Below, in pieces: positions 1 through 64,000 of a stretch of DNA of 64,000 nucleotides; the stretch's first letter is position 1, and each line of letters starts with the position of its first letter. This DNA comes from Gammaproteobacteria bacterium. GTDB taxonomy: Bacteria; Pseudomonadota; Gammaproteobacteria; Eutrophobiales; Eutrophobiaceae. The translations under genes were made by a program, and so were the position numbers. Under the pieces are notes generated by a model that had not been told where the DNA came from, did no database searches, and saw only the letters and a program-made list of their open reading frames with translations. The stretch covers positions 448,001 through 512,000 of the forward strand of contig CAXMWX010000005.1 of NCBI GenBank assembly GCA_963422205.2. Direction: 5' to 3'.

Positions 1-394
1 TCCTGATGCTCGGCCTGGCCCAGGCCAGCAGCCGGCGGGCAATGTGCGCCCGGCGATTGCCGATAAATGCCTGTGGCTCGGCCTCGGCCAAACACCGACC
101 AAGCTGCCTAAGTCCCATACCGGGATCGATGGCGATCAGGATCGCACCGATCTTGAACAAGGCAAAGGCCAGCGCAAAAAAATCCCGCCCCGGCGGCAGC
201 ATCAATGCGGTGCGTGTGCCTTTAACGACACCCGCCGCCTGTAGCCCCCGTGCCAGTTCATCGCTGGCCTGATCAAGCTCAGCATAGGTGTAGCTGGGGA
301 AGTCCCTCGCTCGGGTTTGCACCACCACGGCCAGCGTTTCCGGCTGCTGTGCGGCCATCAACGGCAGATGCAGGGCGATATTCTCACTATCCAT
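1..394 (-). CDS. oleC: OleC, olefin beta-lactone synthetase (AMP-dependent ligase); 5' part only, runs off the window
   Basis: Manual translation from ATG at 394: MDSENIALHLPLMAAQQPETLAVVV...YTYAELDQASDELARGL...FFALAFALFKIGAILIAIDPGMG...LAEAEPQAFIG, typical of an OleC N-terminus; lies directly downstream of oleB. Absent from the ORF track because it is truncated. Confidence 0.85.
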   Translation of the reverse strand, partial: MDSENIALHLPLMAAQQPETLAVVVQTRARDFPSYTYAELDQASDELARGLQAAGVVKGTRTALMLPPGRDFFALAFALFKIGAILIAIDPGMGLRQLGRCLAEAEPQAFIGNRRAHIARRLLAWARPSIR

Positions 395-428
395 AAACAG
401 GTCACTGGCAACACGATCGCTGGCGGCA

Positions 429-1328
429 TCAGGCAAGAAACCGCCGTATCACATCGATCACGGCCGTACTCGCATCCTCCAGCACATAATGACCGGCATC
501 GGCAAAGCGATGCACCTCGGCGGCCGGAAAACGCCGCTCCCATTCGGCCAGAAAATCCGCATCAAAGACAAAATCATTCATGCCCCAGCAAATCAACACC
601 GGATTCCTTTGAAATTGATCCAGCCGCCGGGCGGTGTCGGCCATGACAGACCAGCTTGCCTGCTGTGCCGATAACGGAATATCTTCGATGAACCGGCGCA
701 CGGCCAGCCGGCTCTGCCAATCCGCATAGGGCGCAGCATAGGCAGCCGCCACCTCTGCTGGCATCGGCTGGCGGGTGACACAGGTTTTGATCGCCCCCTG
801 CACAAACGCATTTACGCCCTGAATCAACAGCGCATTGACAAGCCGGATGCGGCCAAGGCGCAGCGGCCAAGGCAGGCGCTTGCCCTTGCCCTCCCTGGTC
901 CGGGGCAGATGAAAGGCGGCTGTATTGAGGATGATAAAGTGCTGCACCTGTTCGGGATGATCTGCCGCCCAGGCCATGCCGATCATGCCGCCCCAGTCGT
1001 GTACCACCAGCGTCATCGGCTCGCTGAGCTGCAAAGAGCCGATCAGCTGATCCAGATCATCCACCCGCTGCGCCAGGGTAAAACGGTATGCCTCATTGCC
1101 TGGCCTGGCTGACAAGCCCATGCCAATATGATCCGGCACGATACAACGATGCGTGGGTTTTAATGCAGTAACCAGCCGTCGATAATAATACGACCAGCTG
1201 GGATTGCCATGCAGCATCAGCACGGGCGGTGCTTCCCTGGCCCCTTCATCCAAGTAGTGCATGGCAAGCGAGTTGATGTTGAAGTAATGCGGTTGAAAAG
1301 GATAGTCCGGCCAGGCCGTTGTTGTCAT
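429..1328 (-). CDS. oleB: OleB, beta-lactone decarboxylase (haloalkane-dehalogenase-like alpha/beta hydrolase)
   Basis: HGNPSWS, nucleophile motif VHDWGG, C-terminal AGHY; sits between oleA and oleC. Start taken at MTTTAW (1328). Confidence 0.85.
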   Translation of the reverse strand: MTTTAWPDYPFQPHYFNINSLAMHYLDEGAREAPPVLMLHGNPSWSYYYRRLVTALKPTHRCIVPDHIGMGLSARPGNEAYRFTLAQRVDDLDQLIGSLQLSEPMTLVVHDWGGMIGMAWAADHPEQVQHFIILNTAAFHLPRTREGKGKRLPWPLRLGRIRLVNALLIQGVNAFVQGAIKTCVTRQPMPAEVAAAYAAPYADWQSRLAVRRFIEDIPLSAQQASWSVMADTARRLDQFQRNPVLICWGMNDFVFDADFLAEWERRFPAAEVHRFADAGHYVLEDASTAVIDVIRRFLA

Positions 1329-1373
1329 ACTCACCATGCCGGGCTTACCAGCCCACACTGACCATGTTGAAGC

Positions 1374-2573
1374 CTACCACTCCCAGCCCATCATCAGGCA
1401 ATTCAACCCGCTGCCGATACCGAGAAAACCAACCCGGTCGCCGGATTTCAGGAAATTGCGCTGATCGGCAATCGCTGCGGTCATCGGCACGGACACCGTA
1501 CCCATGTTGCCGAGGTAAGGATAGGTGCTGAAATCTTTCTCGGCGGCAATGCCCAACTCCTTCAGGATGGTCTCCCTGTGCCCCTCGCCCACCTGATGGC
1601 AGATCACCTTGTCCACATGATCCCGCGCCCAGCCCATCGCTTTCAAGAAAGACGCCCAGGTGTTCACGCCCAGCCTGGCGCCGTGTTTCAGCACCGAGAC
1701 CGAGTCGGTGGACATGAACTCCGACATGGCCCTTGGCAGGGTCTTGGATGGGATGAGGCTAGCCAGCACAGGCGGAATCCTCTCGCTGGTCATGATCTCT
1801 CTTAACGCTGCCGGGATCACCTCCGGCTCCATCACCTCGTCAATCGTTGCCCGCAATTTATCCGGCGAGAGCATGAGCCGGCCCAACTCGGCGGGCGTGA
1901 AGGTGATCCCCCAGCGACACAGGCGATGATGCTCCGGGGCGGCCCGGGTTGTCTCGCCGATCAAACGGTGTGCGCCGCCATTGGCAAACGAGCCATCGGT
2001 AAGCAGCACCGCCGCTGCACCGGAGCCGCCGGTCAAGGTGGCCAGCGAGGAACTGAACAGGCGCATGGATTTTTCCTGTACCATGCGCTCGATCATGGTA
2101 TCGACGATCTCCCTGGCGGACTCGCAGGAGACCACGATGCCGGCACGGATCTGTTTCAGCTCAATGCGGTTGGCGATATCGATGATGCCGTTCAAGGTGC
2201 CAAGACAGGCATTGGAAATATCATAGATATAGGCATCAGTGCGGATGCCGAGCTTGTCCGCCACCGCACAGGCAGTGGCCGGTTCATAGTTCTCCCGGCA
2301 GACGCCGGAGTAGATCAACGCACCGATGTCCATTGCGCTGACGTTGCTCGCCTGTAACGCCTTGCGCGCTGCCGCCGCCGCCCCATCGGACAGGGCATGG
2401 CCCTTATCCCACCAGCGACGCTCGGCGATGCCGGTCAGCGCCTCCAACTGGCCCGGGGCGATATGCAGTGCATCGTACATGGGCATCAGGCGCTCTTCCA
2501 AATCGCCGGAGGTGATGACCTCAGCCGGCAACTCATAGCCGATGGACTCCATATAGACATGGCGATAGTTCAT
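1374..2573 (-). CDS. oleA: OleA, thiolase-fold acyl-CoA condensing enzyme, with an internal insertion
   Basis: YEPATA (Glu), SNACLG (Cys), CHQV (His), GNMG (Asn), C-terminal GIGSGLNCLM; ATGA overlap with the pfaBC stop. Confidence 0.9.
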   Translation of the reverse strand: MNYRHVYMESIGYELPAEVITSGDLEERLMPMYDALHIAPGQLEALTGIAERRWWDKGHALSDGAAAAARKALQASNVSAMDIGALIYSGVCRENYEPATACAVADKLGIRTDAYIYDISNACLGTLNGIIDIANRIELKQIRAGIVVSCESAREIVDTMIERMVQEKSMRLFSSSLATLTGGSGAAAVLLTDGSFANGGAHRLIGETTRAAPEHHRLCRWGITFTPAELGRLMLSPDKLRATIDEVMEPEVIPAALREIMTSERIPPVLASLIPSKTLPRAMSEFMSTDSVSVLKHGARLGVNTWASFLKAMGWARDHVDKVICHQVGEGHRETILKELGIAAEKDFSTYPYLGNMGTVSVPMTAAIADQRNFLKSGDRVGFLGIGSGLNCLMMGWEW

Positions 2574-5500
2574 GAGGATGACATTGTAAGGGTAAAATCC
2601 CGCATCTGATAGATAATTCTGCCATCAACGCTCAACAGGCCATCGGCCGTCAGCCGTTTTTGCGCCTCATCCCTGGCCGTGATCACCGCCTCAATGCTGA
2701 CCTGGCTGTCTGTGGGCAGGATTTGACCACGATAGACCCAGCTATGGGCAGCATCCCGCCCCGGTGCGGCAAAGCGGACCGACCCAGCCTGCCCGCCCCA
2801 GCGATCATAAGCCACATATTTCAATAGCTGAATGAATGACTCCAGCCCCAGCGACCCCGGCCACACCGGGTCCTGATAGAAATGCGCCTGAAAAAACCAG
2901 GCCGCCGGGTCGACATCCGCCTGCCCGCAAATAAAGCCGAGGGCCTGCGGCCCGCCGTCCGGGCTGTAGCCATCAATGCGATCGACCATACGCATCATCC
3001 GTGCCGGAAAGGGCGGCGCCGACGGGTAGTCGCATATGGTATGCCCGGCCAGCTCACTGGCAGCAGGCTGATACGGCGTACACTCTCGCAGGCCAACCTG
3101 CCGGGCCAGGGCAGCCCGGGAGAAAAAACCAAAATAGGTATCGCCCTGATACACCAGGCCAGCCGCACTGCTCACGGCAAAGTCGTAATGTTGAATGATC
3201 ATGCCGCCGGATTGTGACACCCGGGTGATCCTGATCTCGGTGGTCAGCGTGCCGACATCCGCCCGCACGGGTAAGCATTGGCGCGCCGTACCGCCCAGGT
3301 TACGAAACGACAGATCCGTCTGGCTGGTCAGCGCCGAGCCAAGGTAGGCCGCCAGCCAGCCACAGGGCTGCAAGGCCACTTCCAGCAACACGGCGAACGG
3401 CATCTCCGGCTGGCGATTCTCGATAAAATACCAGGCATCGGCAGGCACATCATACGCTGCTCTGATCACCCCGCCTGCGGCCAGTTGCCACGGCTGGCAC
3501 TGGTCGATAGAGACAATGCGATCGAGAAACTGGAACGGCGGCCCCGGCAGGCGGGCGATCACGCGCTCATCATCAAACACCCGGTAGCGCTCGCCGAAGG
3601 CCTCCGAGGGCTTGCCGACAGCAAAGGCATGGATGGAGGCATAATCAAACAAGACGGGACCCGGTGTCGCTGCCTTTTGGGTACGCCACAGGGTGTGCAA
3701 CTGCTGTTTACGCAGATTGCTCAGCTGCAACGACAGATCGGTCATCTGCACAATCGCCTGGCCATCGGCTGACATCAGCGCATCGGCGATCACATAAGGG
3801 ATGCCGGCCTCGGTATAACCGAGCGTCTTTATGCTGATGGCATACTGTACCTTGTTCGTGCTTGCCAGCACCTGACCGCGACACTTGAGTTTGCCCGCCA
3901 CACCCGGCACCGGCTCATAGACCATGCGCTCCGCCTCACCCACCCAGCCGAGGCGCAACAGATATACCCGCAGGGTATGCAGGCAGCATTCATACATCAA
4001 CGTCCCCGGCATCACCTGATCATCAATGAAGTGGCAGGTGATGAACCAGTCATCCGGGCGAATATCCGCCTCACCGATAATATGACCCATGCCGAAGCGA
4101 CCGCCAGCAGGGTTCAGTTCAAGGATGCGATGCACCAGCGTCATGCGCCCGCCGGGCAGACCGGCCGGCTGTTGCAAGTCAAGACCGGCAAATGCCGAAC
4201 CGAAACATGCCGCCAGATCGCCAGCGCGCAGGGCATCGAGTTGTGCATCGCTATAAGCTGCCGCCTGCATTGGCACCAACGCCTGCCAGCCTGTGGCGCA
4301 GCTGCCGGTTTGCACCTGCCCATCCAGGGCACTCAGCACGATGCCCTTGCCAGCCGCCAGTTGGGCCTCGGTGAAAAAACCGGCACAGCCATGCCGCATG
4401 GTGATCAGCAGTCTCCCATCCACCTCGCCGTCAAACCGGAAATGAAATAACCAGGTATCGCCCTGGCGGAAGAAGCGCTCGATCCGAATGTCATAGCGGA
4501 TCACCTGCCCGGCCTGTGGCAGCGGTGCATGAAAAGTCACTTCGGCATCCAGCAGCCGGTAGCAGGCCCGCCCCCTGGTCTGCAAATCAATGCCCAGATA
4601 AGCCGATAAAAACAGATCCGCCTGGCCGGCTTCCACGGCGATACAGGTGGGGATGCGCCCGCCGTCCAGATACCAGGCGCCCGGCTTGACATCGTGTTCG
4701 GTCACCACCCGCCCCGGCGCCATGGAAGCCGGCGCACCCTCCAGCGTGAGAATGCGATCGACCAGCATCAACGGCGGGGCGGGCAGACGCACCCGGGTTG
4801 GATGGCTGTCCACCTCGGCAAAGGCCGGGCCAAGCACCCGGGCAATCGCACCCGTTGCAAACTCCATGCACATCGCTCGATCGAACACCACATCCGCTCT
4901 TGGCGGCAACGCAACCGGCTTTGCAGGCGGTGCGGCGGGCAGCGTTGCCACCGCCACGGGCGGCTGGCCTGATGCGGATGGCACGGCATGCAACAAGGCG
5001 AGCTGCATCGTCACGGCCTGGTGCATCGTCTTGCTAATCCCCTGCGCCACTTGCAAAAAGGCCGCCTGTGCCGCCGCATGGGCAGTCTCGACCTGCTGTA
5101 ACTGCGCTACCACCTGCATGGCCGGATGCACCACGACATCGCCGCCCGCTGCGGGCAATTCACCTCGTGCCACCACGGGCGATGGCGCAGGCCGGCTGAT
5201 CCTGATGGCCGGACGCACAACGGGTATGTCGATCATGGCCGGGGACGGCTGGCAATCCGGCGACAGCGGCTCTCGATACAGATCATGCAAGTCCATCGCC
5301 ACCCGCTCGGTGTTAAGCTGTGCCAGCACCCGCAGCACCGACTCCGCCCCATGCTGCCCCTTGATGCAGGCGGCCAGGGCGAGATGCGGCCTTCCCTTCA
5401 ATATGTCGCCTATCATGCGACTGCAACTGCTGCCGGGGCCCGGCTCGATGAACAGACGCACGCCGTCCTGATAGGCGCGCTCAATAAGGCGGGGATAATC

Positions 5501-8500
5501 AAAGGGCTGCACCGCCTGCCCGATAAGGGAGTCGGCCGCTGCCTCGCTAGTCACTTCGTAGGGCCGGCCCCAGGCGGTGCTGTAGAACTGCACCCCGGCG
5601 GGCGGCGTGGTCTTGAGCAGGTGCAGTTGCCGGTATTCCTCGGCCACCGGCAAGGCCACCTCGCAATGCACCGTGGTCACGCCATGCAGCGGATGAAACT
5701 GACAGGCAAGATTCGCCACCAGCGCCTCAACCGCCGTGCGCTCGCCGCCGATGACGCACTCATTCGGTGTGTTTACGATCAGCAGATACACCCGCTGCCT
5801 GCCGCCCGGATCAATGTGCAGGCTGGCCTTGATCTGCCGGGCAGAGCGATTGACCACACCTGCCTGCCAGTCGATCGTGACCGCCTCATCGGTGATCCCC
5901 CAGGCCCGGCGCGCCGCCTCAAAAGGCCCGGCCAAATCACGCACGAACAGCGATGAGCGCTGCATGCGCCGCAACATCTGATCGCGCCCCACCCAGGTAC
6001 GGCTGGCAAACAGGCCGGTGGTCTCGCCCAGGCTGTAGCCGATGATGGCGTCCGGGCGAACGGCATGGCGGGCCAGTATGTCGCTGATCAGCGTACCCAG
6101 CCAGACCTGGCCGAAGATCACTTCCTCGCATGATGGTGCTGATCCATCCGAGGCAGACCAGAAACGCCCCCCGGCAAACTGGCTGGCAAGGTAATCGTTT
6201 TCCTGATCCAGCCGCTCCAGAACGTCCGGCCAGGCGCATGCCGCCTCCCGGCCCATGCCGTGAAAATGATTGCCCGCACCGGGAAAGACAAAGGCCAGCC
6301 GGCCCGTCGCTGCCTGTGGCCCGGCCAAAGGCTGGGGGCTGAAAAACACTTCGCCATCGGCGATGGCCGTGTTGTTTTGCACGGCTGGCAGCGCCCGCTC
6401 GATCAGCTGCCGCAGGTGCTGAGGATTGCCGGCCAGTAATGACAGGGCCAGCGGATGCTGCTGGTCATTCTCTTGCAGGCATCGCCGCGCCAGGTGTTGC
6501 ACGGATAACTGCTGGTCGGTCGCCTGTGCTGTTAATTGCTGAAGTCGTGCTGCCAGCGCACCAGGGTCAACCGCCGTCAATGACAACAGGGTCAGCGGCA
6601 ATGGCAGCGCCAATGGCTGGCTGCTCTCTGCCTGCTGTAACACCACGGCGATATGATTGCCATCCACACTGCCCGCCTGTACCAGGCGGTGACGTGGTCC
6701 GGACTTCCGATCCCGTAACCAGGGCTGTGGCTGGCCGCCGTCCCGCCCCGGCAGCAACCGATGATGCAGAGACAGGCTGTCCCGCACGACGTTGAGCAGT
6801 CCGGCCGCCGCGCCGTACTCGGCGTAATCCATCGCCGCCCCCTGCCCGCCTTCTCGCTCATCCGCATCCAGCCCGGCCTCCCGCAAGCCCTGGCCGATGG
6901 CGGCCCCGGCCTGCATCGCATTGCCCAGGCCGCTGACCAGGGCGTAGATGCGATCACCGGCCTTGAGCGCATCTTTGTGCCGCTTGAGTATTAAAGACAC
7001 GGCCGCATCGCCAGCGTGATTAATAGTATGGTCACGGGCGGCGGCCAGGCGCACATCGCTGGCAAAATCCACCGCACCCACAATGGCGGTGTTGATCTCC
7101 TGTCGCTGCAAGGCACGTGTGCCCAGCATCAGCGCGCGCAGGCCGGACGCCTGTTCATTCGATACGGTAAAACTCGGCCCGCCCAGGCGATAGGCACGGG
7201 CGATGCGGCTGGCGATGATGCCTCCCAGCGCGCCCATGGTGCGGTTGGCGGTCAGGGGCGGACTGATGGCCTGGCGTATTTCACCCGTCCAGGCGGCCAG
7301 CGCATCATCATCCCGTCGCAAACCCAGCCGCACCGCCCAGCGCCGGGCGCATTCCAACAGGCCCCAGCGCAGATGATAATTGGTCGTGTTCAAATCCAGG
7401 GCGATACCGATGTACGCCCCCGCCTCTCGCAACGCCTCAGCCTCATCCTGTTCCATGCCGGCATCGGCCAGGGCATCGGCGGCCACCTGCAGCATCAACA
7501 CCTGCTGCGGCAACATGGCTTTTAGCTCGGTCGGCGGAATGCGAAACCGCCCGGCGGGAATACCGATGGCAGCTATCGTTCGCTGTGGCTGACTCTGGCG
7601 GCCAAACAACTGCTCGGCAAATGCCGCCAGCCGTTCACACTCGCCGTGCCAGGTGGCCATCCCGATAATGGCGATGTCCTCTGTTGCCTGCTCTGTCATT
7701 CGAGGCGACCAGGCCACGGCGATGGCGTGATCCGGCGGCGGCTCACCGCACCACTCCTCCAGCAGGACGTGGGCATTGATACCGCCAAAACCAAACGCAC
7801 TGACGGCCGCCCGTCTTGGGCTTGCTGCTGTGCGCCGTGGCCAGTCAGCGGCCAACTGCAAGACCCTGAACGGGCTGGCATCCAGCGCAACGGCAGCGGA
7901 CTCAAAATTGGCCGTTGGGGGCAACACCCGGTGCTGCATGGCGAGCAAGACCTTGATCACCCCGGCCGCACCGGCGGCTGTCAACAGGTGACCGATATTG
8001 CTTTTGACCGAGCCAATCACGCACGCACGCTGTCCCCCACCCTCACCATGCAGGCGCCGCAGGCTGTCAAACTCCACGGCATCGCCAATGGGCGTGCCAG
8101 TGCCGTGGCATTCGATCAGATCAACATCGCCAGGATGCCAGTCGGCCTGTTGATAGGCGGCGTACATGGCACGTAGCTGGCCTTCTGAATCCGGCGCCAT
8201 GAGATTACCGCCAATATCATTCGACAAGCCCATACCGGCGATGGTGGCATAAATACGATCACCCTGTGCCAGCGCATCAGGCAGGCGTTTGAGCAGCAAC
8301 ATGCCACAGCCCTCGCCCACCACCAAGCCATCCGCCCGCCGATCAAACGGCGCACACCGGCCGCTGGCAGAGATGGCATGCAGGGCCGAGAAGCCCATCT
8401 GCGTATACAGGGAATCCGGCCGTGACAAGCCGCCGCAAAGCATGGCGTCCGCTCGCCCGGCCTGTAGCTCATCCACAGCATACTTCAGCGCATACAGCGA

Positions 8501-9070
8501 TGAAGCACAGGCCGCATCCAGCGTATAACTGCCGCCGGTAAGACCCAGCGCCTGTGCCAGCAGGCCGGCAGGCAGGCCAGCAACATAGGCATTGTACGGA
8601 TGGGTTGCCGCCGGCCTTGCTGCCGTGCCGAATAACTGTTGCTCAAACTGGGGTAGAACATGCTCATCGGCAAGGCGTGAGGCGGCATCGGTGGGCAGGA
8701 CGATATTGCCGATGATGATGCCGGTTCGGTGCTTGTCGATGCGCTCGGTGCGGCCATCCTGCCAGGCTTGACGCCCGGCATGGAGTAGCAGATGCACCAT
8801 GGGATCGAGTGAGTCGATGAATGCTGAGTCCAGCGCCAAACCGGTATGGCCAAGGGTGAAGCCTTCCACAAAACAGGCGCGCTTTGAATAGACCTTGTCG
8901 GGCTTGGGGCCGGCGGGATCGTAGGCATCGGCCAGCGGCAGCAGCCAGCGGCCAGCGGGCGGCTCCCTGGTACAGTCCCTGGCGGCAACGATATGCTCCC
9001 AAAATTGATCAAGATCACCGGCCCCGGGAAATATCCCCCCCATGCCAACGATGGCGATGCGTTGTTTCAT
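2570..9070 (-). CDS. pfaC: PfaB/C-type iterative PUFA synthase subunit (KS-CLF-AT-FabA-like DH domains)
   Basis: KS motifs DAACASS, ECHGTGT, GHLL; second degenerate KS (chain-length factor, no catalytic Cys); AT GYSLGE; FabA-like DH motifs TCHFIDDQVMPG and AHFYQDPVWPG. Start MKQRIAIVG at 9070. Confidence 0.88.
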   Translation of the reverse strand: MKQRIAIVGMGGIFPGAGDLDQFWEHIVAARDCTREPPAGRWLLPLADAYDPAGPKPDKVYSKRACFVEGFTLGHTGLALDSAFIDSLDPMVHLLLHAGRQAWQDGRTERIDKHRTGIIIGNIVLPTDAASRLADEHVLPQFEQQLFGTAARPAATHPYNAYVAGLPAGLLAQALGLTGGSYTLDAACASSLYALKYAVDELQAGRADAMLCGGLSRPDSLYTQMGFSALHAISASGRCAPFDRRADGLVVGEGCGMLLLKRLPDALAQGDRIYATIAGMGLSNDIGGNLMAPDSEGQLRAMYAAYQQADWHPGDVDLIECHGTGTPIGDAVEFDSLRRLHGEGGGQRACVIGSVKSNIGHLLTAAGAAGVIKVLLAMQHRVLPPTANFESAAVALDASPFRVLQLAADWPRRTAASPRRAAVSAFGFGGINAHVLLEEWCGEPPPDHAIAVAWSPRMTEQATEDIAIIGMATWHGECERLAAFAEQLFGRQSQPQRTIAAIGIPAGRFRIPPTELKAMLPQQVLMLQVAADALADAGMEQDEAEALREAGAYIGIALDLNTTNYHLRWGLLECARRWAVRLGLRRDDDALAAWTGEIRQAISPPLTANRTMGALGGIIASRIARAYRLGGPSFTVSNEQASGLRALMLGTRALQRQEINTAIVGAVDFASDVRLAAARDHTINHAGDAAVSLILKRHKDALKAGDRIYALVSGLGNAMQAGAAIGQGLREAGLDADEREGGQGAAMDYAEYGAAAGLLNVVRDSLSLHHRLLPGRDGGQPQPWLRDRKSGPRHRLVQAGSVDGNHIAVVLQQAESSQPLALPLPLTLLSLTAVDPGALAARLQQLTAQATDQQLSVQHLARRCLQENDQQHPLALSLLAGNPQHLRQLIERALPAVQNNTAIADGEVFFSPQPLAGPQAATGRLAFVFPGAGNHFHGMGREAACAWPDVLERLDQENDYLASQFAGGRFWSASDGSAPSCEEVIFGQVWLGTLISDILARHAVRPDAIIGYSLGETTGLFASRTWVGRDQMLRRMQRSSLFVRDLAGPFEAARRAWGITDEAVTIDWQAGVVNRSARQIKASLHIDPGGRQRVYLLIVNTPNECVIGGERTAVEALVANLACQFHPLHGVTTVHCEVALPVAEEYRQLHLLKTTPPAGVQFYSTAWGRPYEVTSEAAADSLIGQAVQPFDYPRLIERAYQDGVRLFIEPGPGSSCSRMIGDILKGRPHLALAACIKGQHGAESVLRVLAQLNTERVAMDLHDLYREPLSPDCQPSPAMIDIPVVRPAIRISRPAPSPVVARGELPAAGGDVVVHPAMQVVAQLQQVETAHAAAQAAFLQVAQGISKTMHQAVTMQLALLHAVPSASGQPPVAVATLPAAPPAKPVALPPRADVVFDRAMCMEFATGAIARVLGPAFAEVDSHPTRVRLPAPPLMLVDRILTLEGAPASMAPGRVVTEHDVKPGAWYLDGGRIPTCIAVEAGQADLFLSAYLGIDLQTRGRACYRLLDAEVTFHAPLPQAGQVIRYDIRIERFFRQGDTWLFHFRFDGEVDGRLLITMRHGCAGFFTEAQLAAGKGIVLSALDGQVQTGSCATGWQALVPMQAAAYSDAQLDALRAGDLAACFGSAFAGLDLQQPAGLPGGRMTLVHRILELNPAGGRFGMGHIIGEADIRPDDWFITCHFIDDQVMPGTLMYECCLHTLRVYLLRLGWVGEAERMVYEPVPGVAGKLKCRGQVLASTNKVQYAISIKTLGYTEAGIPYVIADALMSADGQAIVQMTDLSLQLSNLRKQQLHTLWRTQKAATPGPVLFDYASIHAFAVGKPSEAFGERYRVFDDERVIARLPGPPFQFLDRIVSIDQCQPWQLAAGGVIRAAYDVPADAWYFIENRQPEMPFAVLLEVALQPCGWLAAYLGSALTSQTDLSFRNLGGTARQCLPVRADVGTLTTEIRITRVSQSGGMIIQHYDFAVSSAAGLVYQGDTYFGFFSRAALARQVGLRECTPYQPAASELAGHTICDYPSAPPFPARMMRMVDRIDGYSPDGGPQALGFICGQADVDPAAWFFQAHFYQDPVWPGSLGLESFIQLLKYVAYDRWGGQAGSVRFAAPGRDAAHSWVYRGQILPTDSQVSIEAVITARDEAQKRLTADGLLSVDGRIIYQMRDFTLTMSSS

Positions 9071-9176
9071 GCAGATGGTTGAGATGAGTGCAAGGCGGCA
9101 GGATAACACAGGCAAAGCGCCGTGTGGTATCTTATTGGTGAGACAGCACCCCATGCTGCATAACGGAGATAAACGG

Positions 9177-11975
9177 ATGACCCAGAGACTACTAGCCGAT
9201 TTTTGTCATCAGTATTCCCTGTCAAAGACCTTGCGTTTTGCGCTAAGACCTGTTGGGGAAACTGAACAGTTCATAGCAAACAAGGGTTTGCTTGAAGAAG
9301 ACGAGGAACGGGTTGAAAAGTATAAACAGGCCAAAAAGATCATAGATGAATATCACAAAGACTTTATCAACCGCAGTCTTGAGGGTTTTTGTTTTGAAGA
9401 AAAGGATTTGGAGAATTTCCATGAAGCCTACTACACGTTCAAGAACAGTGACAATAAAGACAGTCAAGACTTCGAGGGTAAACAGACTAAATTGCGTGAA
9501 GCCATAGGGAAACAATTCAATACACAAAGATTATTCACAAAACATTTTATTAAAGAGACATTGCCGGAATGGCTGAAAGAGAGAACCCTGCAAATTGAAG
9601 GCGTTGACGACCCCGGAGCCATTATCAAAGATTTTGAAGACTGGACGACATATTTTCGTGGTTTTAATGAAAACCGCAAAAATATTTACAAAGAAGAAAA
9701 AGGGCCCAGGAGCACTTCCATCGGCTATCGTCTCATCCATGAGAATTTACCCCGGTTCATTGACAATATAAAACGCTACAAAGACGCAAGAGAGCTGAAT
9801 GTGGATTTTTCTGACGTGGAAAGGATTTTTGACGTTGACCTGGATCAGGTCTTTTCACTTGAATATTACAACCATTGTCTGACTCAGAGGGGAATTGATA
9901 CTTACAATCAAATTTTAGGTGGGCAGAGCGAACAGGGGAATGTGAAAAAACAAGGCGTAAACGAGAAAATCAACCTTCATGCTCAGCAATTAAAAAGCGA
10001 AGGCTCAAATGCCACTGATGAGCGTAAAAAAGAACTCGAAGAAAAAGCTAAAAAAGTCCGCTCCTGCAAACTGGAAAAACTCCACAAACAAATTCTCAGC
10101 GACAGAAGTGAACTCTCTTTTCGTTTGGAGGAGATAGATAGTGATGCCAGCTTGTGTGCAGCCATATTATTAAAATTCAAAATTGACGATGCTGAAAATC
10201 TCATAGGCAAAGACAAAGATATTAACATCACAGAAAATCTTGAAAAGTCCTTAACGCCGCTTAAAGATGCCGACCCTGAAAAGATATATGTCAATAATCG
10301 CTCTATAGCAGCCATTTCACAAAATCTTTTTAAGAACTGGAATACGATTAATGATTGTCTGGAATATTATGCCGAAAAGAAACTCTATCCCGTTCCCGAA
10401 AGGGAAAAAGAAACCAAGAAACTCTTAGACCAAAGAGAACAATGGTGCAAACAGTCCTACTTCTCCTTTACGGATATTCATAAGGCGTTGGAGACTTACT
10501 TTGAGCAATATACAGGGGACGAATTGAAAGATGAGCAAAAATCAGAGGGGGTAAATGACGGCTTGAACATAAAAGAGCAAAAGGAAATCGCTGAGAGCAG
10601 GCCGCTTTTTGTCTATTTTGAAAGACTGGCTATAAGAAAAAAGAACCAGGAAAACAATACATTTGAATCAAAACATCTGCTTGAAGAAATCCAGAGAACA
10701 TTTAAGGAGGCGCTTCCGGTATTAGAAGAATACGAATGTATAGAGGAAGAAAAGCTGAAGAATGAAAAAGACAAAGTGCAAAAAATCAAACACTATCTTG
10801 ATGCCTTGATGGATCTGCAATATTTCCTGAAGTCCCTATCCGTCCAACTCAGCAAAAAAGAGGAAGAAAAAGCAGTTGAACTATATGAAAAAGACACTGG
10901 ATTTTATGAAGGTTTTGACGCTTTATTTGAAGTCGTTGAACAAATCGTTCCTCTCTACAACAAGACCCGAAACTACCTGACGAAAAAACCCTACAGCGTA
11001 GAGAAATACAAGCTGAATTTTGAAAACCAGGAACTTGCGGATGGCTGGGATAAAAACAAAGAAAAGGCTAATACCTGTGTGCTGTTGATGAAAGACGGGC
11101 AGTATTTTCTTGGCATAATGGACAGAGAACACAAGAAGATATTTGAAGGGGGCTTGCCCGATGAAGGCCAATGCTATAGAAAAATTGTTTACAAACAAAT
11201 CGCAAATGCCGGAAAAGATATTCAAAACCTGATCCGTATCAACGGCAAGTTTGAAAGAAAGACCAAAAAATTAGATGAACTCAAAAAACAGTATATTCCT
11301 GATATTTATGAAATAAGAAAGCGCGAATCACATAAAACTACAAATAAAAATTTTAACAAGGCTGACCTGATAAAATTTATTGATTACTACAAAGAAGCAG
11401 CAATAGCCTATTGGGACTGGTATGATTTTTCTTTTAAGAAGAGCAATAAATACGACAGCTTTAAAGAGTTTACCGACCATGTAAATAGCCAGGGATACAA
11501 GATTAAATTTCAGGATGTTTCAGAAACCCATATTGATGATTGCGTAAAAAAGGGGAAACTCTACCTTTTCCAGATTTACAGCAAAGATTTTTCGCCCAAA
11601 ACAAGAGGCAAGCCCAACTTGCAGACACTTTACTGGAAAGCCTTGTTTGATGATAAAAACCTGCGCGATGTTGTTTACAAACTCAACGGTAAGGCGGAAC
11701 TCTTTTACCGGAACCCATCTATTGAATATTCACCGTCAATCTGGGAAAAAGGACACCACGCTGGAAAAATAAGGCAGACATACCCCATTATCAAAGATCA
11801 CCGCTATGCCAAGGCTACATACTTATTTCATGTGTCAATCCAGTGTAACTTCAAAGCGGGCACAAAAAACTCCACCGATTTCAACCGCGAAGTCAGAGAC
11901 TCTCTCAAAGACAATTCGGAGGTGAATATCATAGGATTGATCGCGGCGAGAGACATTTGGCTTATTACACGGTAA
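9177..11975 (+). CDS. cas12a: Cas12a (Cpf1) N-terminal part (WED/REC/PI), truncated by a frameshift at RuvC-I
   Basis: FCHQYSLSKTLRFAL, FTTYF-like WTTYFRGFNENRKNIY, YRLIHENLPRF, LYNKTRNYLTKKPYS, LADGWDKNKE, GKLYLFQIYSKDFS, KLNGKAELFYR; GGAG RBS at 9165-9168; AT-rich relative to its flanks. Confidence 0.95.
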   Translation: MTQRLLADFCHQYSLSKTLRFALRPVGETEQFIANKGLLEEDEERVEKYKQAKKIIDEYHKDFINRSLEGFCFEEKDLENFHEAYYTFKNSDNKDSQDFEGKQTKLREAIGKQFNTQRLFTKHFIKETLPEWLKERTLQIEGVDDPGAIIKDFEDWTTYFRGFNENRKNIYKEEKGPRSTSIGYRLIHENLPRFIDNIKRYKDARELNVDFSDVERIFDVDLDQVFSLEYYNHCLTQRGIDTYNQILGGQSEQGNVKKQGVNEKINLHAQQLKSEGSNATDERKKELEEKAKKVRSCKLEKLHKQILSDRSELSFRLEEIDSDASLCAAILLKFKIDDAENLIGKDKDINITENLEKSLTPLKDADPEKIYVNNRSIAAISQNLFKNWNTINDCLEYYAEKKLYPVPEREKETKKLLDQREQWCKQSYFSFTDIHKALETYFEQYTGDELKDEQKSEGVNDGLNIKEQKEIAESRPLFVYFERLAIRKKNQENNTFESKHLLEEIQRTFKEALPVLEEYECIEEEKLKNEKDKVQKIKHYLDALMDLQYFLKSLSVQLSKKEEEKAVELYEKDTGFYEGFDALFEVVEQIVPLYNKTRNYLTKKPYSVEKYKLNFENQELADGWDKNKEKANTCVLLMKDGQYFLGIMDREHKKIFEGGLPDEGQCYRKIVYKQIANAGKDIQNLIRINGKFERKTKKLDELKKQYIPDIYEIRKRESHKTTNKNFNKADLIKFIDYYKEAAIAYWDWYDFSFKKSNKYDSFKEFTDHVNSQGYKIKFQDVSETHIDDCVKKGKLYLFQIYSKDFSPKTRGKPNLQTLYWKALFDDKNLRDVVYKLNGKAELFYRNPSIEYSPSIWEKGHHAGKIRQTYPIIKDHRYAKATYLFHVSIQCNFKAGTKNSTDFNREVRDSLKDNSEVNIIGLIAARDIWLITR

Positions 11976-13117
11976 TAAACCAGAGAGGAGAAATTCTTAA
12001 AGACGCAAATGGAGAGCATTTGCAGGGGAGTTTAAACAAACCCCTCGGCGAAAAAGACTACCAGGAGCTTTTACACAAGCGGGAAAAAGACAGGGACAAA
12101 AACAGAAAATCCTGGGGAACAGTTGAAAAAATCAAAGACTTGAAAGAAGGGTATTTATCTCAAGTAGTGCATAAAATTGCAAAACTCATGGTGGAACACA
12201 ATGCCATAGTGGTTTTTGAAGATTTGAATTTCGGCTTTAAGAAAGGTCGTTTCAAGGTGGAAAAACAGGTCTATCAAAAGCTGGAAAAGATGCTCATTGA
12301 CAAACTCAATTACCTTGTATTCAAGGATAAAAATCCCAATGAGGCAGGCGGCCTTCTAAATGCCTTGCAACTCACCGCTCCGTTTGTAAGTTTCCAGGGG
12401 CTGGGCAAGCAAACGGGGTTTATTTTTTATGTGCCCGCATATCATACCTCTAAGGTTTGCCCCGCAACCGGGTTTGTCAACCTGCTGTATCCGCGATATG
12501 AGACCATTAAAAAAGCACAGGAGTTCTGCAAAAAATTCAACAAAATCTGTTTTAACAAAGAACAAAACTGCTTTGAGTTTCACTTTCACTATGAAAAGTT
12601 CACAAATAAAGCCGAAGGGGGCAGGCAGGATTGGGTTTTGTGCAGTCACGATGTGCGGCTGGAAAATTTCAAAAATGGAAAAAGTCAATGGCAAACTCGT
12701 GAGATAAACCTGAATGAGAAGATGGAAAAATTATTCAAGGATTATTTGATTGATTTTGATGACGGGCAATGTTTGATTGAGAAAATCGCTCAACAGGATA
12801 AAAGTGAATTTTTCAAATCATTGCTCCGCCTGCTCAAACTCACCCTGCAAATGCGTAACAACAGAATAGGAAAAGATGAAGACTGGCTTATTTCACCGGT
12901 GAAAGACAGCGAGGGTAACTTTTTTGACTCACGCAAAGCGGATACTTCCATGCCACAAAACGCGGATGCCAACGGTGCCTACCATATTGCGCTTAAAGGT
13001 TTGCTGATGCTTGAGCAACTCAGAAATAGTGAAAATGAAAATTTCAAACCGGATTTGTCCAATAAGGCATGGTATGAATTTCTGGCAGAGCGGCATGGAA
13101 ACAAAAGCAGCAATTAG
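11957..13117 (+). CDS. cas12a: Cas12a C-terminal part (bridge helix, RuvC-II, Nuc, RuvC-III)
   Basis: IKDLKEGYLSQVVHKI, VVFEDLNFGFKKGRFKVEKQVYQK, TLQMRN, PQNADANGAYHIALKG. Its frame extends upstream as DRGERHL, i.e. it continues the N-terminal part after a 1-nt deletion near 11936. Confidence 0.95.
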   Translation: MAYYTVINQRGEILKDANGEHLQGSLNKPLGEKDYQELLHKREKDRDKNRKSWGTVEKIKDLKEGYLSQVVHKIAKLMVEHNAIVVFEDLNFGFKKGRFKVEKQVYQKLEKMLIDKLNYLVFKDKNPNEAGGLLNALQLTAPFVSFQGLGKQTGFIFYVPAYHTSKVCPATGFVNLLYPRYETIKKAQEFCKKFNKICFNKEQNCFEFHFHYEKFTNKAEGGRQDWVLCSHDVRLENFKNGKSQWQTREINLNEKMEKLFKDYLIDFDDGQCLIEKIAQQDKSEFFKSLLRLLKLTLQMRNNRIGKDEDWLISPVKDSEGNFFDSRKADTSMPQNADANGAYHIALKGLLMLEQLRNSENENFKPDLSNKAWYEFLAERHGNKSSN

Positions 13118-13125
13118 AACAAAAT

Positions 13126-13683
13126 ATGGAAACCTGTCTGCCCATCTCCTATCTGAACGACTTTGTTTTCTGCCCCCGCTCTATTTATTTCCATCAACTC
13201 TATGGTCGTACCGAGCAGAGGCTGTATCAGACCACCGCCCAGACCGCTGGCAAGGCGGCGCACAAGACGATTGACGAGAGGCGTTATACCACGGCGAAAA
13301 ACGTGTTGCAGGGACTTGATGTTTACAGCGAAAAATACGCTATCGGCGGCAAGATAGATGTATATGACAAATCGAAGGCTTTGCTGACGGAGCGCAAAAA
13401 GAAAATCAAAACGATTTACGATGGCTACATATACCAGCTTTTTGCACAGTATCACTGCCTGACCGAGATGGGCTATAAGGTTGCGCGATTGCAGTTATAC
13501 AGCATGGCGGATAACCGGGTTTATCCTGTTAAAACGCCATTGGAAGACCCGGAGATGCAGCGGCAGTTTGAGCAACTTGTCGCGGCAATCAGGCAGTATG
13601 ATCTCCAGGCCCCGTTTGAACCTGATGAGAAAAAATGCAGGCAGTGTATCTATTGCAATCTTTGTGATGTTGCAAAATGTTGA
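13126..13683 (+). CDS. cas4: Type V CRISPR-associated Cas4
   Basis: ISYLNDFVFCPRSIYFH, GKIDVYD...ERK nuclease motif, C-terminal CxxCxYxxxC Fe-S cysteines; follows cas12a. Confidence 0.95.
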   Translation: METCLPISYLNDFVFCPRSIYFHQLYGRTEQRLYQTTAQTAGKAAHKTIDERRYTTAKNVLQGLDVYSEKYAIGGKIDVYDKSKALLTERKKKIKTIYDGYIYQLFAQYHCLTEMGYKVARLQLYSMADNRVYPVKTPLEDPEMQRQFEQLVAAIRQYDLQAPFEPDEKKCRQCIYCNLCDVAKC

Positions 13684-14639
13684 GCGCACCTGACTTTAAA
13701 CAAAAAAAGATTATCTTCGCATTGCTGAGCCATGGAGAAAAACTCAGCTTTAAAAATGATAATGTTATCATCACGGATGATGATGGCATCAGGCATCAGT
13801 CCAGTTGTTATCGCTTGTTTGCCCTGTTTGTTGTTGGCCATATCACCATCACATCAGGCTTGCTGCAACGGGCCAAAAAATTTGGCTTCAGTATTGTCTT
13901 AATGACCCATGGCCTGATCCCCCATGGAAGCTGGCTGGCTAAAGCGGAGGGTAATGTCCTGTTAAGGAAAAGACAGTACAACTATCAGGGTCTGGAGATA
14001 GCCAGGCATCTGATAAACGACAAGATCGAGCAACAGGTACAGAACCTGAAAAAGCGCAGGAAGAAGCCGGAGAAATTAAAACAGGCAATAACGGCTTTGC
14101 AAGCCTATCAATATCGACTGGCTAATGATTATGCCGACTTGCAGAACATCCTGGGCATTGAGGGGATCGCCTCCCGTGTGTATTTTCAGGCCATGTTCGC
14201 CGATATGGCGTGGGCTGGCAGACAGCCGAGGGCGAAGCAGGATATAACCAACCTGCTGCTGGACATTGGCTATATGCAGTTATTTCATATCATTGATGCC
14301 CTGCTGAATCTGTATGGTTTTGATACCTATCAGGGCGTTTATCATCAGGCGTTCTATCAGCGTAAATCGCTGGTGTGCGATCTGGTGGAGCCATTCAGGC
14401 CCATCGTTGATTTGGGGATCAGAAATGCATATCAGCGCGGGCAGATCCACCAAGCTGATTTCAGCTATGTGAACGGTCAATACCGGCTATTCGGCAAGGC
14501 CAGTCAGCCTTATGTGAGGCTCCTGCTGCAATCTGTTCTGGCGCACAAGCAGGCGATATTCCTTTATGTGCAAGGTTACTACAGGGCATTTATGCGGGAT
14601 AAACCCATTGATCAATACCCTGTATTTAAGAGAGATTGA
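13677..14639 (+). CDS. cas1: Type V CRISPR-associated Cas1
   Basis: EGIASRVYF, NLLLDIGY, GVYHQAFYQRKSLVCDLVEPFRP; lies between cas4 and cas2. Confidence 0.95.
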   Translation: MLSAPDFKQKKIIFALLSHGEKLSFKNDNVIITDDDGIRHQSSCYRLFALFVVGHITITSGLLQRAKKFGFSIVLMTHGLIPHGSWLAKAEGNVLLRKRQYNYQGLEIARHLINDKIEQQVQNLKKRRKKPEKLKQAITALQAYQYRLANDYADLQNILGIEGIASRVYFQAMFADMAWAGRQPRAKQDITNLLLDIGYMQLFHIIDALLNLYGFDTYQGVYHQAFYQRKSLVCDLVEPFRPIVDLGIRNAYQRGQIHQADFSYVNGQYRLFGKASQPYVRLLLQSVLAHKQAIFLYVQGYYRAFMRDKPIDQYPVFKRD

Positions 14640-14914
14640 CATTGCTTATCGTGACCTATGATATCAGTGACAATAAACTCAGAACCAGATTTGCTGCGTT
14701 TCTTTCACGCTTTGGCTATCGATTGCAGTACTCCGTGTTTGAAATCAAAAACAGCAGGCGTCTGCTGGCGCTCATAGCGGCAGAAATACAGGCAGATTAT
14801 GAGAAAAAGTTTTCACAAAGCGATAGCGTGATTATTTTTAATTTGAGCAAGCAATGTAAAATCACCCGCTACGGCTATGCAAAAGATGATGATGAAGATT
14901 TAATTATTATCTGA
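14636..14914 (+). CDS. cas2: CRISPR-associated Cas2
   Basis: LIVTYDISDNKLR...GYRLQYSVFE; 92 aa; directly upstream of the leader and array. Confidence 0.95.
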   Translation: MTLLIVTYDISDNKLRTRFAAFLSRFGYRLQYSVFEIKNSRRLLALIAAEIQADYEKKFSQSDSVIIFNLSKQCKITRYGYAKDDDEDLIII

Positions 14915-15035
14915 TAGAATTGCCTATGTTGGTCTTTATGGGCGCAAACGATGCGATATCAGCGTTTTTATGCAACCAGACTGTTAAGAATGCCTGGCAA
15001 GTTATTGAAATATCCTGCTTGCAGCAGATTTATCT
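14915..15035 (+). promoter_or_regulatory. CRISPR leader
   Basis: Non-coding 121 bp between the cas2 stop and the first repeat; the degenerate repeat is at the opposite end of the array. Confidence 0.75.
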
Positions 15036-15879
15036 GTCTAAGACCGATAACTAATTTCTACTGTTGTAGATTTGGCAGGCGCCATCTTGCCATCGGTGTC
15101 TAAGACCGATAACTAATTTCTACTGTTGTAGATCATCACGCCCTTCAATCCCTTGCTGCGTCTAAGACCGATAACTAATTTCTACTGTTGTAGATTTAGC
15201 ACCCCCCGCCCTTGCAACGGTGGTCTAAGACCGATAACTAATTTCTACTGTTGTAGATTCCTGCATGCCGATCATGAGCAGAAGTCTAAGACCGATAACT
15301 AATTTCTACTGTTGTAGATGAAGACTTCTGGGTTGTAGGTTATGTGGTCTAAGACCGATAACTAATTTCTACTGTTGTAGATATACCAAGCTGCTGCTGC
15401 AGGCAAATGTCTAAGACCGATAACTAATTTCTACTGTTGTAGATTCGGACTGACCAAGTCGACGTTAAGATGTCTAAGACCGATAACTAATTTCTACTGT
15501 TGTAGATATATCCGTCTGCCATCGGTCTTCCATGCGTCTAAGACCGATAACTAATTTCTACTGTTGTAGATACTGCGGCGCATCTTGTATCTTTTTCGGG
15601 TCTAAGACCGATAACTAATTTCTACTGTTGTAGATTTCTGAGCGGTATGGTTATACGCTGTAGTCTAAGACCGATAACTAATTTCTACTGTTGTAGATAA
15701 GGCGATCTCTGAGTCCGGATCTCTTGTCTAAGACCGATAACTAATTTCTACTGTTGTAGATGAATGCGGCCATATGAGTTTCCCTTGGGTCTAAGACCGA
15801 TAACTAATTTCTACTGTTGTAGATTTGTATAAAATGACCGGAATAACAGATGTCTAAGACCGATAACTAATTTCTACTG
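15036..15879 (+). CRISPR. Type V-A CRISPR array: 13 identical 36-nt repeats GTCTAAGACCGATAACTAATTTCTACTGTTGTAGAT, one terminal repeat truncated to 28 nt, 13 spacers of 25-28 nt
   Basis: Repeats start at 15036, 15098, 15160, 15223, 15284, 15347, 15409, 15472, 15536, 15600, 15663, 15726, 15789 and 15852; the 3' end AATTTCTACTGTTGTAGAT is the canonical Cas12a handle. Confidence 0.99.
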
Positions 15880-15930
15880 AACTTCACACAGTCAGGCGCG
15901 AACAACCCCGCCGTCCCATAACACCTCACC

Positions 15931-18900
15931 TTATGAGGACAAGCTGGCCTGCTTATCTAGCGTGTTACGGGCGAAGGCGGCATTCAGCGATTCATCGATC
16001 ACGCATTCATACTCATCCAGCCGGGCGATCACCTGCTGTCCTTCATCCAGAAATTCGATATTCGCCCTGGCAGTGCCCTCGCTGGCGCTCACGATTTCGC
16101 TGATGATGCTGACGCCCGCCCGCGGCAGGCGTTGTTGAAACTGGCGGTAGCGGCCGATGCGGGTGGGCAGGCAACCCCTGCCGGAGTGAGCAAAACTCCA
16201 CAGGATCATCAGTTGAAACGCCGCATCCAGCAGGGCCGGGTCAGCATACCAGGAGGAGCGGATGGGCTGTGCCATCCACGCTGACGGCGGCGGGGCGGAG
16301 GCAGCGCATCCCTGGATGCCCGTATCAGAGCAAGCCAGCACCTCGGTCACGGATTGCAACAGCGGGCCGTGAAATAGCTGGCCGTTGGCATAATACGCCG
16401 GCCAGCTCAGCGCATAATCGCCGGTGATTGCGCCCAGCCGGTGGTCGGTGTTTGTCGCTGGCTGACTGCCCAGGATGATGCTCGCCCTGGCGTGACGCCT
16501 ATTGCCGCTGCACAATTCAACCGGCACGTAGCGAACATCACCGATGCCTTGCTCGGTACCGGCCATGATCTGTAATGGCCGCTGCTCGGCACCTGTCAGC
16601 GTCACCCCTTTCAGGATCTGCAAGTCATCCAGGCCAGCAAACCGCAAGCCCGGATTGGCGTGTATCGCCCCGTGGATCAACCATTCGGCGATCAAGGCGG
16701 CCGGCAGCACAGCCCGCCCGTTGATGACGTGATGCGCCAGCACCGGGTAGTCCTTGACAGTCAGCAGGCGCTCAAACGCCAGCCGGAGACCCCCGGCCTC
16801 GGTGGCGGCGGGCGCTTGTTCTTGTTCTGACAGATACGCCGGAGCCGGCGCTGACCCTGAGATAACGATCTCCACCTCATCCGCCTTGCTGCCCAACTCA
16901 TCCAGCAAGTACGCCGCACCAGCGCGCAAGCCGATCACCTCAACGCCTTCGCTGGCGAATAGCTGCTTTAGCGCGGGTGTCACCATGCCGCCATCCCAGG
17001 GCCCCCAGTTCAGACTGAGCACGCGACAGCTCGGGCGCTGCCTCCGTTGTTGCTGTGCCAGCTTGTTGAGCACCTCGTTGGCGGCGGCATAATCGGCCTG
17101 TCCGCGGCGGCCAAAACGGGCGCTGGATGAGGAGAACATGACGATCGCCTTCAGCGCATCGTTTGCCGTTGCCCGCAGCAGCGCTTCGGCCCCAGCCACC
17201 TTGGTGCTGAACACGTCCTGAAACTGCTCGGCGGTTTTATCTTCAATCAGCTTGTCGGCCAGCACGCCGGCCGCGTGAATCACCCCGCTGATCGGGCCTA
17301 ACTCCGCCCGCGCCTTGTCGATGCAGGCGGCAACGGCCTCGCCGTGTCGAACGTCCACGGCCTGGTAGCTAACCGTCACGCCGCCCTCCCGCATGCGCTC
17401 AAGGTTATGGCGGATCTCCCTGGCGGCCAGGATCGCCTGACAGGTCTTCTCGGCGATTGCCGGGCTGGCATCGGTCTGCCGCAGAATAATCGCCTGCCTG
17501 ACGGCGGCGGCATCGTTTACGTCCTGTAACCAGTCCGGCTCCTTCGCCGGTAACTCGCTGCGCCCCAGCAGCAGCAGATTCACCTTGAACTGCTCCGCCA
17601 GAGCAATCGCCACTTCCGCCGTCACGCCGCGCGCCCCGCCGCTCACCACCACCACATCGCCCGGCGCAAACACAGGCAGGCGGCTGGCAGACGCAGAGAC
17701 GGCCTCGGAGCGCAAGGCAATGGCGTAGCGATGTTGCTCGGTCAGCCCCACCTCCAGCGGGCCTGCCGTGAGCAGTTCAGGCAAGAGGCGTTCACGCAGC
17801 GTCTCACCCACATCTGCCGGGAGGTCCAGCACCTTGCAATGCACATGCGGCCATTCCTTATCGGCGGTCTTGATCAGGCCACTGATCCCGGCACTGTGGG
17901 CGCTGGCCGACAGCGACCCTGTCAGGGCAAAGCGGCCACCTTGCCGGGTGATGCCGACAAGCAGTTGCAGATGCTCGGAATTGACCGCCTGCATCAAGGC
18001 GAAACCGGCCTCAATAAACGCCGCATCGGCCGCTGGTGGGGTCAGTATGATGAGGCCACCTGTGGGCATGGCCGGATGCTCATCAATCGCGATGATCGTT
18101 GCGTTGATGCCAGCGGCATGACACTGGGCTGCCAGTTGCCGCGGCAGCCGGCTGCCATCATCGGTAATGCACAGCGGCGCATCAGCGGCCAGGATCAGTG
18201 GCTGCCCGGCCTTATCATCCAGCTCAACCAGCGTGACCGGACAGCGATACAGCGATTGCCCGACAGATTGACCAGCAGATAATTCAGATGATGGCCCAGG
18301 AGATGGCTCAGGGGATGGCTCGGTAAGGGCGGCATCAACGCGTGCATCGGCAGCGGTAGCCGGCCCGGCGGCCTGCATATAATCAATGATCTGCCGCAGG
18401 GTTTGCAGGCTGGCGAGATCTTCCGGGGCAACCGCCGGTGCCGCCGGCAGGCGCTCCTGCAAGGCAGATAAGATCTCCACCCGCTTGATGGAGTCGATCC
18501 CCAGATCGGTGTCCAGATGCATGTCCACATCCAGCATCTCAGGCGGATAACCGGTCTTCTCGGCAACCACCTCCAGCATGGTGGCCTGCCAGGTCATATC
18601 GGCAACGGCGGCCTCAACAGGCGGCGGGGTGCTGGCGGGCGCGGGCGGCGGGGCGGCCAGGTCATCGTCCGTGGCAAGGTACTCAACAATGTGCGCCAGC
18701 ACCTGAAAGGTGCCAAGTTGCTCTGGCTGGATCTTGCTCATCGCCGGCAGGCGCTCCTGCAAGGCAGATAAGATCTCCACCCGCTTGATGGAATCGATGC
18801 CCAAATCGGTGTCGAGACTCATCTCCAGGCTCAACATGTCGACCGGGTAACCGGTCTTCTCGGCAACCACCTCCAGCAACAGGCGGGCAAAAAACGCCTG

Positions 18901-21900
18901 CCCATGTGTGGCGGCATCCCTGACCGCATCAGGGATGTTGCCCGGGGCGTCATTGGCAGACCGATCTGCCGTGTCGGGTGCTGGCCTCATCTCAGGTGCT
19001 GCCGACCTGTCCGTGGCAACGGGCGGGGTGTCGACAATCGGGGGCGCCAGCTCGACAACCGGAGGCGTATCGGGCTGGATGCCGAGCTGCTGCTGCTGTT
19101 GGGTGATAAGTTGCTGAATGGATTGCTGTGCTGCCGCCTGCCCTTGCAGGTATTGTTGATGCAATGCCGCCGTTTGCTCCTGCATCTTTTGCAGGGCGAG
19201 AATGCTCTGCTGGGCGATGGGCAGGGCGCTGTCGGGCGGTACGTGATCCGGCTGCGCCGTCATCGGCAGGTGCGGGGAGGCATCAGCCTGCATCCCGGTG
19301 CGGGTGCCGTGGTCACTCACTGGCCGGGCGGGCGGGGCCTGGGGTGGCTGTGGCGGGGGAGTTACGGGGTCACGTCGGGGCCGCGGGTTGACGTGATTGG
19401 CGCCGCTGACCGTCACCGTCATGGCAGGTTTTTTCTCATTCACGCAGCGATCAAGATAACCTGCATCCCATGGCGTCAAATCCAGGCTGAAGCCGGCCAC
19501 GCTGAGGCGTGCCAGCAAACAGGCCAGATCATATTGGCCGTGGCGGCGGCCCCTGGAGGCATCCAGGGCGATGGCCTGATGCGGCTTGTCGGTCAAAATG
19601 GCCTTGACCAACGATGTCAGGGTATTGCCCGGCCCGACTTCAACGAAGGTATCAATGCCATCGGCGTACATGTTTTCGATCTGACTGACGAACTCCACCG
19701 GCCTTGCCAGTTGGCTGGCGAGTAACTGCCTGGCGGCATCGGCATCCGCCGGATACGGTCTGGCGGTGGCGTTGGCAAAGACGGGCATATCGGCCTTGCC
19801 AAATTCAACATCCTGCAGATACGCAGCGAATGGCCTCTCTGCCGCGGCCACATAGCTGCTGTGAAAAGCCGCCGCCACCGGCAGGCGGCTTGAGCGAATG
19901 CCGCGTCGGGTCAACAGCGCCTCGGCCTCGGCAATCGCCGCCGTGGCGCCGGACAGGACGACCTGGGCCGGGGCATTGTGATTGGCGATGATGAGATCCA
20001 GCGGCTCGGCCTCCAGCATCTCGTGCAGCACGGCGGCGGATGCCGAAGCCGCCAGCATGGCGCCCTGATCATCCTGCTCGCCAACATTGGCCTGCATCAG
20101 CTGGCCGCGCTTGTTCGCCAGCCGAAATAAATCCTGGCGACTGATGCGCCCGGCGGCATACAAGGCGCTGAGCTCGCCAAAGCTGTGCCCTGCCGTGGCA
20201 TGGAACGGCACGGCAAACCGCTGCAATACGTCCAGGGCGCCAATGCTGATGGCACCGATGGCCGGCTGGGCATAGCGAGTGGTACGCAGCTGCTCTGCCT
20301 GCTGTTGTGCCGCCTGTTCGGTAAATACGGACGGCGGATAGATCACATCTGACAGGTAATCGGTTACATCACATTCCCGGCATACTGCATTGGCCAGTTC
20401 CAGAGCCTGGCGCAACTGGGGAGATTGGCAGGCGAGATCAAGCAGCATATTCACATACTGTGCGCCCTGGCCGGGGAACAGCAGGGCCAGCTTGCCGTGC
20501 TCCCCGGTGTGGCTGAAACAGATCCCGTCCGGGCGATGCCATGCAGGTTCATCCGGCGGGCGGGCCAGTATCTCGGCCGCGGCGGCCAGCGTTTGCTGAT
20601 ACTCGGCGGTACGCTCCATGACCATCGCCAGGCGGCAGGGCTGTTGTGCGTCAAACCGGAGTAACGAGCGGGCGGCCACGGCGCGCAACACCGGCCAGGC
20701 AACTGTCGCATCAATATCGGCCAGTTGCTGTTGCAGGCTGTTGATGCTCTCCCCTGACAAGGCGAGCAAGAGCACCTCGCCATCCCATTCAATCTCCGGC
20801 TTGCTCTCTGGCGCCTCTTCCAGCACACAGTGAAAATTGCTGCCGCCAAAACCGAAGGCACTCAGTGCTGCCCGACGTGGCTGGCCGGTCTTGTTCACCC
20901 ACGGACGCTTGCGGGCGTTGACATACACCGGCGCACTGCCGGGCTGAAGCTGTGCCAGCGGCTGCCTGACCTTCAGCGTGGGCGGCAGGACGTGATGCTG
21001 CAAGGCCTTGATCAGCTTGATCATACCGGCGATTCCGGCGGCCGACTTGGTATGGCCGATCATGGATTTTACCGAGCCGATCGCACACCAGCTGCCGCCT
21101 GCATCCATCGGGTGAGGACCTTGGGCCTCGGCCTGCCGATAGACGCTGGACAGCGCCTCGATCTCCACCGCATCGCCGACTTTGGTGCCGGTGCCGTGCG
21201 CCTCAACCAACTCGATACTGCGGGGCGAGACGGCCGCCTCGGCATAGGCACGGCGCAGCGCCTTGCGCTGACCGTCCGCACTGGGAGCATAAATGGCATG
21301 ACCCCGACCATCGCTGGCCGCCCCTATGCCCTTCAACACGGCATAGACCTTATCGCCATCACGTTGTGCATCCGCCAGCCGCTTGAGCACCACCACGCCC
21401 AGGCCCTCGCCCAGAATGGTGCCATCACCTTCGCTGTCAAAGGGCTTGGCATCGCCCGTGGGTGACAAGGCCGGCGTCTTGCTGAAGCACATGTACATGA
21501 AGATATCGTTAAAGGTATCCAGGCCGCCGGTAATCGCCATGTCAGCCCGGTTCGTGTATAACTCCATCGCTGCCATGTGTACGGCGCTCAGGGAGCTGGC
21601 ACAGGCAGCATCGACCACGCAATTCGTACCGCCCAGATCAAACCGGTTGGCAATCCGGCCAGCCGCCACATTGCCCAAAAGACCGGGGAAGGAGTTCTCC
21701 TGCCAGGGAACATACTGCTCGCTGATGCGCTGCACCACCTCCTCGGCGGTGGCGGGATCAACGCCAGCCTCGGCCAGGGCGCGGCGCCAGAGGGGATGCC
21801 CCAGACGGGCGCCCAGCGGGATCACCAGTTCCAGCGTGCCAGTCACCCCCAGGATGACGCTCGTCCGGTCGCGGTCAAACGGGCGCCCATCGTGGTTCTC

Positions 21901-22266
21901 CCTGCTGGTGGCATAGCCGGCATCCAGCAAGGCCTCTCTGGCCACCACCATGCCCAGCAGCTGGGTGGTGTCTGTGGCCTCAATATTTGTCGGGCTTAAA
22001 CCATAGCGCAGCGGGTCGAAATCAACCGGATCAAGGAAGCCGCCGCGGCGGGCATACGTCATATCGGGAACGGCGGGGTCGGCAGCAAAATACTCCGCCG
22101 GGTCCCAGTGGGTTGCCGGGATATCCGTGATGGCATCCACGCCTTCACGAATATTCGTCCAGTATTGCCCGACACTGGCGGCCTTGGGAAACAGGCAGCC
22201 CATGCCGATGATGGCCAGCGGCACGCCCCTGACTGTGGCTTGTTTGCTGTGCTGTTGTGCGCTCAT
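15931..22266 (-). CDS. pfaA: PfaA-type PUFA synthase (KS-AT-ACP-ACP-KR-DH)
   Basis: KS DAACASS, EAHGTGT, GHTK; AT GHSFGE and AAFHS; two ACPs LGIDSIKRVEI; KR GGARGVT and YAAAN; PKS-type DH HHVINGRAVLP. Start MSAQQH overlaps the pfaD stop (ATGA). Confidence 0.92.
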   Translation of the reverse strand: MSAQQHSKQATVRGVPLAIIGMGCLFPKAASVGQYWTNIREGVDAITDIPATHWDPAEYFAADPAVPDMTYARRGGFLDPVDFDPLRYGLSPTNIEATDTTQLLGMVVAREALLDAGYATSRENHDGRPFDRDRTSVILGVTGTLELVIPLGARLGHPLWRRALAEAGVDPATAEEVVQRISEQYVPWQENSFPGLLGNVAAGRIANRFDLGGTNCVVDAACASSLSAVHMAAMELYTNRADMAITGGLDTFNDIFMYMCFSKTPALSPTGDAKPFDSEGDGTILGEGLGVVVLKRLADAQRDGDKVYAVLKGIGAASDGRGHAIYAPSADGQRKALRRAYAEAAVSPRSIELVEAHGTGTKVGDAVEIEALSSVYRQAEAQGPHPMDAGGSWCAIGSVKSMIGHTKSAAGIAGMIKLIKALQHHVLPPTLKVRQPLAQLQPGSAPVYVNARKRPWVNKTGQPRRAALSAFGFGGSNFHCVLEEAPESKPEIEWDGEVLLLALSGESINSLQQQLADIDATVAWPVLRAVAARSLLRFDAQQPCRLAMVMERTAEYQQTLAAAAEILARPPDEPAWHRPDGICFSHTGEHGKLALLFPGQGAQYVNMLLDLACQSPQLRQALELANAVCRECDVTDYLSDVIYPPSVFTEQAAQQQAEQLRTTRYAQPAIGAISIGALDVLQRFAVPFHATAGHSFGELSALYAAGRISRQDLFRLANKRGQLMQANVGEQDDQGAMLAASASAAVLHEMLEAEPLDLIIANHNAPAQVVLSGATAAIAEAEALLTRRGIRSSRLPVAAAFHSSYVAAAERPFAAYLQDVEFGKADMPVFANATARPYPADADAARQLLASQLARPVEFVSQIENMYADGIDTFVEVGPGNTLTSLVKAILTDKPHQAIALDASRGRRHGQYDLACLLARLSVAGFSLDLTPWDAGYLDRCVNEKKPAMTVTVSGANHVNPRPRRDPVTPPPQPPQAPPARPVSDHGTRTGMQADASPHLPMTAQPDHVPPDSALPIAQQSILALQKMQEQTAALHQQYLQGQAAAQQSIQQLITQQQQQLGIQPDTPPVVELAPPIVDTPPVATDRSAAPEMRPAPDTADRSANDAPGNIPDAVRDAATHGQAFFARLLLEVVAEKTGYPVDMLSLEMSLDTDLGIDSIKRVEILSALQERLPAMSKIQPEQLGTFQVLAHIVEYLATDDDLAAPPPAPASTPPPVEAAVADMTWQATMLEVVAEKTGYPPEMLDVDMHLDTDLGIDSIKRVEILSALQERLPAAPAVAPEDLASLQTLRQIIDYMQAAGPATAADARVDAALTEPSPEPSPGPSSELSAGQSVGQSLYRCPVTLVELDDKAGQPLILAADAPLCITDDGSRLPRQLAAQCHAAGINATIIAIDEHPAMPTGGLIILTPPAADAAFIEAGFALMQAVNSEHLQLLVGITRQGGRFALTGSLSASAHSAGISGLIKTADKEWPHVHCKVLDLPADVGETLRERLLPELLTAGPLEVGLTEQHRYAIALRSEAVSASASRLPVFAPGDVVVVSGGARGVTAEVAIALAEQFKVNLLLLGRSELPAKEPDWLQDVNDAAAVRQAIILRQTDASPAIAEKTCQAILAAREIRHNLERMREGGVTVSYQAVDVRHGEAVAACIDKARAELGPISGVIHAAGVLADKLIEDKTAEQFQDVFSTKVAGAEALLRATANDALKAIVMFSSSSARFGRRGQADYAAANEVLNKLAQQQRRQRPSCRVLSLNWGPWDGGMVTPALKQLFASEGVEVIGLRAGAAYLLDELGSKADEVEIVISGSAPAPAYLSEQEQAPAATEAGGLRLAFERLLTVKDYPVLAHHVINGRAVLPAALIAEWLIHGAIHANPGLRFAGLDDLQILKGVTLTGAEQRPLQIMAGTEQGIGDVRYVPVELCSGNRRHARASIILGSQPATNTDHRLGAITGDYALSWPAYYANGQLFHGPLLQSVTEVLACSDTGIQGCAASAPPPSAWMAQPIRSSWYADPALLDAAFQLMILWSFAHSGRGCLPTRIGRYRQFQQRLPRAGVSIISEIVSASEGTARANIEFLDEGQQVIARLDEYECVIDESLNAAFARNTLDKQASLSS
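18442..18878. repeat. Duplicated ACP-coding segments, 300 bp apart
   Basis: 18442-18492 is identical to 18742-18792, and 18548-18578 to 18848-18878. Confidence 0.9.
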
Positions 22267-24017
22267 AGAAGATACTGCTCCAGTTGTGATGGCGTTAATG
22301 GTCTTATCTGCGAAGCCTGCCCGGCCAGCCGAACCCCCTGCTGGCGTAATTGCGTGATACGCATGGCAAGGGCGGCGCCATAGATGAGGTTGCCAGCGAC
22401 TGTCACCACATCGCGGTTCTCCATCTGCTGCAAGAAGCTGCCCTGTGTCCATTCATTGAACGCTCCCATTGCCGGGCCGCACCAGATTTGATAGTCGATC
22501 TGCCGGTCTTCAACGCCAGTATTTGCCCAGCGCGAGGACAGCCCCAGATACCAGCGAAACACCAGCGCCATCCTGTGCCTGGCATCCGTGCGGGCGCGTT
22601 GCAGTTGCGCCGGGTCACGCGGCTGGAAAAAATCGCAGGTCTGACGCCAAACCTCATCCACAGAGCAACGGAAGATCGTCTGCTCAATATTCTGCCTGTC
22701 CTGTGCCGGGATGGCCTCCAGAGAATCGTAGGCACGGTATAGCTCATACAGGCGATTGGCGCGCATGGCGAACAGGCTGCCGCGCTTTAACACCTGCAAC
22801 TTCACGCCCAGCTCAAACATATCCACCGCTGGCGCCATCACGACATCGGCCGGCCCGGCCGCCGCCAGCATGTGGCGCACCCGATCGCTGCTGCCGGATT
22901 CACGACAGCCCTGATTGATCGTGCCGGTCACAATATACGCAGCGCCCATGGCGAATGCTGCTGCCGCCGATACCGGCGTGGCGATACCGCCCCCCAGGCC
23001 GACGCAGAGCGGCTGCTGATATCGATACTGATCCTGCAAACGATCGCGCAGGGCGATGATGGCCGGCAACAGCGCAAGGGCCGGGCGGTTATCGGTATGA
23101 CCGCCGGAATCGGCCTCAACGGTCACATCCTCGGCCATCGGTATGGCCCTGGCCAACTCGGCCTCGGCCGCCGTCAACACGCCCCTGGCGAGCAGCGCCT
23201 TGAGGTGTTTGTCCGGCGGCGGGCTGAACCACTTCTCGGCCACTTCCAGACGCGAACACTTGGCGATGATGCGGTTGGGCGTGACGATCCTGCCTTGCGT
23301 ATCTTCATGGATGCCATGCACACGGTACTGCACCACGGCGGCGGTCAAGTCCATATAGGCGGAGGCCTCTATCAGGCGCAGCCCATTGCCAAGGTAGCAG
23401 TTGACCACGGCCTGCTCCTGGCCGGTCTCGTTCGGGCTGAAGATGAGGTTAGCACAGAAGGGCGTATCGCCCAGGGCGGCCTGTAATGCCTTGATCGACT
23501 CATCGATCCTGACAACATCCAGGCCAGCCGCACCGAAGGAGCCCAGCAAGCCCGCCCTCGCCACGGCGACGACCAGCTCGGTTGAGGCGATGCCGTTGGC
23601 CATGGCCCCGGTCATGTAGGCGAAGCGAATGCCATGCCGCCGGCAAAAAACCGCATCGCCCAGGGCCCGGGCCGAGGTGGGCGGCAGAGCGGCCAGCAAC
23701 GGCAAGGCGAGTTGATCGGCCTGACCGGCGGGCAGGGTCTCATGCGGCCTGTCCTTACCGTCACCGCCCAGCCTGGCCGTGCCGGACGAACTGAAACACA
23801 CCTGCCCGGCCTGCTCAACGGCGAACACCGGTTTATCCAACGGCATCAACACGCCATACACCTGCCCGATCTCGCATAGATCCGCCGGCCTGCCCACCCA
23901 GCGACCCCATGCCCGACTCAATAGCCCGGCGCCCGGCTGGTGCGCTGAGGCAGATGACATCGCCGGGGCGGCGACATCCTCCACACCGAGATCGATTAAA
24001 TCGGAGACCGTACTCAC
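22263..24017 (-). CDS. pfaD: PfaD enoyl reductase (FabK/nitronate-monooxygenase-like)
   Basis: YMTGAMANGIAS, EASAYM, AEDVTVEADSGGHTDNRP, DMFELGVKLQVLKRG, DYQIWCGPAMGAFN. Start uncertain (GTG 24017 or ATG 23960). Confidence 0.9.
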   Translation of the reverse strand: MSTVSDLIDLGVEDVAAPAMSSASAHQPGAGLLSRAWGRWVGRPADLCEIGQVYGVLMPLDKPVFAVEQAGQVCFSSSGTARLGGDGKDRPHETLPAGQADQLALPLLAALPPTSARALGDAVFCRRHGIRFAYMTGAMANGIASTELVVAVARAGLLGSFGAAGLDVVRIDESIKALQAALGDTPFCANLIFSPNETGQEQAVVNCYLGNGLRLIEASAYMDLTAAVVQYRVHGIHEDTQGRIVTPNRIIAKCSRLEVAEKWFSPPPDKHLKALLARGVLTAAEAELARAIPMAEDVTVEADSGGHTDNRPALALLPAIIALRDRLQDQYRYQQPLCVGLGGGIATPVSAAAAFAMGAAYIVTGTINQGCRESGSSDRVRHMLAAAGPADVVMAPAVDMFELGVKLQVLKRGSLFAMRANRLYELYRAYDSLEAIPAQDRQNIEQTIFRCSVDEVWRQTCDFFQPRDPAQLQRARTDARHRMALVFRWYLGLSSRWANTGVEDRQIDYQIWCGPAMGAFNEWTQGSFLQQMENRDVVTVAGNLIYGAALAMRITQLRQQGVRLAGQASQIRPLTPSQLEQYLL

Positions 24018-24265
24018 AGTGAAAACCCAAGCTACTGTTTTATATACCCTTTTATTTGTTTGCTTCGCCTGATGGCGATGCCCGGGCCAAGCCGTAAGCA
24101 AGCCAACTGAAAACCCGGCAGCAGCAGCATCGTACAGCATTCGCCAGCCGGCCTGCCATGCTGCCGTATTATAACGCAGGTATCCAGCAACTTTATGCCA
24201 TTGTGCGTGATTTGTAATTGTTTGCTTAGCATGAGCGAAACAACATACACTTAGGCAACACGGCA

Positions 24266-25939
24266 ATGATCTGTAAGGTGAGTATGGACAGAGTCTGGCA
24301 ACAACACTATGCCGCCGGTACGCCGGCTGAGATTGATCCGGATGCGTGGGCATCGCTTGTCGAACTGCTGCAAAACCGCATCCGCCGGTTTGCCGACCAA
24401 CCCGCCTTCGCCAATGCCGGCAGCCAGTTAAGCTATGCCGAGTTTGATGAGCATGCCCTGGCCCTGGCCGCTTACCTGCAAACCGAGTTGGGTTTAAACA
24501 AAGGCGAGCGCATCGCCTTGATGATGCCCAACATCCTGCCCTATGCCGTTGCCCTGTATGCCGCCTTGCGGGCCGGTCTGGTGGTCGTCAATGTCAACCC
24601 GCTGTACACGCCGCGCGAATTGCTGCATCAGCTAAATGATGCCGGGGCCGGTACGCTCATCGTCTGGGCGGATGTGGCAGCCACCGTGGCCGAAGTCATT
24701 GAGCAAACCGCATTAACCACCGTGATCATCACGCAAACCGCAGACCTGCTGACCATGGAACTGCCGCCAACGGCGGTCGATGTACGCCTCGGCCAGGCCG
24801 TCAAGACGGTGGCGCTCGCTGATGCCTTGATGAGTGGCGGCGCACGGCGCTTTGCCGCACCTCGGCTAACGGGCGATGATCTCGCCTTTCTGCAATACAC
24901 GGGCGGCACCACCGGCGCATCAAAGGGCGCCATGCTCACCCATCGCAACATCATCGCCAATATGTTGCAGGTGTGCGCCATGTTTCAGTCCGTCCTGCAA
25001 GAGGGCGAGGAGATCATCATCACCGCCCTGCCGCTCTACCACATCTATGCGCTGACCTGTAACTTCTTCGCCGGCATCCTGTTCGGCGGCCTGAATGTCC
25101 TGATCACCAACCCGCGCGACTTGCCCGGGCTGGTAGCCACCTTATCGCGCTGGTCGTTCACCTACATGACCGGCGTGAATACCTTATACAACGGCCTGCT
25201 ACATACACCCGGGTTCGCCGAGCTGGATTTCTCAACGCTGCGGCTCTGCTCTGCCGGTGGCATGGCCGTGCAGGGCGCCGTGGCCGACCGCTGGCAGGCG
25301 GTGACCGGCTATGTGCTGACCGAGGGCTATGGCCTGTCGGAGACCTCGCCCGTGCTGACCAGCAACCCTGTGACCATCAGCCAGCACAATGGCTCCATCG
25401 GCCTGCCCGTGCCATCCACCGATATCCGCATCGTTGATGAGGCGGGCAAGGTGCTGGCGATTGGCGAGGCGGGCGAGCTGTGCAGCAAAGGCCCGCAGAT
25501 CATGACCGGCTACTGGCGCGATGCGGCGGCGACTCAACAGGCAATGACGGCGGACGGCTATTTTCGCACTGGCGATATCGCCCGCGTTGATACACGCGGA
25601 TTTTTCTACCTGATCGATCGCAAAAAAGACATGATCCTGGTGTCCGGTTTTAATGTGTACCCGAATGAGGTTGAGGAAGTCATCGCCGGCATGGAGGGCG
25701 TGCTGGAATGCGCCTGCATCGGTGTGCCGGATGCGCGCTCAGGCGAGGCGGTGGTCTTGTATGTCGTCAAACAGGCGGAGGCTGAATTAACGGCCGATCA
25801 GATCATCGCCTGGTGTGCAGACAAGCTGGCCAGGTATAAAACCCCGCAACGCATTGAGTTCACCGATGCCCTGCCCAAAAGCAATGTCGGCAAGATCCTG
25901 CGGCGGGCATTGCGCGAGCAAGGCGACAGCACAAGTTAA
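24266..25939 (+). CDS. fadD: Long-chain fatty acid-CoA ligase
   Basis: LQYTGGTTGASKG, EGYGLSETSP, TGDIA, DRKKDMILVSGFNVYP, LPKSNVGKIL; start may be at 24284. Confidence 0.9.
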   Translation: MICKVSMDRVWQQHYAAGTPAEIDPDAWASLVELLQNRIRRFADQPAFANAGSQLSYAEFDEHALALAAYLQTELGLNKGERIALMMPNILPYAVALYAALRAGLVVVNVNPLYTPRELLHQLNDAGAGTLIVWADVAATVAEVIEQTALTTVIITQTADLLTMELPPTAVDVRLGQAVKTVALADALMSGGARRFAAPRLTGDDLAFLQYTGGTTGASKGAMLTHRNIIANMLQVCAMFQSVLQEGEEIIITALPLYHIYALTCNFFAGILFGGLNVLITNPRDLPGLVATLSRWSFTYMTGVNTLYNGLLHTPGFAELDFSTLRLCSAGGMAVQGAVADRWQAVTGYVLTEGYGLSETSPVLTSNPVTISQHNGSIGLPVPSTDIRIVDEAGKVLAIGEAGELCSKGPQIMTGYWRDAAATQQAMTADGYFRTGDIARVDTRGFFYLIDRKKDMILVSGFNVYPNEVEEVIAGMEGVLECACIGVPDARSGEAVVLYVVKQAEAELTADQIIAWCADKLARYKTPQRIEFTDALPKSNVGKILRRALREQGDSTS

Positions 25940-25948
25940 GGGGATAAG

Positions 25949-26338
25949 ATGAGCGCACCTGTCAGCGGCTTGTATGCGGCGCTCAGCGGCGTGCTCATCG
26001 TTGCGCTGGCTTTTCAGGTGATCCGTGTGCGGCGAAAGACCGCCACCGGGCTGGGCGATGGCGGGCATGATGAATTGCGGCGCGCCATGCGCGTACATGG
26101 CAATGCCATCGAGTATATTCCCGTTTGTTTACTCCTGCTGCTGCTGGCGGAGCTTAACGGCATCCAGGCGCCGTGGTTACATGCGGCGGGCCTGCTGCTC
26201 ATCATCAGCCGCCTTGCCCATGCCCGGGGCTTGAGCAAGTCGGCCGGCATCAGCCCCGGACGCTTCCTTGGCATGGTCGGTACGTTTACTGTCATCATAG
26301 GTTTAGCTGTGCTGAATCTGCTGGCATGGATTGCATGA
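25949..26338 (+). CDS. MAPEG family membrane protein
   Basis: Hydrophobic 129 aa with RAMRVHGNAIEYIP and SRLAHA. Confidence 0.8.
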   Translation: MSAPVSGLYAALSGVLIVALAFQVIRVRRKTATGLGDGGHDELRRAMRVHGNAIEYIPVCLLLLLLAELNGIQAPWLHAAGLLLIISRLAHARGLSKSAGISPGRFLGMVGTFTVIIGLAVLNLLAWIA

Positions 26339-26469
26339 TGGCAACTGCACAGCAAGCTGGCCGGCAGGATCAGCACGTGCAACTGACATGGATTGCGGCA
26401 GCAGCACAGCCCTGTGCATCATGAGATAAAGATGAGGCATCTCATCTGCACGGGTAAACTCAAACCATC

Positions 26470-26931
26470 ATGCCCAACCTGCTTATCATCGCACACACAC
26501 CTTCCGCCAACACCCAGGCACTGAACGATGCTGTCATCAAAGGCGCACAGCATGAAGAGATAAAGGCGGTTACGCTGCGGGCGCTGCCCGCCCTGAAGGC
26601 GACTGCCGAGGATGTACTCTGGGCTAACGGCATTATCCTCGGCAGCACAGAAAACTTTGGCTACATGAGCGGTGCCATAAAAGATTTCTTTGAACGCATT
26701 TACTATCCCTGTCTGGAAAAAACCGAAGCGCTGCCCTATGCCTTGTACATCCGCGCCGGCATCGACGGGCAGGGCGCCCTGATGAGTATGGAGCGAATCA
26801 TCACCGGCCTGAAATGGAAGCAGGTGCAAGAGCCGCTGCTATGCAAGGGAGAGTTCAAACCGGCACACCTGCCCCTCGGCGAAGAGTTCGGCATGACGAT
26901 GGCAGCGGGCCTGGATGCCGGTATTTTCTAA
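26470..26931 (+). CDS. Flavodoxin-fold NAD(P)H-dependent oxidoreductase
   Basis: HTPSANT, TENFGYMSGAIKDFFERIYY, GIDGQG. Confidence 0.8.
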   Translation: MPNLLIIAHTPSANTQALNDAVIKGAQHEEIKAVTLRALPALKATAEDVLWANGIILGSTENFGYMSGAIKDFFERIYYPCLEKTEALPYALYIRAGIDGQGALMSMERIITGLKWKQVQEPLLCKGEFKPAHLPLGEEFGMTMAAGLDAGIF

Positions 26932-27226
26932 GCAGCGACATAAGCGAAATTCGGCAGGGGAAAATAGAAAAGCAGCAGATGAATCGGCTGCCTGACATAT
27001 TGGGTTTGAACTACATTTCGGATTATACTGTAATAATGACGACATAATATTTAGAGTATTTACCTGATTATTTTCAGATAAGGGTTGCCGGCATTGACGG
27101 GAGTCGTGAGCGACGCCGCTTGTTATTTTATCAAAGATCAGTCGCTTTGTCGTACTAATAGCCTGAATACATCACCACCAGCTTTTCCAACTGAAAGCGC
27201 ATTACCACGATAAATATTCGTTAGCG

Positions 27227-27418
27227 ATGTCAGTAGAGAGTTTTAAGAAGCAAGCTGAAAAATACGAGAATGAAATAGCTTTCGAAACCTTTAATCATCT
27301 CCTGTTCAATCCGGCGGATCGCTTAACGGAAAAAGATATATTAGACGATCATCCAAGCCCACTCATGAACTGGCTGATGGACAAGCTCGGCCTTAATGCG
27401 AAGGGAGAAGGTGGTTAA
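27227..27418 (+). CDS. Small AT-rich hypothetical protein or gene fragment at the edge of the R-M island
   Basis: 63-aa ORF with protein-like composition; no motif recognised, no clear RBS. Confidence 0.35.
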   Translation: MSVESFKKQAEKYENEIAFETFNHLLFNPADRLTEKDILDDHPSPLMNWLMDKLGLNAKGEGG

Positions 27419-27463
27419 GTCAACGGGAGATTATAACACTCTAACGAAAAAAGGCAGCGCATA

Positions 27464-29338
27464 ATGAACAAAGGCACACCTGAAAAAATGATACTCACCT
27501 CCATGGACATCGCCGGCGAGAAGCGGGCGCAGTTGCGGCGGCTTTTTCCCGAAGCGTTTGGTGAGGGGGGTATCGACTTTGAGCAGTTGCGCCGTGCGCT
27601 TGGTGATTGGGTTGCGCCGGGTAAGGAGCGCTACGGTCTGAGCTGGCCGGGCAAGGCCGATTGCATGCGGGTTATCCAGGCGCCCAGCATTGCCACGCTC
27701 AAGCCCGACCGGAAGGCGGGCGTCAACTTTGACGCGACGCAAAATGTGTTTATTGAGGGCGATAATCTGGAGGTGCTCAAGCTGCTGCAAAAGGCGTATT
27801 TTGGCAAGGTCAAGATGATTTACATCGACCCGCCGTACAACACCGGCAAAGAATTTATCTACCCCGACAAGTATCAGGAAAACCTGGCCACCTATCTGGC
27901 CTATACTGGCCAAACCGATGGCGAGGGGCGCGCGTTTGCGACCAACACCGAGGCGGGCGGGCGCTACCACGCCAACTGGCTGAATATGATCTACCCACGG
28001 CTGTATTTGGCGCGCAACCTGCTGCGCGATGACGGGGTGATCTTTATCAGCATCGATGATAACGAGCAGGCGAATTTGAAGAAGGTGTGTGATGAGATAT
28101 TTGGGGCAGAGAATTTTGTTGGCAATGTAGCATGGAAAAAAACCAGTGGTGATAACAAACCGTCATTTGCTTTCACCCATGATAGCATCTTGATATATAC
28201 GAAATCGCTCAATACATTTCCAAGAACTCCTCTAAGTCAAGATCAAAAAAGACAATACAAAAACCCTGACAACGATCCCAAAGGGTACTGGGCTGAAAGT
28301 GACTATCGCAGCAAATGGTCAAAATCTGAAAGACCGAATCTATATTATGGAATCACAAATAGAAATACTAAAGAGTTGATATTTCCCGATACATTTTCAA
28401 GCTCATCAAGGGTATGGGGCTACGAAGAAAAAACACACATTAAGAATGAAAAGCTGGGTCTTGTTTGGTGGGGATTAGATGGCAAAGCAAAGGAACCTAG
28501 AAAAAAACGCTATCTTTCAGAGCACAAAGGAGCTAATACGAGGAGCCTATGGCTAGATGCAGGTACAAATGATAATGCAAGTCAAGAATTAAGAACTTTA
28601 CTTAATGGAAACCATTTTGACAATCCCAAGCCAGTGAGTTTGCTGAAGCGAATTATTGGCATAGTTGCCAGAGAAAACGACCTCATCCTCGACTTCTTCG
28701 CCGGTTCTTGTACCACGGCTCATGCGGTGATGCAGCTGAACGCCGAGGATGGCGGCAACAGGCGCTGTATTTCGGTGCAGCTGCCCGAGCCGTGCGATCC
28801 TAAGTCGGAAGCCTACAAGGAGGGCTATAAGAACATCGCCGAGATTGGCAAGGAGCGCATGCGCCGTGCGGGGCAGAAGATCGCGGCGGAACAGGAGGGC
28901 GGCGCGCTCGATGTCGGTTTTAAGGCGTTCAAACTTGACCGCTCCAACTTTGCCCCTTGGGAAGGCGATGCGGCGAAGATTGACGACCTTGCCGCCCAGC
29001 TTGCGATGCACGTTGACCATATCAACGGGGCGAGCAGCGCCGAGGATATTCTGTATGAGGTGCTGCTGAAGGCGGGGTTTGAACTTGCCACCCAGGTCGA
29101 GCGGCGCACCATGGCGGGCAAGGCGGTGTATGCGGTGGACGATGGCGCGCTGCTTATCTGCCTTGACAGGGCGATTACGCCGGCCTTGATTGACGCGCTG
29201 GCCGAGGCCGACCCGCAGCAGGTGATTTGCCTTGATGCGGGCTTTGCCGGCAACGACCAGCTCAAAGTGAACGCGGTGCATACCTTCAAGATGCGCGCCG
29301 CCCGCAGCGAAGCGGAAATCATCTTTAGAACGGTGTGA
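27464..29338 (+). CDS. mod: Type III R-M methyltransferase subunit (N6-adenine, beta class)
   Basis: ERYGLSWPGK, IEGDNLEVLKLL, IYIDPPYN, FISIDDNE, PKP, LDFFAGS; central AT-rich variable region; upstream of res. Confidence 0.93.
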   Translation: MNKGTPEKMILTSMDIAGEKRAQLRRLFPEAFGEGGIDFEQLRRALGDWVAPGKERYGLSWPGKADCMRVIQAPSIATLKPDRKAGVNFDATQNVFIEGDNLEVLKLLQKAYFGKVKMIYIDPPYNTGKEFIYPDKYQENLATYLAYTGQTDGEGRAFATNTEAGGRYHANWLNMIYPRLYLARNLLRDDGVIFISIDDNEQANLKKVCDEIFGAENFVGNVAWKKTSGDNKPSFAFTHDSILIYTKSLNTFPRTPLSQDQKRQYKNPDNDPKGYWAESDYRSKWSKSERPNLYYGITNRNTKELIFPDTFSSSSRVWGYEEKTHIKNEKLGLVWWGLDGKAKEPRKKRYLSEHKGANTRSLWLDAGTNDNASQELRTLLNGNHFDNPKPVSLLKRIIGIVARENDLILDFFAGSCTTAHAVMQLNAEDGGNRRCISVQLPEPCDPKSEAYKEGYKNIAEIGKERMRRAGQKIAAEQEGGALDVGFKAFKLDRSNFAPWEGDAAKIDDLAAQLAMHVDHINGASSAEDILYEVLLKAGFELATQVERRTMAGKAVYAVDDGALLICLDRAITPALIDALAEADPQQVICLDAGFAGNDQLKVNAVHTFKMRAARSEAEIIFRTV

Positions 29339-29342
29339 GGCG

Positions 29343-30434
29343 GTGGTGAAGCCTTACATTCCGCAGCCACTGCCGCTCGACAATCTGGACTATCAATTAC
29401 TGCTGCCGTTGGTGGGGCAGGCGGGTGCGGCGCTGGCGCGTTACGATGGTTTGCTGCTTGGGATTCCCAATCCAGAAGTGATGCTGTCGCCACTGACGAC
29501 ACAGGAAGCTGTGCTTTCGTCAAAAATAGAGGGTACGCAGGCCACGATGGATGAGGTACTGGAACACGAGGCCGGGCTGGAGAAGCAAGGGGAAAAACTG
29601 AAGGATATTCAGGAGATATTCAACTATCGAAAAGCCTTATATCAAGCGAGTGATTATCTGGAAGATTATCCGATTCGTTTAGGTTTTGTGCGTGAGTTGC
29701 ACAAAATACTGATGGACAGTGTACGCGGCAAAGACAAATCCCCCGGTGAGTTTCGCAAGACGCAGAACTGGATAGGTGCGCCGGGTTCTCCGGTGGAACG
29801 GGCCACTTTTGTGCCGCCAGCGCCGCTGGTGATGCACGATAGTCTGAACCTGTGGCAAGCCTATATGGATTCTGATGATATTGATCCATTGCTGCAAACT
29901 GCCATTGTGCATGCCCAGTTTGAATTGATTCATCCGTTTGAAGATGGCAATGGGCGCATCGGCCGCATTCTGATCCCGCTGTTCTTGTACCAGAAAAAAG
30001 TGCTGTTTCTACCCATGTTTTACCTGAGTGAGTATCTGGAGGCGCACCGCGACCAATACTATGACCACCTGCAATCCATATCGGCAACAGGCGACTGGAA
30101 CAGCTGGCTCGCTTTTTTCTTGCGGGCGATTGCCGAGCAATCAGCCACCAATGCAAAGCGGGTTCGGCAGATCATGGCGCTGTATGATGAAATGAAGCAA
30201 CGGACTCATGAGGTCACGCACTCCCAATACGTAAACCATGTTCTGGATGCTATTTTTGCCAATCCGGTTTTCCGAACGACCGATTTGGTCAAGCAAACCG
30301 GTATCCACAAGCCAACCGCCATGAGTTTGATCCAAAAGCTCAAAAAACAGGATATTCTGCAAGAACTGCTGCCAGGGTCCGGCAGGCGGGCGGCCATATT
30401 GTGCTTCGGGGCACTATTGGCGATTACTCAATGA
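29343..30434 (+). CDS. Fic family protein with C-terminal HTH-like region
   Basis: EAVLSSKIEGT, PGEFRKTQNWIG, intact Fic motif HPFEDGNGRIGR. Confidence 0.92.
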   Translation: MVKPYIPQPLPLDNLDYQLLLPLVGQAGAALARYDGLLLGIPNPEVMLSPLTTQEAVLSSKIEGTQATMDEVLEHEAGLEKQGEKLKDIQEIFNYRKALYQASDYLEDYPIRLGFVRELHKILMDSVRGKDKSPGEFRKTQNWIGAPGSPVERATFVPPAPLVMHDSLNLWQAYMDSDDIDPLLQTAIVHAQFELIHPFEDGNGRIGRILIPLFLYQKKVLFLPMFYLSEYLEAHRDQYYDHLQSISATGDWNSWLAFFLRAIAEQSATNAKRVRQIMALYDEMKQRTHEVTHSQYVNHVLDAIFANPVFRTTDLVKQTGIHKPTAMSLIQKLKKQDILQELLPGSGRRAAILCFGALLAITQ

Positions 30435-30437
30435 TGA

Positions 30438-30533
30438 TTTGTGTATCGTTCAATCGACACAAACCTGTTTGTGTATTGAAAATCGTAAAAAACGATACAC
30501 AAGGATGTTTGTGACTATTTCGTAAGACACAAA
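30438..30533. promoter_or_regulatory. Three tandem TTTGTG...CACAA(A) inverted-repeat units upstream of res
   Basis: Units at 30438-30463, 30468-30502 and 30508-30533; also a perfect 12-bp inverted repeat TTGTGTATCGTT (30439-30450) / AACGATACACAA (30491-30502); abuts the res RBS AAGGAG. Regulatory role is inferred. Confidence 0.65.
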
Positions 30534-30542
30534 GGAGCAGCG

Positions 30543-33488
30543 ATGAAGCTCAAGTTTGACGCGGCGCTGGAGCATCAACTCGCGGCGATTGATGCGGTGG
30601 TGGGTGTCTTTGACGGCCTGCCGCTTGCGCGTGCCAACTTCGAGATTAGCCAGCGCCTCGATGGGCTGGGGCTGGTGTACACCGAGCAGGGGGTTGGCAA
30701 TGCGATTACCCTTGATGATGCCCGCATCCTTGCCAACGTGCGCGCGGTGCAGGAGCGCAACAACATCGAGATGGTGGCGGAACTTGAGGGGCCGGCGAGC
30801 GGTGGTATGCACTTTACCATCGAGATGGAGACGGGCACCGGCAAGACCTACGTCTACCTGCGGACGATCTTCGAGCTGAACAAACACTATGGCTTCAAAA
30901 AGTTCATCATCGTGGTGCCGAGCATTGCGGTGCGCGAGGGGGTGCAGAAGAGCATCGAGATGATGGGGCAGCACTTGCGTACCCTCTACCAGAACGTGCC
31001 GTTCAAGCCATTTGTGTATGACTCCGGCAAGCTCGAACAGGTGAGCGCCTTTGCCCGCGACACGACGCTCCAGATCATGATCATCAATATCCAATCCTTC
31101 CAGCGCGAGGCCAATATCTTCAACCAGGAACACGAGCGCAGCCACGGCTACCGACCGCGCGACCTGGTGCGGGCGGCCAGGCCGATTGTGATTATCGATG
31201 AGCCGCAGAATATGGAGGGGGCGCGCTCGGCGGAGGCGATGCAGAGCCTTGAGGCGGCGGCGACGCTGCGCTACTCGGCGACGCACCGGCGTGTCTATAA
31301 CCTGCTGTACAAGCTGGACCCGGTGCGCGCCTATGATTTGCACCTGGTCAAGCAGATTGAGGTGGCCTCTATCCGCGGCGATGGCAGCTTCAACGATGCC
31401 TATGTCAAGCTGCTGGCCACCGACAATGCGCGCGGCATCAAGGCGCAGGTGGCGCTGCACCGGCGCAAGCCGGGCGGCGAGGTGGGCGTTGCCAAGCGTT
31501 GGCTGAAGCTGGGCGATAACCTGTTTGCCAAATCGGGCGGCATCGCGCTGTACCGCGCGGGCTACATTGTGCAGACGATCGATTGCACGCCCGGCGCGGA
31601 GTATATCGAGTTCAACCAGGGTACGCGGCTTGCGCTGGGCCAGGAGCGTGGCGGCATGGGCGATGAGGTTATGCAGGCGCAGGTGGCCACGACGGTAGAG
31701 CGGCACCTGGAGCGGGAGCGCGCGCTCAAGGGCAGGGGCATCAAGGTGTTGTCGCTCTTCTTCATTGACCGGGTGGCCAACTATCGCGTCTATAACGAAG
31801 ATGGATCGACCGCGCTTGGCAAGATTGGCCGCTGGTTTGAAGAGGCGTTCGCGGCGCACTCGGCAAAGCCGGACTATCGGGGGCTTATCGATCACCCGGT
31901 GGCAAATGTGCATGGCGGCTACTTCTCGCAGGATAAGCACAAGCGCGCCAAGGATACGCGCGGCAACACGGTCGATGATGAGGATACCTACGCGCTTATC
32001 ATGCGCGAGAAGGAGCGGCTGCTCGACCCCGCTGAACCCTTGCGCTTTATCTTCTCGCACAGCGCGTTGCGCGAGGGGTGGGACAACCCCAATGTGTTTC
32101 AGATTTGCACCTTGAACGAGAGCAAGTCGCCCGAGAAGAAGCGCCAGGAAATTGGCCGCGGCCTGCGCCTGGCGGTGGGGCGTGGCGGCGAGCGCGTCCA
32201 CGATGAGAGCATCAACCGGCTGACGATTATCGCCAACGAGTCGTATGAGGATTTTGCCCGCACGCTGCAAACAGAGATTGAAGAGGAGTGCGGGGTTGTC
32301 TTTGGCATAGTCGATCAAATCGCCTTCGCGCGGCTCGAGCGCCCTTCGCAAGGTGCAGAGGCTTCGGAGGGGGACGCACAGCCGATTGGCCAGGATGCGT
32401 CGCGTTCAATTTGGCATTCGCTTGTCGGCAATGGCTACCTGACTGATGAAGGCGAGGTGACCAATACATTTGACCCGCAGAACCCCCACTTTGTCTTGGC
32501 CCTGCCTGCCGAGTACGCCGAGTTGCGCCCGCAAGTTGTCGATGCGATCAGCGAGTGCCTGTTCAAAAACCGCGCGGTGGATGTGCGTAAGCGGCGGCGG
32601 ATTGCCTACAATAAGCGCGTGCAACTGAGTGACGAGTTCCAGGGGCTGTGGCAGCGCATTAAGCAGCGCACCCGCTACCGCGTGGAATTCAAAACCGAGA
32701 CATTGATCGAAGCGGCGCTGCGGCGCATTGCAGAGTCGGCGGAGTTGACGCAAATCCAGCCGCCCCAAATCGTTATGACCCACGTTGCAGTGGAGATTCG
32801 CGCGGCGGGCGTGCAGGCTGACAAGATAGTCAAACAGCGTAAGAAAGCTGTGGCCCCGGTGCGGGCGCTGCCCGATCTGCTTGCCTACCTGCAAAAGGAG
32901 ACAGAACTGACGCGCAGCACCCTGGGGGCGATACTCACGCGCTCGGGCTCCGAGCAGCTTGGGAAGTTTAGGCTCAATCCGCAAGCCTTTATGACCGCGG
33001 CCAGCCGCGCCATAAGCCGCGCGCTGCATACGCTGATGATTGAGGGCATTCGCTACGAGAAGCTGGCGGGCGAGGTGTGGCAGATGAGCCGCATCGAGGG
33101 GCAGGGTGAAGCAGAATTAACCGCTTATCTCCATAAACTTTACAAAGTCCAGAATAGCGACAAGAGCCTGTTTGATTTTGTCGAGTGCGACTCTGAAGTT
33201 GAGCGCAGGTTCGCCAAGGCGCTCGATGACAATGAAGATGTGAAGCTCTTTATCAAGCTGCCGCGCTGGTTCACCATCGACACGCCAATCGGCCCTTACA
33301 ACCCCGACTGGGCTTTTGTTACCCACCGCGAAGAGCGCCTCTACTTTGTGCGCGAGACCAAGGGCACGCTCGATAGCGATGAACTGCGTGCAAAGGAAAG
33401 TGAGAAGATCAAGTGCGGCGAGAAGCACTTTAAGGAGCTGGGGGTCAATTTTGCCCAGGTCACCAAGCTGGATGAGGTGGTGATGTGA
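30543..33488 (+). CDS. res: Type III R-M restriction subunit (SF2 helicase plus PD-(D/E)xK nuclease)
   Basis: METGTGKT, IIDEPQ, RYSATH, HSALREGWDNPNVFQIC, QEIGRGLRL, YNPDWA...VRETK. Confidence 0.95.
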   Translation: MKLKFDAALEHQLAAIDAVVGVFDGLPLARANFEISQRLDGLGLVYTEQGVGNAITLDDARILANVRAVQERNNIEMVAELEGPASGGMHFTIEMETGTGKTYVYLRTIFELNKHYGFKKFIIVVPSIAVREGVQKSIEMMGQHLRTLYQNVPFKPFVYDSGKLEQVSAFARDTTLQIMIINIQSFQREANIFNQEHERSHGYRPRDLVRAARPIVIIDEPQNMEGARSAEAMQSLEAAATLRYSATHRRVYNLLYKLDPVRAYDLHLVKQIEVASIRGDGSFNDAYVKLLATDNARGIKAQVALHRRKPGGEVGVAKRWLKLGDNLFAKSGGIALYRAGYIVQTIDCTPGAEYIEFNQGTRLALGQERGGMGDEVMQAQVATTVERHLERERALKGRGIKVLSLFFIDRVANYRVYNEDGSTALGKIGRWFEEAFAAHSAKPDYRGLIDHPVANVHGGYFSQDKHKRAKDTRGNTVDDEDTYALIMREKERLLDPAEPLRFIFSHSALREGWDNPNVFQICTLNESKSPEKKRQEIGRGLRLAVGRGGERVHDESINRLTIIANESYEDFARTLQTEIEEECGVVFGIVDQIAFARLERPSQGAEASEGDAQPIGQDASRSIWHSLVGNGYLTDEGEVTNTFDPQNPHFVLALPAEYAELRPQVVDAISECLFKNRAVDVRKRRRIAYNKRVQLSDEFQGLWQRIKQRTRYRVEFKTETLIEAALRRIAESAELTQIQPPQIVMTHVAVEIRAAGVQADKIVKQRKKAVAPVRALPDLLAYLQKETELTRSTLGAILTRSGSEQLGKFRLNPQAFMTAASRAISRALHTLMIEGIRYEKLAGEVWQMSRIEGQGEAELTAYLHKLYKVQNSDKSLFDFVECDSEVERRFAKALDDNEDVKLFIKLPRWFTIDTPIGPYNPDWAFVTHREERLYFVRETKGTLDSDELRAKESEKIKCGEKHFKELGVNFAQVTKLDEVVM

Positions 33489-33602
33489 GCGGCGTTTGCA
33501 AAGACAAACTGCCAGCAGGCGGAGTTAAGGTATTAACCGGCTAACCACCAGACAGGATACATATCCCGGCGGCCCGGGTGTTTACCTGACGTTTATTTAC
33601 CT

Positions 33603-33902
33603 TTACTTAATTCTTATATCCTCATAACCACCGTCATTAATCACTTGCCTGTAGCCTGATTTCTGCAAGGCTTTTTTGGCGATGCCGGCACGATGCCCTG
33701 AACCGCAATAGAGGCGGATACGGGTATTTTTGTCAAGGCCAAGTTTTTCTATTTCACTGGCGATGCGTTCATGCGGGATATTGATCGCATTTTTAATGTG
33801 GCCTGCCTTGTACTCGGCCGGGGTTCTGACATCTATCCATACATCCGCCGCCATCGCCGGGAAGGCAAGCAGTAGGGGCAATAACAACAGCATGAATCGC
33901 AT
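33603..33902 (-). CDS. Secreted rhodanese-like protein (PspE-like)
   Basis: Signal peptide MRFMLLLLPLLLAFPAMA, WIDVRTPAEYKAGHI, active-site loop YCGSGHRA. Confidence 0.85.
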   Translation of the reverse strand: MRFMLLLLPLLLAFPAMAADVWIDVRTPAEYKAGHIKNAINIPHERIASEIEKLGLDKNTRIRLYCGSGHRAGIAKKALQKSGYRQVINDGGYEDIRIK

Positions 33903-34111
33903 CAGACAAACCCGTATAAAACACACAGGCGGATTGTCGTATAACTCAGCACCGTTGGCAACCACCTTGAAAAACGGCCGGGCCGGTGGTTGTCCCTTGA
34001 GGATGAATACTGACCGCACCGGATTAATTAAGGGGAAGTGTAATAGAACCAGCAATCTTTACCGAAAGCATAACAGCAAGCGCATACGCTGACAGACCAG
34101 AGGATCAGGCT

Positions 34112-34447
34112 GTGTACCCCGCGGCAGCGCAAAGAATGGTCTTTGTGCGTAATTTTGGTTGTGTACGCTGGACGTATAACAATGCGCTCGCCTACTGCAA
34201 AGCGCAGTACGAGGCGCATGAAAAATACCCCGGTCACTTTGATTTAACCAAGCGGTTGAAAGGCTTGAAACAGGCGAAGGCGGGGCAATGGAATCCAACC
34301 AGCACAACCTGTTCGGAGTGCGGGGTACGGGCGGGGCTTGCGCTTGCCGAGCACAGATGGACGTGTACCTGTGGTGCAACGCATGACCGGGACATAAACG
34401 CCGCCCGCAATATCGCAAAGTTCGCCCTTGACCTGGGCGCTAAGTAG
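34112..34447 (+). mobile_element. tnpB: Internally deleted IS200/IS605 TnpB remnant
   Basis: N-terminal HTH motif YP...FGCVRWTYNNAL joined in frame to PTSTTCSECG...WTCTCGATHDRDINAARNI; RuvC-I and RuvC-II absent. Confidence 0.85.
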
Positions 34448-34495
34448 CAGCAAAGTGTTCTGTCTTCCGTCCTCTGCTGCCCGCAGCAGGGTCGA

Positions 34496-34966
34496 TCACC
34501 GATAGCTGGCGGCGGTGATGAACTCGGAAAACGCCTCGCACCAAATAATGGCCGCCTTATAGTCAGCAGGGTTGATGGATTCCGGCACGGCAATAAGAAA
34601 ATTCTCGAATGTCTTGATATCGCCCACCAGGGCCATGCTCGGCTTCAGCTCGATAAATTCCGCTTCGGTCTCGACAAATGCCGGCGATAAGTACAGCTTG
34701 TAATCCGGCCCGGGCGAGACCTCGCCTTGCAGGGAAATAAACTGACGGCCTACTGACAGCGTGCCTTCGCCCCAGTGCAGAAAATCGCTGCCTGCAAGAT
34801 CCGGGCTGAACTCGGCGGTAAACTCTGCCTGGCCGGCGATGTTCTGCACGGCGGTGTTTGACGGGGCGGGGGGTGCGGTGAGGATCGGCAGCAGATACAC
34901 GCCAGCGAAGAACCCCACAGCAAGGCATGTACCATGCGTCATCAACGACAGAATAATTATCTTCAT
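34496..34966 (-). CDS. DM13 domain protein, membrane anchored
   Basis: GFFAGVYLLPILTAP anchor, SDFLHWGEG, SPGPDYKLYLSP, IIWCEAFSEFI. Confidence 0.8.
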   Translation of the reverse strand: MKIIILSLMTHGTCLAVGFFAGVYLLPILTAPPAPSNTAVQNIAGQAEFTAEFSPDLAGSDFLHWGEGTLSVGRQFISLQGEVSPGPDYKLYLSPAFVETEAEFIELKPSMALVGDIKTFENFLIAVPESINPADYKAAIIWCEAFSEFITAASYR

Positions 34967-35160
34967 GATGTGTTGCTCGTCAATGTTGCCAAGCGGCTGT
35001 AGCTAAGCAGATACGACTGTTAAAATCCCAAAAAGTTTTGCTTAACGTTTTGATCGCTGACAACCTTGCCCCGCCTGTTTAGCCGTCCTGCTGTGTTTCC
35101 CGACCGCCATGTCTGCCGCCAGCGAAATACACTGCCACAAAGATGAAGGCTTCACCCGGC

Positions 35161-35916
35161 TTACACCCCTCGCCCGTTGCCGAACAAACGCAGGTGCAGG
35201 CGATCAGAGAACCTGAAACCCTGCTGAAGCGCCCAAAGCCCCACCCGGGTTTGCATGTCATTTAACTGTGCCAGCGAGTCGGCCGCCGGCATGAGATACA
35301 CCCTGGAGTCGGCTATCTCATATTGCCGGGTTAAATCACGCAGCTCCTGCATATCGGCCTCGGTGCTGACAACAAACTTAAAATACGCCTTGTCAGACCG
35401 GGCGAACCAGCCAAGTACATCAGGGCGGATTCTTTTCTCAACCGGCACATTGGCGTTTGCCAGTTTCGGCGAGACCACATAACACGAGATAAAACGATCC
35501 AGCCCGGCGACCGGGCAGATCGTCCCATTGGTCTCCACATCAATCCGACAGGACTCATCTGCGTGAAACAATAATGCCAGCAATGATCGCAAGCGCTTTT
35601 GCTGCACCAGCGGCTCACCGCCGGATATCACCAGATTGCTGCCAGGCAAGGCTTTGATGGCGGCCAGCAAGGTGGCGTGATCAAGCTGCTGTTGTTCTTC
35701 ATGCGGCACATATTTATGCGGGCGCTGGTGCTGATAGGGGGTATGCTGCCAGTTCCATGTATACGGCGTGTCACACCACTGGCAATAGAGGTTGCATTCA
35801 GACAGCCGGATAAAAATACTCGGTCGACCGGTATGCGGGCCTTCGCCCTGGAGGGAATAGAAAACTTCCGGCTGTTTGTTCTCATCCAGTGCGATGTTGA
35901 CAGACGATGCGGACAT
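35161..35916 (-). CDS. queE: 7-carboxy-7-deazaguanine synthase QueE (radical SAM)
   Basis: EVFYSLQGEG, CNLYCQWCDT, SGGEPL, VETNG, VSPK, RLH. Confidence 0.82.
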   Translation of the reverse strand: MSASSVNIALDENKQPEVFYSLQGEGPHTGRPSIFIRLSECNLYCQWCDTPYTWNWQHTPYQHQRPHKYVPHEEQQQLDHATLLAAIKALPGSNLVISGGEPLVQQKRLRSLLALLFHADESCRIDVETNGTICPVAGLDRFISCYVVSPKLANANVPVEKRIRPDVLGWFARSDKAYFKFVVSTEADMQELRDLTRQYEIADSRVYLMPAADSLAQLNDMQTRVGLWALQQGFRFSDRLHLRLFGNGRGV

Positions 35917-35997
35917 GGCGGCAGTATGCCGTACAGGGGCAGGAATGAATAGCGCTTGTTATCGGATAGCCCGGCACCCGGATTTGCCTCCGGCGGC

Positions 35998-38736
35998 TTA
36001 ACCCGTCCAGCCCAGCCCGGCGGACACGCAGTTGATCGAGAGTAACAAAGGAATCAGATCGTCTTGTTTTCCGGTCTCTCTGAAACGCCGCACCAGGGTC
36101 ACCTGTACCCGCCCGATCTCATGTAAAACACCGGCACGCCGGGCATATCGTCGATAAAAACGCTTGAAACGCCGGGCCAGCTCCTGATCGCCTGTGATGG
36201 CAAGGATGGCGGCCTTCGAGCGCTCATACTCAGCCAGTATCATGCACAGGACATCATCCCGTGCTGCTTTTGCGGCCAGCCCGGCATAGGCCTGCACCAC
36301 GGCAATATCCACACACGCCAGGGATTTTTCCGCCTCATCAATGATCAGCCGGAACAGGCGGTTATGCTCAAACAGCTCGGCAATCAGCGCCCTGCCCGGC
36401 TCGCCCCTGACCTTGATAAAGCTCTCTATGGCCGATCCCAGGCCGTACCAGGCCGGCACATGATGGCGATTCTGGGTCCAGGCAAACACCCAGGGAATTG
36501 CCCGCAGATCAGCCAGGGTTCTGGCACCAAAACGGCGGGCGGGTCGGGAGCCGATCTTCATTCTGGCCAACTCTTCCACCGGGCTGGCCGCATTGTAGTA
36601 ATGCAGCAGCCCGGCAAGCCCGGCAAACTGTCGATAGGCAGTATAGGCCAGGCTCGATAGGGCATCGAGGGCCTGCTCGTGTTCAGGTGTGATCCTTAAT
36701 GCGGCCTCATCCAGCGACTTGATGGTGTGTTCCAGCACGCTGGCCGCCAGCAGCTCCATTTGATACTGCGCGCTGCCGTGGTTGGCATACTTCGAAGAGA
36801 CGACCTCGCCCTGTTCGGTAAGGCGTAACCTGCCATTGACCGAGCCGGCCGGCTGGGCGGCAATCGCCCGACCGGTAGGCGCACCGCCCCGGCTGACCGA
36901 GCCCCCCCGACCATGAAAAAATACGATCGGTATCTTCGTCTGTTTGCTCACCTTGATGAGCTTCGCCTGTGCGCGCGATAACTCATAATTGGCGGTAAAA
37001 AAGCCGCCGTCCTTATTCGAATCCGAGTAGCCAATCATCACCTCCTGCACACCGTCCTGCTCCTTCAGCGAACGCCTGACCAGGGGAGTGTTGAGCAAGG
37101 CCAGCATGATCCGGGGGGCAGCACGCAGATCATCAATCGTCTCAAACAAGGGGATGATGGGTAAGCTGCATCGCTCAATCGCATCGGTGTCTGTGAACAG
37201 GCCGGCATATTTTGCCAGCAGATACACGCCCAGCACATCATATTCTGTGCGTGTCATGCTCAGGACAAACCCGCCAAAACTGTCTTTGCCCAGGCTCTTT
37301 TGACAATCGGCGATCAACAGCAACAAGCCCATCGTCGATGCCGCCTGCTTATCTTTCAGTGGCAGATGCGGTGGTTGTTGCCGGGGGGTGGTCAATTCAG
37401 CGTGCAGCCATTGCCGCCATTGCTCGCTCTGCTCATCCGGTGCCGGCGCGCCGTTATGCTGGTATTGCCAAATCGCCCGCAGGGTGTGATTGATGAGGGT
37501 GCTGTTCTCGCGTAAATCCAGCCTGACTGTGCAAAAACGAAACACCTCGGCCGCCCGATGCAGCGGTTGCACGTGGGCCTCGGCCAGTGCGGTGCAATCG
37601 GCGGCCATCAATGCCTGCCCCATCAGATCAAGATCATGAATAAACTCATCGGCACTCTTGTAAGCTGCACGGCTGACTGTTGATTTTTTCTCGGTTGCCT
37701 TTAAGCGCTCTTTGAGACACATCCCGTACTGCCGGAAAATCTCCCCGGGGTTGCGCTTTTGTATCCGGGCGGGGCGGCTGCTGTTTGCCAGCAATTCCTG
37801 AAGCCGCCGCATAAAAGATGCCGGCAAGGTGACGGCATGATCGGAGATACTTAATTGCTTGATCAGCACCTCCAGTCGCTGCTGATAATAGGTCAGCGCC
37901 CGGTTCCGGTTGGCGATTAAGGCATCACGGGTCACGGTATTGGTGACAAACGGATTGCCGTCCCGATCACCGCCTATCCATGAGCCAAAACGAAAAAAAT
38001 TCGGCAGCTTGAATTGCGTGTTCGGATACACCGTTGCCAGCGCCCAGGCCATTTTATCGAGCATCTCCGGCACCCGGTCAAACAGGGTCTGCTCAAAAAA
38101 GTGCAGCCCCCAGCGCACTTCATCGGCCACCGTGGGTTTATCCAGACGCAACTCTCCGGTCAGCCATAACAGATCGATCTCATTTCTTAATTGCCGGGTC
38201 AGCGCATCACGCTCCCTCGGCGTCCAGCGAGTGGCCTCCAGACGATACAAGAGGATATAGATGCGCCGGTGGATTTGTAATACGGTGATCCGCTTCGCCT
38301 CTGTTGGGTGGGCGGTTATCGTTGGCACAACACACAGCCGATCAAGCTGTTGTTGTATCTCATCTGCGGTCAGGCCCTTATCTTTTGCCTGTTGCAGGAC
38401 ATGGGCAAAGGTGCCTGGCACATGTGCGGGGCCTTGAGTCTTCTCAGTCACACGGCGCCGGCGCATGGCCGTGTTCTCCTCGGCGATATTCAGCAGTTGA
38501 AACCAAATCCCCCATGCCTGCAAGGCCGCCAGTAGCTGCTCTGTATTCTCATTGGTCAATGCCGTTTCACCGGTGAATACCGGCAGGATATCGGGCTGGC
38601 GTTGCGTGATCACCGCCACAAGCTCATCATGCAGCAAGGCCAGCAGGCCATCGGCATAATGGGCGGCGGCCTGGTCAACCTCGGCAGCGGCAAGCCGCTC
38701 TGGAAACTCAAAAGCCGATTGTGTTGTGCTGTCCAC
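35998..38736 (-). CDS. ppc: Phosphoenolpyruvate carboxylase
   Basis: TAHPTE, SWIGGDRDGNPFVT, VMIGYSDSNKDGG, FFHGRGGSVSRGG, LRAIPWVFAWTQ. Start taken at GTG 38736, just after the hprA stop. Confidence 0.95.
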   Translation of the reverse strand: MDSTTQSAFEFPERLAAAEVDQAAAHYADGLLALLHDELVAVITQRQPDILPVFTGETALTNENTEQLLAALQAWGIWFQLLNIAEENTAMRRRRVTEKTQGPAHVPGTFAHVLQQAKDKGLTADEIQQQLDRLCVVPTITAHPTEAKRITVLQIHRRIYILLYRLEATRWTPRERDALTRQLRNEIDLLWLTGELRLDKPTVADEVRWGLHFFEQTLFDRVPEMLDKMAWALATVYPNTQFKLPNFFRFGSWIGGDRDGNPFVTNTVTRDALIANRNRALTYYQQRLEVLIKQLSISDHAVTLPASFMRRLQELLANSSRPARIQKRNPGEIFRQYGMCLKERLKATEKKSTVSRAAYKSADEFIHDLDLMGQALMAADCTALAEAHVQPLHRAAEVFRFCTVRLDLRENSTLINHTLRAIWQYQHNGAPAPDEQSEQWRQWLHAELTTPRQQPPHLPLKDKQAASTMGLLLLIADCQKSLGKDSFGGFVLSMTRTEYDVLGVYLLAKYAGLFTDTDAIERCSLPIIPLFETIDDLRAAPRIMLALLNTPLVRRSLKEQDGVQEVMIGYSDSNKDGGFFTANYELSRAQAKLIKVSKQTKIPIVFFHGRGGSVSRGGAPTGRAIAAQPAGSVNGRLRLTEQGEVVSSKYANHGSAQYQMELLAASVLEHTIKSLDEAALRITPEHEQALDALSSLAYTAYRQFAGLAGLLHYYNAASPVEELARMKIGSRPARRFGARTLADLRAIPWVFAWTQNRHHVPAWYGLGSAIESFIKVRGEPGRALIAELFEHNRLFRLIIDEAEKSLACVDIAVVQAYAGLAAKAARDDVLCMILAEYERSKAAILAITGDQELARRFKRFYRRYARRAGVLHEIGRVQVTLVRRFRETGKQDDLIPLLLSINCVSAGLGWTG

Positions 38737-38752
38737 CAGGGCCGAAGATAAC

Positions 38753-39724
38753 TTACACCACGCCGTCCCTGACCGGCTCACCGGCGAAAAACAAGCGCAG
38801 ATTCTCCAGCACACGCATCCCCATCGCCACCCGGGTCTCGGTGGTGGCACTGCCAAGGTGCGGCAGCAACACCACATTATCCATCGCTAAAAAAGCAGCC
38901 GGCACATTGGGCTCACCCTCAAACACATCCAGTCCGGCACCGGCAATGGTGCCGTTGTTCAGCGCCTCGATCAGGGCCTCAGTATCAACCACATCCCCCC
39001 GTGCGCTGTTGATAAGGCAGGCAGAGTCTCTCATCAATGCCAGCCGCTCCCGGTTGATCAGATGCCGGGTTGCCGCACCGCCCGGACAATGCAGAGAAAC
39101 AAAATCCGCCTCTGCCAGCACGGCCTCAACGGATGGGTGCGCTTCGGCTTGCAGGTCATCGATAAGCGGCGCTGGCGGCGGGTGAGGATCGGTGAAGATG
39201 ATCCGCATCCCAAAGCCATGATGCGCCTTGTGTGCCATCGCTCGGGCAATCCGGCCCATGCCGATCAAACCCAGCGTCTTGCCGGTCACTTTGGTGCCCA
39301 GCATGTGAGTCGGACGCCAGCCAGTCCACGCCTTCTGCCGGACATGACGCTCGCCCTCGCCGGCACGACGGGCGGTCATCAGCAACAGGGTCATGGCGAT
39401 ATCGGCTGTGCAGTCGGTCAATACCTCAGGCGTGTTGGTAACGATCAGCCCGGCCGCCCTGGCAGCATCCAGATCAATGTGATTAAACCCGACGCCATAG
39501 CTGGCGATGATCTTCACCGTTGCCTCACTCACGTTGAGAATATCAGCGCTGATATCATCTGAGACTGTCGGACAAAGCGCATCGGCAGAGCGCATCGCCT
39601 GCTGCATCTGCGCTGTGGTCATGGGGACATCAGCCGCATTAAGCTGTACCTCAAACTGCTCTTTCAACCTGGCTTCGACCTGCCCTGGCCACTTGCGCGT
39701 CACCACCACCTTGGGTTTACTCAT
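38753..39724 (-). CDS. hprA: Hydroxypyruvate reductase / D-glycerate dehydrogenase
   Basis: D-2-hydroxyacid dehydrogenase motifs GMGRIA, INSARG, LDVFEGEP, LPHLGSAT; serine-cycle context. Confidence 0.8.
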   Translation of the reverse strand: MSKPKVVVTRKWPGQVEARLKEQFEVQLNAADVPMTTAQMQQAMRSADALCPTVSDDISADILNVSEATVKIIASYGVGFNHIDLDAARAAGLIVTNTPEVLTDCTADIAMTLLLMTARRAGEGERHVRQKAWTGWRPTHMLGTKVTGKTLGLIGMGRIARAMAHKAHHGFGMRIIFTDPHPPPAPLIDDLQAEAHPSVEAVLAEADFVSLHCPGGAATRHLINRERLALMRDSACLINSARGDVVDTEALIEALNNGTIAGAGLDVFEGEPNVPAAFLAMDNVVLLPHLGSATTETRVAMGMRVLENLRLFFAGEPVRDGVV

Positions 39725-39822
39725 ATCTTGTTACTCCGCCTCTCTCATTAACCGGATAAAGTTACCGCACGTGCAGGCATGGATTTAAGGACGCACCGAC
39801 AAGACACACCCCGGCCAGCCAG

Positions 39823-40719
39823 TTATCTTCCCGCCGCCCTCTCCAACATGCGTGTTACTGCATCGGCAAACTCTGATGGGCTGGGTACAACAGCCACCCC
39901 GCACTCCTGCAAAATTTCCACCTTCTCGGCCGCACTCTCACCAAAGGCAGAGATAATCGCCCCGGCATGGCCCATCCGGCGGCCCTTGGGTGCGGTCAGC
40001 CCGGCGATATAGCCCAGCACGGGCGTCTGCATGTTGTCCTGGTAGAATTTTGCCGCTTCAGCCTCTTGCGAGCCACCGATCTCCCCAATCATGATCACCG
40101 CATGGGTCTCAGGGTCTGCCTCAAAGCGTACCAGGTGATCCTTGAACGAGGAGCCATTGATCGGATCGCCGCCGATCCCGACGCTGGTTGAAACACCGAT
40201 CCCCACGGCCTGTAACTGCGATGCCGCCTCATAGCCCAGGGTGCCTGAACGACCGATGATGCCGACATGGCCGGGCAGGTAAATGTGTCCGGGCATGATG
40301 CCCATCATCGCCTTGCCCGGGCTGATCGTGCCAGCACAGTTCGGGCCGGTTAATACCATCTTCTCATCTGCCCGATAGCGGCGCATGTAGCGCTTGACCC
40401 GGATCATGTCATGGGCGGGAATCCCATCGGTGATACAGACGCAGTATTTAATGCCGGCATCGGCGGCCTCCATGATGCCGTCAGCGGCAAACGGGGGCGG
40501 TATAAAGATCACGCTGGCGCTGGCGCCAGTTGCATCGACCGCCGCCTTCATCGTATCAAACACCGGACGCCCCAGATGGGTCGTGCCGCCTTTGCCCGGC
40601 GTGACACCGCCGACAACCTGCGTGCCATAGCGGATCATCTCCTCGGCATGGAAGGAGCCGATCTGCCCGGTGAAGCCCTGTATCAGCACGCGGGTCTCTT
40701 CATGTAATAAAATCGCCAT
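39823..40719 (-). CDS. mtkB: Malate-CoA ligase (malate thiokinase) alpha subunit, SucD-like
   Basis: GGVTPGKGG, GPNCAG, RSGTLGYE, GRRMGHAGA; adjacent to mcl, ppc and sga. Confidence 0.82.
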   Translation of the reverse strand: MAILLHEETRVLIQGFTGQIGSFHAEEMIRYGTQVVGGVTPGKGGTTHLGRPVFDTMKAAVDATGASASVIFIPPPFAADGIMEAADAGIKYCVCITDGIPAHDMIRVKRYMRRYRADEKMVLTGPNCAGTISPGKAMMGIMPGHIYLPGHVGIIGRSGTLGYEAASQLQAVGIGVSTSVGIGGDPINGSSFKDHLVRFEADPETHAVIMIGEIGGSQEAEAAKFYQDNMQTPVLGYIAGLTAPKGRRMGHAGAIISAFGESAAEKVEILQECGVAVVPSPSEFADAVTRMLERAAGR

Positions 40720-40730
40720 CTGTCTCTCTC

Positions 40731-41912
40731 CTATCCGCAATCTGCGGTATAGCTGCGCCAAGCGGCAACGGCCTTCTCTGCCGCCTCACGCAAGGTGGCC
40801 GCGGTGATAATCGGCAAACCGCTTTGCCGGATGATCTCCCGACCCGCATCAACATGGGTGCCGGCCAGCCTGACCACCAGCGGCAAATCGAGATCAAGCT
40901 GCTTGACGGCCTGGGTAATGCCCTCGGCCACCCAGTCACACCGATTGATGCCGGCAAAGATATTCACCAGCATGGTCTTGACCCGCTCATCAGATAACAC
41001 CAGATGAAACGCCTTGGCCACCCGCTCTGGAGAAGCACCGCCGCCGATGTCAAGAAAATTGGCCGGTTCGCCGCCCGCCTGTTTGATCATATCCATGGTC
41101 GCCATCGCCAGACCGGCACCGTTAATGATGCAGCCGATACCGCCATCAAGACCGACATAGCTCAAGCCGCGATCAGCCGCCTTCATTTCTCTGGCATCTT
41201 CCTGGGATTTATCACGCAGCTCGGAAATACCCGGACGGCGAAACAGGGCATTATCATCAAACGCCATCTTCGCATCCAGCGCCAGCAGATGATCATCCGC
41301 TGTCACGACCAGGGGATTGATCTCTACCATGGTGGCATCCAGATCACGAAAAGCGCGGTAGCAGCCCAGCAATGCGGTCACCGCCTGGCTGATCAAGGTC
41401 TTGCTGATACCCAGCTTGAATGCTATCTCCCGAGCCTGGAAGGGCTGCATACCCACGGCCGGCTCTACCGCAACCCGAATGATGGATTCAGGTTTCTCCA
41501 CGGCTATCTGCTCGATCTCCATGCCGCCCTCCGGCGAGGCCACCACGGCGATGCGCTCCTGCTCCCGGTCCAGCACAAAACCGATGTAATACTCCCGGGC
41601 AATATCACTGGCCGCCTCAACATACAGGCGATGCACCACCTTGCCGGCCGCACCGGTCTGGTGGGTGACCAGACGCCTGCCCAGCAGGCTGTCGGCCGCC
41701 TGCCAGATCGCCTCATCATCGCTGCACACTTTAATGCCACCGGCCTGACCTCTGGCACCGGAATGTATCTGTGCCTTGACCACCCAGCGCTCGCCACCTA
41801 TCTCCTGGGTTCTGTACACCGCCTGCTCCGGGCTATAGGCCAACCCGCCCCTCGGGATCGGCACCCCGAAATCCGCCAGGATTTCTTTTGCCTGATACTC
41901 ATGTATGTCCAT
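40731..41912 (-). CDS. mtkA: Malate-CoA ligase beta subunit, SucC-like
   Basis: [46 protein letters not shown]. Confidence 0.85.
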
Positions 41913-41950
41913 CGTCACCTACCTCAATCGTGTCATGCGTAAATCAATCA

Positions 41951-42916
41951 TCAGCCGTCCCCGTCCGGGCTTTTGCAAGCAATCAATTCCGCCTGCCTGA
42001 CGATATTTCTGGCCATGCGTTCAGAGGCCGCATCGATCATCTTGCCATCGAGTTGCGCTGCCCCCTTGCCCGCCTGTGCGGCCTGCTCCAGGGCGATGAG
42101 CACGCGTTTTGCCCGCTCCACCTCCGCTTCAGGGGGTGACATGATGGCATTGGCCAGGGCGATCTGGTTCGGGTGTATGGCCCACTTGCCCTCATAGCCC
42201 AGCGCAGCAACCCGGCGTGCCGCCTCGCCATAAGCATCGGGATCATTGAAATCACCAAACGGGCCGTCAATCGCTCTCAGGCCGAAGGCGCGGCAAGCCG
42301 TCACCATGTTGACCAGGGCGGCATGCCATTGATCGGCCAGTGCGCCAGCACATTGATAGTCCGGGTTCAAACCGCCGATGTTCGTGGTGCGGGCACGCAT
42401 ACTGGCGGCATAATCGGCAACACCAAAATGCAGGGCTTCAAGCCGGCGGCTGGCCTGTGCGATAGCCATCACATTGGCACCACCCAGGGCCGTCTCGATC
42501 AGGCATTCAATCCCGATACGATGTGACAGGCCCCTGGCGGCTTCGATCTGTGAGAGCAGGCAGTCCACCATGTAGACATCTGCCGCCGTGCCCACCTTGG
42601 GGATCAGCACGGTGTGCAGCTTGGCCCCGGCCTGCTCGACAATATCCACCATATCTTTATACATATACGATGTGTCCAGACCATTGATACGCACCGACAG
42701 GGTCTTGCCCTGCCAGTCGATCTCATGTAATGCCTGGATAATATTTCGCCTCGCCTGCGGCTTGTCATCGGGAATGACGGCATCCTCGCAATCCAGAAAA
42801 ATATAATCGGCGGCACTGGCGGCGGCCTTCTCGAACATATCGGGGCTGGATCCCGGCACGGCCAGCTCGCTGCGTTGCAGTCGAACGGTGGCTTGTTGGT
42901 ATTGTGTGAAGCTCAT
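41951..42916 (-). CDS. mcl: Malyl-CoA lyase (CitE/HpcH family)
   Basis: RLQRSELAVPGS, FLDCEDAV, LHFGVADYAAS, IDGPFGDF, EGKWAIHP. Confidence 0.88.
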   Translation of the reverse strand: MSFTQYQQATVRLQRSELAVPGSSPDMFEKAAASAADYIFLDCEDAVIPDDKPQARRNIIQALHEIDWQGKTLSVRINGLDTSYMYKDMVDIVEQAGAKLHTVLIPKVGTAADVYMVDCLLSQIEAARGLSHRIGIECLIETALGGANVMAIAQASRRLEALHFGVADYAASMRARTTNIGGLNPDYQCAGALADQWHAALVNMVTACRAFGLRAIDGPFGDFNDPDAYGEAARRVAALGYEGKWAIHPNQIALANAIMSPPEAEVERAKRVLIALEQAAQAGKGAAQLDGKMIDAASERMARNIVRQAELIACKSPDGDG

Positions 42917-43019
42917 GATGACTCCTTAACCGGCCACAAAGGGCGTGCGATCAATCCCCGACATCTGCTGCTGGCAGGCGCTATTAATCCTGGCTGGCCT
43001 CGCTGACCCGGGCTGATCC

Positions 43020-44198
43020 TCACAGCCGGGCCTTGCGGGTGCTGCACAGATAATTCTGGGCGGCGGCCACGCCACTGCCCAGTGTAATATCAATGCCGAG
43101 ATCCTGCATGGCCATTTCCGCCCCGGTGATAGGCGTTAAGACCATCAACTCATTCAAATCGCCCAGATGGCCGATGCGAAATGCCTGCCCGGCGATCTTG
43201 CCCAGGCTGATCGACAGGGCCAGGTTGTAATACTTATAGGCATGTCTGGCCACTTCATTCCCATCAAAGCCGTCCGGTACACGCACCGCACTGACTGTAT
43301 CGGAACAGGCCTCCTCATGCCGGGCAACCAGCTTCAGGCCCCAGGCGGCCACGGCCTTGCGTACCGCCGTTGCCATACGGGTATGACGGGCAAACACATT
43401 CTCCAGCCCCTCTTCCAGCAGCATATCGACCGACTCCCGCAAGCCACGCAGAAAAATCGTATTCGGAGTATAGGGGAAAAAACCGTTATCGTTGGCCGCT
43501 ATCATGTCATCAAAGGCGAAGAAGGTACGTGGCAGGGAAGCGGACTCACGGGCGGCCAGGGCTTTTTCACTCACCGCCACGATTCCTAAGCCAGTGGGCA
43601 ACATAAACCCTTTCTGTGAACCACTGACGCACACATCCACGCCCCACTCGTCCATACGAAAATCCAGACTGGCGACCGAGCTGACCCCATCGACCATCAG
43701 CAGGGCCGGATGATCAGCGGCATCCAGCGCCTGGCGGACGCCAGCAATGTCACTTTTCACCCCCGTGGCTGTCTCGTTGTGAGTCGCAAACACGGCCTTG
43801 ATTTCCTTGTTGGTATCGGCTTTTAGAATATCGGCATACCGGGCAACCGGTACGCCCTCCCCCCAATCCACCTCAATGGCATTCACGTTAAGGCCGTGGC
43901 GCTGACACATATCCACCCACAGCCAGCTAAACTGGCCGAAGTGAGACATCAATACCTTATCGCCAGGCGATAAGGTATTGCTGATGGCCGCCTCCCAGCC
44001 ACCCGTGCCTGAAGCCGGAAAAATAAACACACGGCCGGCTGTTGTCTTGAATATTTTTTTCAGATCGGCGAACAAAGGCAGGGTAAACGCCGGGAAGTCC
44101 AGCGCCCGCATATCCTCCTGCTCCACTGCCATGGCATTGCGGATGCGTTGCGGGGTGATGGTGGGGCCTGGAATATATAAAAAATTACGTCCAGCCAT
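43020..44198 (-). CDS. sga: Serine-glyoxylate aminotransferase (class V PLP enzyme)
   Basis: MAGRNFLYIPGPT, SGTGGWEAA, HNETATGV, SGSQKGFMLP, FRIGHLG; AGGAG RBS upstream of the ATG at 44198. Confidence 0.88.
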   Translation of the reverse strand: MAGRNFLYIPGPTITPQRIRNAMAVEQEDMRALDFPAFTLPLFADLKKIFKTTAGRVFIFPASGTGGWEAAISNTLSPGDKVLMSHFGQFSWLWVDMCQRHGLNVNAIEVDWGEGVPVARYADILKADTNKEIKAVFATHNETATGVKSDIAGVRQALDAADHPALLMVDGVSSVASLDFRMDEWGVDVCVSGSQKGFMLPTGLGIVAVSEKALAARESASLPRTFFAFDDMIAANDNGFFPYTPNTIFLRGLRESVDMLLEEGLENVFARHTRMATAVRKAVAAWGLKLVARHEEACSDTVSAVRVPDGFDGNEVARHAYKYYNLALSISLGKIAGQAFRIGHLGDLNELMVLTPITGAEMAMQDLGIDITLGSGVAAAQNYLCSTRKARL

Positions 44199-44579
44199 AA
44201 CGGATCTCCTGAAGTTTTTATGATGAGGAAATATTATCGACGGCTGTGTGTAGCGGCGACCATCACAACCGTTGGCTCTGTGCCGGCAGCAGCAACGATA
44301 GTTCAACAATGACGCTGCTGTGCCTTCGCCCAAAGACAGATGAATGCGGATTTATATGGATTAAGCGCAGGTGCCTGATACGTGCCCGGAAAAATGCTTG
44401 GGAAAATGCCTGGGCGGTGAGCTTGAGCCCCCTTACATTAAAGAGACAATAAAGAACGTCCTGACTGGAACGCACGGACGGCTTCCCGATACCAGCGCAT
44501 TCGTATAACCATATATCCCGGCCGATCTTATACCACAGGCGCATGAAAAAAATCCACCACTTATTGCTTGCTCTGTCAT

Positions 44580-45770
44580 CTATTGCGCCAGACCTTTATC
44601 CAAATCGGCAATCAAATCAGCCACATCCTCATGCCCCACAGACAGACGAATCAGGTTTGGCCGGATCCCGACTGCCTGTTTTTGTTCATCGCTCAGCCTG
44701 TGGTGCGTGGTGCTGGCCGGGTGGGTAATCGTGCTTTTGGTATCACCCAGGTTGGCGGTGATGGAGAACAATTCCGTATGATCAATCACCCGAAAGGCGG
44801 CGGCCTGCCCGCCCTTCACCTGAAAACTCAACACACCACCGAAGCCTGTCTGTTGTCTGCACGCCAGCGCATGTTGCGGATGGCTGGGTAGACCGGGATA
44901 GAAGACGGTTTCCACCGCTGGCTGTGCCGCCAACCAGTCCGCCAGTGTCAGTGCATTATCACAATGCGCCTGCATACGGAGCTTTAATGTCTCCAGCCCC
45001 TTGAGAAATACCCAGGCATTGAACGGGCTCATGGCCGGGCCGGCGGTACGCAGAAAGCCGAACACATCCTCGCCGAGCAACGCTTCCTGGCCGATAATGC
45101 CGCCACCCACACAGCGCCCCTGACCATCCAGATACTTGGTCGCCGAATGGATGATGAGATCAGCACCCAGCGCCAATGGCCGTTGTAACGCCGGCGTACA
45201 GAAACAGTTATCGACTGCCAGCAAGGCATCGTTTGCATGTGCCAACTCCGCCAATGCGGCGATATCGGCGAGCTCGGTCAGCGGGTTTGAGGGGGTCTCA
45301 AGAAACAACAGCCGGGTGTTGCTCTGGATGGCCTCTGCCCAGGCGGCCATATCGGTCAGGGGGATGAAGCTGGTCGTGATGCCAAACTTCGATAAAATAT
45401 TCTGCAATAGCCCGACAGTCGTGCCAAAGATGCTGCTGGAAGCGACAATATGATCGCCGGATCGGAGCAAGCCCATGCACATGCTCAAGATAGCACTCAT
45501 GCCTGAAGCGGTGGCGATGCAGCGCTCGCCGCCTTCCAGCGCCGCTAACCGCTGCTCAAACATGCCTACGGTGGGATTGGTGAAGCGGGAGTAGATGTTG
45601 CCGGCCTCATCACCGGCAAAGCGCGCCGCCGCTTCGGCCGCACTGGTGAAGGTAAAACTTGAACTCAAGAACAACGCCTCGCTGTTCTCGCCCTCAGGGG
45701 TACGCTGCTGCCCGGCACGTACTGCCAGGGTATCCGGCCGATATTTCTCTGGGTCAATTTTAACCATCAT
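44580..45770 (-). CDS. metZ: O-succinylhomoserine sulfhydrylase
   Basis: YSRFTNPTV, ASGMSAI, ETPSNP, HSATKYLDGQGR, ANLGDTKS; SAM riboswitch upstream. Confidence 0.92.
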   Translation of the reverse strand: MMVKIDPEKYRPDTLAVRAGQQRTPEGENSEALFLSSSFTFTSAAEAAARFAGDEAGNIYSRFTNPTVGMFEQRLAALEGGERCIATASGMSAILSMCMGLLRSGDHIVASSSIFGTTVGLLQNILSKFGITTSFIPLTDMAAWAEAIQSNTRLLFLETPSNPLTELADIAALAELAHANDALLAVDNCFCTPALQRPLALGADLIIHSATKYLDGQGRCVGGGIIGQEALLGEDVFGFLRTAGPAMSPFNAWVFLKGLETLKLRMQAHCDNALTLADWLAAQPAVETVFYPGLPSHPQHALACRQQTGFGGVLSFQVKGGQAAAFRVIDHTELFSITANLGDTKSTITHPASTTHHRLSDEQKQAVGIRPNLIRLSVGHEDVADLIADLDKGLAQ

Positions 45771-45866
45771 CCTGCTCTCATCCAAGGTTGTTCAGCATGT
45801 GCATCAAGTTAAGTCAACCTGATGCTGCTGCCGGCTGATGCAGGTGATAAGCGCCATTTTAGAGAT

Positions 45867-45904
45867 GAGAAAACCTGCATTCAGCTTGGGTGGCAGAGCA
45901 GGTT
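45867..45904 (-). terminator. Putative intrinsic terminator forming the riboswitch expression platform
   Basis: Minus strand AACCTGC-N19-GCAGGTT followed by TTCTC, immediately 3' of the aptamer. Confidence 0.5.
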
Positions 45905-45960
45905 GACCCGCTTTAGCCGTATTTATAATGCGCCCGCAAGCTAAAGATCAAATCGGCGCT
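45905..45960 (-). ncRNA. SAM-II-type riboswitch aptamer
   Basis: Minus strand AGCGCCGAUUUGAUCUUUAGCUUGCGGGCGCAUUAUAAAUACGGCUAAAGCGGGUC matches the SAM-II pattern GCGC-GAUUU...UUGC..GCGC...AUAAAU...GCUAAA...GGG; upstream of metZ. Confidence 0.8.
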
Positions 45961-46115
45961 GATAGCCCTGATACCGTAGTCAAATAATCACGTTATGTCA
46001 ATCACATAAACAGCCGGTATCATGCTATTCTAGGCGGGTGCAGGCAGCCAGGTGCCGTGCTGTGACAAGCCAGGTACGCACCGGGCAGCGATGAATCATG
46101 GTAAGGAGAAGCAAA

Positions 46116-47411
46116 GTGAGCATGCATATCACAGCGCCCGCTGAAGGGGCGAAGATCACCCTGGACAAGGGCAGGCTGCAAGTCCCGGCCAATCCGATCA
46201 TTCCCTTCATAGAGGGCGATGGTATTGGTGCGGATATCTCCCGTGCAACCTATGCCGTGCTGGATGCCGCCGTGGAAAAAGCCTATGGCGGTGAGCGCAA
46301 GATACACTGGCTGGAGATCTATGCCGGTGAGAAGGCCAACCGCCTGGCTGGCTCCTGGCTGCCCGATGAGTCGGTGGCGGCCTGCCGGGATTATCTGGTG
46401 GCCATCAAGGGGCCGCTGACCACGCCCATCGGCGGTGGTATTCGCTCGCTGAATGTGGCCTTGCGGCAGATTCTTGATCTGTATGTGTGCCTGCGCCCGG
46501 TGCGCTGGTTCCATGGCGTGCCCTCGCCAACGAGAAACCCGCAAGCCGTGGACATGGTCATATTTCGTGAAAACACCGAGGACATTTATGCTGGCGTTGA
46601 ATTTGAGCAAGGCTCAGAGCAGGCCGCCCGGTTTCTCAAGCTGTTCAAAGACGCCTTCCCCAGCGATTTTAACAAGATTCGCTTTCCGGATACCTCGGGT
46701 ATCGGCATCAAACCGGTCTCCAGGGAAGGCACGGGGCGGCTGGTCAGGGCGGCGGTTCGTTATGCCATCAATAATGGGCGTAAACGGGTGACCTTCGTAC
46801 ACAAGGGCAATATCATGAAGTTTACCGAGGGGGCGTTTCGTAACTGGGGCTATGCAATCGCCGATGGTGAGTTTGCCGGGCAGACCTACAGCTGGGAGCG
46901 ATGGGAGAGAACCGCCGCTGAGGCCGGTAATGAGGCGGCCAACAAGGAACAGGCGGCGGCCCTGGCCGAGGGCCGGATTCTGGTGAACGATACGATCGCC
47001 GATATTACCCTGCAACAGGTGCTCACCCGACCGGAAGAATTTGATGTCATTGCCACCATGAACCTAAATGGCGATTATCTGTCGGATGCGCTCGCCGCCC
47101 AGGTGGGGGGGATCGGCATCGCCCCGGGCGGCAATATCAACTATGACACCGGCCATGCCATCTTTGAGGCAACCCACGGCACGGCCCCCAAGTACGCCAA
47201 CCTTGACAAGGTCAATCCTGGCTCGCTGATCTTATCTGGCGAGATGATGTTGCGTTACATGGGCTGGACTGAGGCCGCTGATCTGATCATCAACAGCATG
47301 GATAAAACCATCGGCCAGCAGACCGTGACCTATGATTTTGCCCGGCTGATGGACGGGGCAAATGAAGTCAAGTGCAGTGAATTTGGCAACGCACTCATCG
47401 GTAATATGTAG
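46116..47411 (+). CDS. icd: NADP-dependent isocitrate dehydrogenase
   Basis: [27 protein letters not shown] (phosphorylatable Ser), [30 protein letters not shown]; AAGGAG RBS before GTG 46116. Confidence 0.95.
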
Positions 47412-47426
47412 CCTTGTCGGGGCAAG

Positions 47427-49181
47427 ATGCCGCCACACCACAAAGCCATCATCGCACAAAGCGCCGAGCTTATTTATGATGGTTTCCGCAAATACAATGA
47501 CGGGTTTAAACGCATCACCGATCGTGCCCGGCGGCGCTTTGAGGAGATGGACTGGGCCGCCCATCAACAGGATATTGTCGACCGGGTCGATCTGTATGAA
47601 CAATCTGTCTGTCGGCTCGTACTGACCTTACGCAAGCAGCTAGGCCACCAGGTCAACGATCATCGGCTGTGGCATGATATACGCTGGTATTTCGGCGAGC
47701 GTGTAGAGAACGTGCCTGATTCGGGGTTCATGAAGACGTTTTTTAACTCAACCAGCAGGCGAATTTTCAATACCACCGGCACCGACCCGGAAGTCGAATT
47801 CGTCTCACCCGCCCCGGATGAGGGCTTTAACCCGATGGACTCCCTCACCTTGAACCGCTATCCCCACTGGGGTTTGATGCAAGTCACCTGCAGCAAGATC
47901 CTTAAAGACTACGCCTTTGAGGTGCCGTATCACAACCTGGCGGCTGATGTCATGGCGATTGGCAGGCAGCTTGATGATTTTCATCAGAGCGATCTTGATG
48001 AGTTCGGCGATATACTCCGGTTTGAATTTATTGATTCGGCTTTTTTTCAATCAGCACGTGCCTATCTTATCGGCAGAATCATACAGCAGGACAAGATCAA
48101 TCCGATTGTGATTGCGTTAAAAAATGACAAGAACGGCATCAGTGTTGATGCGGTATTGTTGTCTGAAGAGCAGGTGAGCATCGTCTTCAGCTACACCCGC
48201 TCGTATTATTTCGCTAATCCGCATTCTGTTATCGGTGCGGTGCATTTTCTGCATTCCATTCTGCCGGAAAAACCCATCGATGAGTTGTATACGGTACTGG
48301 GTCGACTGCGTCAGGGCAAAACTGAACGCTACCGGATCTTCAGTCATCACCTGAACCATACGGATGATAAATTCGTACATGCGGCGGGCGACAAAGGGCT
48401 GGTCATGATCGTCTTTACCCTGCCCTGCTATAACCTGGTCTTTAAAATTATCCGAGACAGATTTGGCTATCCGAAGACGATCAGCCGGGCTGATGTGCTG
48501 GATAAATACAAGCTGGTTTCCAAACATGACCGGGCCGGCCGTCTTATCGACACACAGGAATTCCGTAACCTGGCATTTCCAACGCGCCGGTTTGCCGCCC
48601 CTCTGCTGGAGGAGTTAATCAGCGAGGCTAAGGATACGGTCACGGTGGCGGCCGATAAAGTCATTATCGATCATGTCTATATTGAACGCCGGGTCAGGCC
48701 GCTTAATCTTTATATCCGTGAGGCAAGCAAACCTGACGCTGAGCAGGCCATTATTGATTATGGCATGGCCATCCGGGAACTGGCCGCCACGAATATTTTT
48801 CCGGGTGATTTGTTACTGAAAAATTTTGGCGTGACACGGCACAGAAGAGTGGTGTTTTATGATTACGATGAGGTCGCACTGGTAACGGAATGCAAATTTC
48901 GAGAGCTGCCGAACACAAAGGATGAAGCCGATATCATGCGCTCTGAATCCTGGTTTCATGTCAACACCAATGACATCTTCCCCGAAGAGTTTATCAAGTT
49001 CCTGGCGCTGGATGATCATCTGTGCAAGCTGTTCCTGACACACCATGCTGATCTGCTAACAGCCGACTACTGGCGTAAAATGAAAAAAACCCATCTACAG
49101 GGACAGGTGTCTATGATCATCCCCTATGCCAGACATGCGGCTCGTGCTAAGACAGTCATGCCTGACAGGCAAGCCTCCTGA
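47427..49181 (+). CDS. aceK: Isocitrate dehydrogenase kinase/phosphatase
   Basis: GKTERYR, GDKGLVMIVFT, VFKIIRDRF, HDRAGRLIDTQEF, IFPGDLLLKNFGVTRHRRVVFYDYDE. Confidence 0.93.
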   Translation: MPPHHKAIIAQSAELIYDGFRKYNDGFKRITDRARRRFEEMDWAAHQQDIVDRVDLYEQSVCRLVLTLRKQLGHQVNDHRLWHDIRWYFGERVENVPDSGFMKTFFNSTSRRIFNTTGTDPEVEFVSPAPDEGFNPMDSLTLNRYPHWGLMQVTCSKILKDYAFEVPYHNLAADVMAIGRQLDDFHQSDLDEFGDILRFEFIDSAFFQSARAYLIGRIIQQDKINPIVIALKNDKNGISVDAVLLSEEQVSIVFSYTRSYYFANPHSVIGAVHFLHSILPEKPIDELYTVLGRLRQGKTERYRIFSHHLNHTDDKFVHAAGDKGLVMIVFTLPCYNLVFKIIRDRFGYPKTISRADVLDKYKLVSKHDRAGRLIDTQEFRNLAFPTRRFAAPLLEELISEAKDTVTVAADKVIIDHVYIERRVRPLNLYIREASKPDAEQAIIDYGMAIRELAATNIFPGDLLLKNFGVTRHRRVVFYDYDEVALVTECKFRELPNTKDEADIMRSESWFHVNTNDIFPEEFIKFLALDDHLCKLFLTHHADLLTADYWRKMKKTHLQGQVSMIIPYARHAARAKTVMPDRQAS

Positions 49182-49187
49182 ACCGAC

Positions 49188-50213
49188 ATGCACCCGCCAC
49201 TGGCCGATAAAAACACGCACTGTCTGCTGCTCATGACACTGCTGCTGTGTGCTGCCTGCGGTGAGCGGGCAGCACTACCAATAGCCAGTGAAATACACGG
49301 CATCACCATGGGCACCCGCTACAGCATCCACATCAATGCACCTGAATTACCGCGGGATAAGCATGCCCTGCACCAGGCAATCAATACCTTGTTAGCCGCC
49401 CTCAACCACACCTTGTCCACCTATATTGAAGACTCCGAATTAATGCAACTGAACAATAATGTATCCCGTGATTGGGTAAGGCTCAGCCCGGCTTTGTATA
49501 CGGTCATTGAAACGGCACAACATATCAGTCGGTTGAGTCATGGCAGCTTCGATATAACAGTTGGCCCGATGATCAACCTGTGGGGGTTTGGCAGGCAGCC
49601 GCAACAGCAAATTCCTGATCAGGCACTGCTTGAGAGGATAAAACCACGCGCTGGCTATACCCTGCTTGAACTGGATCAGGATCGCCTGGCGATTCGCAGG
49701 GGCCGTGCCGATATGTTTATCGATCTGTCAGCGATCGCCAAAGGGTATGCGGTTGACCGGATTGCTGAGTGGCTGGATGAGCAGCATATTGATAACTACC
49801 TGGTGGAGATAGGCGGTGAGATACGTGCTAAGGGGAGAAACCACCGCGGCGTTGCCTGGCAGATTGGTATCGAAAAACCGCACAGCGACAGCCGGGCAGT
49901 GCAGCGTGTTATCCGCCTTGAGAATATGGCCATGGCGACCTCCGGTGATTACCGGAATTTTTTCACGTTCCAGGGCCGGCGCTATTCACATGCGATCGAT
50001 CCCAAAACCGCACAGCCTGTCAACCATAATCTGGTGTCCGTGACCGTATTACACCCATCCTGTATGCTGGCAGATGCCTTTGCCACGGCTATCCTGATAG
50101 CAGGCCCCACACAAGGCATGCAATTAGCCGAACAACACAACCTATCAGCCTTGCTGATCTCAACCAGTGCGGATGGCTTTATTGAGCGAGAGAGTTCGGC
50201 CTGGCAACAATGA
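49188..50213 (+). CDS. apbE: FAD:protein FMN transferase lipoprotein
   Basis: Lipobox-like LCAAC, TMGT, FDITVGP, DLSAIAKGYAVD, EIGGE, ATSGDYRN, ADAFATA. Confidence 0.92.
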   Translation: MHPPLADKNTHCLLLMTLLLCAACGERAALPIASEIHGITMGTRYSIHINAPELPRDKHALHQAINTLLAALNHTLSTYIEDSELMQLNNNVSRDWVRLSPALYTVIETAQHISRLSHGSFDITVGPMINLWGFGRQPQQQIPDQALLERIKPRAGYTLLELDQDRLAIRRGRADMFIDLSAIAKGYAVDRIAEWLDEQHIDNYLVEIGGEIRAKGRNHRGVAWQIGIEKPHSDSRAVQRVIRLENMAMATSGDYRNFFTFQGRRYSHAIDPKTAQPVNHNLVSVTVLHPSCMLADAFATAILIAGPTQGMQLAEQHNLSALLISTSADGFIERESSAWQQ

Positions 50214-50358
50214 TGGAAACCCTGGCGTTATTGTTTATACTGGCTTTATTGCTGGTATTCCGGCATGACAGCCTGAGGTGCAGAAGGCGTGCAACCGCAC
50301 GGTGCAAGGCGACAGGCAGAAAAGATTCGAAACACTCAGCCAGCCGGAGATAAAGACC

Positions 50359-50841
50359 ATGCCGTCATTTGATGTCGTATCAGAAATCGATCACCATGAA
50401 CTCACCAATGCCATCGATCAGGTAAATCGGGAGATCAGTAATCGATTCGACTTTAAAGGCACAGACGCTCGCATAGCGCAGGAGCAGAACAGACTGACAC
50501 TGATCGCCCCATCAGAATTTCAAGTGCAGCAGATCAAGGATATTTTACAAACCCGGTTAGCTAAACGGGACATTGATGTGCAGTGTTTATCAGCAGGTGA
50601 GATACGAGAGACAAATCAAGAAGCAAGGCAAGATATTATCGTACAGGAAGGGATAAACAAAGCGCTGGCGAGGGAAATTGTTAAGCTCATCAAGACCACG
50701 AAACGGAAAGTGCAAAGCAGCATTCAGGGAGATCAGGTTCGCATCAGCGGGAAAAAACGTGACGACCTGCAAGCCATCATCGGCTTTCTGAAGCAACAGA
50801 AATTCGACCTGCCGCTGCAATTCATCAATTTTCGTGACTAG
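50359..50841 (+). CDS. yajQ: YajQ family nucleotide/c-di-GMP binding protein
   Basis: MPSFDVVSE...NRFDFKG...IQGDQVRISGKKRDDLQ...QFINFRD; GGAG RBS. Confidence 0.95.
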   Translation: MPSFDVVSEIDHHELTNAIDQVNREISNRFDFKGTDARIAQEQNRLTLIAPSEFQVQQIKDILQTRLAKRDIDVQCLSAGEIRETNQEARQDIIVQEGINKALAREIVKLIKTTKRKVQSSIQGDQVRISGKKRDDLQAIIGFLKQQKFDLPLQFINFRD

Positions 50842-50872
50842 ACCGGTAGCTGCTTATGATTGAGAGCGCAAG

Positions 50873-51523
50873 ATGAACAAACGCCTTATTGTTAATGGCC
50901 TGGGGCTGGCTGTACTGATGTTACTGGCACTGGGGTTGGGAGTCTACAGCGCCCATCGGCAGGCTGAACAACAGATCACCGCCCGCCCGATACCGGGCAT
51001 GTTATGGCCAAATCCGAAGACCATTCATCCCTTCACCGTGATTGATCACAGCAATCAGGCATTCGGCCGGGAGCAGATCATCTCCAAGTGGTCGTTTATG
51101 TTTTTTGGCTATACGAATTGTCCGGATATCTGCCCTGTGACGCTGGCATTGATGAGTCAGGTATATAAAAAACTTGCGAATATGAATCAGCTCGATCAGG
51201 TGCAGACCTTGTTTGTATCGGTTGATCCAGAGCGCGACAGCAGCGAAAAACTGGCACAGTATGTTAGCTATTTTAATCCTGACTTTATTGGCCTGGGTGG
51301 CAGCCAGCAGCAGATAGATGCATTGACCTCACAACTTGGCGTACCTTATTACCGGCACAAAACAGATACTGATACAGAACACTATCTGGTCGATCACAGT
51401 GGCTCTTTGTTTATCTCAGACCCCGCCGGGCGGCTGGTGGCGATCCTGTCAACACCCCATGATGCAGATGAGATTGCCAACCGGTTTGTTGCGATCAAAA
51501 AATTTATCGAGGCACAAAGCTGA
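50873..51523 (+). CDS. SCO family copper chaperone
   Basis: N-terminal TM segment, FFGYTNCPDICP, SVDPERD, YLVDHS. Confidence 0.9.
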   Translation: MNKRLIVNGLGLAVLMLLALGLGVYSAHRQAEQQITARPIPGMLWPNPKTIHPFTVIDHSNQAFGREQIISKWSFMFFGYTNCPDICPVTLALMSQVYKKLANMNQLDQVQTLFVSVDPERDSSEKLAQYVSYFNPDFIGLGGSQQQIDALTSQLGVPYYRHKTDTDTEHYLVDHSGSLFISDPAGRLVAILSTPHDADEIANRFVAIKKFIEAQS

Positions 51524-51945
51524 TGCGTTGCCTGGTTATCTTTTTAACTTTGCTGTTCAGTCTGCATGGTCAGGCGGAGATGGATGTGATCATCAAAAAC
51601 GCCTGGATTAAGGAATCACCGCCCGGGGTAGAAGTCAATGCCGCTTATATGGACATACACAATAACAGTGACCGAGAGAGTGTGTTGATAGCCGCACAAA
51701 GCCCGGACTTTGCCGCCATTGAAATTCACAGGACTGTTATCGAGCAGGGGAAGGCCCGTATGCAGCGACATACCTCGATCGCCATTCCGGCAGGTGCTGT
51801 GCTTTCGCTCGCCCCCGGTTCCTGGCATCTGATGTTGTTCAGACCAAGGCAGGCAGTCAGGCATGGGGCAGCTATTGATTTGTCGCTGCAATTTGCGGAT
51901 GGCACAAGCACATCACTCACCTTGCCGGTGTATAAGTATCCATAA
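51523..51945 (+). CDS. Periplasmic copper chaperone PCu(A)C
   Basis: Signal peptide, AAYMDI, EIHRT...ARM, LAPGSWHLML; translationally coupled to the SCO gene. Confidence 0.88.
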   Translation: MRCLVIFLTLLFSLHGQAEMDVIIKNAWIKESPPGVEVNAAYMDIHNNSDRESVLIAAQSPDFAAIEIHRTVIEQGKARMQRHTSIAIPAGAVLSLAPGSWHLMLFRPRQAVRHGAAIDLSLQFADGTSTSLTLPVYKYP

Positions 51946-51975
51946 ACGCTAACACCGCATCAAGCACCGCAAGAC

Positions 51976-52845
51976 ATGCATGATACATGCAAAATATGGC
52001 TACAGTATGTTATTCCACAGCATTTTTTATCGCTGCTGATGTTCTCGTTAACGCACTGGCGCTGGCGTCTCTGGAAAAACACCCTGATTAACTTTGTGAT
52101 AAAAAAATATCAGGTAGACATGACGATAGCCGAATATGCAAAGGCGGATGAGTATGTTCATTTTAACGCATTTTTTACCCGTCGCTTAAAGCCGGATGCA
52201 AGGCCAGTGAATACTGAGACCGGCAGCATCATCTCGCCAGTTGATGCGCTCATCAGTGCGGCAGGTCGCATCGATGGGGAAACCATTTACCAGGCCAAGG
52301 CCAGGCAGTATAGCCTCAATGCCCTGCTCGCCTCTGAACAAAGCCTGTTGCCGCATTACACGGATGGCGATTTTGCCACCCTGTATTTATCCCCGTCCGA
52401 CTATCACCGCATACACATGCCGATAGACGGCGAACTGGAAAGCATGATTTATGTGCCGGGCTGCCTGTTCTCCGTCAACGCCCTGACGACAAAACATGTG
52501 GATGCCTTGTTTGCCAGAAACGAGAGAGTGATCTGTACATTTAATACGGCTGCAGGAAAAGTATCGCTCATCATGATTGCAGCGATCTTCGTTGGCGGCA
52601 TGACCACCATCTGGCATGGGCAAATCACACCAGGCAAGGGAGATCAGATACAACGCTGCTACTACACTGACAAACCGCCTGCCTTACCAAAAGGTGCAGA
52701 AATGGGACGCTTCAACATGGGATCAACGGTGATCATGCTGCTGGAGAGAGACCGCATCAACTGGAGCCAGCAGATGCAGGCGGGTAACTGGTTGGCGATG
52801 GGCAGCAAGATAGGCGAGTTTTTACCAGCGCCAAACTCTGAATGA
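51976..52845 (+). CDS. psd: Phosphatidylserine decarboxylase
   Basis: FNAFFTRRLK, YLSPSDYHRIHMP, ARNER, self-cleavage motif FNMGSTV. Confidence 0.93.
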   Translation: MHDTCKIWLQYVIPQHFLSLLMFSLTHWRWRLWKNTLINFVIKKYQVDMTIAEYAKADEYVHFNAFFTRRLKPDARPVNTETGSIISPVDALISAAGRIDGETIYQAKARQYSLNALLASEQSLLPHYTDGDFATLYLSPSDYHRIHMPIDGELESMIYVPGCLFSVNALTTKHVDALFARNERVICTFNTAAGKVSLIMIAAIFVGGMTTIWHGQITPGKGDQIQRCYYTDKPPALPKGAEMGRFNMGSTVIMLLERDRINWSQQMQAGNWLAMGSKIGEFLPAPNSE

Positions 52846-52871
52846 ATTTCTTTATCACTACCTGTGCCTCG

Positions 52872-52995
52872 TCAACAGCTTAATAGCTTTAAGGAGTAAA
52901 GCATGGTAGCCGTTGCCGCCGAGCCACACGAAAAATCCTCATCCTGTTTTTCAATATCGCTATCCCGTAAATCTTTCCCTGTTTTTACAGGCAGG
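52872..52995 (-). pseudogene. C39 peptidase remnant
   Basis: PVKTGKDLRDSDIEKQDEDFSCGSAATATML carries the Q-x5-CG-xA catalytic motif, then terminates. Confidence 0.6.
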
Positions 52996-53010
52996 TTGCC
53001 CGCTGGTACG

Positions 53011-53316
53011 CTATTTAAGATAGTGCCGTAACTGGTAGCGATAAATAAATCCCGGTACCGACAAGATGAGAAACAAAAAGAAAGACACCCAGTAAAATTC
53101 CCAATCCTGGCGATGTATTTCACCGGTCATCTTCCGTTCAACCCCAATGGCGATAAACCCCATCAGGCAATACAACATGGGGATCTCCAATAAACACATC
53201 CAGACTTTTTTCTTACCTGATGCTGGCTTGATAAAAAACACAAACCGCTCGGTAAACCAAGGAATGTTGGCCAGGACAAAGGCCAGCAAGACCAGCAGCC
53301 ATGCCACATCAGGCAT
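53011..53316 (-). CDS. DUF2818-like small membrane protein downstream of nuoN
   Basis: ANIPWFTER...QDWEFYWV...PGFIYRY; typical position after nuoN. Confidence 0.8.
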   Translation of the reverse strand: MPDVAWLLVLLAFVLANIPWFTERFVFFIKPASGKKKVWMCLLEIPMLYCLMGFIAIGVERKMTGEIHRQDWEFYWVSFFLFLILSVPGFIYRYQLRHYLK

Positions 53317-53367
53317 CGCTATATTGCCGACCTGTCAAGGGCAGGGTCACACAAGCCAGGCAGGGCG

Positions 53368-54819
53368 CTAAAAGCCTAGCGCACGAGTGCAAAGTGCCAT
53401 CAGCCACCCTGGCATCAGCCCAAATGCGACTAACAACAGACCATTGACACTCATCACGATACGCACCGGCCGGCTGGCCTTGAGCGCTGTCAGGTGTTCC
53501 GGTTTATCAAAATACATCAATTTGATGATGCGTAGATAATAGTAAGCGCCGATGACCGAAAACGCCACCGCCAGGCCCGCCAGCCAGACATGGCCGATAG
53601 CGATCACCTCCTTGATCACAAACCACTTTGCCCAGAAACCGGCAAGCGGCGGAACGCCCGCCATGGAAAACATCAACACCAGCATGATAAAGGCAAACCA
53701 GGGACTGCGCTCAGCCAGCCCCTTAAAATCATCAATGTTATTCGCTTCATGATCTTTTCTGCCCAGCAGGATCACCATGCCAAAGGCGCCCATGCTCATC
53801 ACCGCATAGACGATCACATAGAACATGGCACCAGCATAACCGTAACCCACCTCGGTTTGCATCCCCGGCAATAAACCTAAAATAAGAAACCCGATATGGG
53901 CAATCGCCGAATAGGCCAGCATACGTTTGATATTCGTTTGCGAGATGGCGATGATATTACCCGCCGCCATGGACAAGACCGACAAGATAATCAACATACC
54001 CTGCCAGTCCAGATGCAGGGGCTGCATACCCACTGTCAGCAGGCGGATGGCCATCGCCAGTGCGGCAATCTTTGGTGCCGTGGCAATAAATAACGTGACA
54101 GCAGTGGGCGCACCTTCATACACATCAGGCACCCACATGTGAAAGGGTACCGCACCTAACTTAAAGCCGATACCGACCACCACGAAGACCAAGCCGAAGG
54201 TCAGGAGTAAATTAAACTCGGACTGATCGCTGATGATGCTGGCGAGCTCTGGCAGTACCAGGGTCCCGGAGACGCCGTAGAGTATCGAGATGCCGTATAA
54301 CAGCATGCCCGAGGCCAGGGCGCCCAGAACAAAATATTTCATGGCAGCTTCCGGGGCGGTGTATGAATCTCTGTGCATCGCCACCATGGCATATAAAGAC
54401 AGCGATAATAATTCCAGCCCCAGATAGATTGTCAGCAAGGTGTGGGCGGACACCATGATCAGCATACCCAGCACGGCAAACAGACCAAGGATAAAATATT
54501 CGCCCTGCAACAGGCCGTGCTCACGAAAATAATCATAAGAATAAAAGAACACAACGACAGAGATGAGGCAAATACTGATCTTCAATAAGGTACTTAAGGG
54601 ATCGGCGATAAAATTCTGGCTGAATGCCAGGCTCGCCGTCTCCGGGCTGCCGTAGTAAACCAGCACGGCGATGACAATCAGCGTGGCCTGTACTGACCAG
54701 TAAGTCAGGCTTCGGTCAGGGTCTTTGGAAAACGCATCAACCAGTAAAATAACACAGGCCAGACACAACAAGACCAGCTCCGGCAGCAACAAGGCGATTT
54801 GTGCGTTTAATGGCATCAC
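53368..54819 (-). CDS. nuoN: NADH-quinone oxidoreductase subunit N
   Basis: EAAMKYFVLGA, FKLGAVPFHMWVPDVYEGAP, KRMLAYSAIAH, AGVPPLAGF. Confidence 0.95.
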   Translation of the reverse strand: MMPLNAQIALLLPELVLLCLACVILLVDAFSKDPDRSLTYWSVQATLIVIAVLVYYGSPETASLAFSQNFIADPLSTLLKISICLISVVVFFYSYDYFREHGLLQGEYFILGLFAVLGMLIMVSAHTLLTIYLGLELLSLSLYAMVAMHRDSYTAPEAAMKYFVLGALASGMLLYGISILYGVSGTLVLPELASIISDQSEFNLLLTFGLVFVVVGIGFKLGAVPFHMWVPDVYEGAPTAVTLFIATAPKIAALAMAIRLLTVGMQPLHLDWQGMLIILSVLSMAAGNIIAISQTNIKRMLAYSAIAHIGFLILGLLPGMQTEVGYGYAGAMFYVIVYAVMSMGAFGMVILLGRKDHEANNIDDFKGLAERSPWFAFIMLVLMFSMAGVPPLAGFWAKWFVIKEVIAIGHVWLAGLAVAFSVIGAYYYLRIIKLMYFDKPEHLTALKASRPVRIVMSVNGLLLVAFGLMPGWLMALCTRALGF

Positions 54820-56336
54820 TGGCCCAACTTGGTTTGCAGGATGTGCGCCACCAGATGTTCAACACTGGCATGCATAAGGTCAAAAATCGGCGCTGGCCAG
54901 ATGCCGAACAACAACACGACAAACGCCAGGGCGCCCAGGATAAATCCCTCACGGCCATCGATATCCTTCAGCCCGGCAACCGTATCATTCGCCACCTCGC
55001 CAAAGATAACGCGCTTGTACATCCAGAGCGTATAAGCAGCGCCCAGTATCAATATGGAGGCGGCCAGCAAGGCGACCCAGAGGCTCGCCTGGAAGCTGCT
55101 CAGGATGACTAGAAACTCGCCCACGAAGCCCGAGGTACCTGGCAGACCGGCATTCGCCATGGCGAATACCATCATAAACGCAGCGAACACCGGCATGGTG
55201 TTGGCCACGCCGCCATAAGCGCTGATATCGCGGCTGTGCACGCGGTCATACATGACGCCAACGCACAAAAACAGGGCCGCCGAAATAAAGCCATGCGAGA
55301 TCATCTGCATCATGGCGCCCTCCAGCCCCATGCTGACGCCGGCGGTTTGTTGCGTGGCGGCGAACACGGAAAAGCCAACGAAGAAGCCCAGCGTAACGAA
55401 ACCCATGTGCGAGATGGATGAGTAGGCGATCAGTTTCTTCATGTCCTGCTGCACCAGCGCCACAAAGCCGATATAGACGATCGCAATCAGGGACAGGACG
55501 ATCATCAGGGTATCGAAGGCCAGGGCGGCATCCGGCGTGATCGGCAGGCTGAAGCGAATAAAGCCGTACCCCCCCATTTTTAACATGATGGCGGCAAGGA
55601 TCACCGAGCCGCCCGTTGGCGCCTCTACGTGGGCATCCGGCAGCCAGGTATGCACCGGCCACATGGGTATCTTCACCGCAAAAGCGAGCAGAAAGGCGAT
55701 AAAGATCAGTTTTTGCGCCTGTAGTGATAAAGGCAGATAGTGCAAATCCAGAATATAAAAACTGCCTATTCTGGTGTACATGTACAACAGGGCAACCAGC
55801 ATAAACACCGAGCCCAGAAAGGTGTAGAGAAAAAACTTCACCGTGGCGTAGACGCGCCTGGGGCCACCCCAGATGCCGATGATCAGAAACATCGGGATCA
55901 GCATGGCCTCCCAGAAGAAATAAAACAGGATGGCGTCAAGAGAAGCGAACACCCCGATCATCATCCCCTCCAGGATGAGAAATGCCGCCAGGTACTGCGA
56001 TAGACGGGTTTGGATCGCCTCCCAGCCTGCCAGTATGACCAGCACGGTGGTAAATGTGGTCAGTAAAATCAACGGCACGGCAAAACCATCAACGCCCAGA
56101 TGATAATGGATGTTAAAGGTGTCAATCCAACGGGCATATTCCCTGAACTGCATGACATGCGTGGTGGTATCAAAACGCAAATACAGCAGCGTGGATAATA
56201 AAAACACCAGCACGGAAATCGCCAGCGCCAGCCACCTGACCGTTTGCCCCTGCCGGTCACCAGCATATAGCACAAAGACACCGCCCAGTATGGGTGCCCA
56301 TATCAACAGACTCAAAATCGGTAGGGATTGTTGCAT
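54816..56336 (-). CDS. nuoM: NADH-quinone oxidoreductase subunit M
   Basis: YHLGVDG, FWEAMLIPM, KIPMWPVHTWLPDAHVEAPT, KKLIAYSSISHM. Confidence 0.95.
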   Translation of the reverse strand: MQQSLPILSLLIWAPILGGVFVLYAGDRQGQTVRWLALAISVLVFLLSTLLYLRFDTTTHVMQFREYARWIDTFNIHYHLGVDGFAVPLILLTTFTTVLVILAGWEAIQTRLSQYLAAFLILEGMMIGVFASLDAILFYFFWEAMLIPMFLIIGIWGGPRRVYATVKFFLYTFLGSVFMLVALLYMYTRIGSFYILDLHYLPLSLQAQKLIFIAFLLAFAVKIPMWPVHTWLPDAHVEAPTGGSVILAAIMLKMGGYGFIRFSLPITPDAALAFDTLMIVLSLIAIVYIGFVALVQQDMKKLIAYSSISHMGFVTLGFFVGFSVFAATQQTAGVSMGLEGAMMQMISHGFISAALFLCVGVMYDRVHSRDISAYGGVANTMPVFAAFMMVFAMANAGLPGTSGFVGEFLVILSSFQASLWVALLAASILILGAAYTLWMYKRVIFGEVANDTVAGLKDIDGREGFILGALAFVVLLFGIWPAPIFDLMHASVEHLVAHILQTKLGQ

Positions 56337-56471
56337 ATTTTTGTTATCAAAATAGACTTTGATCTATTTCTTTTGAAAGTTACATAAGAAAGTGACCGCC
56401 ATTACCTTGCTGATAACCTGACATTTTGTCTTTCATGGCTGTCCCCCTTTTGGTTTTGATTACCAATCTTT

Positions 56472-57560
56472 TTAGTTACCTTCCTCTAAAATCACCAGTT
56501 GATTCCAACAGCGTTTCAGTTCAAATGGAATTTCCTCATCAGTTTCAACTAGTGCAACATATCTCCTCACGAAGTTATCAGTGCTCTTCATTAGGCGAAG
56601 ATAGTATTTCAGAGTTGATGCGACGCCATTAACGATAACTTGACATCCGAAGCTTTTCCTGATGGATAGAACAAGGTTGGTGATTTTATCCATATCCTTG
56701 ATTTCTTCGTTCGTGCTTAGGATATAGAAGTACTTTATCCCTGCTCCTGATATCTTCTCTTTCAAGCCCTCTATCATTTCAGGCGTGATTAGCTGCTTGT
56801 ATTTTATCTCAACAGCTTCAAATGAATAACCATGCGGATCAAATAATTCTACATCGCCAATTCGCTTTGTTTTTTCATCTGCGCTTGTATGCGACCTCAG
56901 TTCATCCAGTTTACATCCCTTATACTTTGCAACCTCATCGATCAAGCATGAATATGCCGCATACGTGGCTAATACCGGAAGTTTAGAAACCCCGGCCATT
57001 TCACTTTCCCAATGATTATTTACAAGATCAACTATTTCACTGATCTGTTTCCCCAGCGGCATTGCTAAAGTCAACGATGCTTTTTCCGTTCGCCAGTCAA
57101 ATAGTTCACGCAGCATAAATAAGATTGACGATTCGGCATCAACACCGTTTTCAACTTCATCAACCGCATCAAGGAATGCAGATCTCAAAGATACTGGCCG
57201 AATTTTACCTGGATAGTTTTTATCATACGGATGATCTTGCTCAAACGATCTGGTTAGCCAACCCGAACCAGATTGCATGTATGGAAAACTTTCCCGCCTC
57301 AAAAATGGAGTTACTTCTTTTGCATCCATACTCCTTCCAGAAAAACCACCATCCATACTGGCTCTATGTAGACGGATATTCTGCTCCGGCTCTTGATGTT
57401 TTTTCAGAAGCAATGTGATCATAACTGCCAATGCAGCCTTTTGATTACCAGAACAAGCATTCTCTATGATTATGGAAAGGTTACCCCTATGAGCTTTTGA
57501 CAGTCCGAATTTTGTATTAACCGATTGACTCGCTGTTTTCAGTAAGTTATCCAGCATCAT
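56472..57560 (-). CDS. Putative type II restriction endonuclease (PD-(D/E)xK)
   Basis: GDVELFD...FEAVEIK nuclease-like motif, GGFSGRS, GWLTRSFEQ; start overlaps the methyltransferase stop; AAGGA RBS. Confidence 0.7.
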   Translation of the reverse strand: MMLDNLLKTASQSVNTKFGLSKAHRGNLSIIIENACSGNQKAALAVMITLLLKKHQEPEQNIRLHRASMDGGFSGRSMDAKEVTPFLRRESFPYMQSGSGWLTRSFEQDHPYDKNYPGKIRPVSLRSAFLDAVDEVENGVDAESSILFMLRELFDWRTEKASLTLAMPLGKQISEIVDLVNNHWESEMAGVSKLPVLATYAAYSCLIDEVAKYKGCKLDELRSHTSADEKTKRIGDVELFDPHGYSFEAVEIKYKQLITPEMIEGLKEKISGAGIKYFYILSTNEEIKDMDKITNLVLSIRKSFGCQVIVNGVASTLKYYLRLMKSTDNFVRRYVALVETDEEIPFELKRCWNQLVILEEGN

Positions 57561-58530
57561 GTATCCTTTTGTTGGCGATCTCACAATAATCCGGGTCAAT
57601 ATCCATACCCATATATTTGCGATTTTCCGAAATAGCCGCCAAGGCTGTTGTACCACTCCCTACATATGGATCCAAAACTAATCCACCCGGTGGGCAAAGC
57701 AGTTTGATGATTTCACGGATAATTCCAAGAGGAAAAACGGCGCAATGCTTCAACCCCGGCACGCTCTCAACAGTTGTTTCCATAACATCCTTCTTCATTG
57801 AGTTTCCATGTATCCTGATAATTGTGAATCCTTTACGCTCCATTTGTATTTTCCTACCGCCTTCTTGGCCTCCAAAAGCCTCAGCATGAATACCTCTTAT
57901 CTTCATACGGAAGCCCTGTACACTACCCGCCTTAACCTCCGCAATAACTTCATTCAGTGCTTCGCTAGCATTTTTCTTTTCCGATGTTGTAAGATTGGAA
58001 TCCTTTATCATTTCACGATACTTTCCACCAAGCCTATTGGTTGGCTTATGCTTGATGAAGTTTACTTTTCTCTCGAAGAAATTTTTGCGATCATAATAAT
58101 AATCACCTGACTTGGCAAAGTGAAAAAATGGTTCAGTGCTGCTTACTAGGCGACGGTTGAATTGCCTTGGGGTCGGATTGGTCTTTACCCAAGTTATATT
58201 ATTCACTAAACGAATATCATTTTTCTTGGTTGCCTCAATAGCAAATCTGAATGGAACCAGTAGAAGCGAACTATTAATATACTTGTCGCCAAGATTATAA
58301 ACTAGACTTCCAGTCGGCTTTATGACCCGAACGGCTTCATTGAACACTTCCATCAGAGATTCAATATAATCTTCAACTGAACCTTCATTACCAATTGTCA
58401 TCCCGGCCATATTGTAATGCCGCTGCATATAATATGGCGGCGATGTAACCAGCAAATCTATTGAGTCTTTGGGCATTTGCTTCAATAGAAAAGCAGAGTC
58501 GCCGCATTGTATGGTGTTTGTTAGGTTCAT
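57547..58530 (-). CDS. Site-specific DNA methyltransferase, beta class (probably N4-cytosine)
   Basis: Motif IV VTSPPY precedes motif I VLDPYVGSGTT; NLGD, IxWxK-like ITWVK, HxAVFP. Confidence 0.9.
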   Translation of the reverse strand: MNLTNTIQCGDSAFLLKQMPKDSIDLLVTSPPYYMQRHYNMAGMTIGNEGSVEDYIESLMEVFNEAVRVIKPTGSLVYNLGDKYINSSLLLVPFRFAIEATKKNDIRLVNNITWVKTNPTPRQFNRRLVSSTEPFFHFAKSGDYYYDRKNFFERKVNFIKHKPTNRLGGKYREMIKDSNLTTSEKKNASEALNEVIAEVKAGSVQGFRMKIRGIHAEAFGGQEGGRKIQMERKGFTIIRIHGNSMKKDVMETTVESVPGLKHCAVFPLGIIREIIKLLCPPGGLVLDPYVGSGTTALAAISENRKYMGMDIDPDYCEIANKRIHDAG

Positions 58531-58606
58531 GTTTTTCCTCGTTCGACAATTCCTTGTCAGTAGTCAGGCCACCATAACAAAGTCGCTTGTCTCTTATTTA
58601 TTAACC

Positions 58607-58765
58607 TCACATGCCTGCCTCTTCCCAATATTCTAAATTAGAGAGAATCTCATCTTTATCAGCCGCTAATTCCCTGGCTTTCAAAATGGCCTGTTGTTCA
58701 CTGTCTGCACTTATCTCAACAGTATGAAAACCTGAATAATATATTTTGACTTCATACGCCTTCAT
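58607..58765 (-). CDS. Small hypothetical protein (52 aa), possibly DpnD/PcfM-like
   Basis: MKAYEVKIYYSGFHTVEISADSEQQAILKARE...; GAGGA RBS; first gene of the cassette. Confidence 0.55.
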   Translation of the reverse strand: MKAYEVKIYYSGFHTVEISADSEQQAILKARELAADKDEILSNLEYWEEAGM

Positions 58766-58788
58766 GTTGTTATCCTCATATCCTGCGA

Positions 58789-60747
58789 TCAAAAAACCTG
58801 ATGCACAAACACGGCGAGCAGCAGCAACAGGCCGATGATCATGGCAAAGGCGTAGTCGTACAAGTAACCGGATTGCAGCGTCCTGATGACACTGGAACAC
58901 CAGCGCACAGCCGCCGCCGTACCATTCACAATGAAGCCATCAATCAGCCTGGCATCGCCCAACTGCCACAGGCCCCTGCCAAGCACCCGGGCACCGCCAG
59001 CAAAGATGAATTGATAGATCGCATCCAGGTAATACTTGTTTGTCAGCAGCCGATGCAGCCAGCGAGAGTGGGCGGCGATCTTCGCCGGCATATCGGGGAA
59101 TTTGATATACAACAGCCAGGCAACCAGCGCACCGGCGGCGGCCAGATAGAGCGGCGGATGCTTGAATGCGGCCAGGGTGAAGGCCAGCACGCCGTGGTAA
59201 TGTGCGCCCAGTTGAGCCAGCACATTGTTGGCTTCGGCGACATGGATCGCCGCCGCAAAATAATCCCCGAACAACATATCGCTGATCAGCCAGGCACCGA
59301 TAAAGACCGATGGGACCGCCAGCACCAGCAATGGGGCAGTGATCACTTTCGGTGATTCACGCAACTGCTCCCAGGTGTGCCGATCCATGCGCTCCTTGCC
59401 GTGGAAGGTCATAAAGAACAGGCGGAAGCTGTACAGCGCCGTGATAAACACACCAAGCAGCACGGCATAATAAGCAAACCCGGCCCCGGGAATGCTGGAG
59501 TAATGCACCGCCTCGATGATCGCATCCTTGGAGTAGAAACCCGCCATACCCGGAAAACCGATCAAGGCCAGGGTACCTATCAGGCTGGTAAACCAGGTGA
59601 TCGGCAGGTAGCGGTACAAGCCGCCCATCTTACGCATGTCCTGCTCATGGTGCATGGCGATAATCACCGAGCCGGCGGCCAGGAACAACAGCGCCTTGAA
59701 GAACGCATGGGTGACCAGATGAAAGATGGCCGCACTGTAGGCCGAGGCGCCCAGGGCCACCGTCATATAGCCCAGTTGCGATAAGGTGGAGTAAGCAATA
59801 ACGCGCTTGATGTCGTGTTGTACCAGCCCAAGCAGCCCCATGAAAAAAGCGGTTACCGCACCGACCACCAAGACAACGCTCAAGGCGGTCACGGATAACT
59901 CATACAGCGGCGACATGCGCGCCACCATGAAGATGCCGGCGGTGACCATCGTGGCAGCATGGATCAAGGCGGAGATAGGCGTCGGGCCTTCCATGGAATC
60001 AGGCAACCAGATGTGTAACGGCGCTTGTGCTGACTTGCCCATCGCACCGATAAAAAGACAGATGCAGATCACCGTCAACACCGACCATTCCTGACCCTCA
60101 ATGACGGACAGGGTCTCACCTGCCAGGGCCGGCGCCTGGCGAAACACCGCCGCATAATCCAGCGTACCAAAATACAGCAGCACCGCCGCTATGCCCAACA
60201 AGAAACCCGCATCGCCCACACGATTGACCAGAAAGGCTTTCAAGTTAGCCAGAATGGCGGACTCTTTTTTGAACCAGAAGCCAATCAGCAGATAAGAGAC
60301 CAGCCCGACCGCTTCCCAGCCAAAGAATAGCTGCATGAAGTTGTTCGACATCACCAGCATCAACATGGCGAAGGTGAACAGCGAGATGTAGCTGAAGAAG
60401 CGCTGATAGCCCGGATCATCGCGCATATAGCCGATGGTGTAGATGTGGATCATCCAGGAGACGAAGCTCACCACCACCATCATGGTCACGCTTAACTGAT
60501 CGATCAAAAACCCGACCTCAAGGCGCAGCCCGCCCGTGATCAGCCAAGTATAGACCGTCTGGTTATAGACTGCACCGCCATCGAACATCAGCCGCTTGTA
60601 GGCCAGCAAGGAGAGTATGGCAGAGATGCCCACACCGATGATCGTCACCCAGTGGGCGCCGCTACGGCCAATGAACTTGCCAAACACCCCGGCGATAACC
60701 GCACCGGCAAGGGGTGACAGCACGATGGTGTAGTAAATATTCTCCAC
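58789..60747 (-). CDS. nuoL: NADH-quinone oxidoreductase subunit L
   Basis: GWEAVGLVSYLLIGFW, NRVGD, GKSAQAPLHIWLPDSMEGPTPISALIHAATMV, HAFFKALLF. Confidence 0.96.
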   Translation of the reverse strand: MENIYYTIVLSPLAGAVIAGVFGKFIGRSGAHWVTIIGVGISAILSLLAYKRLMFDGGAVYNQTVYTWLITGGLRLEVGFLIDQLSVTMMVVVSFVSWMIHIYTIGYMRDDPGYQRFFSYISLFTFAMLMLVMSNNFMQLFFGWEAVGLVSYLLIGFWFKKESAILANLKAFLVNRVGDAGFLLGIAAVLLYFGTLDYAAVFRQAPALAGETLSVIEGQEWSVLTVICICLFIGAMGKSAQAPLHIWLPDSMEGPTPISALIHAATMVTAGIFMVARMSPLYELSVTALSVVLVVGAVTAFFMGLLGLVQHDIKRVIAYSTLSQLGYMTVALGASAYSAAIFHLVTHAFFKALLFLAAGSVIIAMHHEQDMRKMGGLYRYLPITWFTSLIGTLALIGFPGMAGFYSKDAIIEAVHYSSIPGAGFAYYAVLLGVFITALYSFRLFFMTFHGKERMDRHTWEQLRESPKVITAPLLVLAVPSVFIGAWLISDMLFGDYFAAAIHVAEANNVLAQLGAHYHGVLAFTLAAFKHPPLYLAAAGALVAWLLYIKFPDMPAKIAAHSRWLHRLLTNKYYLDAIYQFIFAGGARVLGRGLWQLGDARLIDGFIVNGTAAAVRWCSSVIRTLQSGYLYDYAFAMIIGLLLLLAVFVHQVF

Positions 60748-60750
60748 CGG

Positions 60751-61056
60751 CTACCCCCGCATACTGTCCAGATCATTGACGTTGATCGTGTTACGTTTCC
60801 TAAACAACACCACCAGGATGGCAAGACCAATAGCCGATTCAGCGGCAGCCACGGTGAGAATAAAAAATACAAACACCTGACCATGCAGATTGCCGAGGAA
60901 ATGCGAAAAGGCGATAAAGTTCAGGTTCACCGAAAGCAGCATCAGCTCGATACACATCAGCAGGATGATGATGTTCTTGCGGTTGATAAAAATCCCGGCC
61001 ACGCTGATACAAAAAAGACAGGCCGCCAGCAGCAACACCTCTGCCAGGCTGATCAC
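60751..61056 (-). CDS. nuoK: NADH-quinone oxidoreductase subunit K
   Basis: [28 protein letters not shown]. Confidence 0.95.
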
Positions 61057-61661
61057 TCCCGGCGCTCCGCATCCATCGTCACCAGGCGCACGCGGCGCTC
61101 TGGTCTTGCGGTTACTTGGTGCTCTGGCCGGGGGCCGCGGCGCTGACGTGGCTTAACCCGGGTCAAGCTGATAGCGGCAATGATCGCCACCATCAACACC
61201 GCCCCGGCAATCTCAAACGGGTACAGGTAATCGGTGAATAACAACTGGCCTAATGCACGTGTGTTACTGATGCCGCTATCGGTCTGGGCTGTGGTGCTGA
61301 TATTGATATTGGATAACACCACATCATCGGTGCCGACCACCAGCCCCATGGCCAGCAACATCAGCCCGGCCACGATGATCCCCACTGGCAGGAAGCGCGC
61401 AAAGCCCTCACGCAACGGTGCCAGGTTAATATCAAGCAACATCATGACAAACAAAAACAACACCATGACAGCGCCGACATAGACGAGTATTAAAGCGATG
61501 GCGAGAAACTCCGCCTGCAATAACAGCCATATAGCGGCGCTGCAAAAAAATGCCAGCACCAAAAACAAGGCGGCATGTACCGGGTTACGCAGCGTGATCA
61601 CCATCACGGCCGATAACACCAGCAAGGCAGCGAAGACATAGAAGATGATCTGCTCCAGCAT
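61053..61661 (-). CDS. nuoJ: NADH-quinone oxidoreductase subunit J
   Basis: [36 protein letters not shown]. Confidence 0.95.
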
Positions 61662-61668
61662 CAGCGCA

Positions 61669-62157
61669 TTACCTGTAGGCCGCTTCCTCGGCCCGGTCAG
61701 CAGCTATCTGCTGCTCGGCCTTATCGCCGACCGCCAGCAGTTTTTCCTTGGTCATCAGCAAATCACCACGCTGCTCACCATGGTATTCATAGATGCGAGT
61801 CTCAACGATGGAATCCACCGGACAGGACTCCTCACAAAAACCGCAAAAAATACACTTGGTCAAATCGATATCATAACGGGTGGTGCGCCGGGTGCCGTCT
61901 TCTCTCTGTTCCGAATCAATGGTAATGGCCAGGGCCGGACAGACTGCTTCGCACAGCTTGCAGGCAATGCAGCGCTCCTCGCCATTAGGGTAACGGCGCA
62001 GGGCATGCAGACCACGAAAACGCGGCGACTGGGGCGTCTTCTCTTCCGGGTATTGCACGGTGATCTTGCGGGTAAACAGATGACGGCCAGTCAAACGCAA
62101 ACCTTTTATCAACTCCCATAACAACACGCTGTGAAAATACTGTTTAATTCTCTCCAT
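61669..62157 (-). CDS. nuoI: NADH-quinone oxidoreductase subunit I
   Basis: QYPEEK, RFRG, two 4Fe-4S motifs [12 protein letters not shown] and [12 protein letters not shown]. Confidence 0.97.
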
Positions 62158-62172
62158 AACCTAACACCTGCC

Positions 62173-63297
62173 TTAATCAAACCAGGGGCCAACCTGCCCG
62201 ACCACCAGGCCAGCTACCACCACGATCCACACGATCGTGATCGGCAAGAATACCTTCCAGCCGAGGCGCATGATCTGATCATAGCGATAGCGCGGGAAAG
62301 TGGCCCGAAACCAGAGAAACAGAAACAGGAAGACAGACGTCTTGGCCAGCAGCCAGAGCAGGCTCGGCTCACTCAACAACGGCACGCCGCCCAGCAGGGG
62401 CACGCCCTGGAAAGGTGACAGCCAGCCGCCCAAAAACAGCAACGCCGTGAGCAAGGAGATCAAGATCATGTTGGCGTACTCAGCCATAAAGAAGATGGAA
62501 AACGCCATGCCGCCGTACTCCACATGAAAGCCGGCCACGATCTCCGACTCGCCCTCGGCAACATCAAACGGCGCACGGTTGGTCTCCGCCACGCCGGAGA
62601 TAAAATACACCAGAAAGATCGGCAACAGCGGCAGCCAGAACCAGTGCATGATGCCGCCGCTCTGGGCGCGGATAATATCGCCCAGATTGAGGCTGCCAGC
62701 GGCGATCAACACACAGACCAGGGCAAACCCCATGGCGATCTCATAGGCGACGATCTGGGCGGCGGAGCGCATCGCCCCCAGGAAAGCATATTTGGAATTG
62801 GACGCCCAGCCAGCGATGATGACGCCGTAGACAGCCAGCGAGGTCAAGGCGAGGATGTACAAAAGGCCGGCGTTGATGTCGGCCAGCACCAGCGTCTCAT
62901 TAAACGGCACCACCGCCCAGGCGGCCAGCGATGGGGCCAGCGACAGCACAGGTGCGATGATGAATAAATATTTATTGGCACCCGCAGGAATAATGATCTC
63001 TTTGAAGATCAACTTGACCGCATCGGCGATGGGTTGCCCCAGGCCGACCAGGGGAAAGCCAAAAAAACCCACGCGGTTCGGGCCGATGCGCCCTTGAATA
63101 TAACCGATGATCTTGCGCTCAGCATAGGTGGTGTAGGCCACCACAGCCAGCACCGGCAACAGAATCGCCACAATCTTGGTCACTGTCTCCAGCGTATACA
63201 TGGCCTCCACGGCAAAGCGAACTGGCACCAGATGATCAACGATCCGGGCAAGCACCATCTCCCGGTAAATGGCATACAAGGCTTCCAGCATGATCAA
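62173..63297 (-). CDS. nuoH: NADH-quinone oxidoreductase subunit H
   Basis: [55 protein letters not shown]. Confidence 0.96.
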
Positions 63298-64000
63298 CCC
63301 ACCCCGGCCAGCGTGATCTCACCACACAGGGGGCCGAGTGCCGCCGTCTCAGGATGTGCGCCGTGCAGCAGCACACACTCATCCGCCACGAGGTCATTGA
63401 TAATGAGCCGCAGTACCCGTTGCTGTTCATTCTGCCTGGCGGTGACCTGATCGTTATCCGCCAGCCCCAGCCGTTCGGCCGTGCGCGCATTGATCTGTAC
63501 TGCTGCTGTGGCCACATCGGCGGTTGCCTGCAAGGCAGGGGCATGACGCACCAGGGCATCGACCGAGTTCATCGGCACATAGCCCGCCCGCTGTAAACCC
63601 GTGCGCTGCATCGGCAAACTGTCGGCAAGCGGCCCGGCATGGCAGTCCGCCGCATGGCGGGCATCGCGCACTGTCGCCGCCCTGTTATCGGCCAGCTGCC
63701 GGGTAAACTCCGCCTGTATCTGTGCAATGCGGCTAAAATCAAACCCCTCAACCGCCAGGGTATTGGCCAGAACCCGCAGGATCTTCCAGCCCGGCCTCGC
63801 CTCACCGGGCGGGGGCGTGATGGCATCGACCTGCTGATCTATGCCGCTGATCGTACTCATAGAGCCGCTGTTCTCCGCATACAGAGCAGAGGGCAGCATG
63901 ACATCGGCATGTTCAAGGCAGGCGGGATGTTGATACGGGCTGATGACGACCACACAGCGGGCGGCGGCCAGGGCGGTCAGGGCAAGATGGGCATCCAGGC
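63294..64000 (-). CDS. nuoG: NADH-quinone oxidoreductase subunit G, 3' part (begins outside the window)
   Basis: ADVMLP...[30 protein letters not shown]; directly upstream of nuoH. Confidence 0.88.

Follow-up and report, generated by a model that had tools for sequence, protein, structure and literature searches.

In the canonical type V-A system, represented by the Cas12a (Cpf1) locus of Francisella novicida (structures 5ng6, 5nfv and 8y0b), cas12a is followed by cas4, cas1, cas2 and the array. The locus described here lies in a window of 64,000 nt, by which we mean the whole stretch of DNA analysed, and has the same gene order and all Cas12a domains. The two also share a 36-nt repeat ending in ...AATTTCTACTGTTGTAGAT, spacers of 25–28 nt and a 5' TTTV PAM, the last found at three of the four self-protospacers. 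Our locus differs from the canonical one in that the effector is split over two frames by a probable 1-nt deletion one codon before the equivalent of D917, and in that 4 of its 13 spacers are self-targeting.

Autoimmunity-linked loss of cas function is a known kind of event. In the accessible part of PMC6990116, mutation or loss of cas genes is described as an escape from self-targeting, and Lactobacillus acidophilus NCFM is given as a case in which the cas cassette was lost and six genome-targeting spacers were kept (Stern et al. 2010, via PMC6990116). The same portion reports that with a cleavage-dead Cas9 the plasmid-derived spacers fell from 68% to 4%, the bias against host DNA being removed. 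A large survey, according to the accessible part of PMC7708048, found self-targeting spacers to be mostly leader-proximal, and it did not or could not score small inactivating cas mutations. Our locus shares with such disabled systems the perfect genome-matching spacers, an interference-removing lesion and the leader-proximal tendency. It differs from them in that a class 2 effector is hit, by a frameshift of one base, with adaptation genes and repeats intact, and in that the genome also carries a clean type I-G system, which acts as an internal control.

Three further groups of effectors are relevant. Engineered dCas12a (FnCas12a D917A, LbCas12a D832A) has likewise lost the RuvC-I Asp, with the RNA-processing and PAM-reading domains upstream of the lesion; it is, however, one intact chain with one substitution, whereas here the chain is broken and the strand bearing the Asp is missing from both predicted pieces. 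Type V effectors that are naturally nuclease-poor include Cas12k of CRISPR-associated transposons, Cas12c and Cas12m. If the pieces described here were to act as a binder, the shared principle would be RNA-guided DNA binding without target cleavage. Those effectors are separate conserved families with dedicated partners, whereas the present one is an ordinary Cas12a whose lesion is fresh, and the ORF listing of the window contains no transposition or other partner genes in the island. As to split enzymes, Nihongaki et al. reportedly presented a split-Cpf1 platform in 2019. Engineered split Cas12a shares with our locus the use of two polypeptides that jointly cover the whole enzyme; it relies on dimerisation domains and keeps every catalytic residue, whereas here the RuvC-I Asp is lost. 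No natural split Cas12a was found in the accessible portions of the literature, where "split Cas12a" mostly refers, to judge from titles and abstracts, to splitting of the crRNA or of the DNA activator. CRISPR transposons that lack a nuclease are covered in the accessible part of PMC6990116.

The cas12a gene of the window is read in two frames (Table 1). Frame A begins with the ATG at 9177 and ends with a stop at 11973–11975, its product finishing in ...SEVNIIGLIAARDIWLITR. An upstream ATG at 9042 would lengthen this ORF to 977 aa according to the ORF listing; the start at 9177 is favoured by homology and by the gene call P0002 (932 aa). Frame B, at -1 relative to frame A, is open from 11849, reads ...HRIDRGERHLAYYTV... 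and stops at 13115–13117, comprising 422 open codons with no further lesion. Pfam placed REC1, REC2 and PI on the first piece, and RuvC_1 and NUC on the second. The NCBIfam model TIGR04330 (Cas12a/Cpf1) was matched at profile positions 3–793 on the first piece (the best of two matched stretches) and at profile positions 909–1287 of 1288 on the second. The WED-REC-PI-RuvC-Nuc architecture of Cas12a was found across the two pieces, whose best PDB matches are Cas12a chains; the best sequence match is the ancestral reconstruction ReChb (8qwd). No single continuous ORF holds all three RuvC motifs. Since the effector lacks a continuous ORF, it is a family member by descent, and the gene as written is either a pseudogene or a split gene.

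Table 1. Features of the type V-A locus, with positions in the window.
Feature	Position	Strand	Evidence or match
cas12a N-terminal frame (frame A), 932 aa: WED, REC1, REC2, PI, WED-III, then 12 out-of-frame residues and stop	9177..11975	+	Pfam, TIGR04330, FnCas12a alignment to residue 915
Shine-Dalgarno-like GGAGGTGA, in the stretch encoding S-E-V-N, 8 nt upstream of the GGA codon of the break	11918..11925	+	Sequence; 16S 3' end CCTCC
Site of the probable 1-nt deletion, GGATTGAT; base lost either within the Ile/Leu codon or at the first position of the Asp codon, RuvC motif I	11934..11941	+	Frames, P0003, 46 relatives, FnCas12a alignment, contigs of two runs
cas12a C-terminal part, -1 frame (frame B): RuvC-I Asp codon 11939-11941, RuvC-II, RuvC-III, Nuc	11939..13117	+	
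cas4 (type V), intact	13126..13683	+	TIGR04328 profile 3-176 of 178; Pfam Cas_Cas4
cas1 (type V), intact	13677..14639	+	TIGR04329 profile 1-316 of 317
cas2, intact	14636..14914	+	TIGR01573; Pfam CRISPR_Cas2
Type V-A array of 13 spacers (25-28 nt) and 13 identical repeats (36 nt each), with a truncated 14th repeat closing the far (old) end	15036..15880	+	
Spacer 1 (newest)	15072..15097	+	26/26, C9:167422-167447, PAM TTTA; head-maturation-protease fragment of a degraded Mu-like prophage
Spacer 3	15196..15222	+	27/27 with spacer 73 of the type I-G array (C3), same sense, offset 1 nt; sole other genome match
Spacer 4	15259..15283	+	25/25, citrate synthase, C5:290489-290513, PAM TTTA; guide has coding-strand sense
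Spacer 6	15383..15408	+	26/26, glyoxalase-family ORF on the array's contig, 145 kb off, C7:608570-608595, PAM TTTT
Spacer 8	15508..15535	+	28/28, C9:36741-36768 (PAM TTTC); 27/28, C11:60596-60623 (PAM TTTC); multi-copy sequence
Spacer 11	15699..15725	+	Resembles spacer 79 of the type I-G array, 23/26, same sense, offset 1 nt

An earlier note, made from the sequence, had placed a cas12a frameshift at the RuvC-I Asp. This was borne out, one nucleotide being absent in or next to the codon that precedes the Asp, where the window at 11931–11959 reads ATA GGA TTG ATC GCG GCG AGA CAT TTG. The alignment of frame A ends at residue 915 of FnCas12a and the Asp of frame B aligns to residue 917 of the FnCas12a chain 8y0b_A (1300 residues); thus the break lies in codon 916 or in the first base of the Asp codon. 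The proposal that restoring one A yields a protein of 1313 aa stood as to length, read-through with an X giving 1313 residues, and is refined as to the identity of the base. The missing base need not be an A, because IIGIDRGE is found at the break site of the intact P0003 and the residue pair there is LD in 31 and ID in 15 of 46 metagenome relatives. The possible ancestors are GGA[A]TTGAT and GGATTG[G]AT.

The 932-aa piece and the overlapping 386-aa ORF from TTG 11957, both described before, were reproduced in our ORF analysis. This TTG is the first ATG, GTG or TTG in frame B; it lies 7 codons past the break and gives an overlap of 19 nt with the frame A stop. The other candidate restarts of the C-terminal piece are ATT 11936 and TTG 12020 (365 aa, gene call P0122), the latter preceded by GGAGAG 3 nt upstream. 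Read from the sequence, these restart signals are ordinary or weak. Neither the 932-aa piece nor a piece begun at either TTG contains the RuvC-I Asp, which would be kept solely with the ATT 11936 start. The contexts of the RuvC-II Glu and the RuvC-III Asp, reported earlier as retained in the C-terminal piece, are indeed conserved in the alignment to 8qwd. Likewise, no further lesion was seen: Cas4, Cas1, Cas2 and the 13 full repeats are intact, and cas12a is free of other decay. Among the 251 columns with conservation of 90% or more, cas12a deviates at 5, ranking 45th of 110 family members. This scarcity of other changes would fit a young lesion and would equally fit continued selection on the pieces.

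The closest relative, P0003, has 78% identity, and none closer was present in the collections searched. All 46 metagenome relatives whose match starts at query residue 1 cross the RuvC motif in one frame. Among these 46 and P0003, all of them single-frame with the Asp, no conserved split or dead form was found, and judging from these alignments the break is not a family trait. Cas12a fragments in the databases start at many different positions.

To judge whether the deletion is genuine, contigs assembled independently from runs X1 and X2 were compared with the window. Over 10900–13000 they showed 0 differences and 0 gaps. The two runs (Logan contigs; depth 7.2 for X1 and 560 for X2) represent two samples of one study, and one of them may be the source run of the assembly itself. 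The contigs through the deletion site are 24 and 39 kb long, were produced by another k-mer assembly method, and span from far upstream of the island to about position 15064 of the window, inside the first repeat. Contigs lose rare variants, and this agreement would also be compatible with an intact allele at low frequency or with systematic error of the platform. Two flanking ORFs of ~2170 aa each are uninterrupted, hence the assembly here is not indel-ridden. The 1-nt deletion is probably real.

The adaptation module downstream of cas12a is that of a type V system, the models for cas4, cas1 and cas2 being matched nearly end to end. GC content is 38–44% in the island versus 63–65% in the flanks on either side, a contrast typical of recent horizontal transfer, and prophage remnants and repeated mobile elements occur in the genome. 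The best explanation, which we consider likely together with the account of the lesion given below, is a horizontally acquired type V-A CRISPR-Cas locus in the order cas12a-cas4-cas1-cas2-array.

The repeats of the array end in TCTACTGTTGTAGAT, with a 3' stem TCTAC/GTAGA that was read from the sequence; an Rfam search matched no family. With 36-nt repeats bearing a 3' stem-loop and a 5' T-rich PAM (TTTV), the array has the features of a type V-A system. The truncated repeat marks its old end. Checking the spacers against the host genome, as had been suggested, revealed that 4 of 13 match it perfectly, over their full length and outside any array. The frameshift had already been noted from the sequence; what is new here is the self-targeting by the V-A array. 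The four self-protospacers are flanked by TTTA, TTTA, TTTC and TTTT. TTTV thus precedes 3 of 4, while its frequency genome-wide is 0.0119 per position; by our own arithmetic, the probability of 3 of 4 by chance is ~7e-6. The same genome therefore holds full-length perfect protospacers with a functional PAM. The target of spacer 6 shares the contig of the array, and so a binning error cannot account for it. For the target of spacer 8 no recognisable function was found, and the ORF at that site is perhaps not a real gene. None of the self-targets is mutated in its PAM or protospacer (100% identical). A lesion that would suffice to end interference thus coexists with targets free of escape mutations, from which we infer that cleavage must be absent. 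Self-matching spacers number 4 among the 8 leader-proximal ones and 0 among the 5 oldest, a difference not significant alone. Inside ORFs, self-targets are placed at offsets of 778 of 1392 nt and 160 of 519 nt. Pairing is with the template strand for the spacer 4 guide on citrate synthase, and with the non-template strand for 2 of the 4 self-targeting guides. Elsewhere in the genome, the main citrate synthase has just a 28% paralogue.

The co-resident type I-G array on contig C3 was used as an internal control. None of its 161 spacers matches the genome outside arrays, and the difference between 4/13 self-matching spacers (V-A) and 0/161 (I-G) is significant (Fisher p = 1.9e-5). Spacer 3 of the V-A array, given its match, is read as directed at a foreign target common to both arrays and not as a self-targeting spacer.

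We consider it likely that a genuine 1-nt deletion in cas12a caused a loss of function linked to CRISPR autoimmunity, in a V-A locus acquired horizontally. Inactivation as an escape from self-targeting had been raised before, and the four perfect self-matches among 13 spacers support it. The deletion, at the WED-III/RuvC-I junction, would end the main frame 13 codons on. The RuvC/Nuc part would be severed from the part that binds crRNA and PAM, so that no full-length Cas12a would be made and DNA cleavage would be lost in vivo. An active Cas12a would be expected to cut the chromosome, including the citrate synthase gene, given four self-guides of which three have a TTTV PAM. Two orders of events are conceivable. 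In one, the first self-matching spacer would have selected for the cas12a knockout; the oldest such spacer is spacer 8, directed at a multi-copy element. In the other, cas12a would have broken before self-matching spacers were acquired. In both scenarios, the intact Cas4-Cas1-Cas2 would have kept adding spacers, sampling the chromosome without counter-selection. Spacers taken up from the own genome with a correct PAM point to past expression of the adaptation genes in the lineage. What we infer from these observations is that cleavage is lost in vivo, that this loss is causally linked to autoimmunity, and that adaptation went on after the break.

A sequencing or assembly error masking an intact cas12a had seemed the simplest reading to the earlier note. 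A single-base indel is indeed the commonest assembly artefact, the break adjoins a GATC motif, and both runs come from one study, one of them being perhaps the assembly's own source. Nevertheless, it is now the least likely of the readings then offered, and very improbable in our view: two runs from two samples gave the same sequence by a different k-mer method, one at depth 560; the lost base belongs to a 2-base run and not to a long homopolymer; the ~2170-aa flanking ORFs are uninterrupted; and an intact Cas12a would be incompatible with three perfect TTTV-flanked self-targets. Recoding to an active enzyme, by a programmed -1 frameshift at A-GGA-T aided by GGAGGTGA or by a restart at ATT 11936 that keeps the Asp, is extremely improbable. 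Reading the A of GGA twice would give exactly IGIDRGERHL, and an 8-nt anti-Shine-Dalgarno match stands 8 nt upstream of the GGA codon in a genome whose 16S 3' end is canonical and carries CCTCC; as the dnaX case illustrates, such spacing is within the range that stimulates -1 shifts. However, ATA GGA TTG contains no classic X XXY YYZ heptamer, as stated earlier, and a Gly tRNA slipping from GGA onto AGG would have a first-position mismatch. No stimulatory structure was found within about 5–9 nt downstream: the downstream fold has z = -1.42 and is equalled by 20 of 200 shuffles, its hairpin beginning 17 nt past the site. The Shine-Dalgarno-like sequence may be a coding chance, since the peptide SEVN behind it is also present in the intact P0003. 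ATT 11936 sits 10 nt after this sequence, and ATT is a very poor start codon. The two-frame layout occurs in none of the 46 relatives or P0003, and the self-targets would be cut by whatever active nuclease resulted. It is unlikely that the frameshift is incidental, a product of neutral decay in a foreign island with poor expression, whose self-spacers are tolerated through a prophage anti-CRISPR, low-GC silencing or an untranscribed array. The low GC of the island relative to its flanks and the prophage remnants and mobile elements agree with such decay, and anti-CRISPR proteins are a known route to self-targeting tolerance (accessible parts of PMC7708048 and PMC6990116). Yet long decay would not be expected to leave four cas genes and 13 repeats without a second lesion, the frameshift by itself suffices for tolerance, and PAM-correct acquisition from the own genome shows that the adaptation genes were expressed in the lineage.

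The pieces might instead form a functional, DNase-dead split Cas12a, in which the 932-aa protein, by itself or joined by a C-terminal piece from a restart, would still carry out pre-crRNA processing, PAM reading and DNA binding, acting as a CRISPRi-type repressor on the self-targets or in another RNA-guided role. We regard this as quite unlikely. WED, REC1, REC2 and PI are kept in the N-terminal piece. Two (K852, K869) of the three residues that we take to be responsible for pre-crRNA processing in FnCas12a (H843, K852, K869) align with Lys in the window, while the H843 equivalent falls in an alignment gap. The frame of the C-terminal piece is open without a second lesion, candidate restarts exist at both TTG codons, substitutions at conserved columns are not in excess, and a break at a domain junction with a restart 7 codons later has the look of a viable split. 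On the other hand, both pieces lack half of the RuvC fold's central strand, no relative has a conserved split (46/46 and P0003 are single-frame), and the varied starts of database fragments argue against one. According to the accessible part of PMC6251280, D917A alone abolishes cleavage and represses >200-fold, at template-strand targets only. The spacer 4 guide on citrate synthase thus has the repressing orientation, but the two guides on the non-template strand do not, the self-targets lie at arbitrary ORF positions rather than promoters, and tight repression of the main citrate synthase is more likely a cost than a benefit. According to the accessible part of PMC6990116, reports up to 2020 included no natural CRISPR-Cas system that is catalytically dead and acts in gene regulation. 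A fuller version, to which we give even less credence, is a V-A system that keeps its memory without killing: the N-terminal fragment, by itself or coupled in translation to a C-terminal piece, would carry out crRNA maturation and bind DNA next to a PAM without cutting it, the self-guides, notably the one on the citrate synthase template strand, would act as natural CRISPRi, and Cas4-Cas1-Cas2 would still record foreign and host DNA. Such a system would be a dCas12a-like regulator caught at its origin.

Under the reading that we prefer, loss of function tied to autoimmunity, the locus shows cleanly, in a natural setting, what CRISPR immunity can cost: a newly acquired Cas12a system has several perfect PAM-flanked self-guides, one of them in a central metabolic gene, and the survival of the host is attributed to one base absent from cas12a. 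The internal control within the same genome is the type I-G system, none of whose 161 spacers is a self-hit. Small lesions of this kind are invisible to homology-based surveys, to judge from the accessible part of PMC7708048, and the number of "intact" systems tolerating autoimmunity would therefore come out too high in such surveys. In the laboratory, a cleavage-dead effector lifts the bias against spacers taken from the host, and the locus offers a parallel to this in nature. Should its fragments still bind DNA, this would be a nuclease-dead Cas12a arising naturally, and it would inform how binding-only type V effectors evolve.

The cas12a gene breaks at its RuvC-I motif, where window positions 11931-11959 read ATA GGA TTG ATC GCG GCG AGA CAT TTG. 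Translation from ATG 9177 (frame A) yields a protein of 932 aa that ends ...DNSEVNIIGLIAARDIWLITR, with a stop at 11973-11975. The -1 frame (frame B) is open from 11849, runs through ...HRIDRGERHLAYYTVINQRGEIL... and stops at 13115-13117; its earliest conventional start, TTG 11957, would give 386 aa. By Pfam, REC1, REC2 and PI belong to the first piece, and the second carries RuvC_1 and NUC. Two stretches of the first piece match the NCBIfam model for Cas12a/Cpf1 (TIGR04330), the better one over profile positions 3-793, and the second piece covers positions 909-1287 of 1288. When aligned with solved structures, frame A reaches FnCas12a residue 915 and frame B begins at 915-917, with its Asp opposite residue 917 of 8y0b_A (an FnCas12a chain of 1300 residues), the position of the RuvC-I catalytic Asp. 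Translation, Pfam, TIGR04330 and the structure alignments agree with the earlier note in every particular of the frames and the break, and a read-through of the same length, 1313 residues, was found. The base to be restored is a different matter: the A of GGA-ATT, which that note had added, is possible, but the G of TTG-GAT is possible too. The closest relative, P0003 (78% identity), has NIIGIDRGERHL at the motif, and 46 metagenome relatives read LD in 31 cases and ID in 15. Since relatives carry both forms, the lost base could be either A or G; if it was the G, the loss would fall within the Asp codon itself.

A search of public sequencing runs found two that cover this stretch, X1 and X2, which belong to one study but to different samples; k-mer contigs were built independently for each. 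No RNA run was among them, and a further run, X3, covered none of the stretch; neither outcome counts as evidence. From 10900 to 13000, a single contig per run spans the entire interval with the same deletion, no other letters and no gaps, at word depths of 7.2 (X1) and 560 (X2). These results argue against the sequencing indel put forward in the earlier note. As the two contigs are identical, a slip by a single assembler or polisher is excluded; their agreement is compatible with an error that the platform makes systematically, or with a low-frequency intact allele, and one run may be the source of the assembly. The lost base belongs to a 2-base run without a homopolymer, and both neighbouring ORFs (~2170 aa each) are unbroken. 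Judged from these sequences, the single-base deletion in cas12a is probably real.

The gene belongs to a low-GC type V-A island (~9.08-15.93 kb; 38-44% GC, versus 63-65% in the flanks and 54% in the whole genome), which lies between PUFA/polyketide-synthase-like genes at 2570-9070 and 15931-22452, both on the minus strand. One flanking gene encodes KS-AT-ACP-KR-DH and the other KS with a FabA-like domain, and the island apparently splits what looks like a single biosynthetic operon. The downstream gene of the pair probably begins at ATG 9070 rather than at 9154. The X1 and X2 contigs start well before the island and reach ~15064 (table coordinates), within the first CRISPR repeat; because they cross the island edge, the low-GC island is physically tied to its high-GC left flank. 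In an empty-site comparison, the flanking KS gene had no orthologue in the same-genus genome, and the orthologue in genome G008 (59%) has a different spacing. The genome (2.99 Mb, 14 contigs) has one copy of cas12a. The other cas genes and the repeats are as unharmed as they had been described: cas4, cas1 and cas2 match near end to end, and 13/13 repeats are identical. A 14th repeat, truncated after 29 nt, marks the old end of the array. Rfam at gathering thresholds gave no matches in the whole window, neither to a repeat nor to a frameshift element. A promoter and terminator scan of 8900-16100 returned seven promoter-like sites against 13.7 expected, none of them in the leader or upstream of cas12a.

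Positions of the CRISPR-Cas features, self-targets and candidate starts (window coordinates unless a contig of the same genome, C3 to C11, is given)
Feature	Position	Description
cas4	13126-13683	type V model matched almost end to end
cas1	13677-14639	type V model matched almost end to end
cas2	14636-14914	model matched almost end to end
V-A CRISPR array	from 15036	13 identical 36-nt repeats, spacers 25-28 nt
I-G array	C3:551750-563450	162 repeats, plus one degenerate repeat at the low-coordinate end; region C3:551678-563450, loci L007, L013, L014
Type I-G cas genes	C3:563954-575000	cas4g/cas1g fusion, cas3g + extension, csb2, csb1
Spacer 1 target	C9:167422-167447	26/26, PAM TTTA; head-maturation-protease fragment, degraded Mu-like prophage
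Spacer 4 target	C5:290489-290513	25/25, PAM TTTA; citrate synthase, Pfam E = 1.5e-134
Spacer 6 target	C7:608570-608595	26/26, PAM TTTT; glyoxalase-family ORF
Spacer 8 targets	C9:36741-36768; C11:60596-60623	28/28 and 27/28, PAM TTTC at both; multi-copy sequence
Candidate start of second piece	TTG 11957	weak GAGAG upstream; 19-nt overlap with frame A stop
Candidate start of second piece	TTG 12020	GGAGAG 3 nt upstream; choice of the collection's gene caller (database protein P0122, 365 aa)
Candidate start of second piece	ATT 11936	non-canonical; 10 nt after GGAGGTGA; sole start keeping the Asp

The 13 V-A spacers were compared by BLAST with the window's own genome, a check that the earlier note had proposed, and four of them gave full-length matches of 100% identity outside the arrays. 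Portal, split terminase, major-head fragment and adaptor genes neighbour the spacer 1 target. The match of spacer 4 lies 778 nt into a citrate synthase ORF of 1392 nt, for which only a 28% paralogue exists elsewhere. Since the spacer 6 target is located on the same contig as the array, at a distance of 145 kb, mis-binning is ruled out for at least this spacer. No function could be assigned to the spacer 8 target from Pfam, PHROGs, NCBIfam or the protein atlas (best atlas value 0.75, below use). TTTV occurs in the genome at a frequency of 0.0119 per position, and its presence at three of four self-targets would be expected by chance with a probability of ~7e-6. This excess indicates that the system's own PAM-selecting adaptation machinery acquired these spacers either from the host genome itself or from elements that now form part of it. 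All four self-matching spacers are among the eight leader-proximal ones, and none is among the five oldest. According to a survey of self-targeting (PMC7708048), such spacers are mostly leader-proximal, a consensus PAM accompanies only ~13% of those of type V, and small inactivating cas mutations were not scored. None of the self-targets carries an escape mutation, and a cell with these targets could not tolerate an active Cas12a.

Two further features of the genome were recorded separately. The degraded Mu-like prophage (C9:162800-171300, locus L006) has its terminase large subunit in two ORFs, and its portal and minor head genes lie on the opposite strand to the protease and major-head fragments. 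Repeated elements of ~1.27 kb, 99.8-100% identical, occupy C9:37627-44337 and have copies on C3, C5, C7, C8 and C11, with further repeated segments beside them and at least six contigs involved; the ORFs tested in these elements belong to no Pfam or NCBIfam family. They look like an active insertion-sequence load.

The type I-G array served as an internal control. None of its 161 spacers matched the genome outside the arrays at ≥20 nt, save for one 22-nt match with two mismatches, which was taken as chance. The difference between the arrays (4/13 versus 0/161; Fisher p = 1.9e-5) means that self-matching belongs to the V-A array, and not to the assembly or to the organism's arrays generally. 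Apparent gene matches of V-A spacers 3 and 11 on C3 were rejected, as they proved to be spacers 73 and 79 of the I-G array. The overlaps of spacer 3 (15196-15222) and spacer 11 (15699-15725) with these counterparts are 27/27 and 23/26 on the same strand; each V-A spacer begins exactly 1 nt inside its counterpart, and the two spacers follow one another in opposite order in the two arrays. Neither spacer had an exact match in viral contigs. From these overlaps, both systems drew spacers at one PAM site shared by related invaders; this fits a 5' T-rich PAM for both. The type I-G PAM is TTN. At the repeat/spacer junction, the first base of the I-G repeat (+ strand) is G in 120 cases, C in 31, T in 11 and never A; this variable base could be a remnant of the PAM brought into the array, and not part of the repeat.

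The two pieces might alternatively form a functional split, DNase-dead Cas12a. Every domain upstream of RuvC-I lies in the first piece. The three RNA-processing residues of FnCas12a were located by hand count on the structure alignment: two align with Lys, and the third, a His, falls in an alignment gap beside a conserved GHH. The mutation D917A alone abolishes cleavage and permits strong repression, of template-strand targets only, in the experiments described in PMC6251280. Of the four self-guides, those of spacers 4 and 8 are complementary to the template strand and the other two are not, and all four self-targets lie within ORFs, none at promoters. Such mixed pairing at ORF-internal sites has the look of random sampling, not of evolved regulation. 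According to PMC6990116, no catalytically dead system with a regulatory role had been reported from nature by 2020. The probability of a functional split is low.

Recoding at the break would be another way to keep the catalytic Asp. The element GGAGGTGA at 11918-11925, within cas12a and 8 nt before the GGA codon, is a perfect 8-nt Shine-Dalgarno match, and the 16S 3' end is the canonical CCTCC. Internal Shine-Dalgarno elements can stimulate -1 frameshifting or internal restart, and re-reading the A of GGA would produce IGIDRGERHL; programmed -1 frameshifting was therefore tested. It is very unlikely: no slippery heptamer is present at the site, as had been noticed before; the downstream fold does not stand out from shuffled sequences (z = -1.42; 20/200 shuffles fold as well; the hairpin begins 17 nt away); and the junction is encoded in a single frame by all relatives compared (46 metagenome relatives and P0003). 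The peptide SEVN is also found in the intact P0003, so coding alone may account for the Shine-Dalgarno-like sequence. With self-targets present, any route to an active nuclease would be in conflict with them.

The read-through, with X at the break, was aligned with 109 full-length family members. It departs from 5/251 columns that are ≥90% conserved, ranking 45th of 110, and P0003 departs from 6/227 such columns. No extra decay is seen: either the lesion is recent by the measure of protein evolution, or its pieces continue to be under selection. Among 61 genomes (60 relatives and its own), three others carry Cas12a, with a best identity of 55%, and Cas12a was not found in the same-genus genome. 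P0003 was the best match in a collection of 5.8 billion proteins, and the best match in JGI metagenome contigs had 68% identity. Broken cas12a fragments with many different start positions are common in the large collection. Among the 120 C-terminal-size proteins listed, of 825 past the E-value cut-off, 26 are without DRGE and start variously; two, P0127 and P0180, have their first residue at the Leu that corresponds to TTG 11957. No conserved split form of Cas12a was seen among these database fragments, which are protein sequences only. P0204 starts MGRRERHL, with Gly at the Asp position; P0040 ends 10-20 residues past the Asp, and P0050 just before the RuvC-I motif. These fragments, which start or end only a few residues from RuvC-I (P0127, P0180, P0136, P0204, P0040 and P0050), may be due to contig ends, gene-caller choices or real breaks. 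In the metagenome contig with the JGI sequence closest to the C-terminal part (L015, 150-200; 68%), a separate frameshift occurs at an A-run ~27 codons after RuvC-I; a sequencing error in the homopolymer or a further natural break may explain it.

Chromosomal targeting by CRISPR is cytotoxic, and cells are documented to escape it by mutating or losing cas genes, as stated in PMC6990116; with cleavage-dead Cas9, the same paper reports that plasmid-derived spacers fell from 68% to 4% and that the preference for foreign DNA was gone. The literature searched contained no natural frameshifted or split Cas12a, and the supplementary self-targeting lists of PMC7708048 might hold V-A cases. The break is best read as a single-base lesion, with predicted loss of function, in the effector gene of a type V-A system gained by horizontal transfer. 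Four perfect self-guides, three of them with a canonical PAM, and an intact adaptation module probably tie this lesion to CRISPR autoimmunity. The locus is an unusually clean case of an already known type of event, and not a new kind of system.
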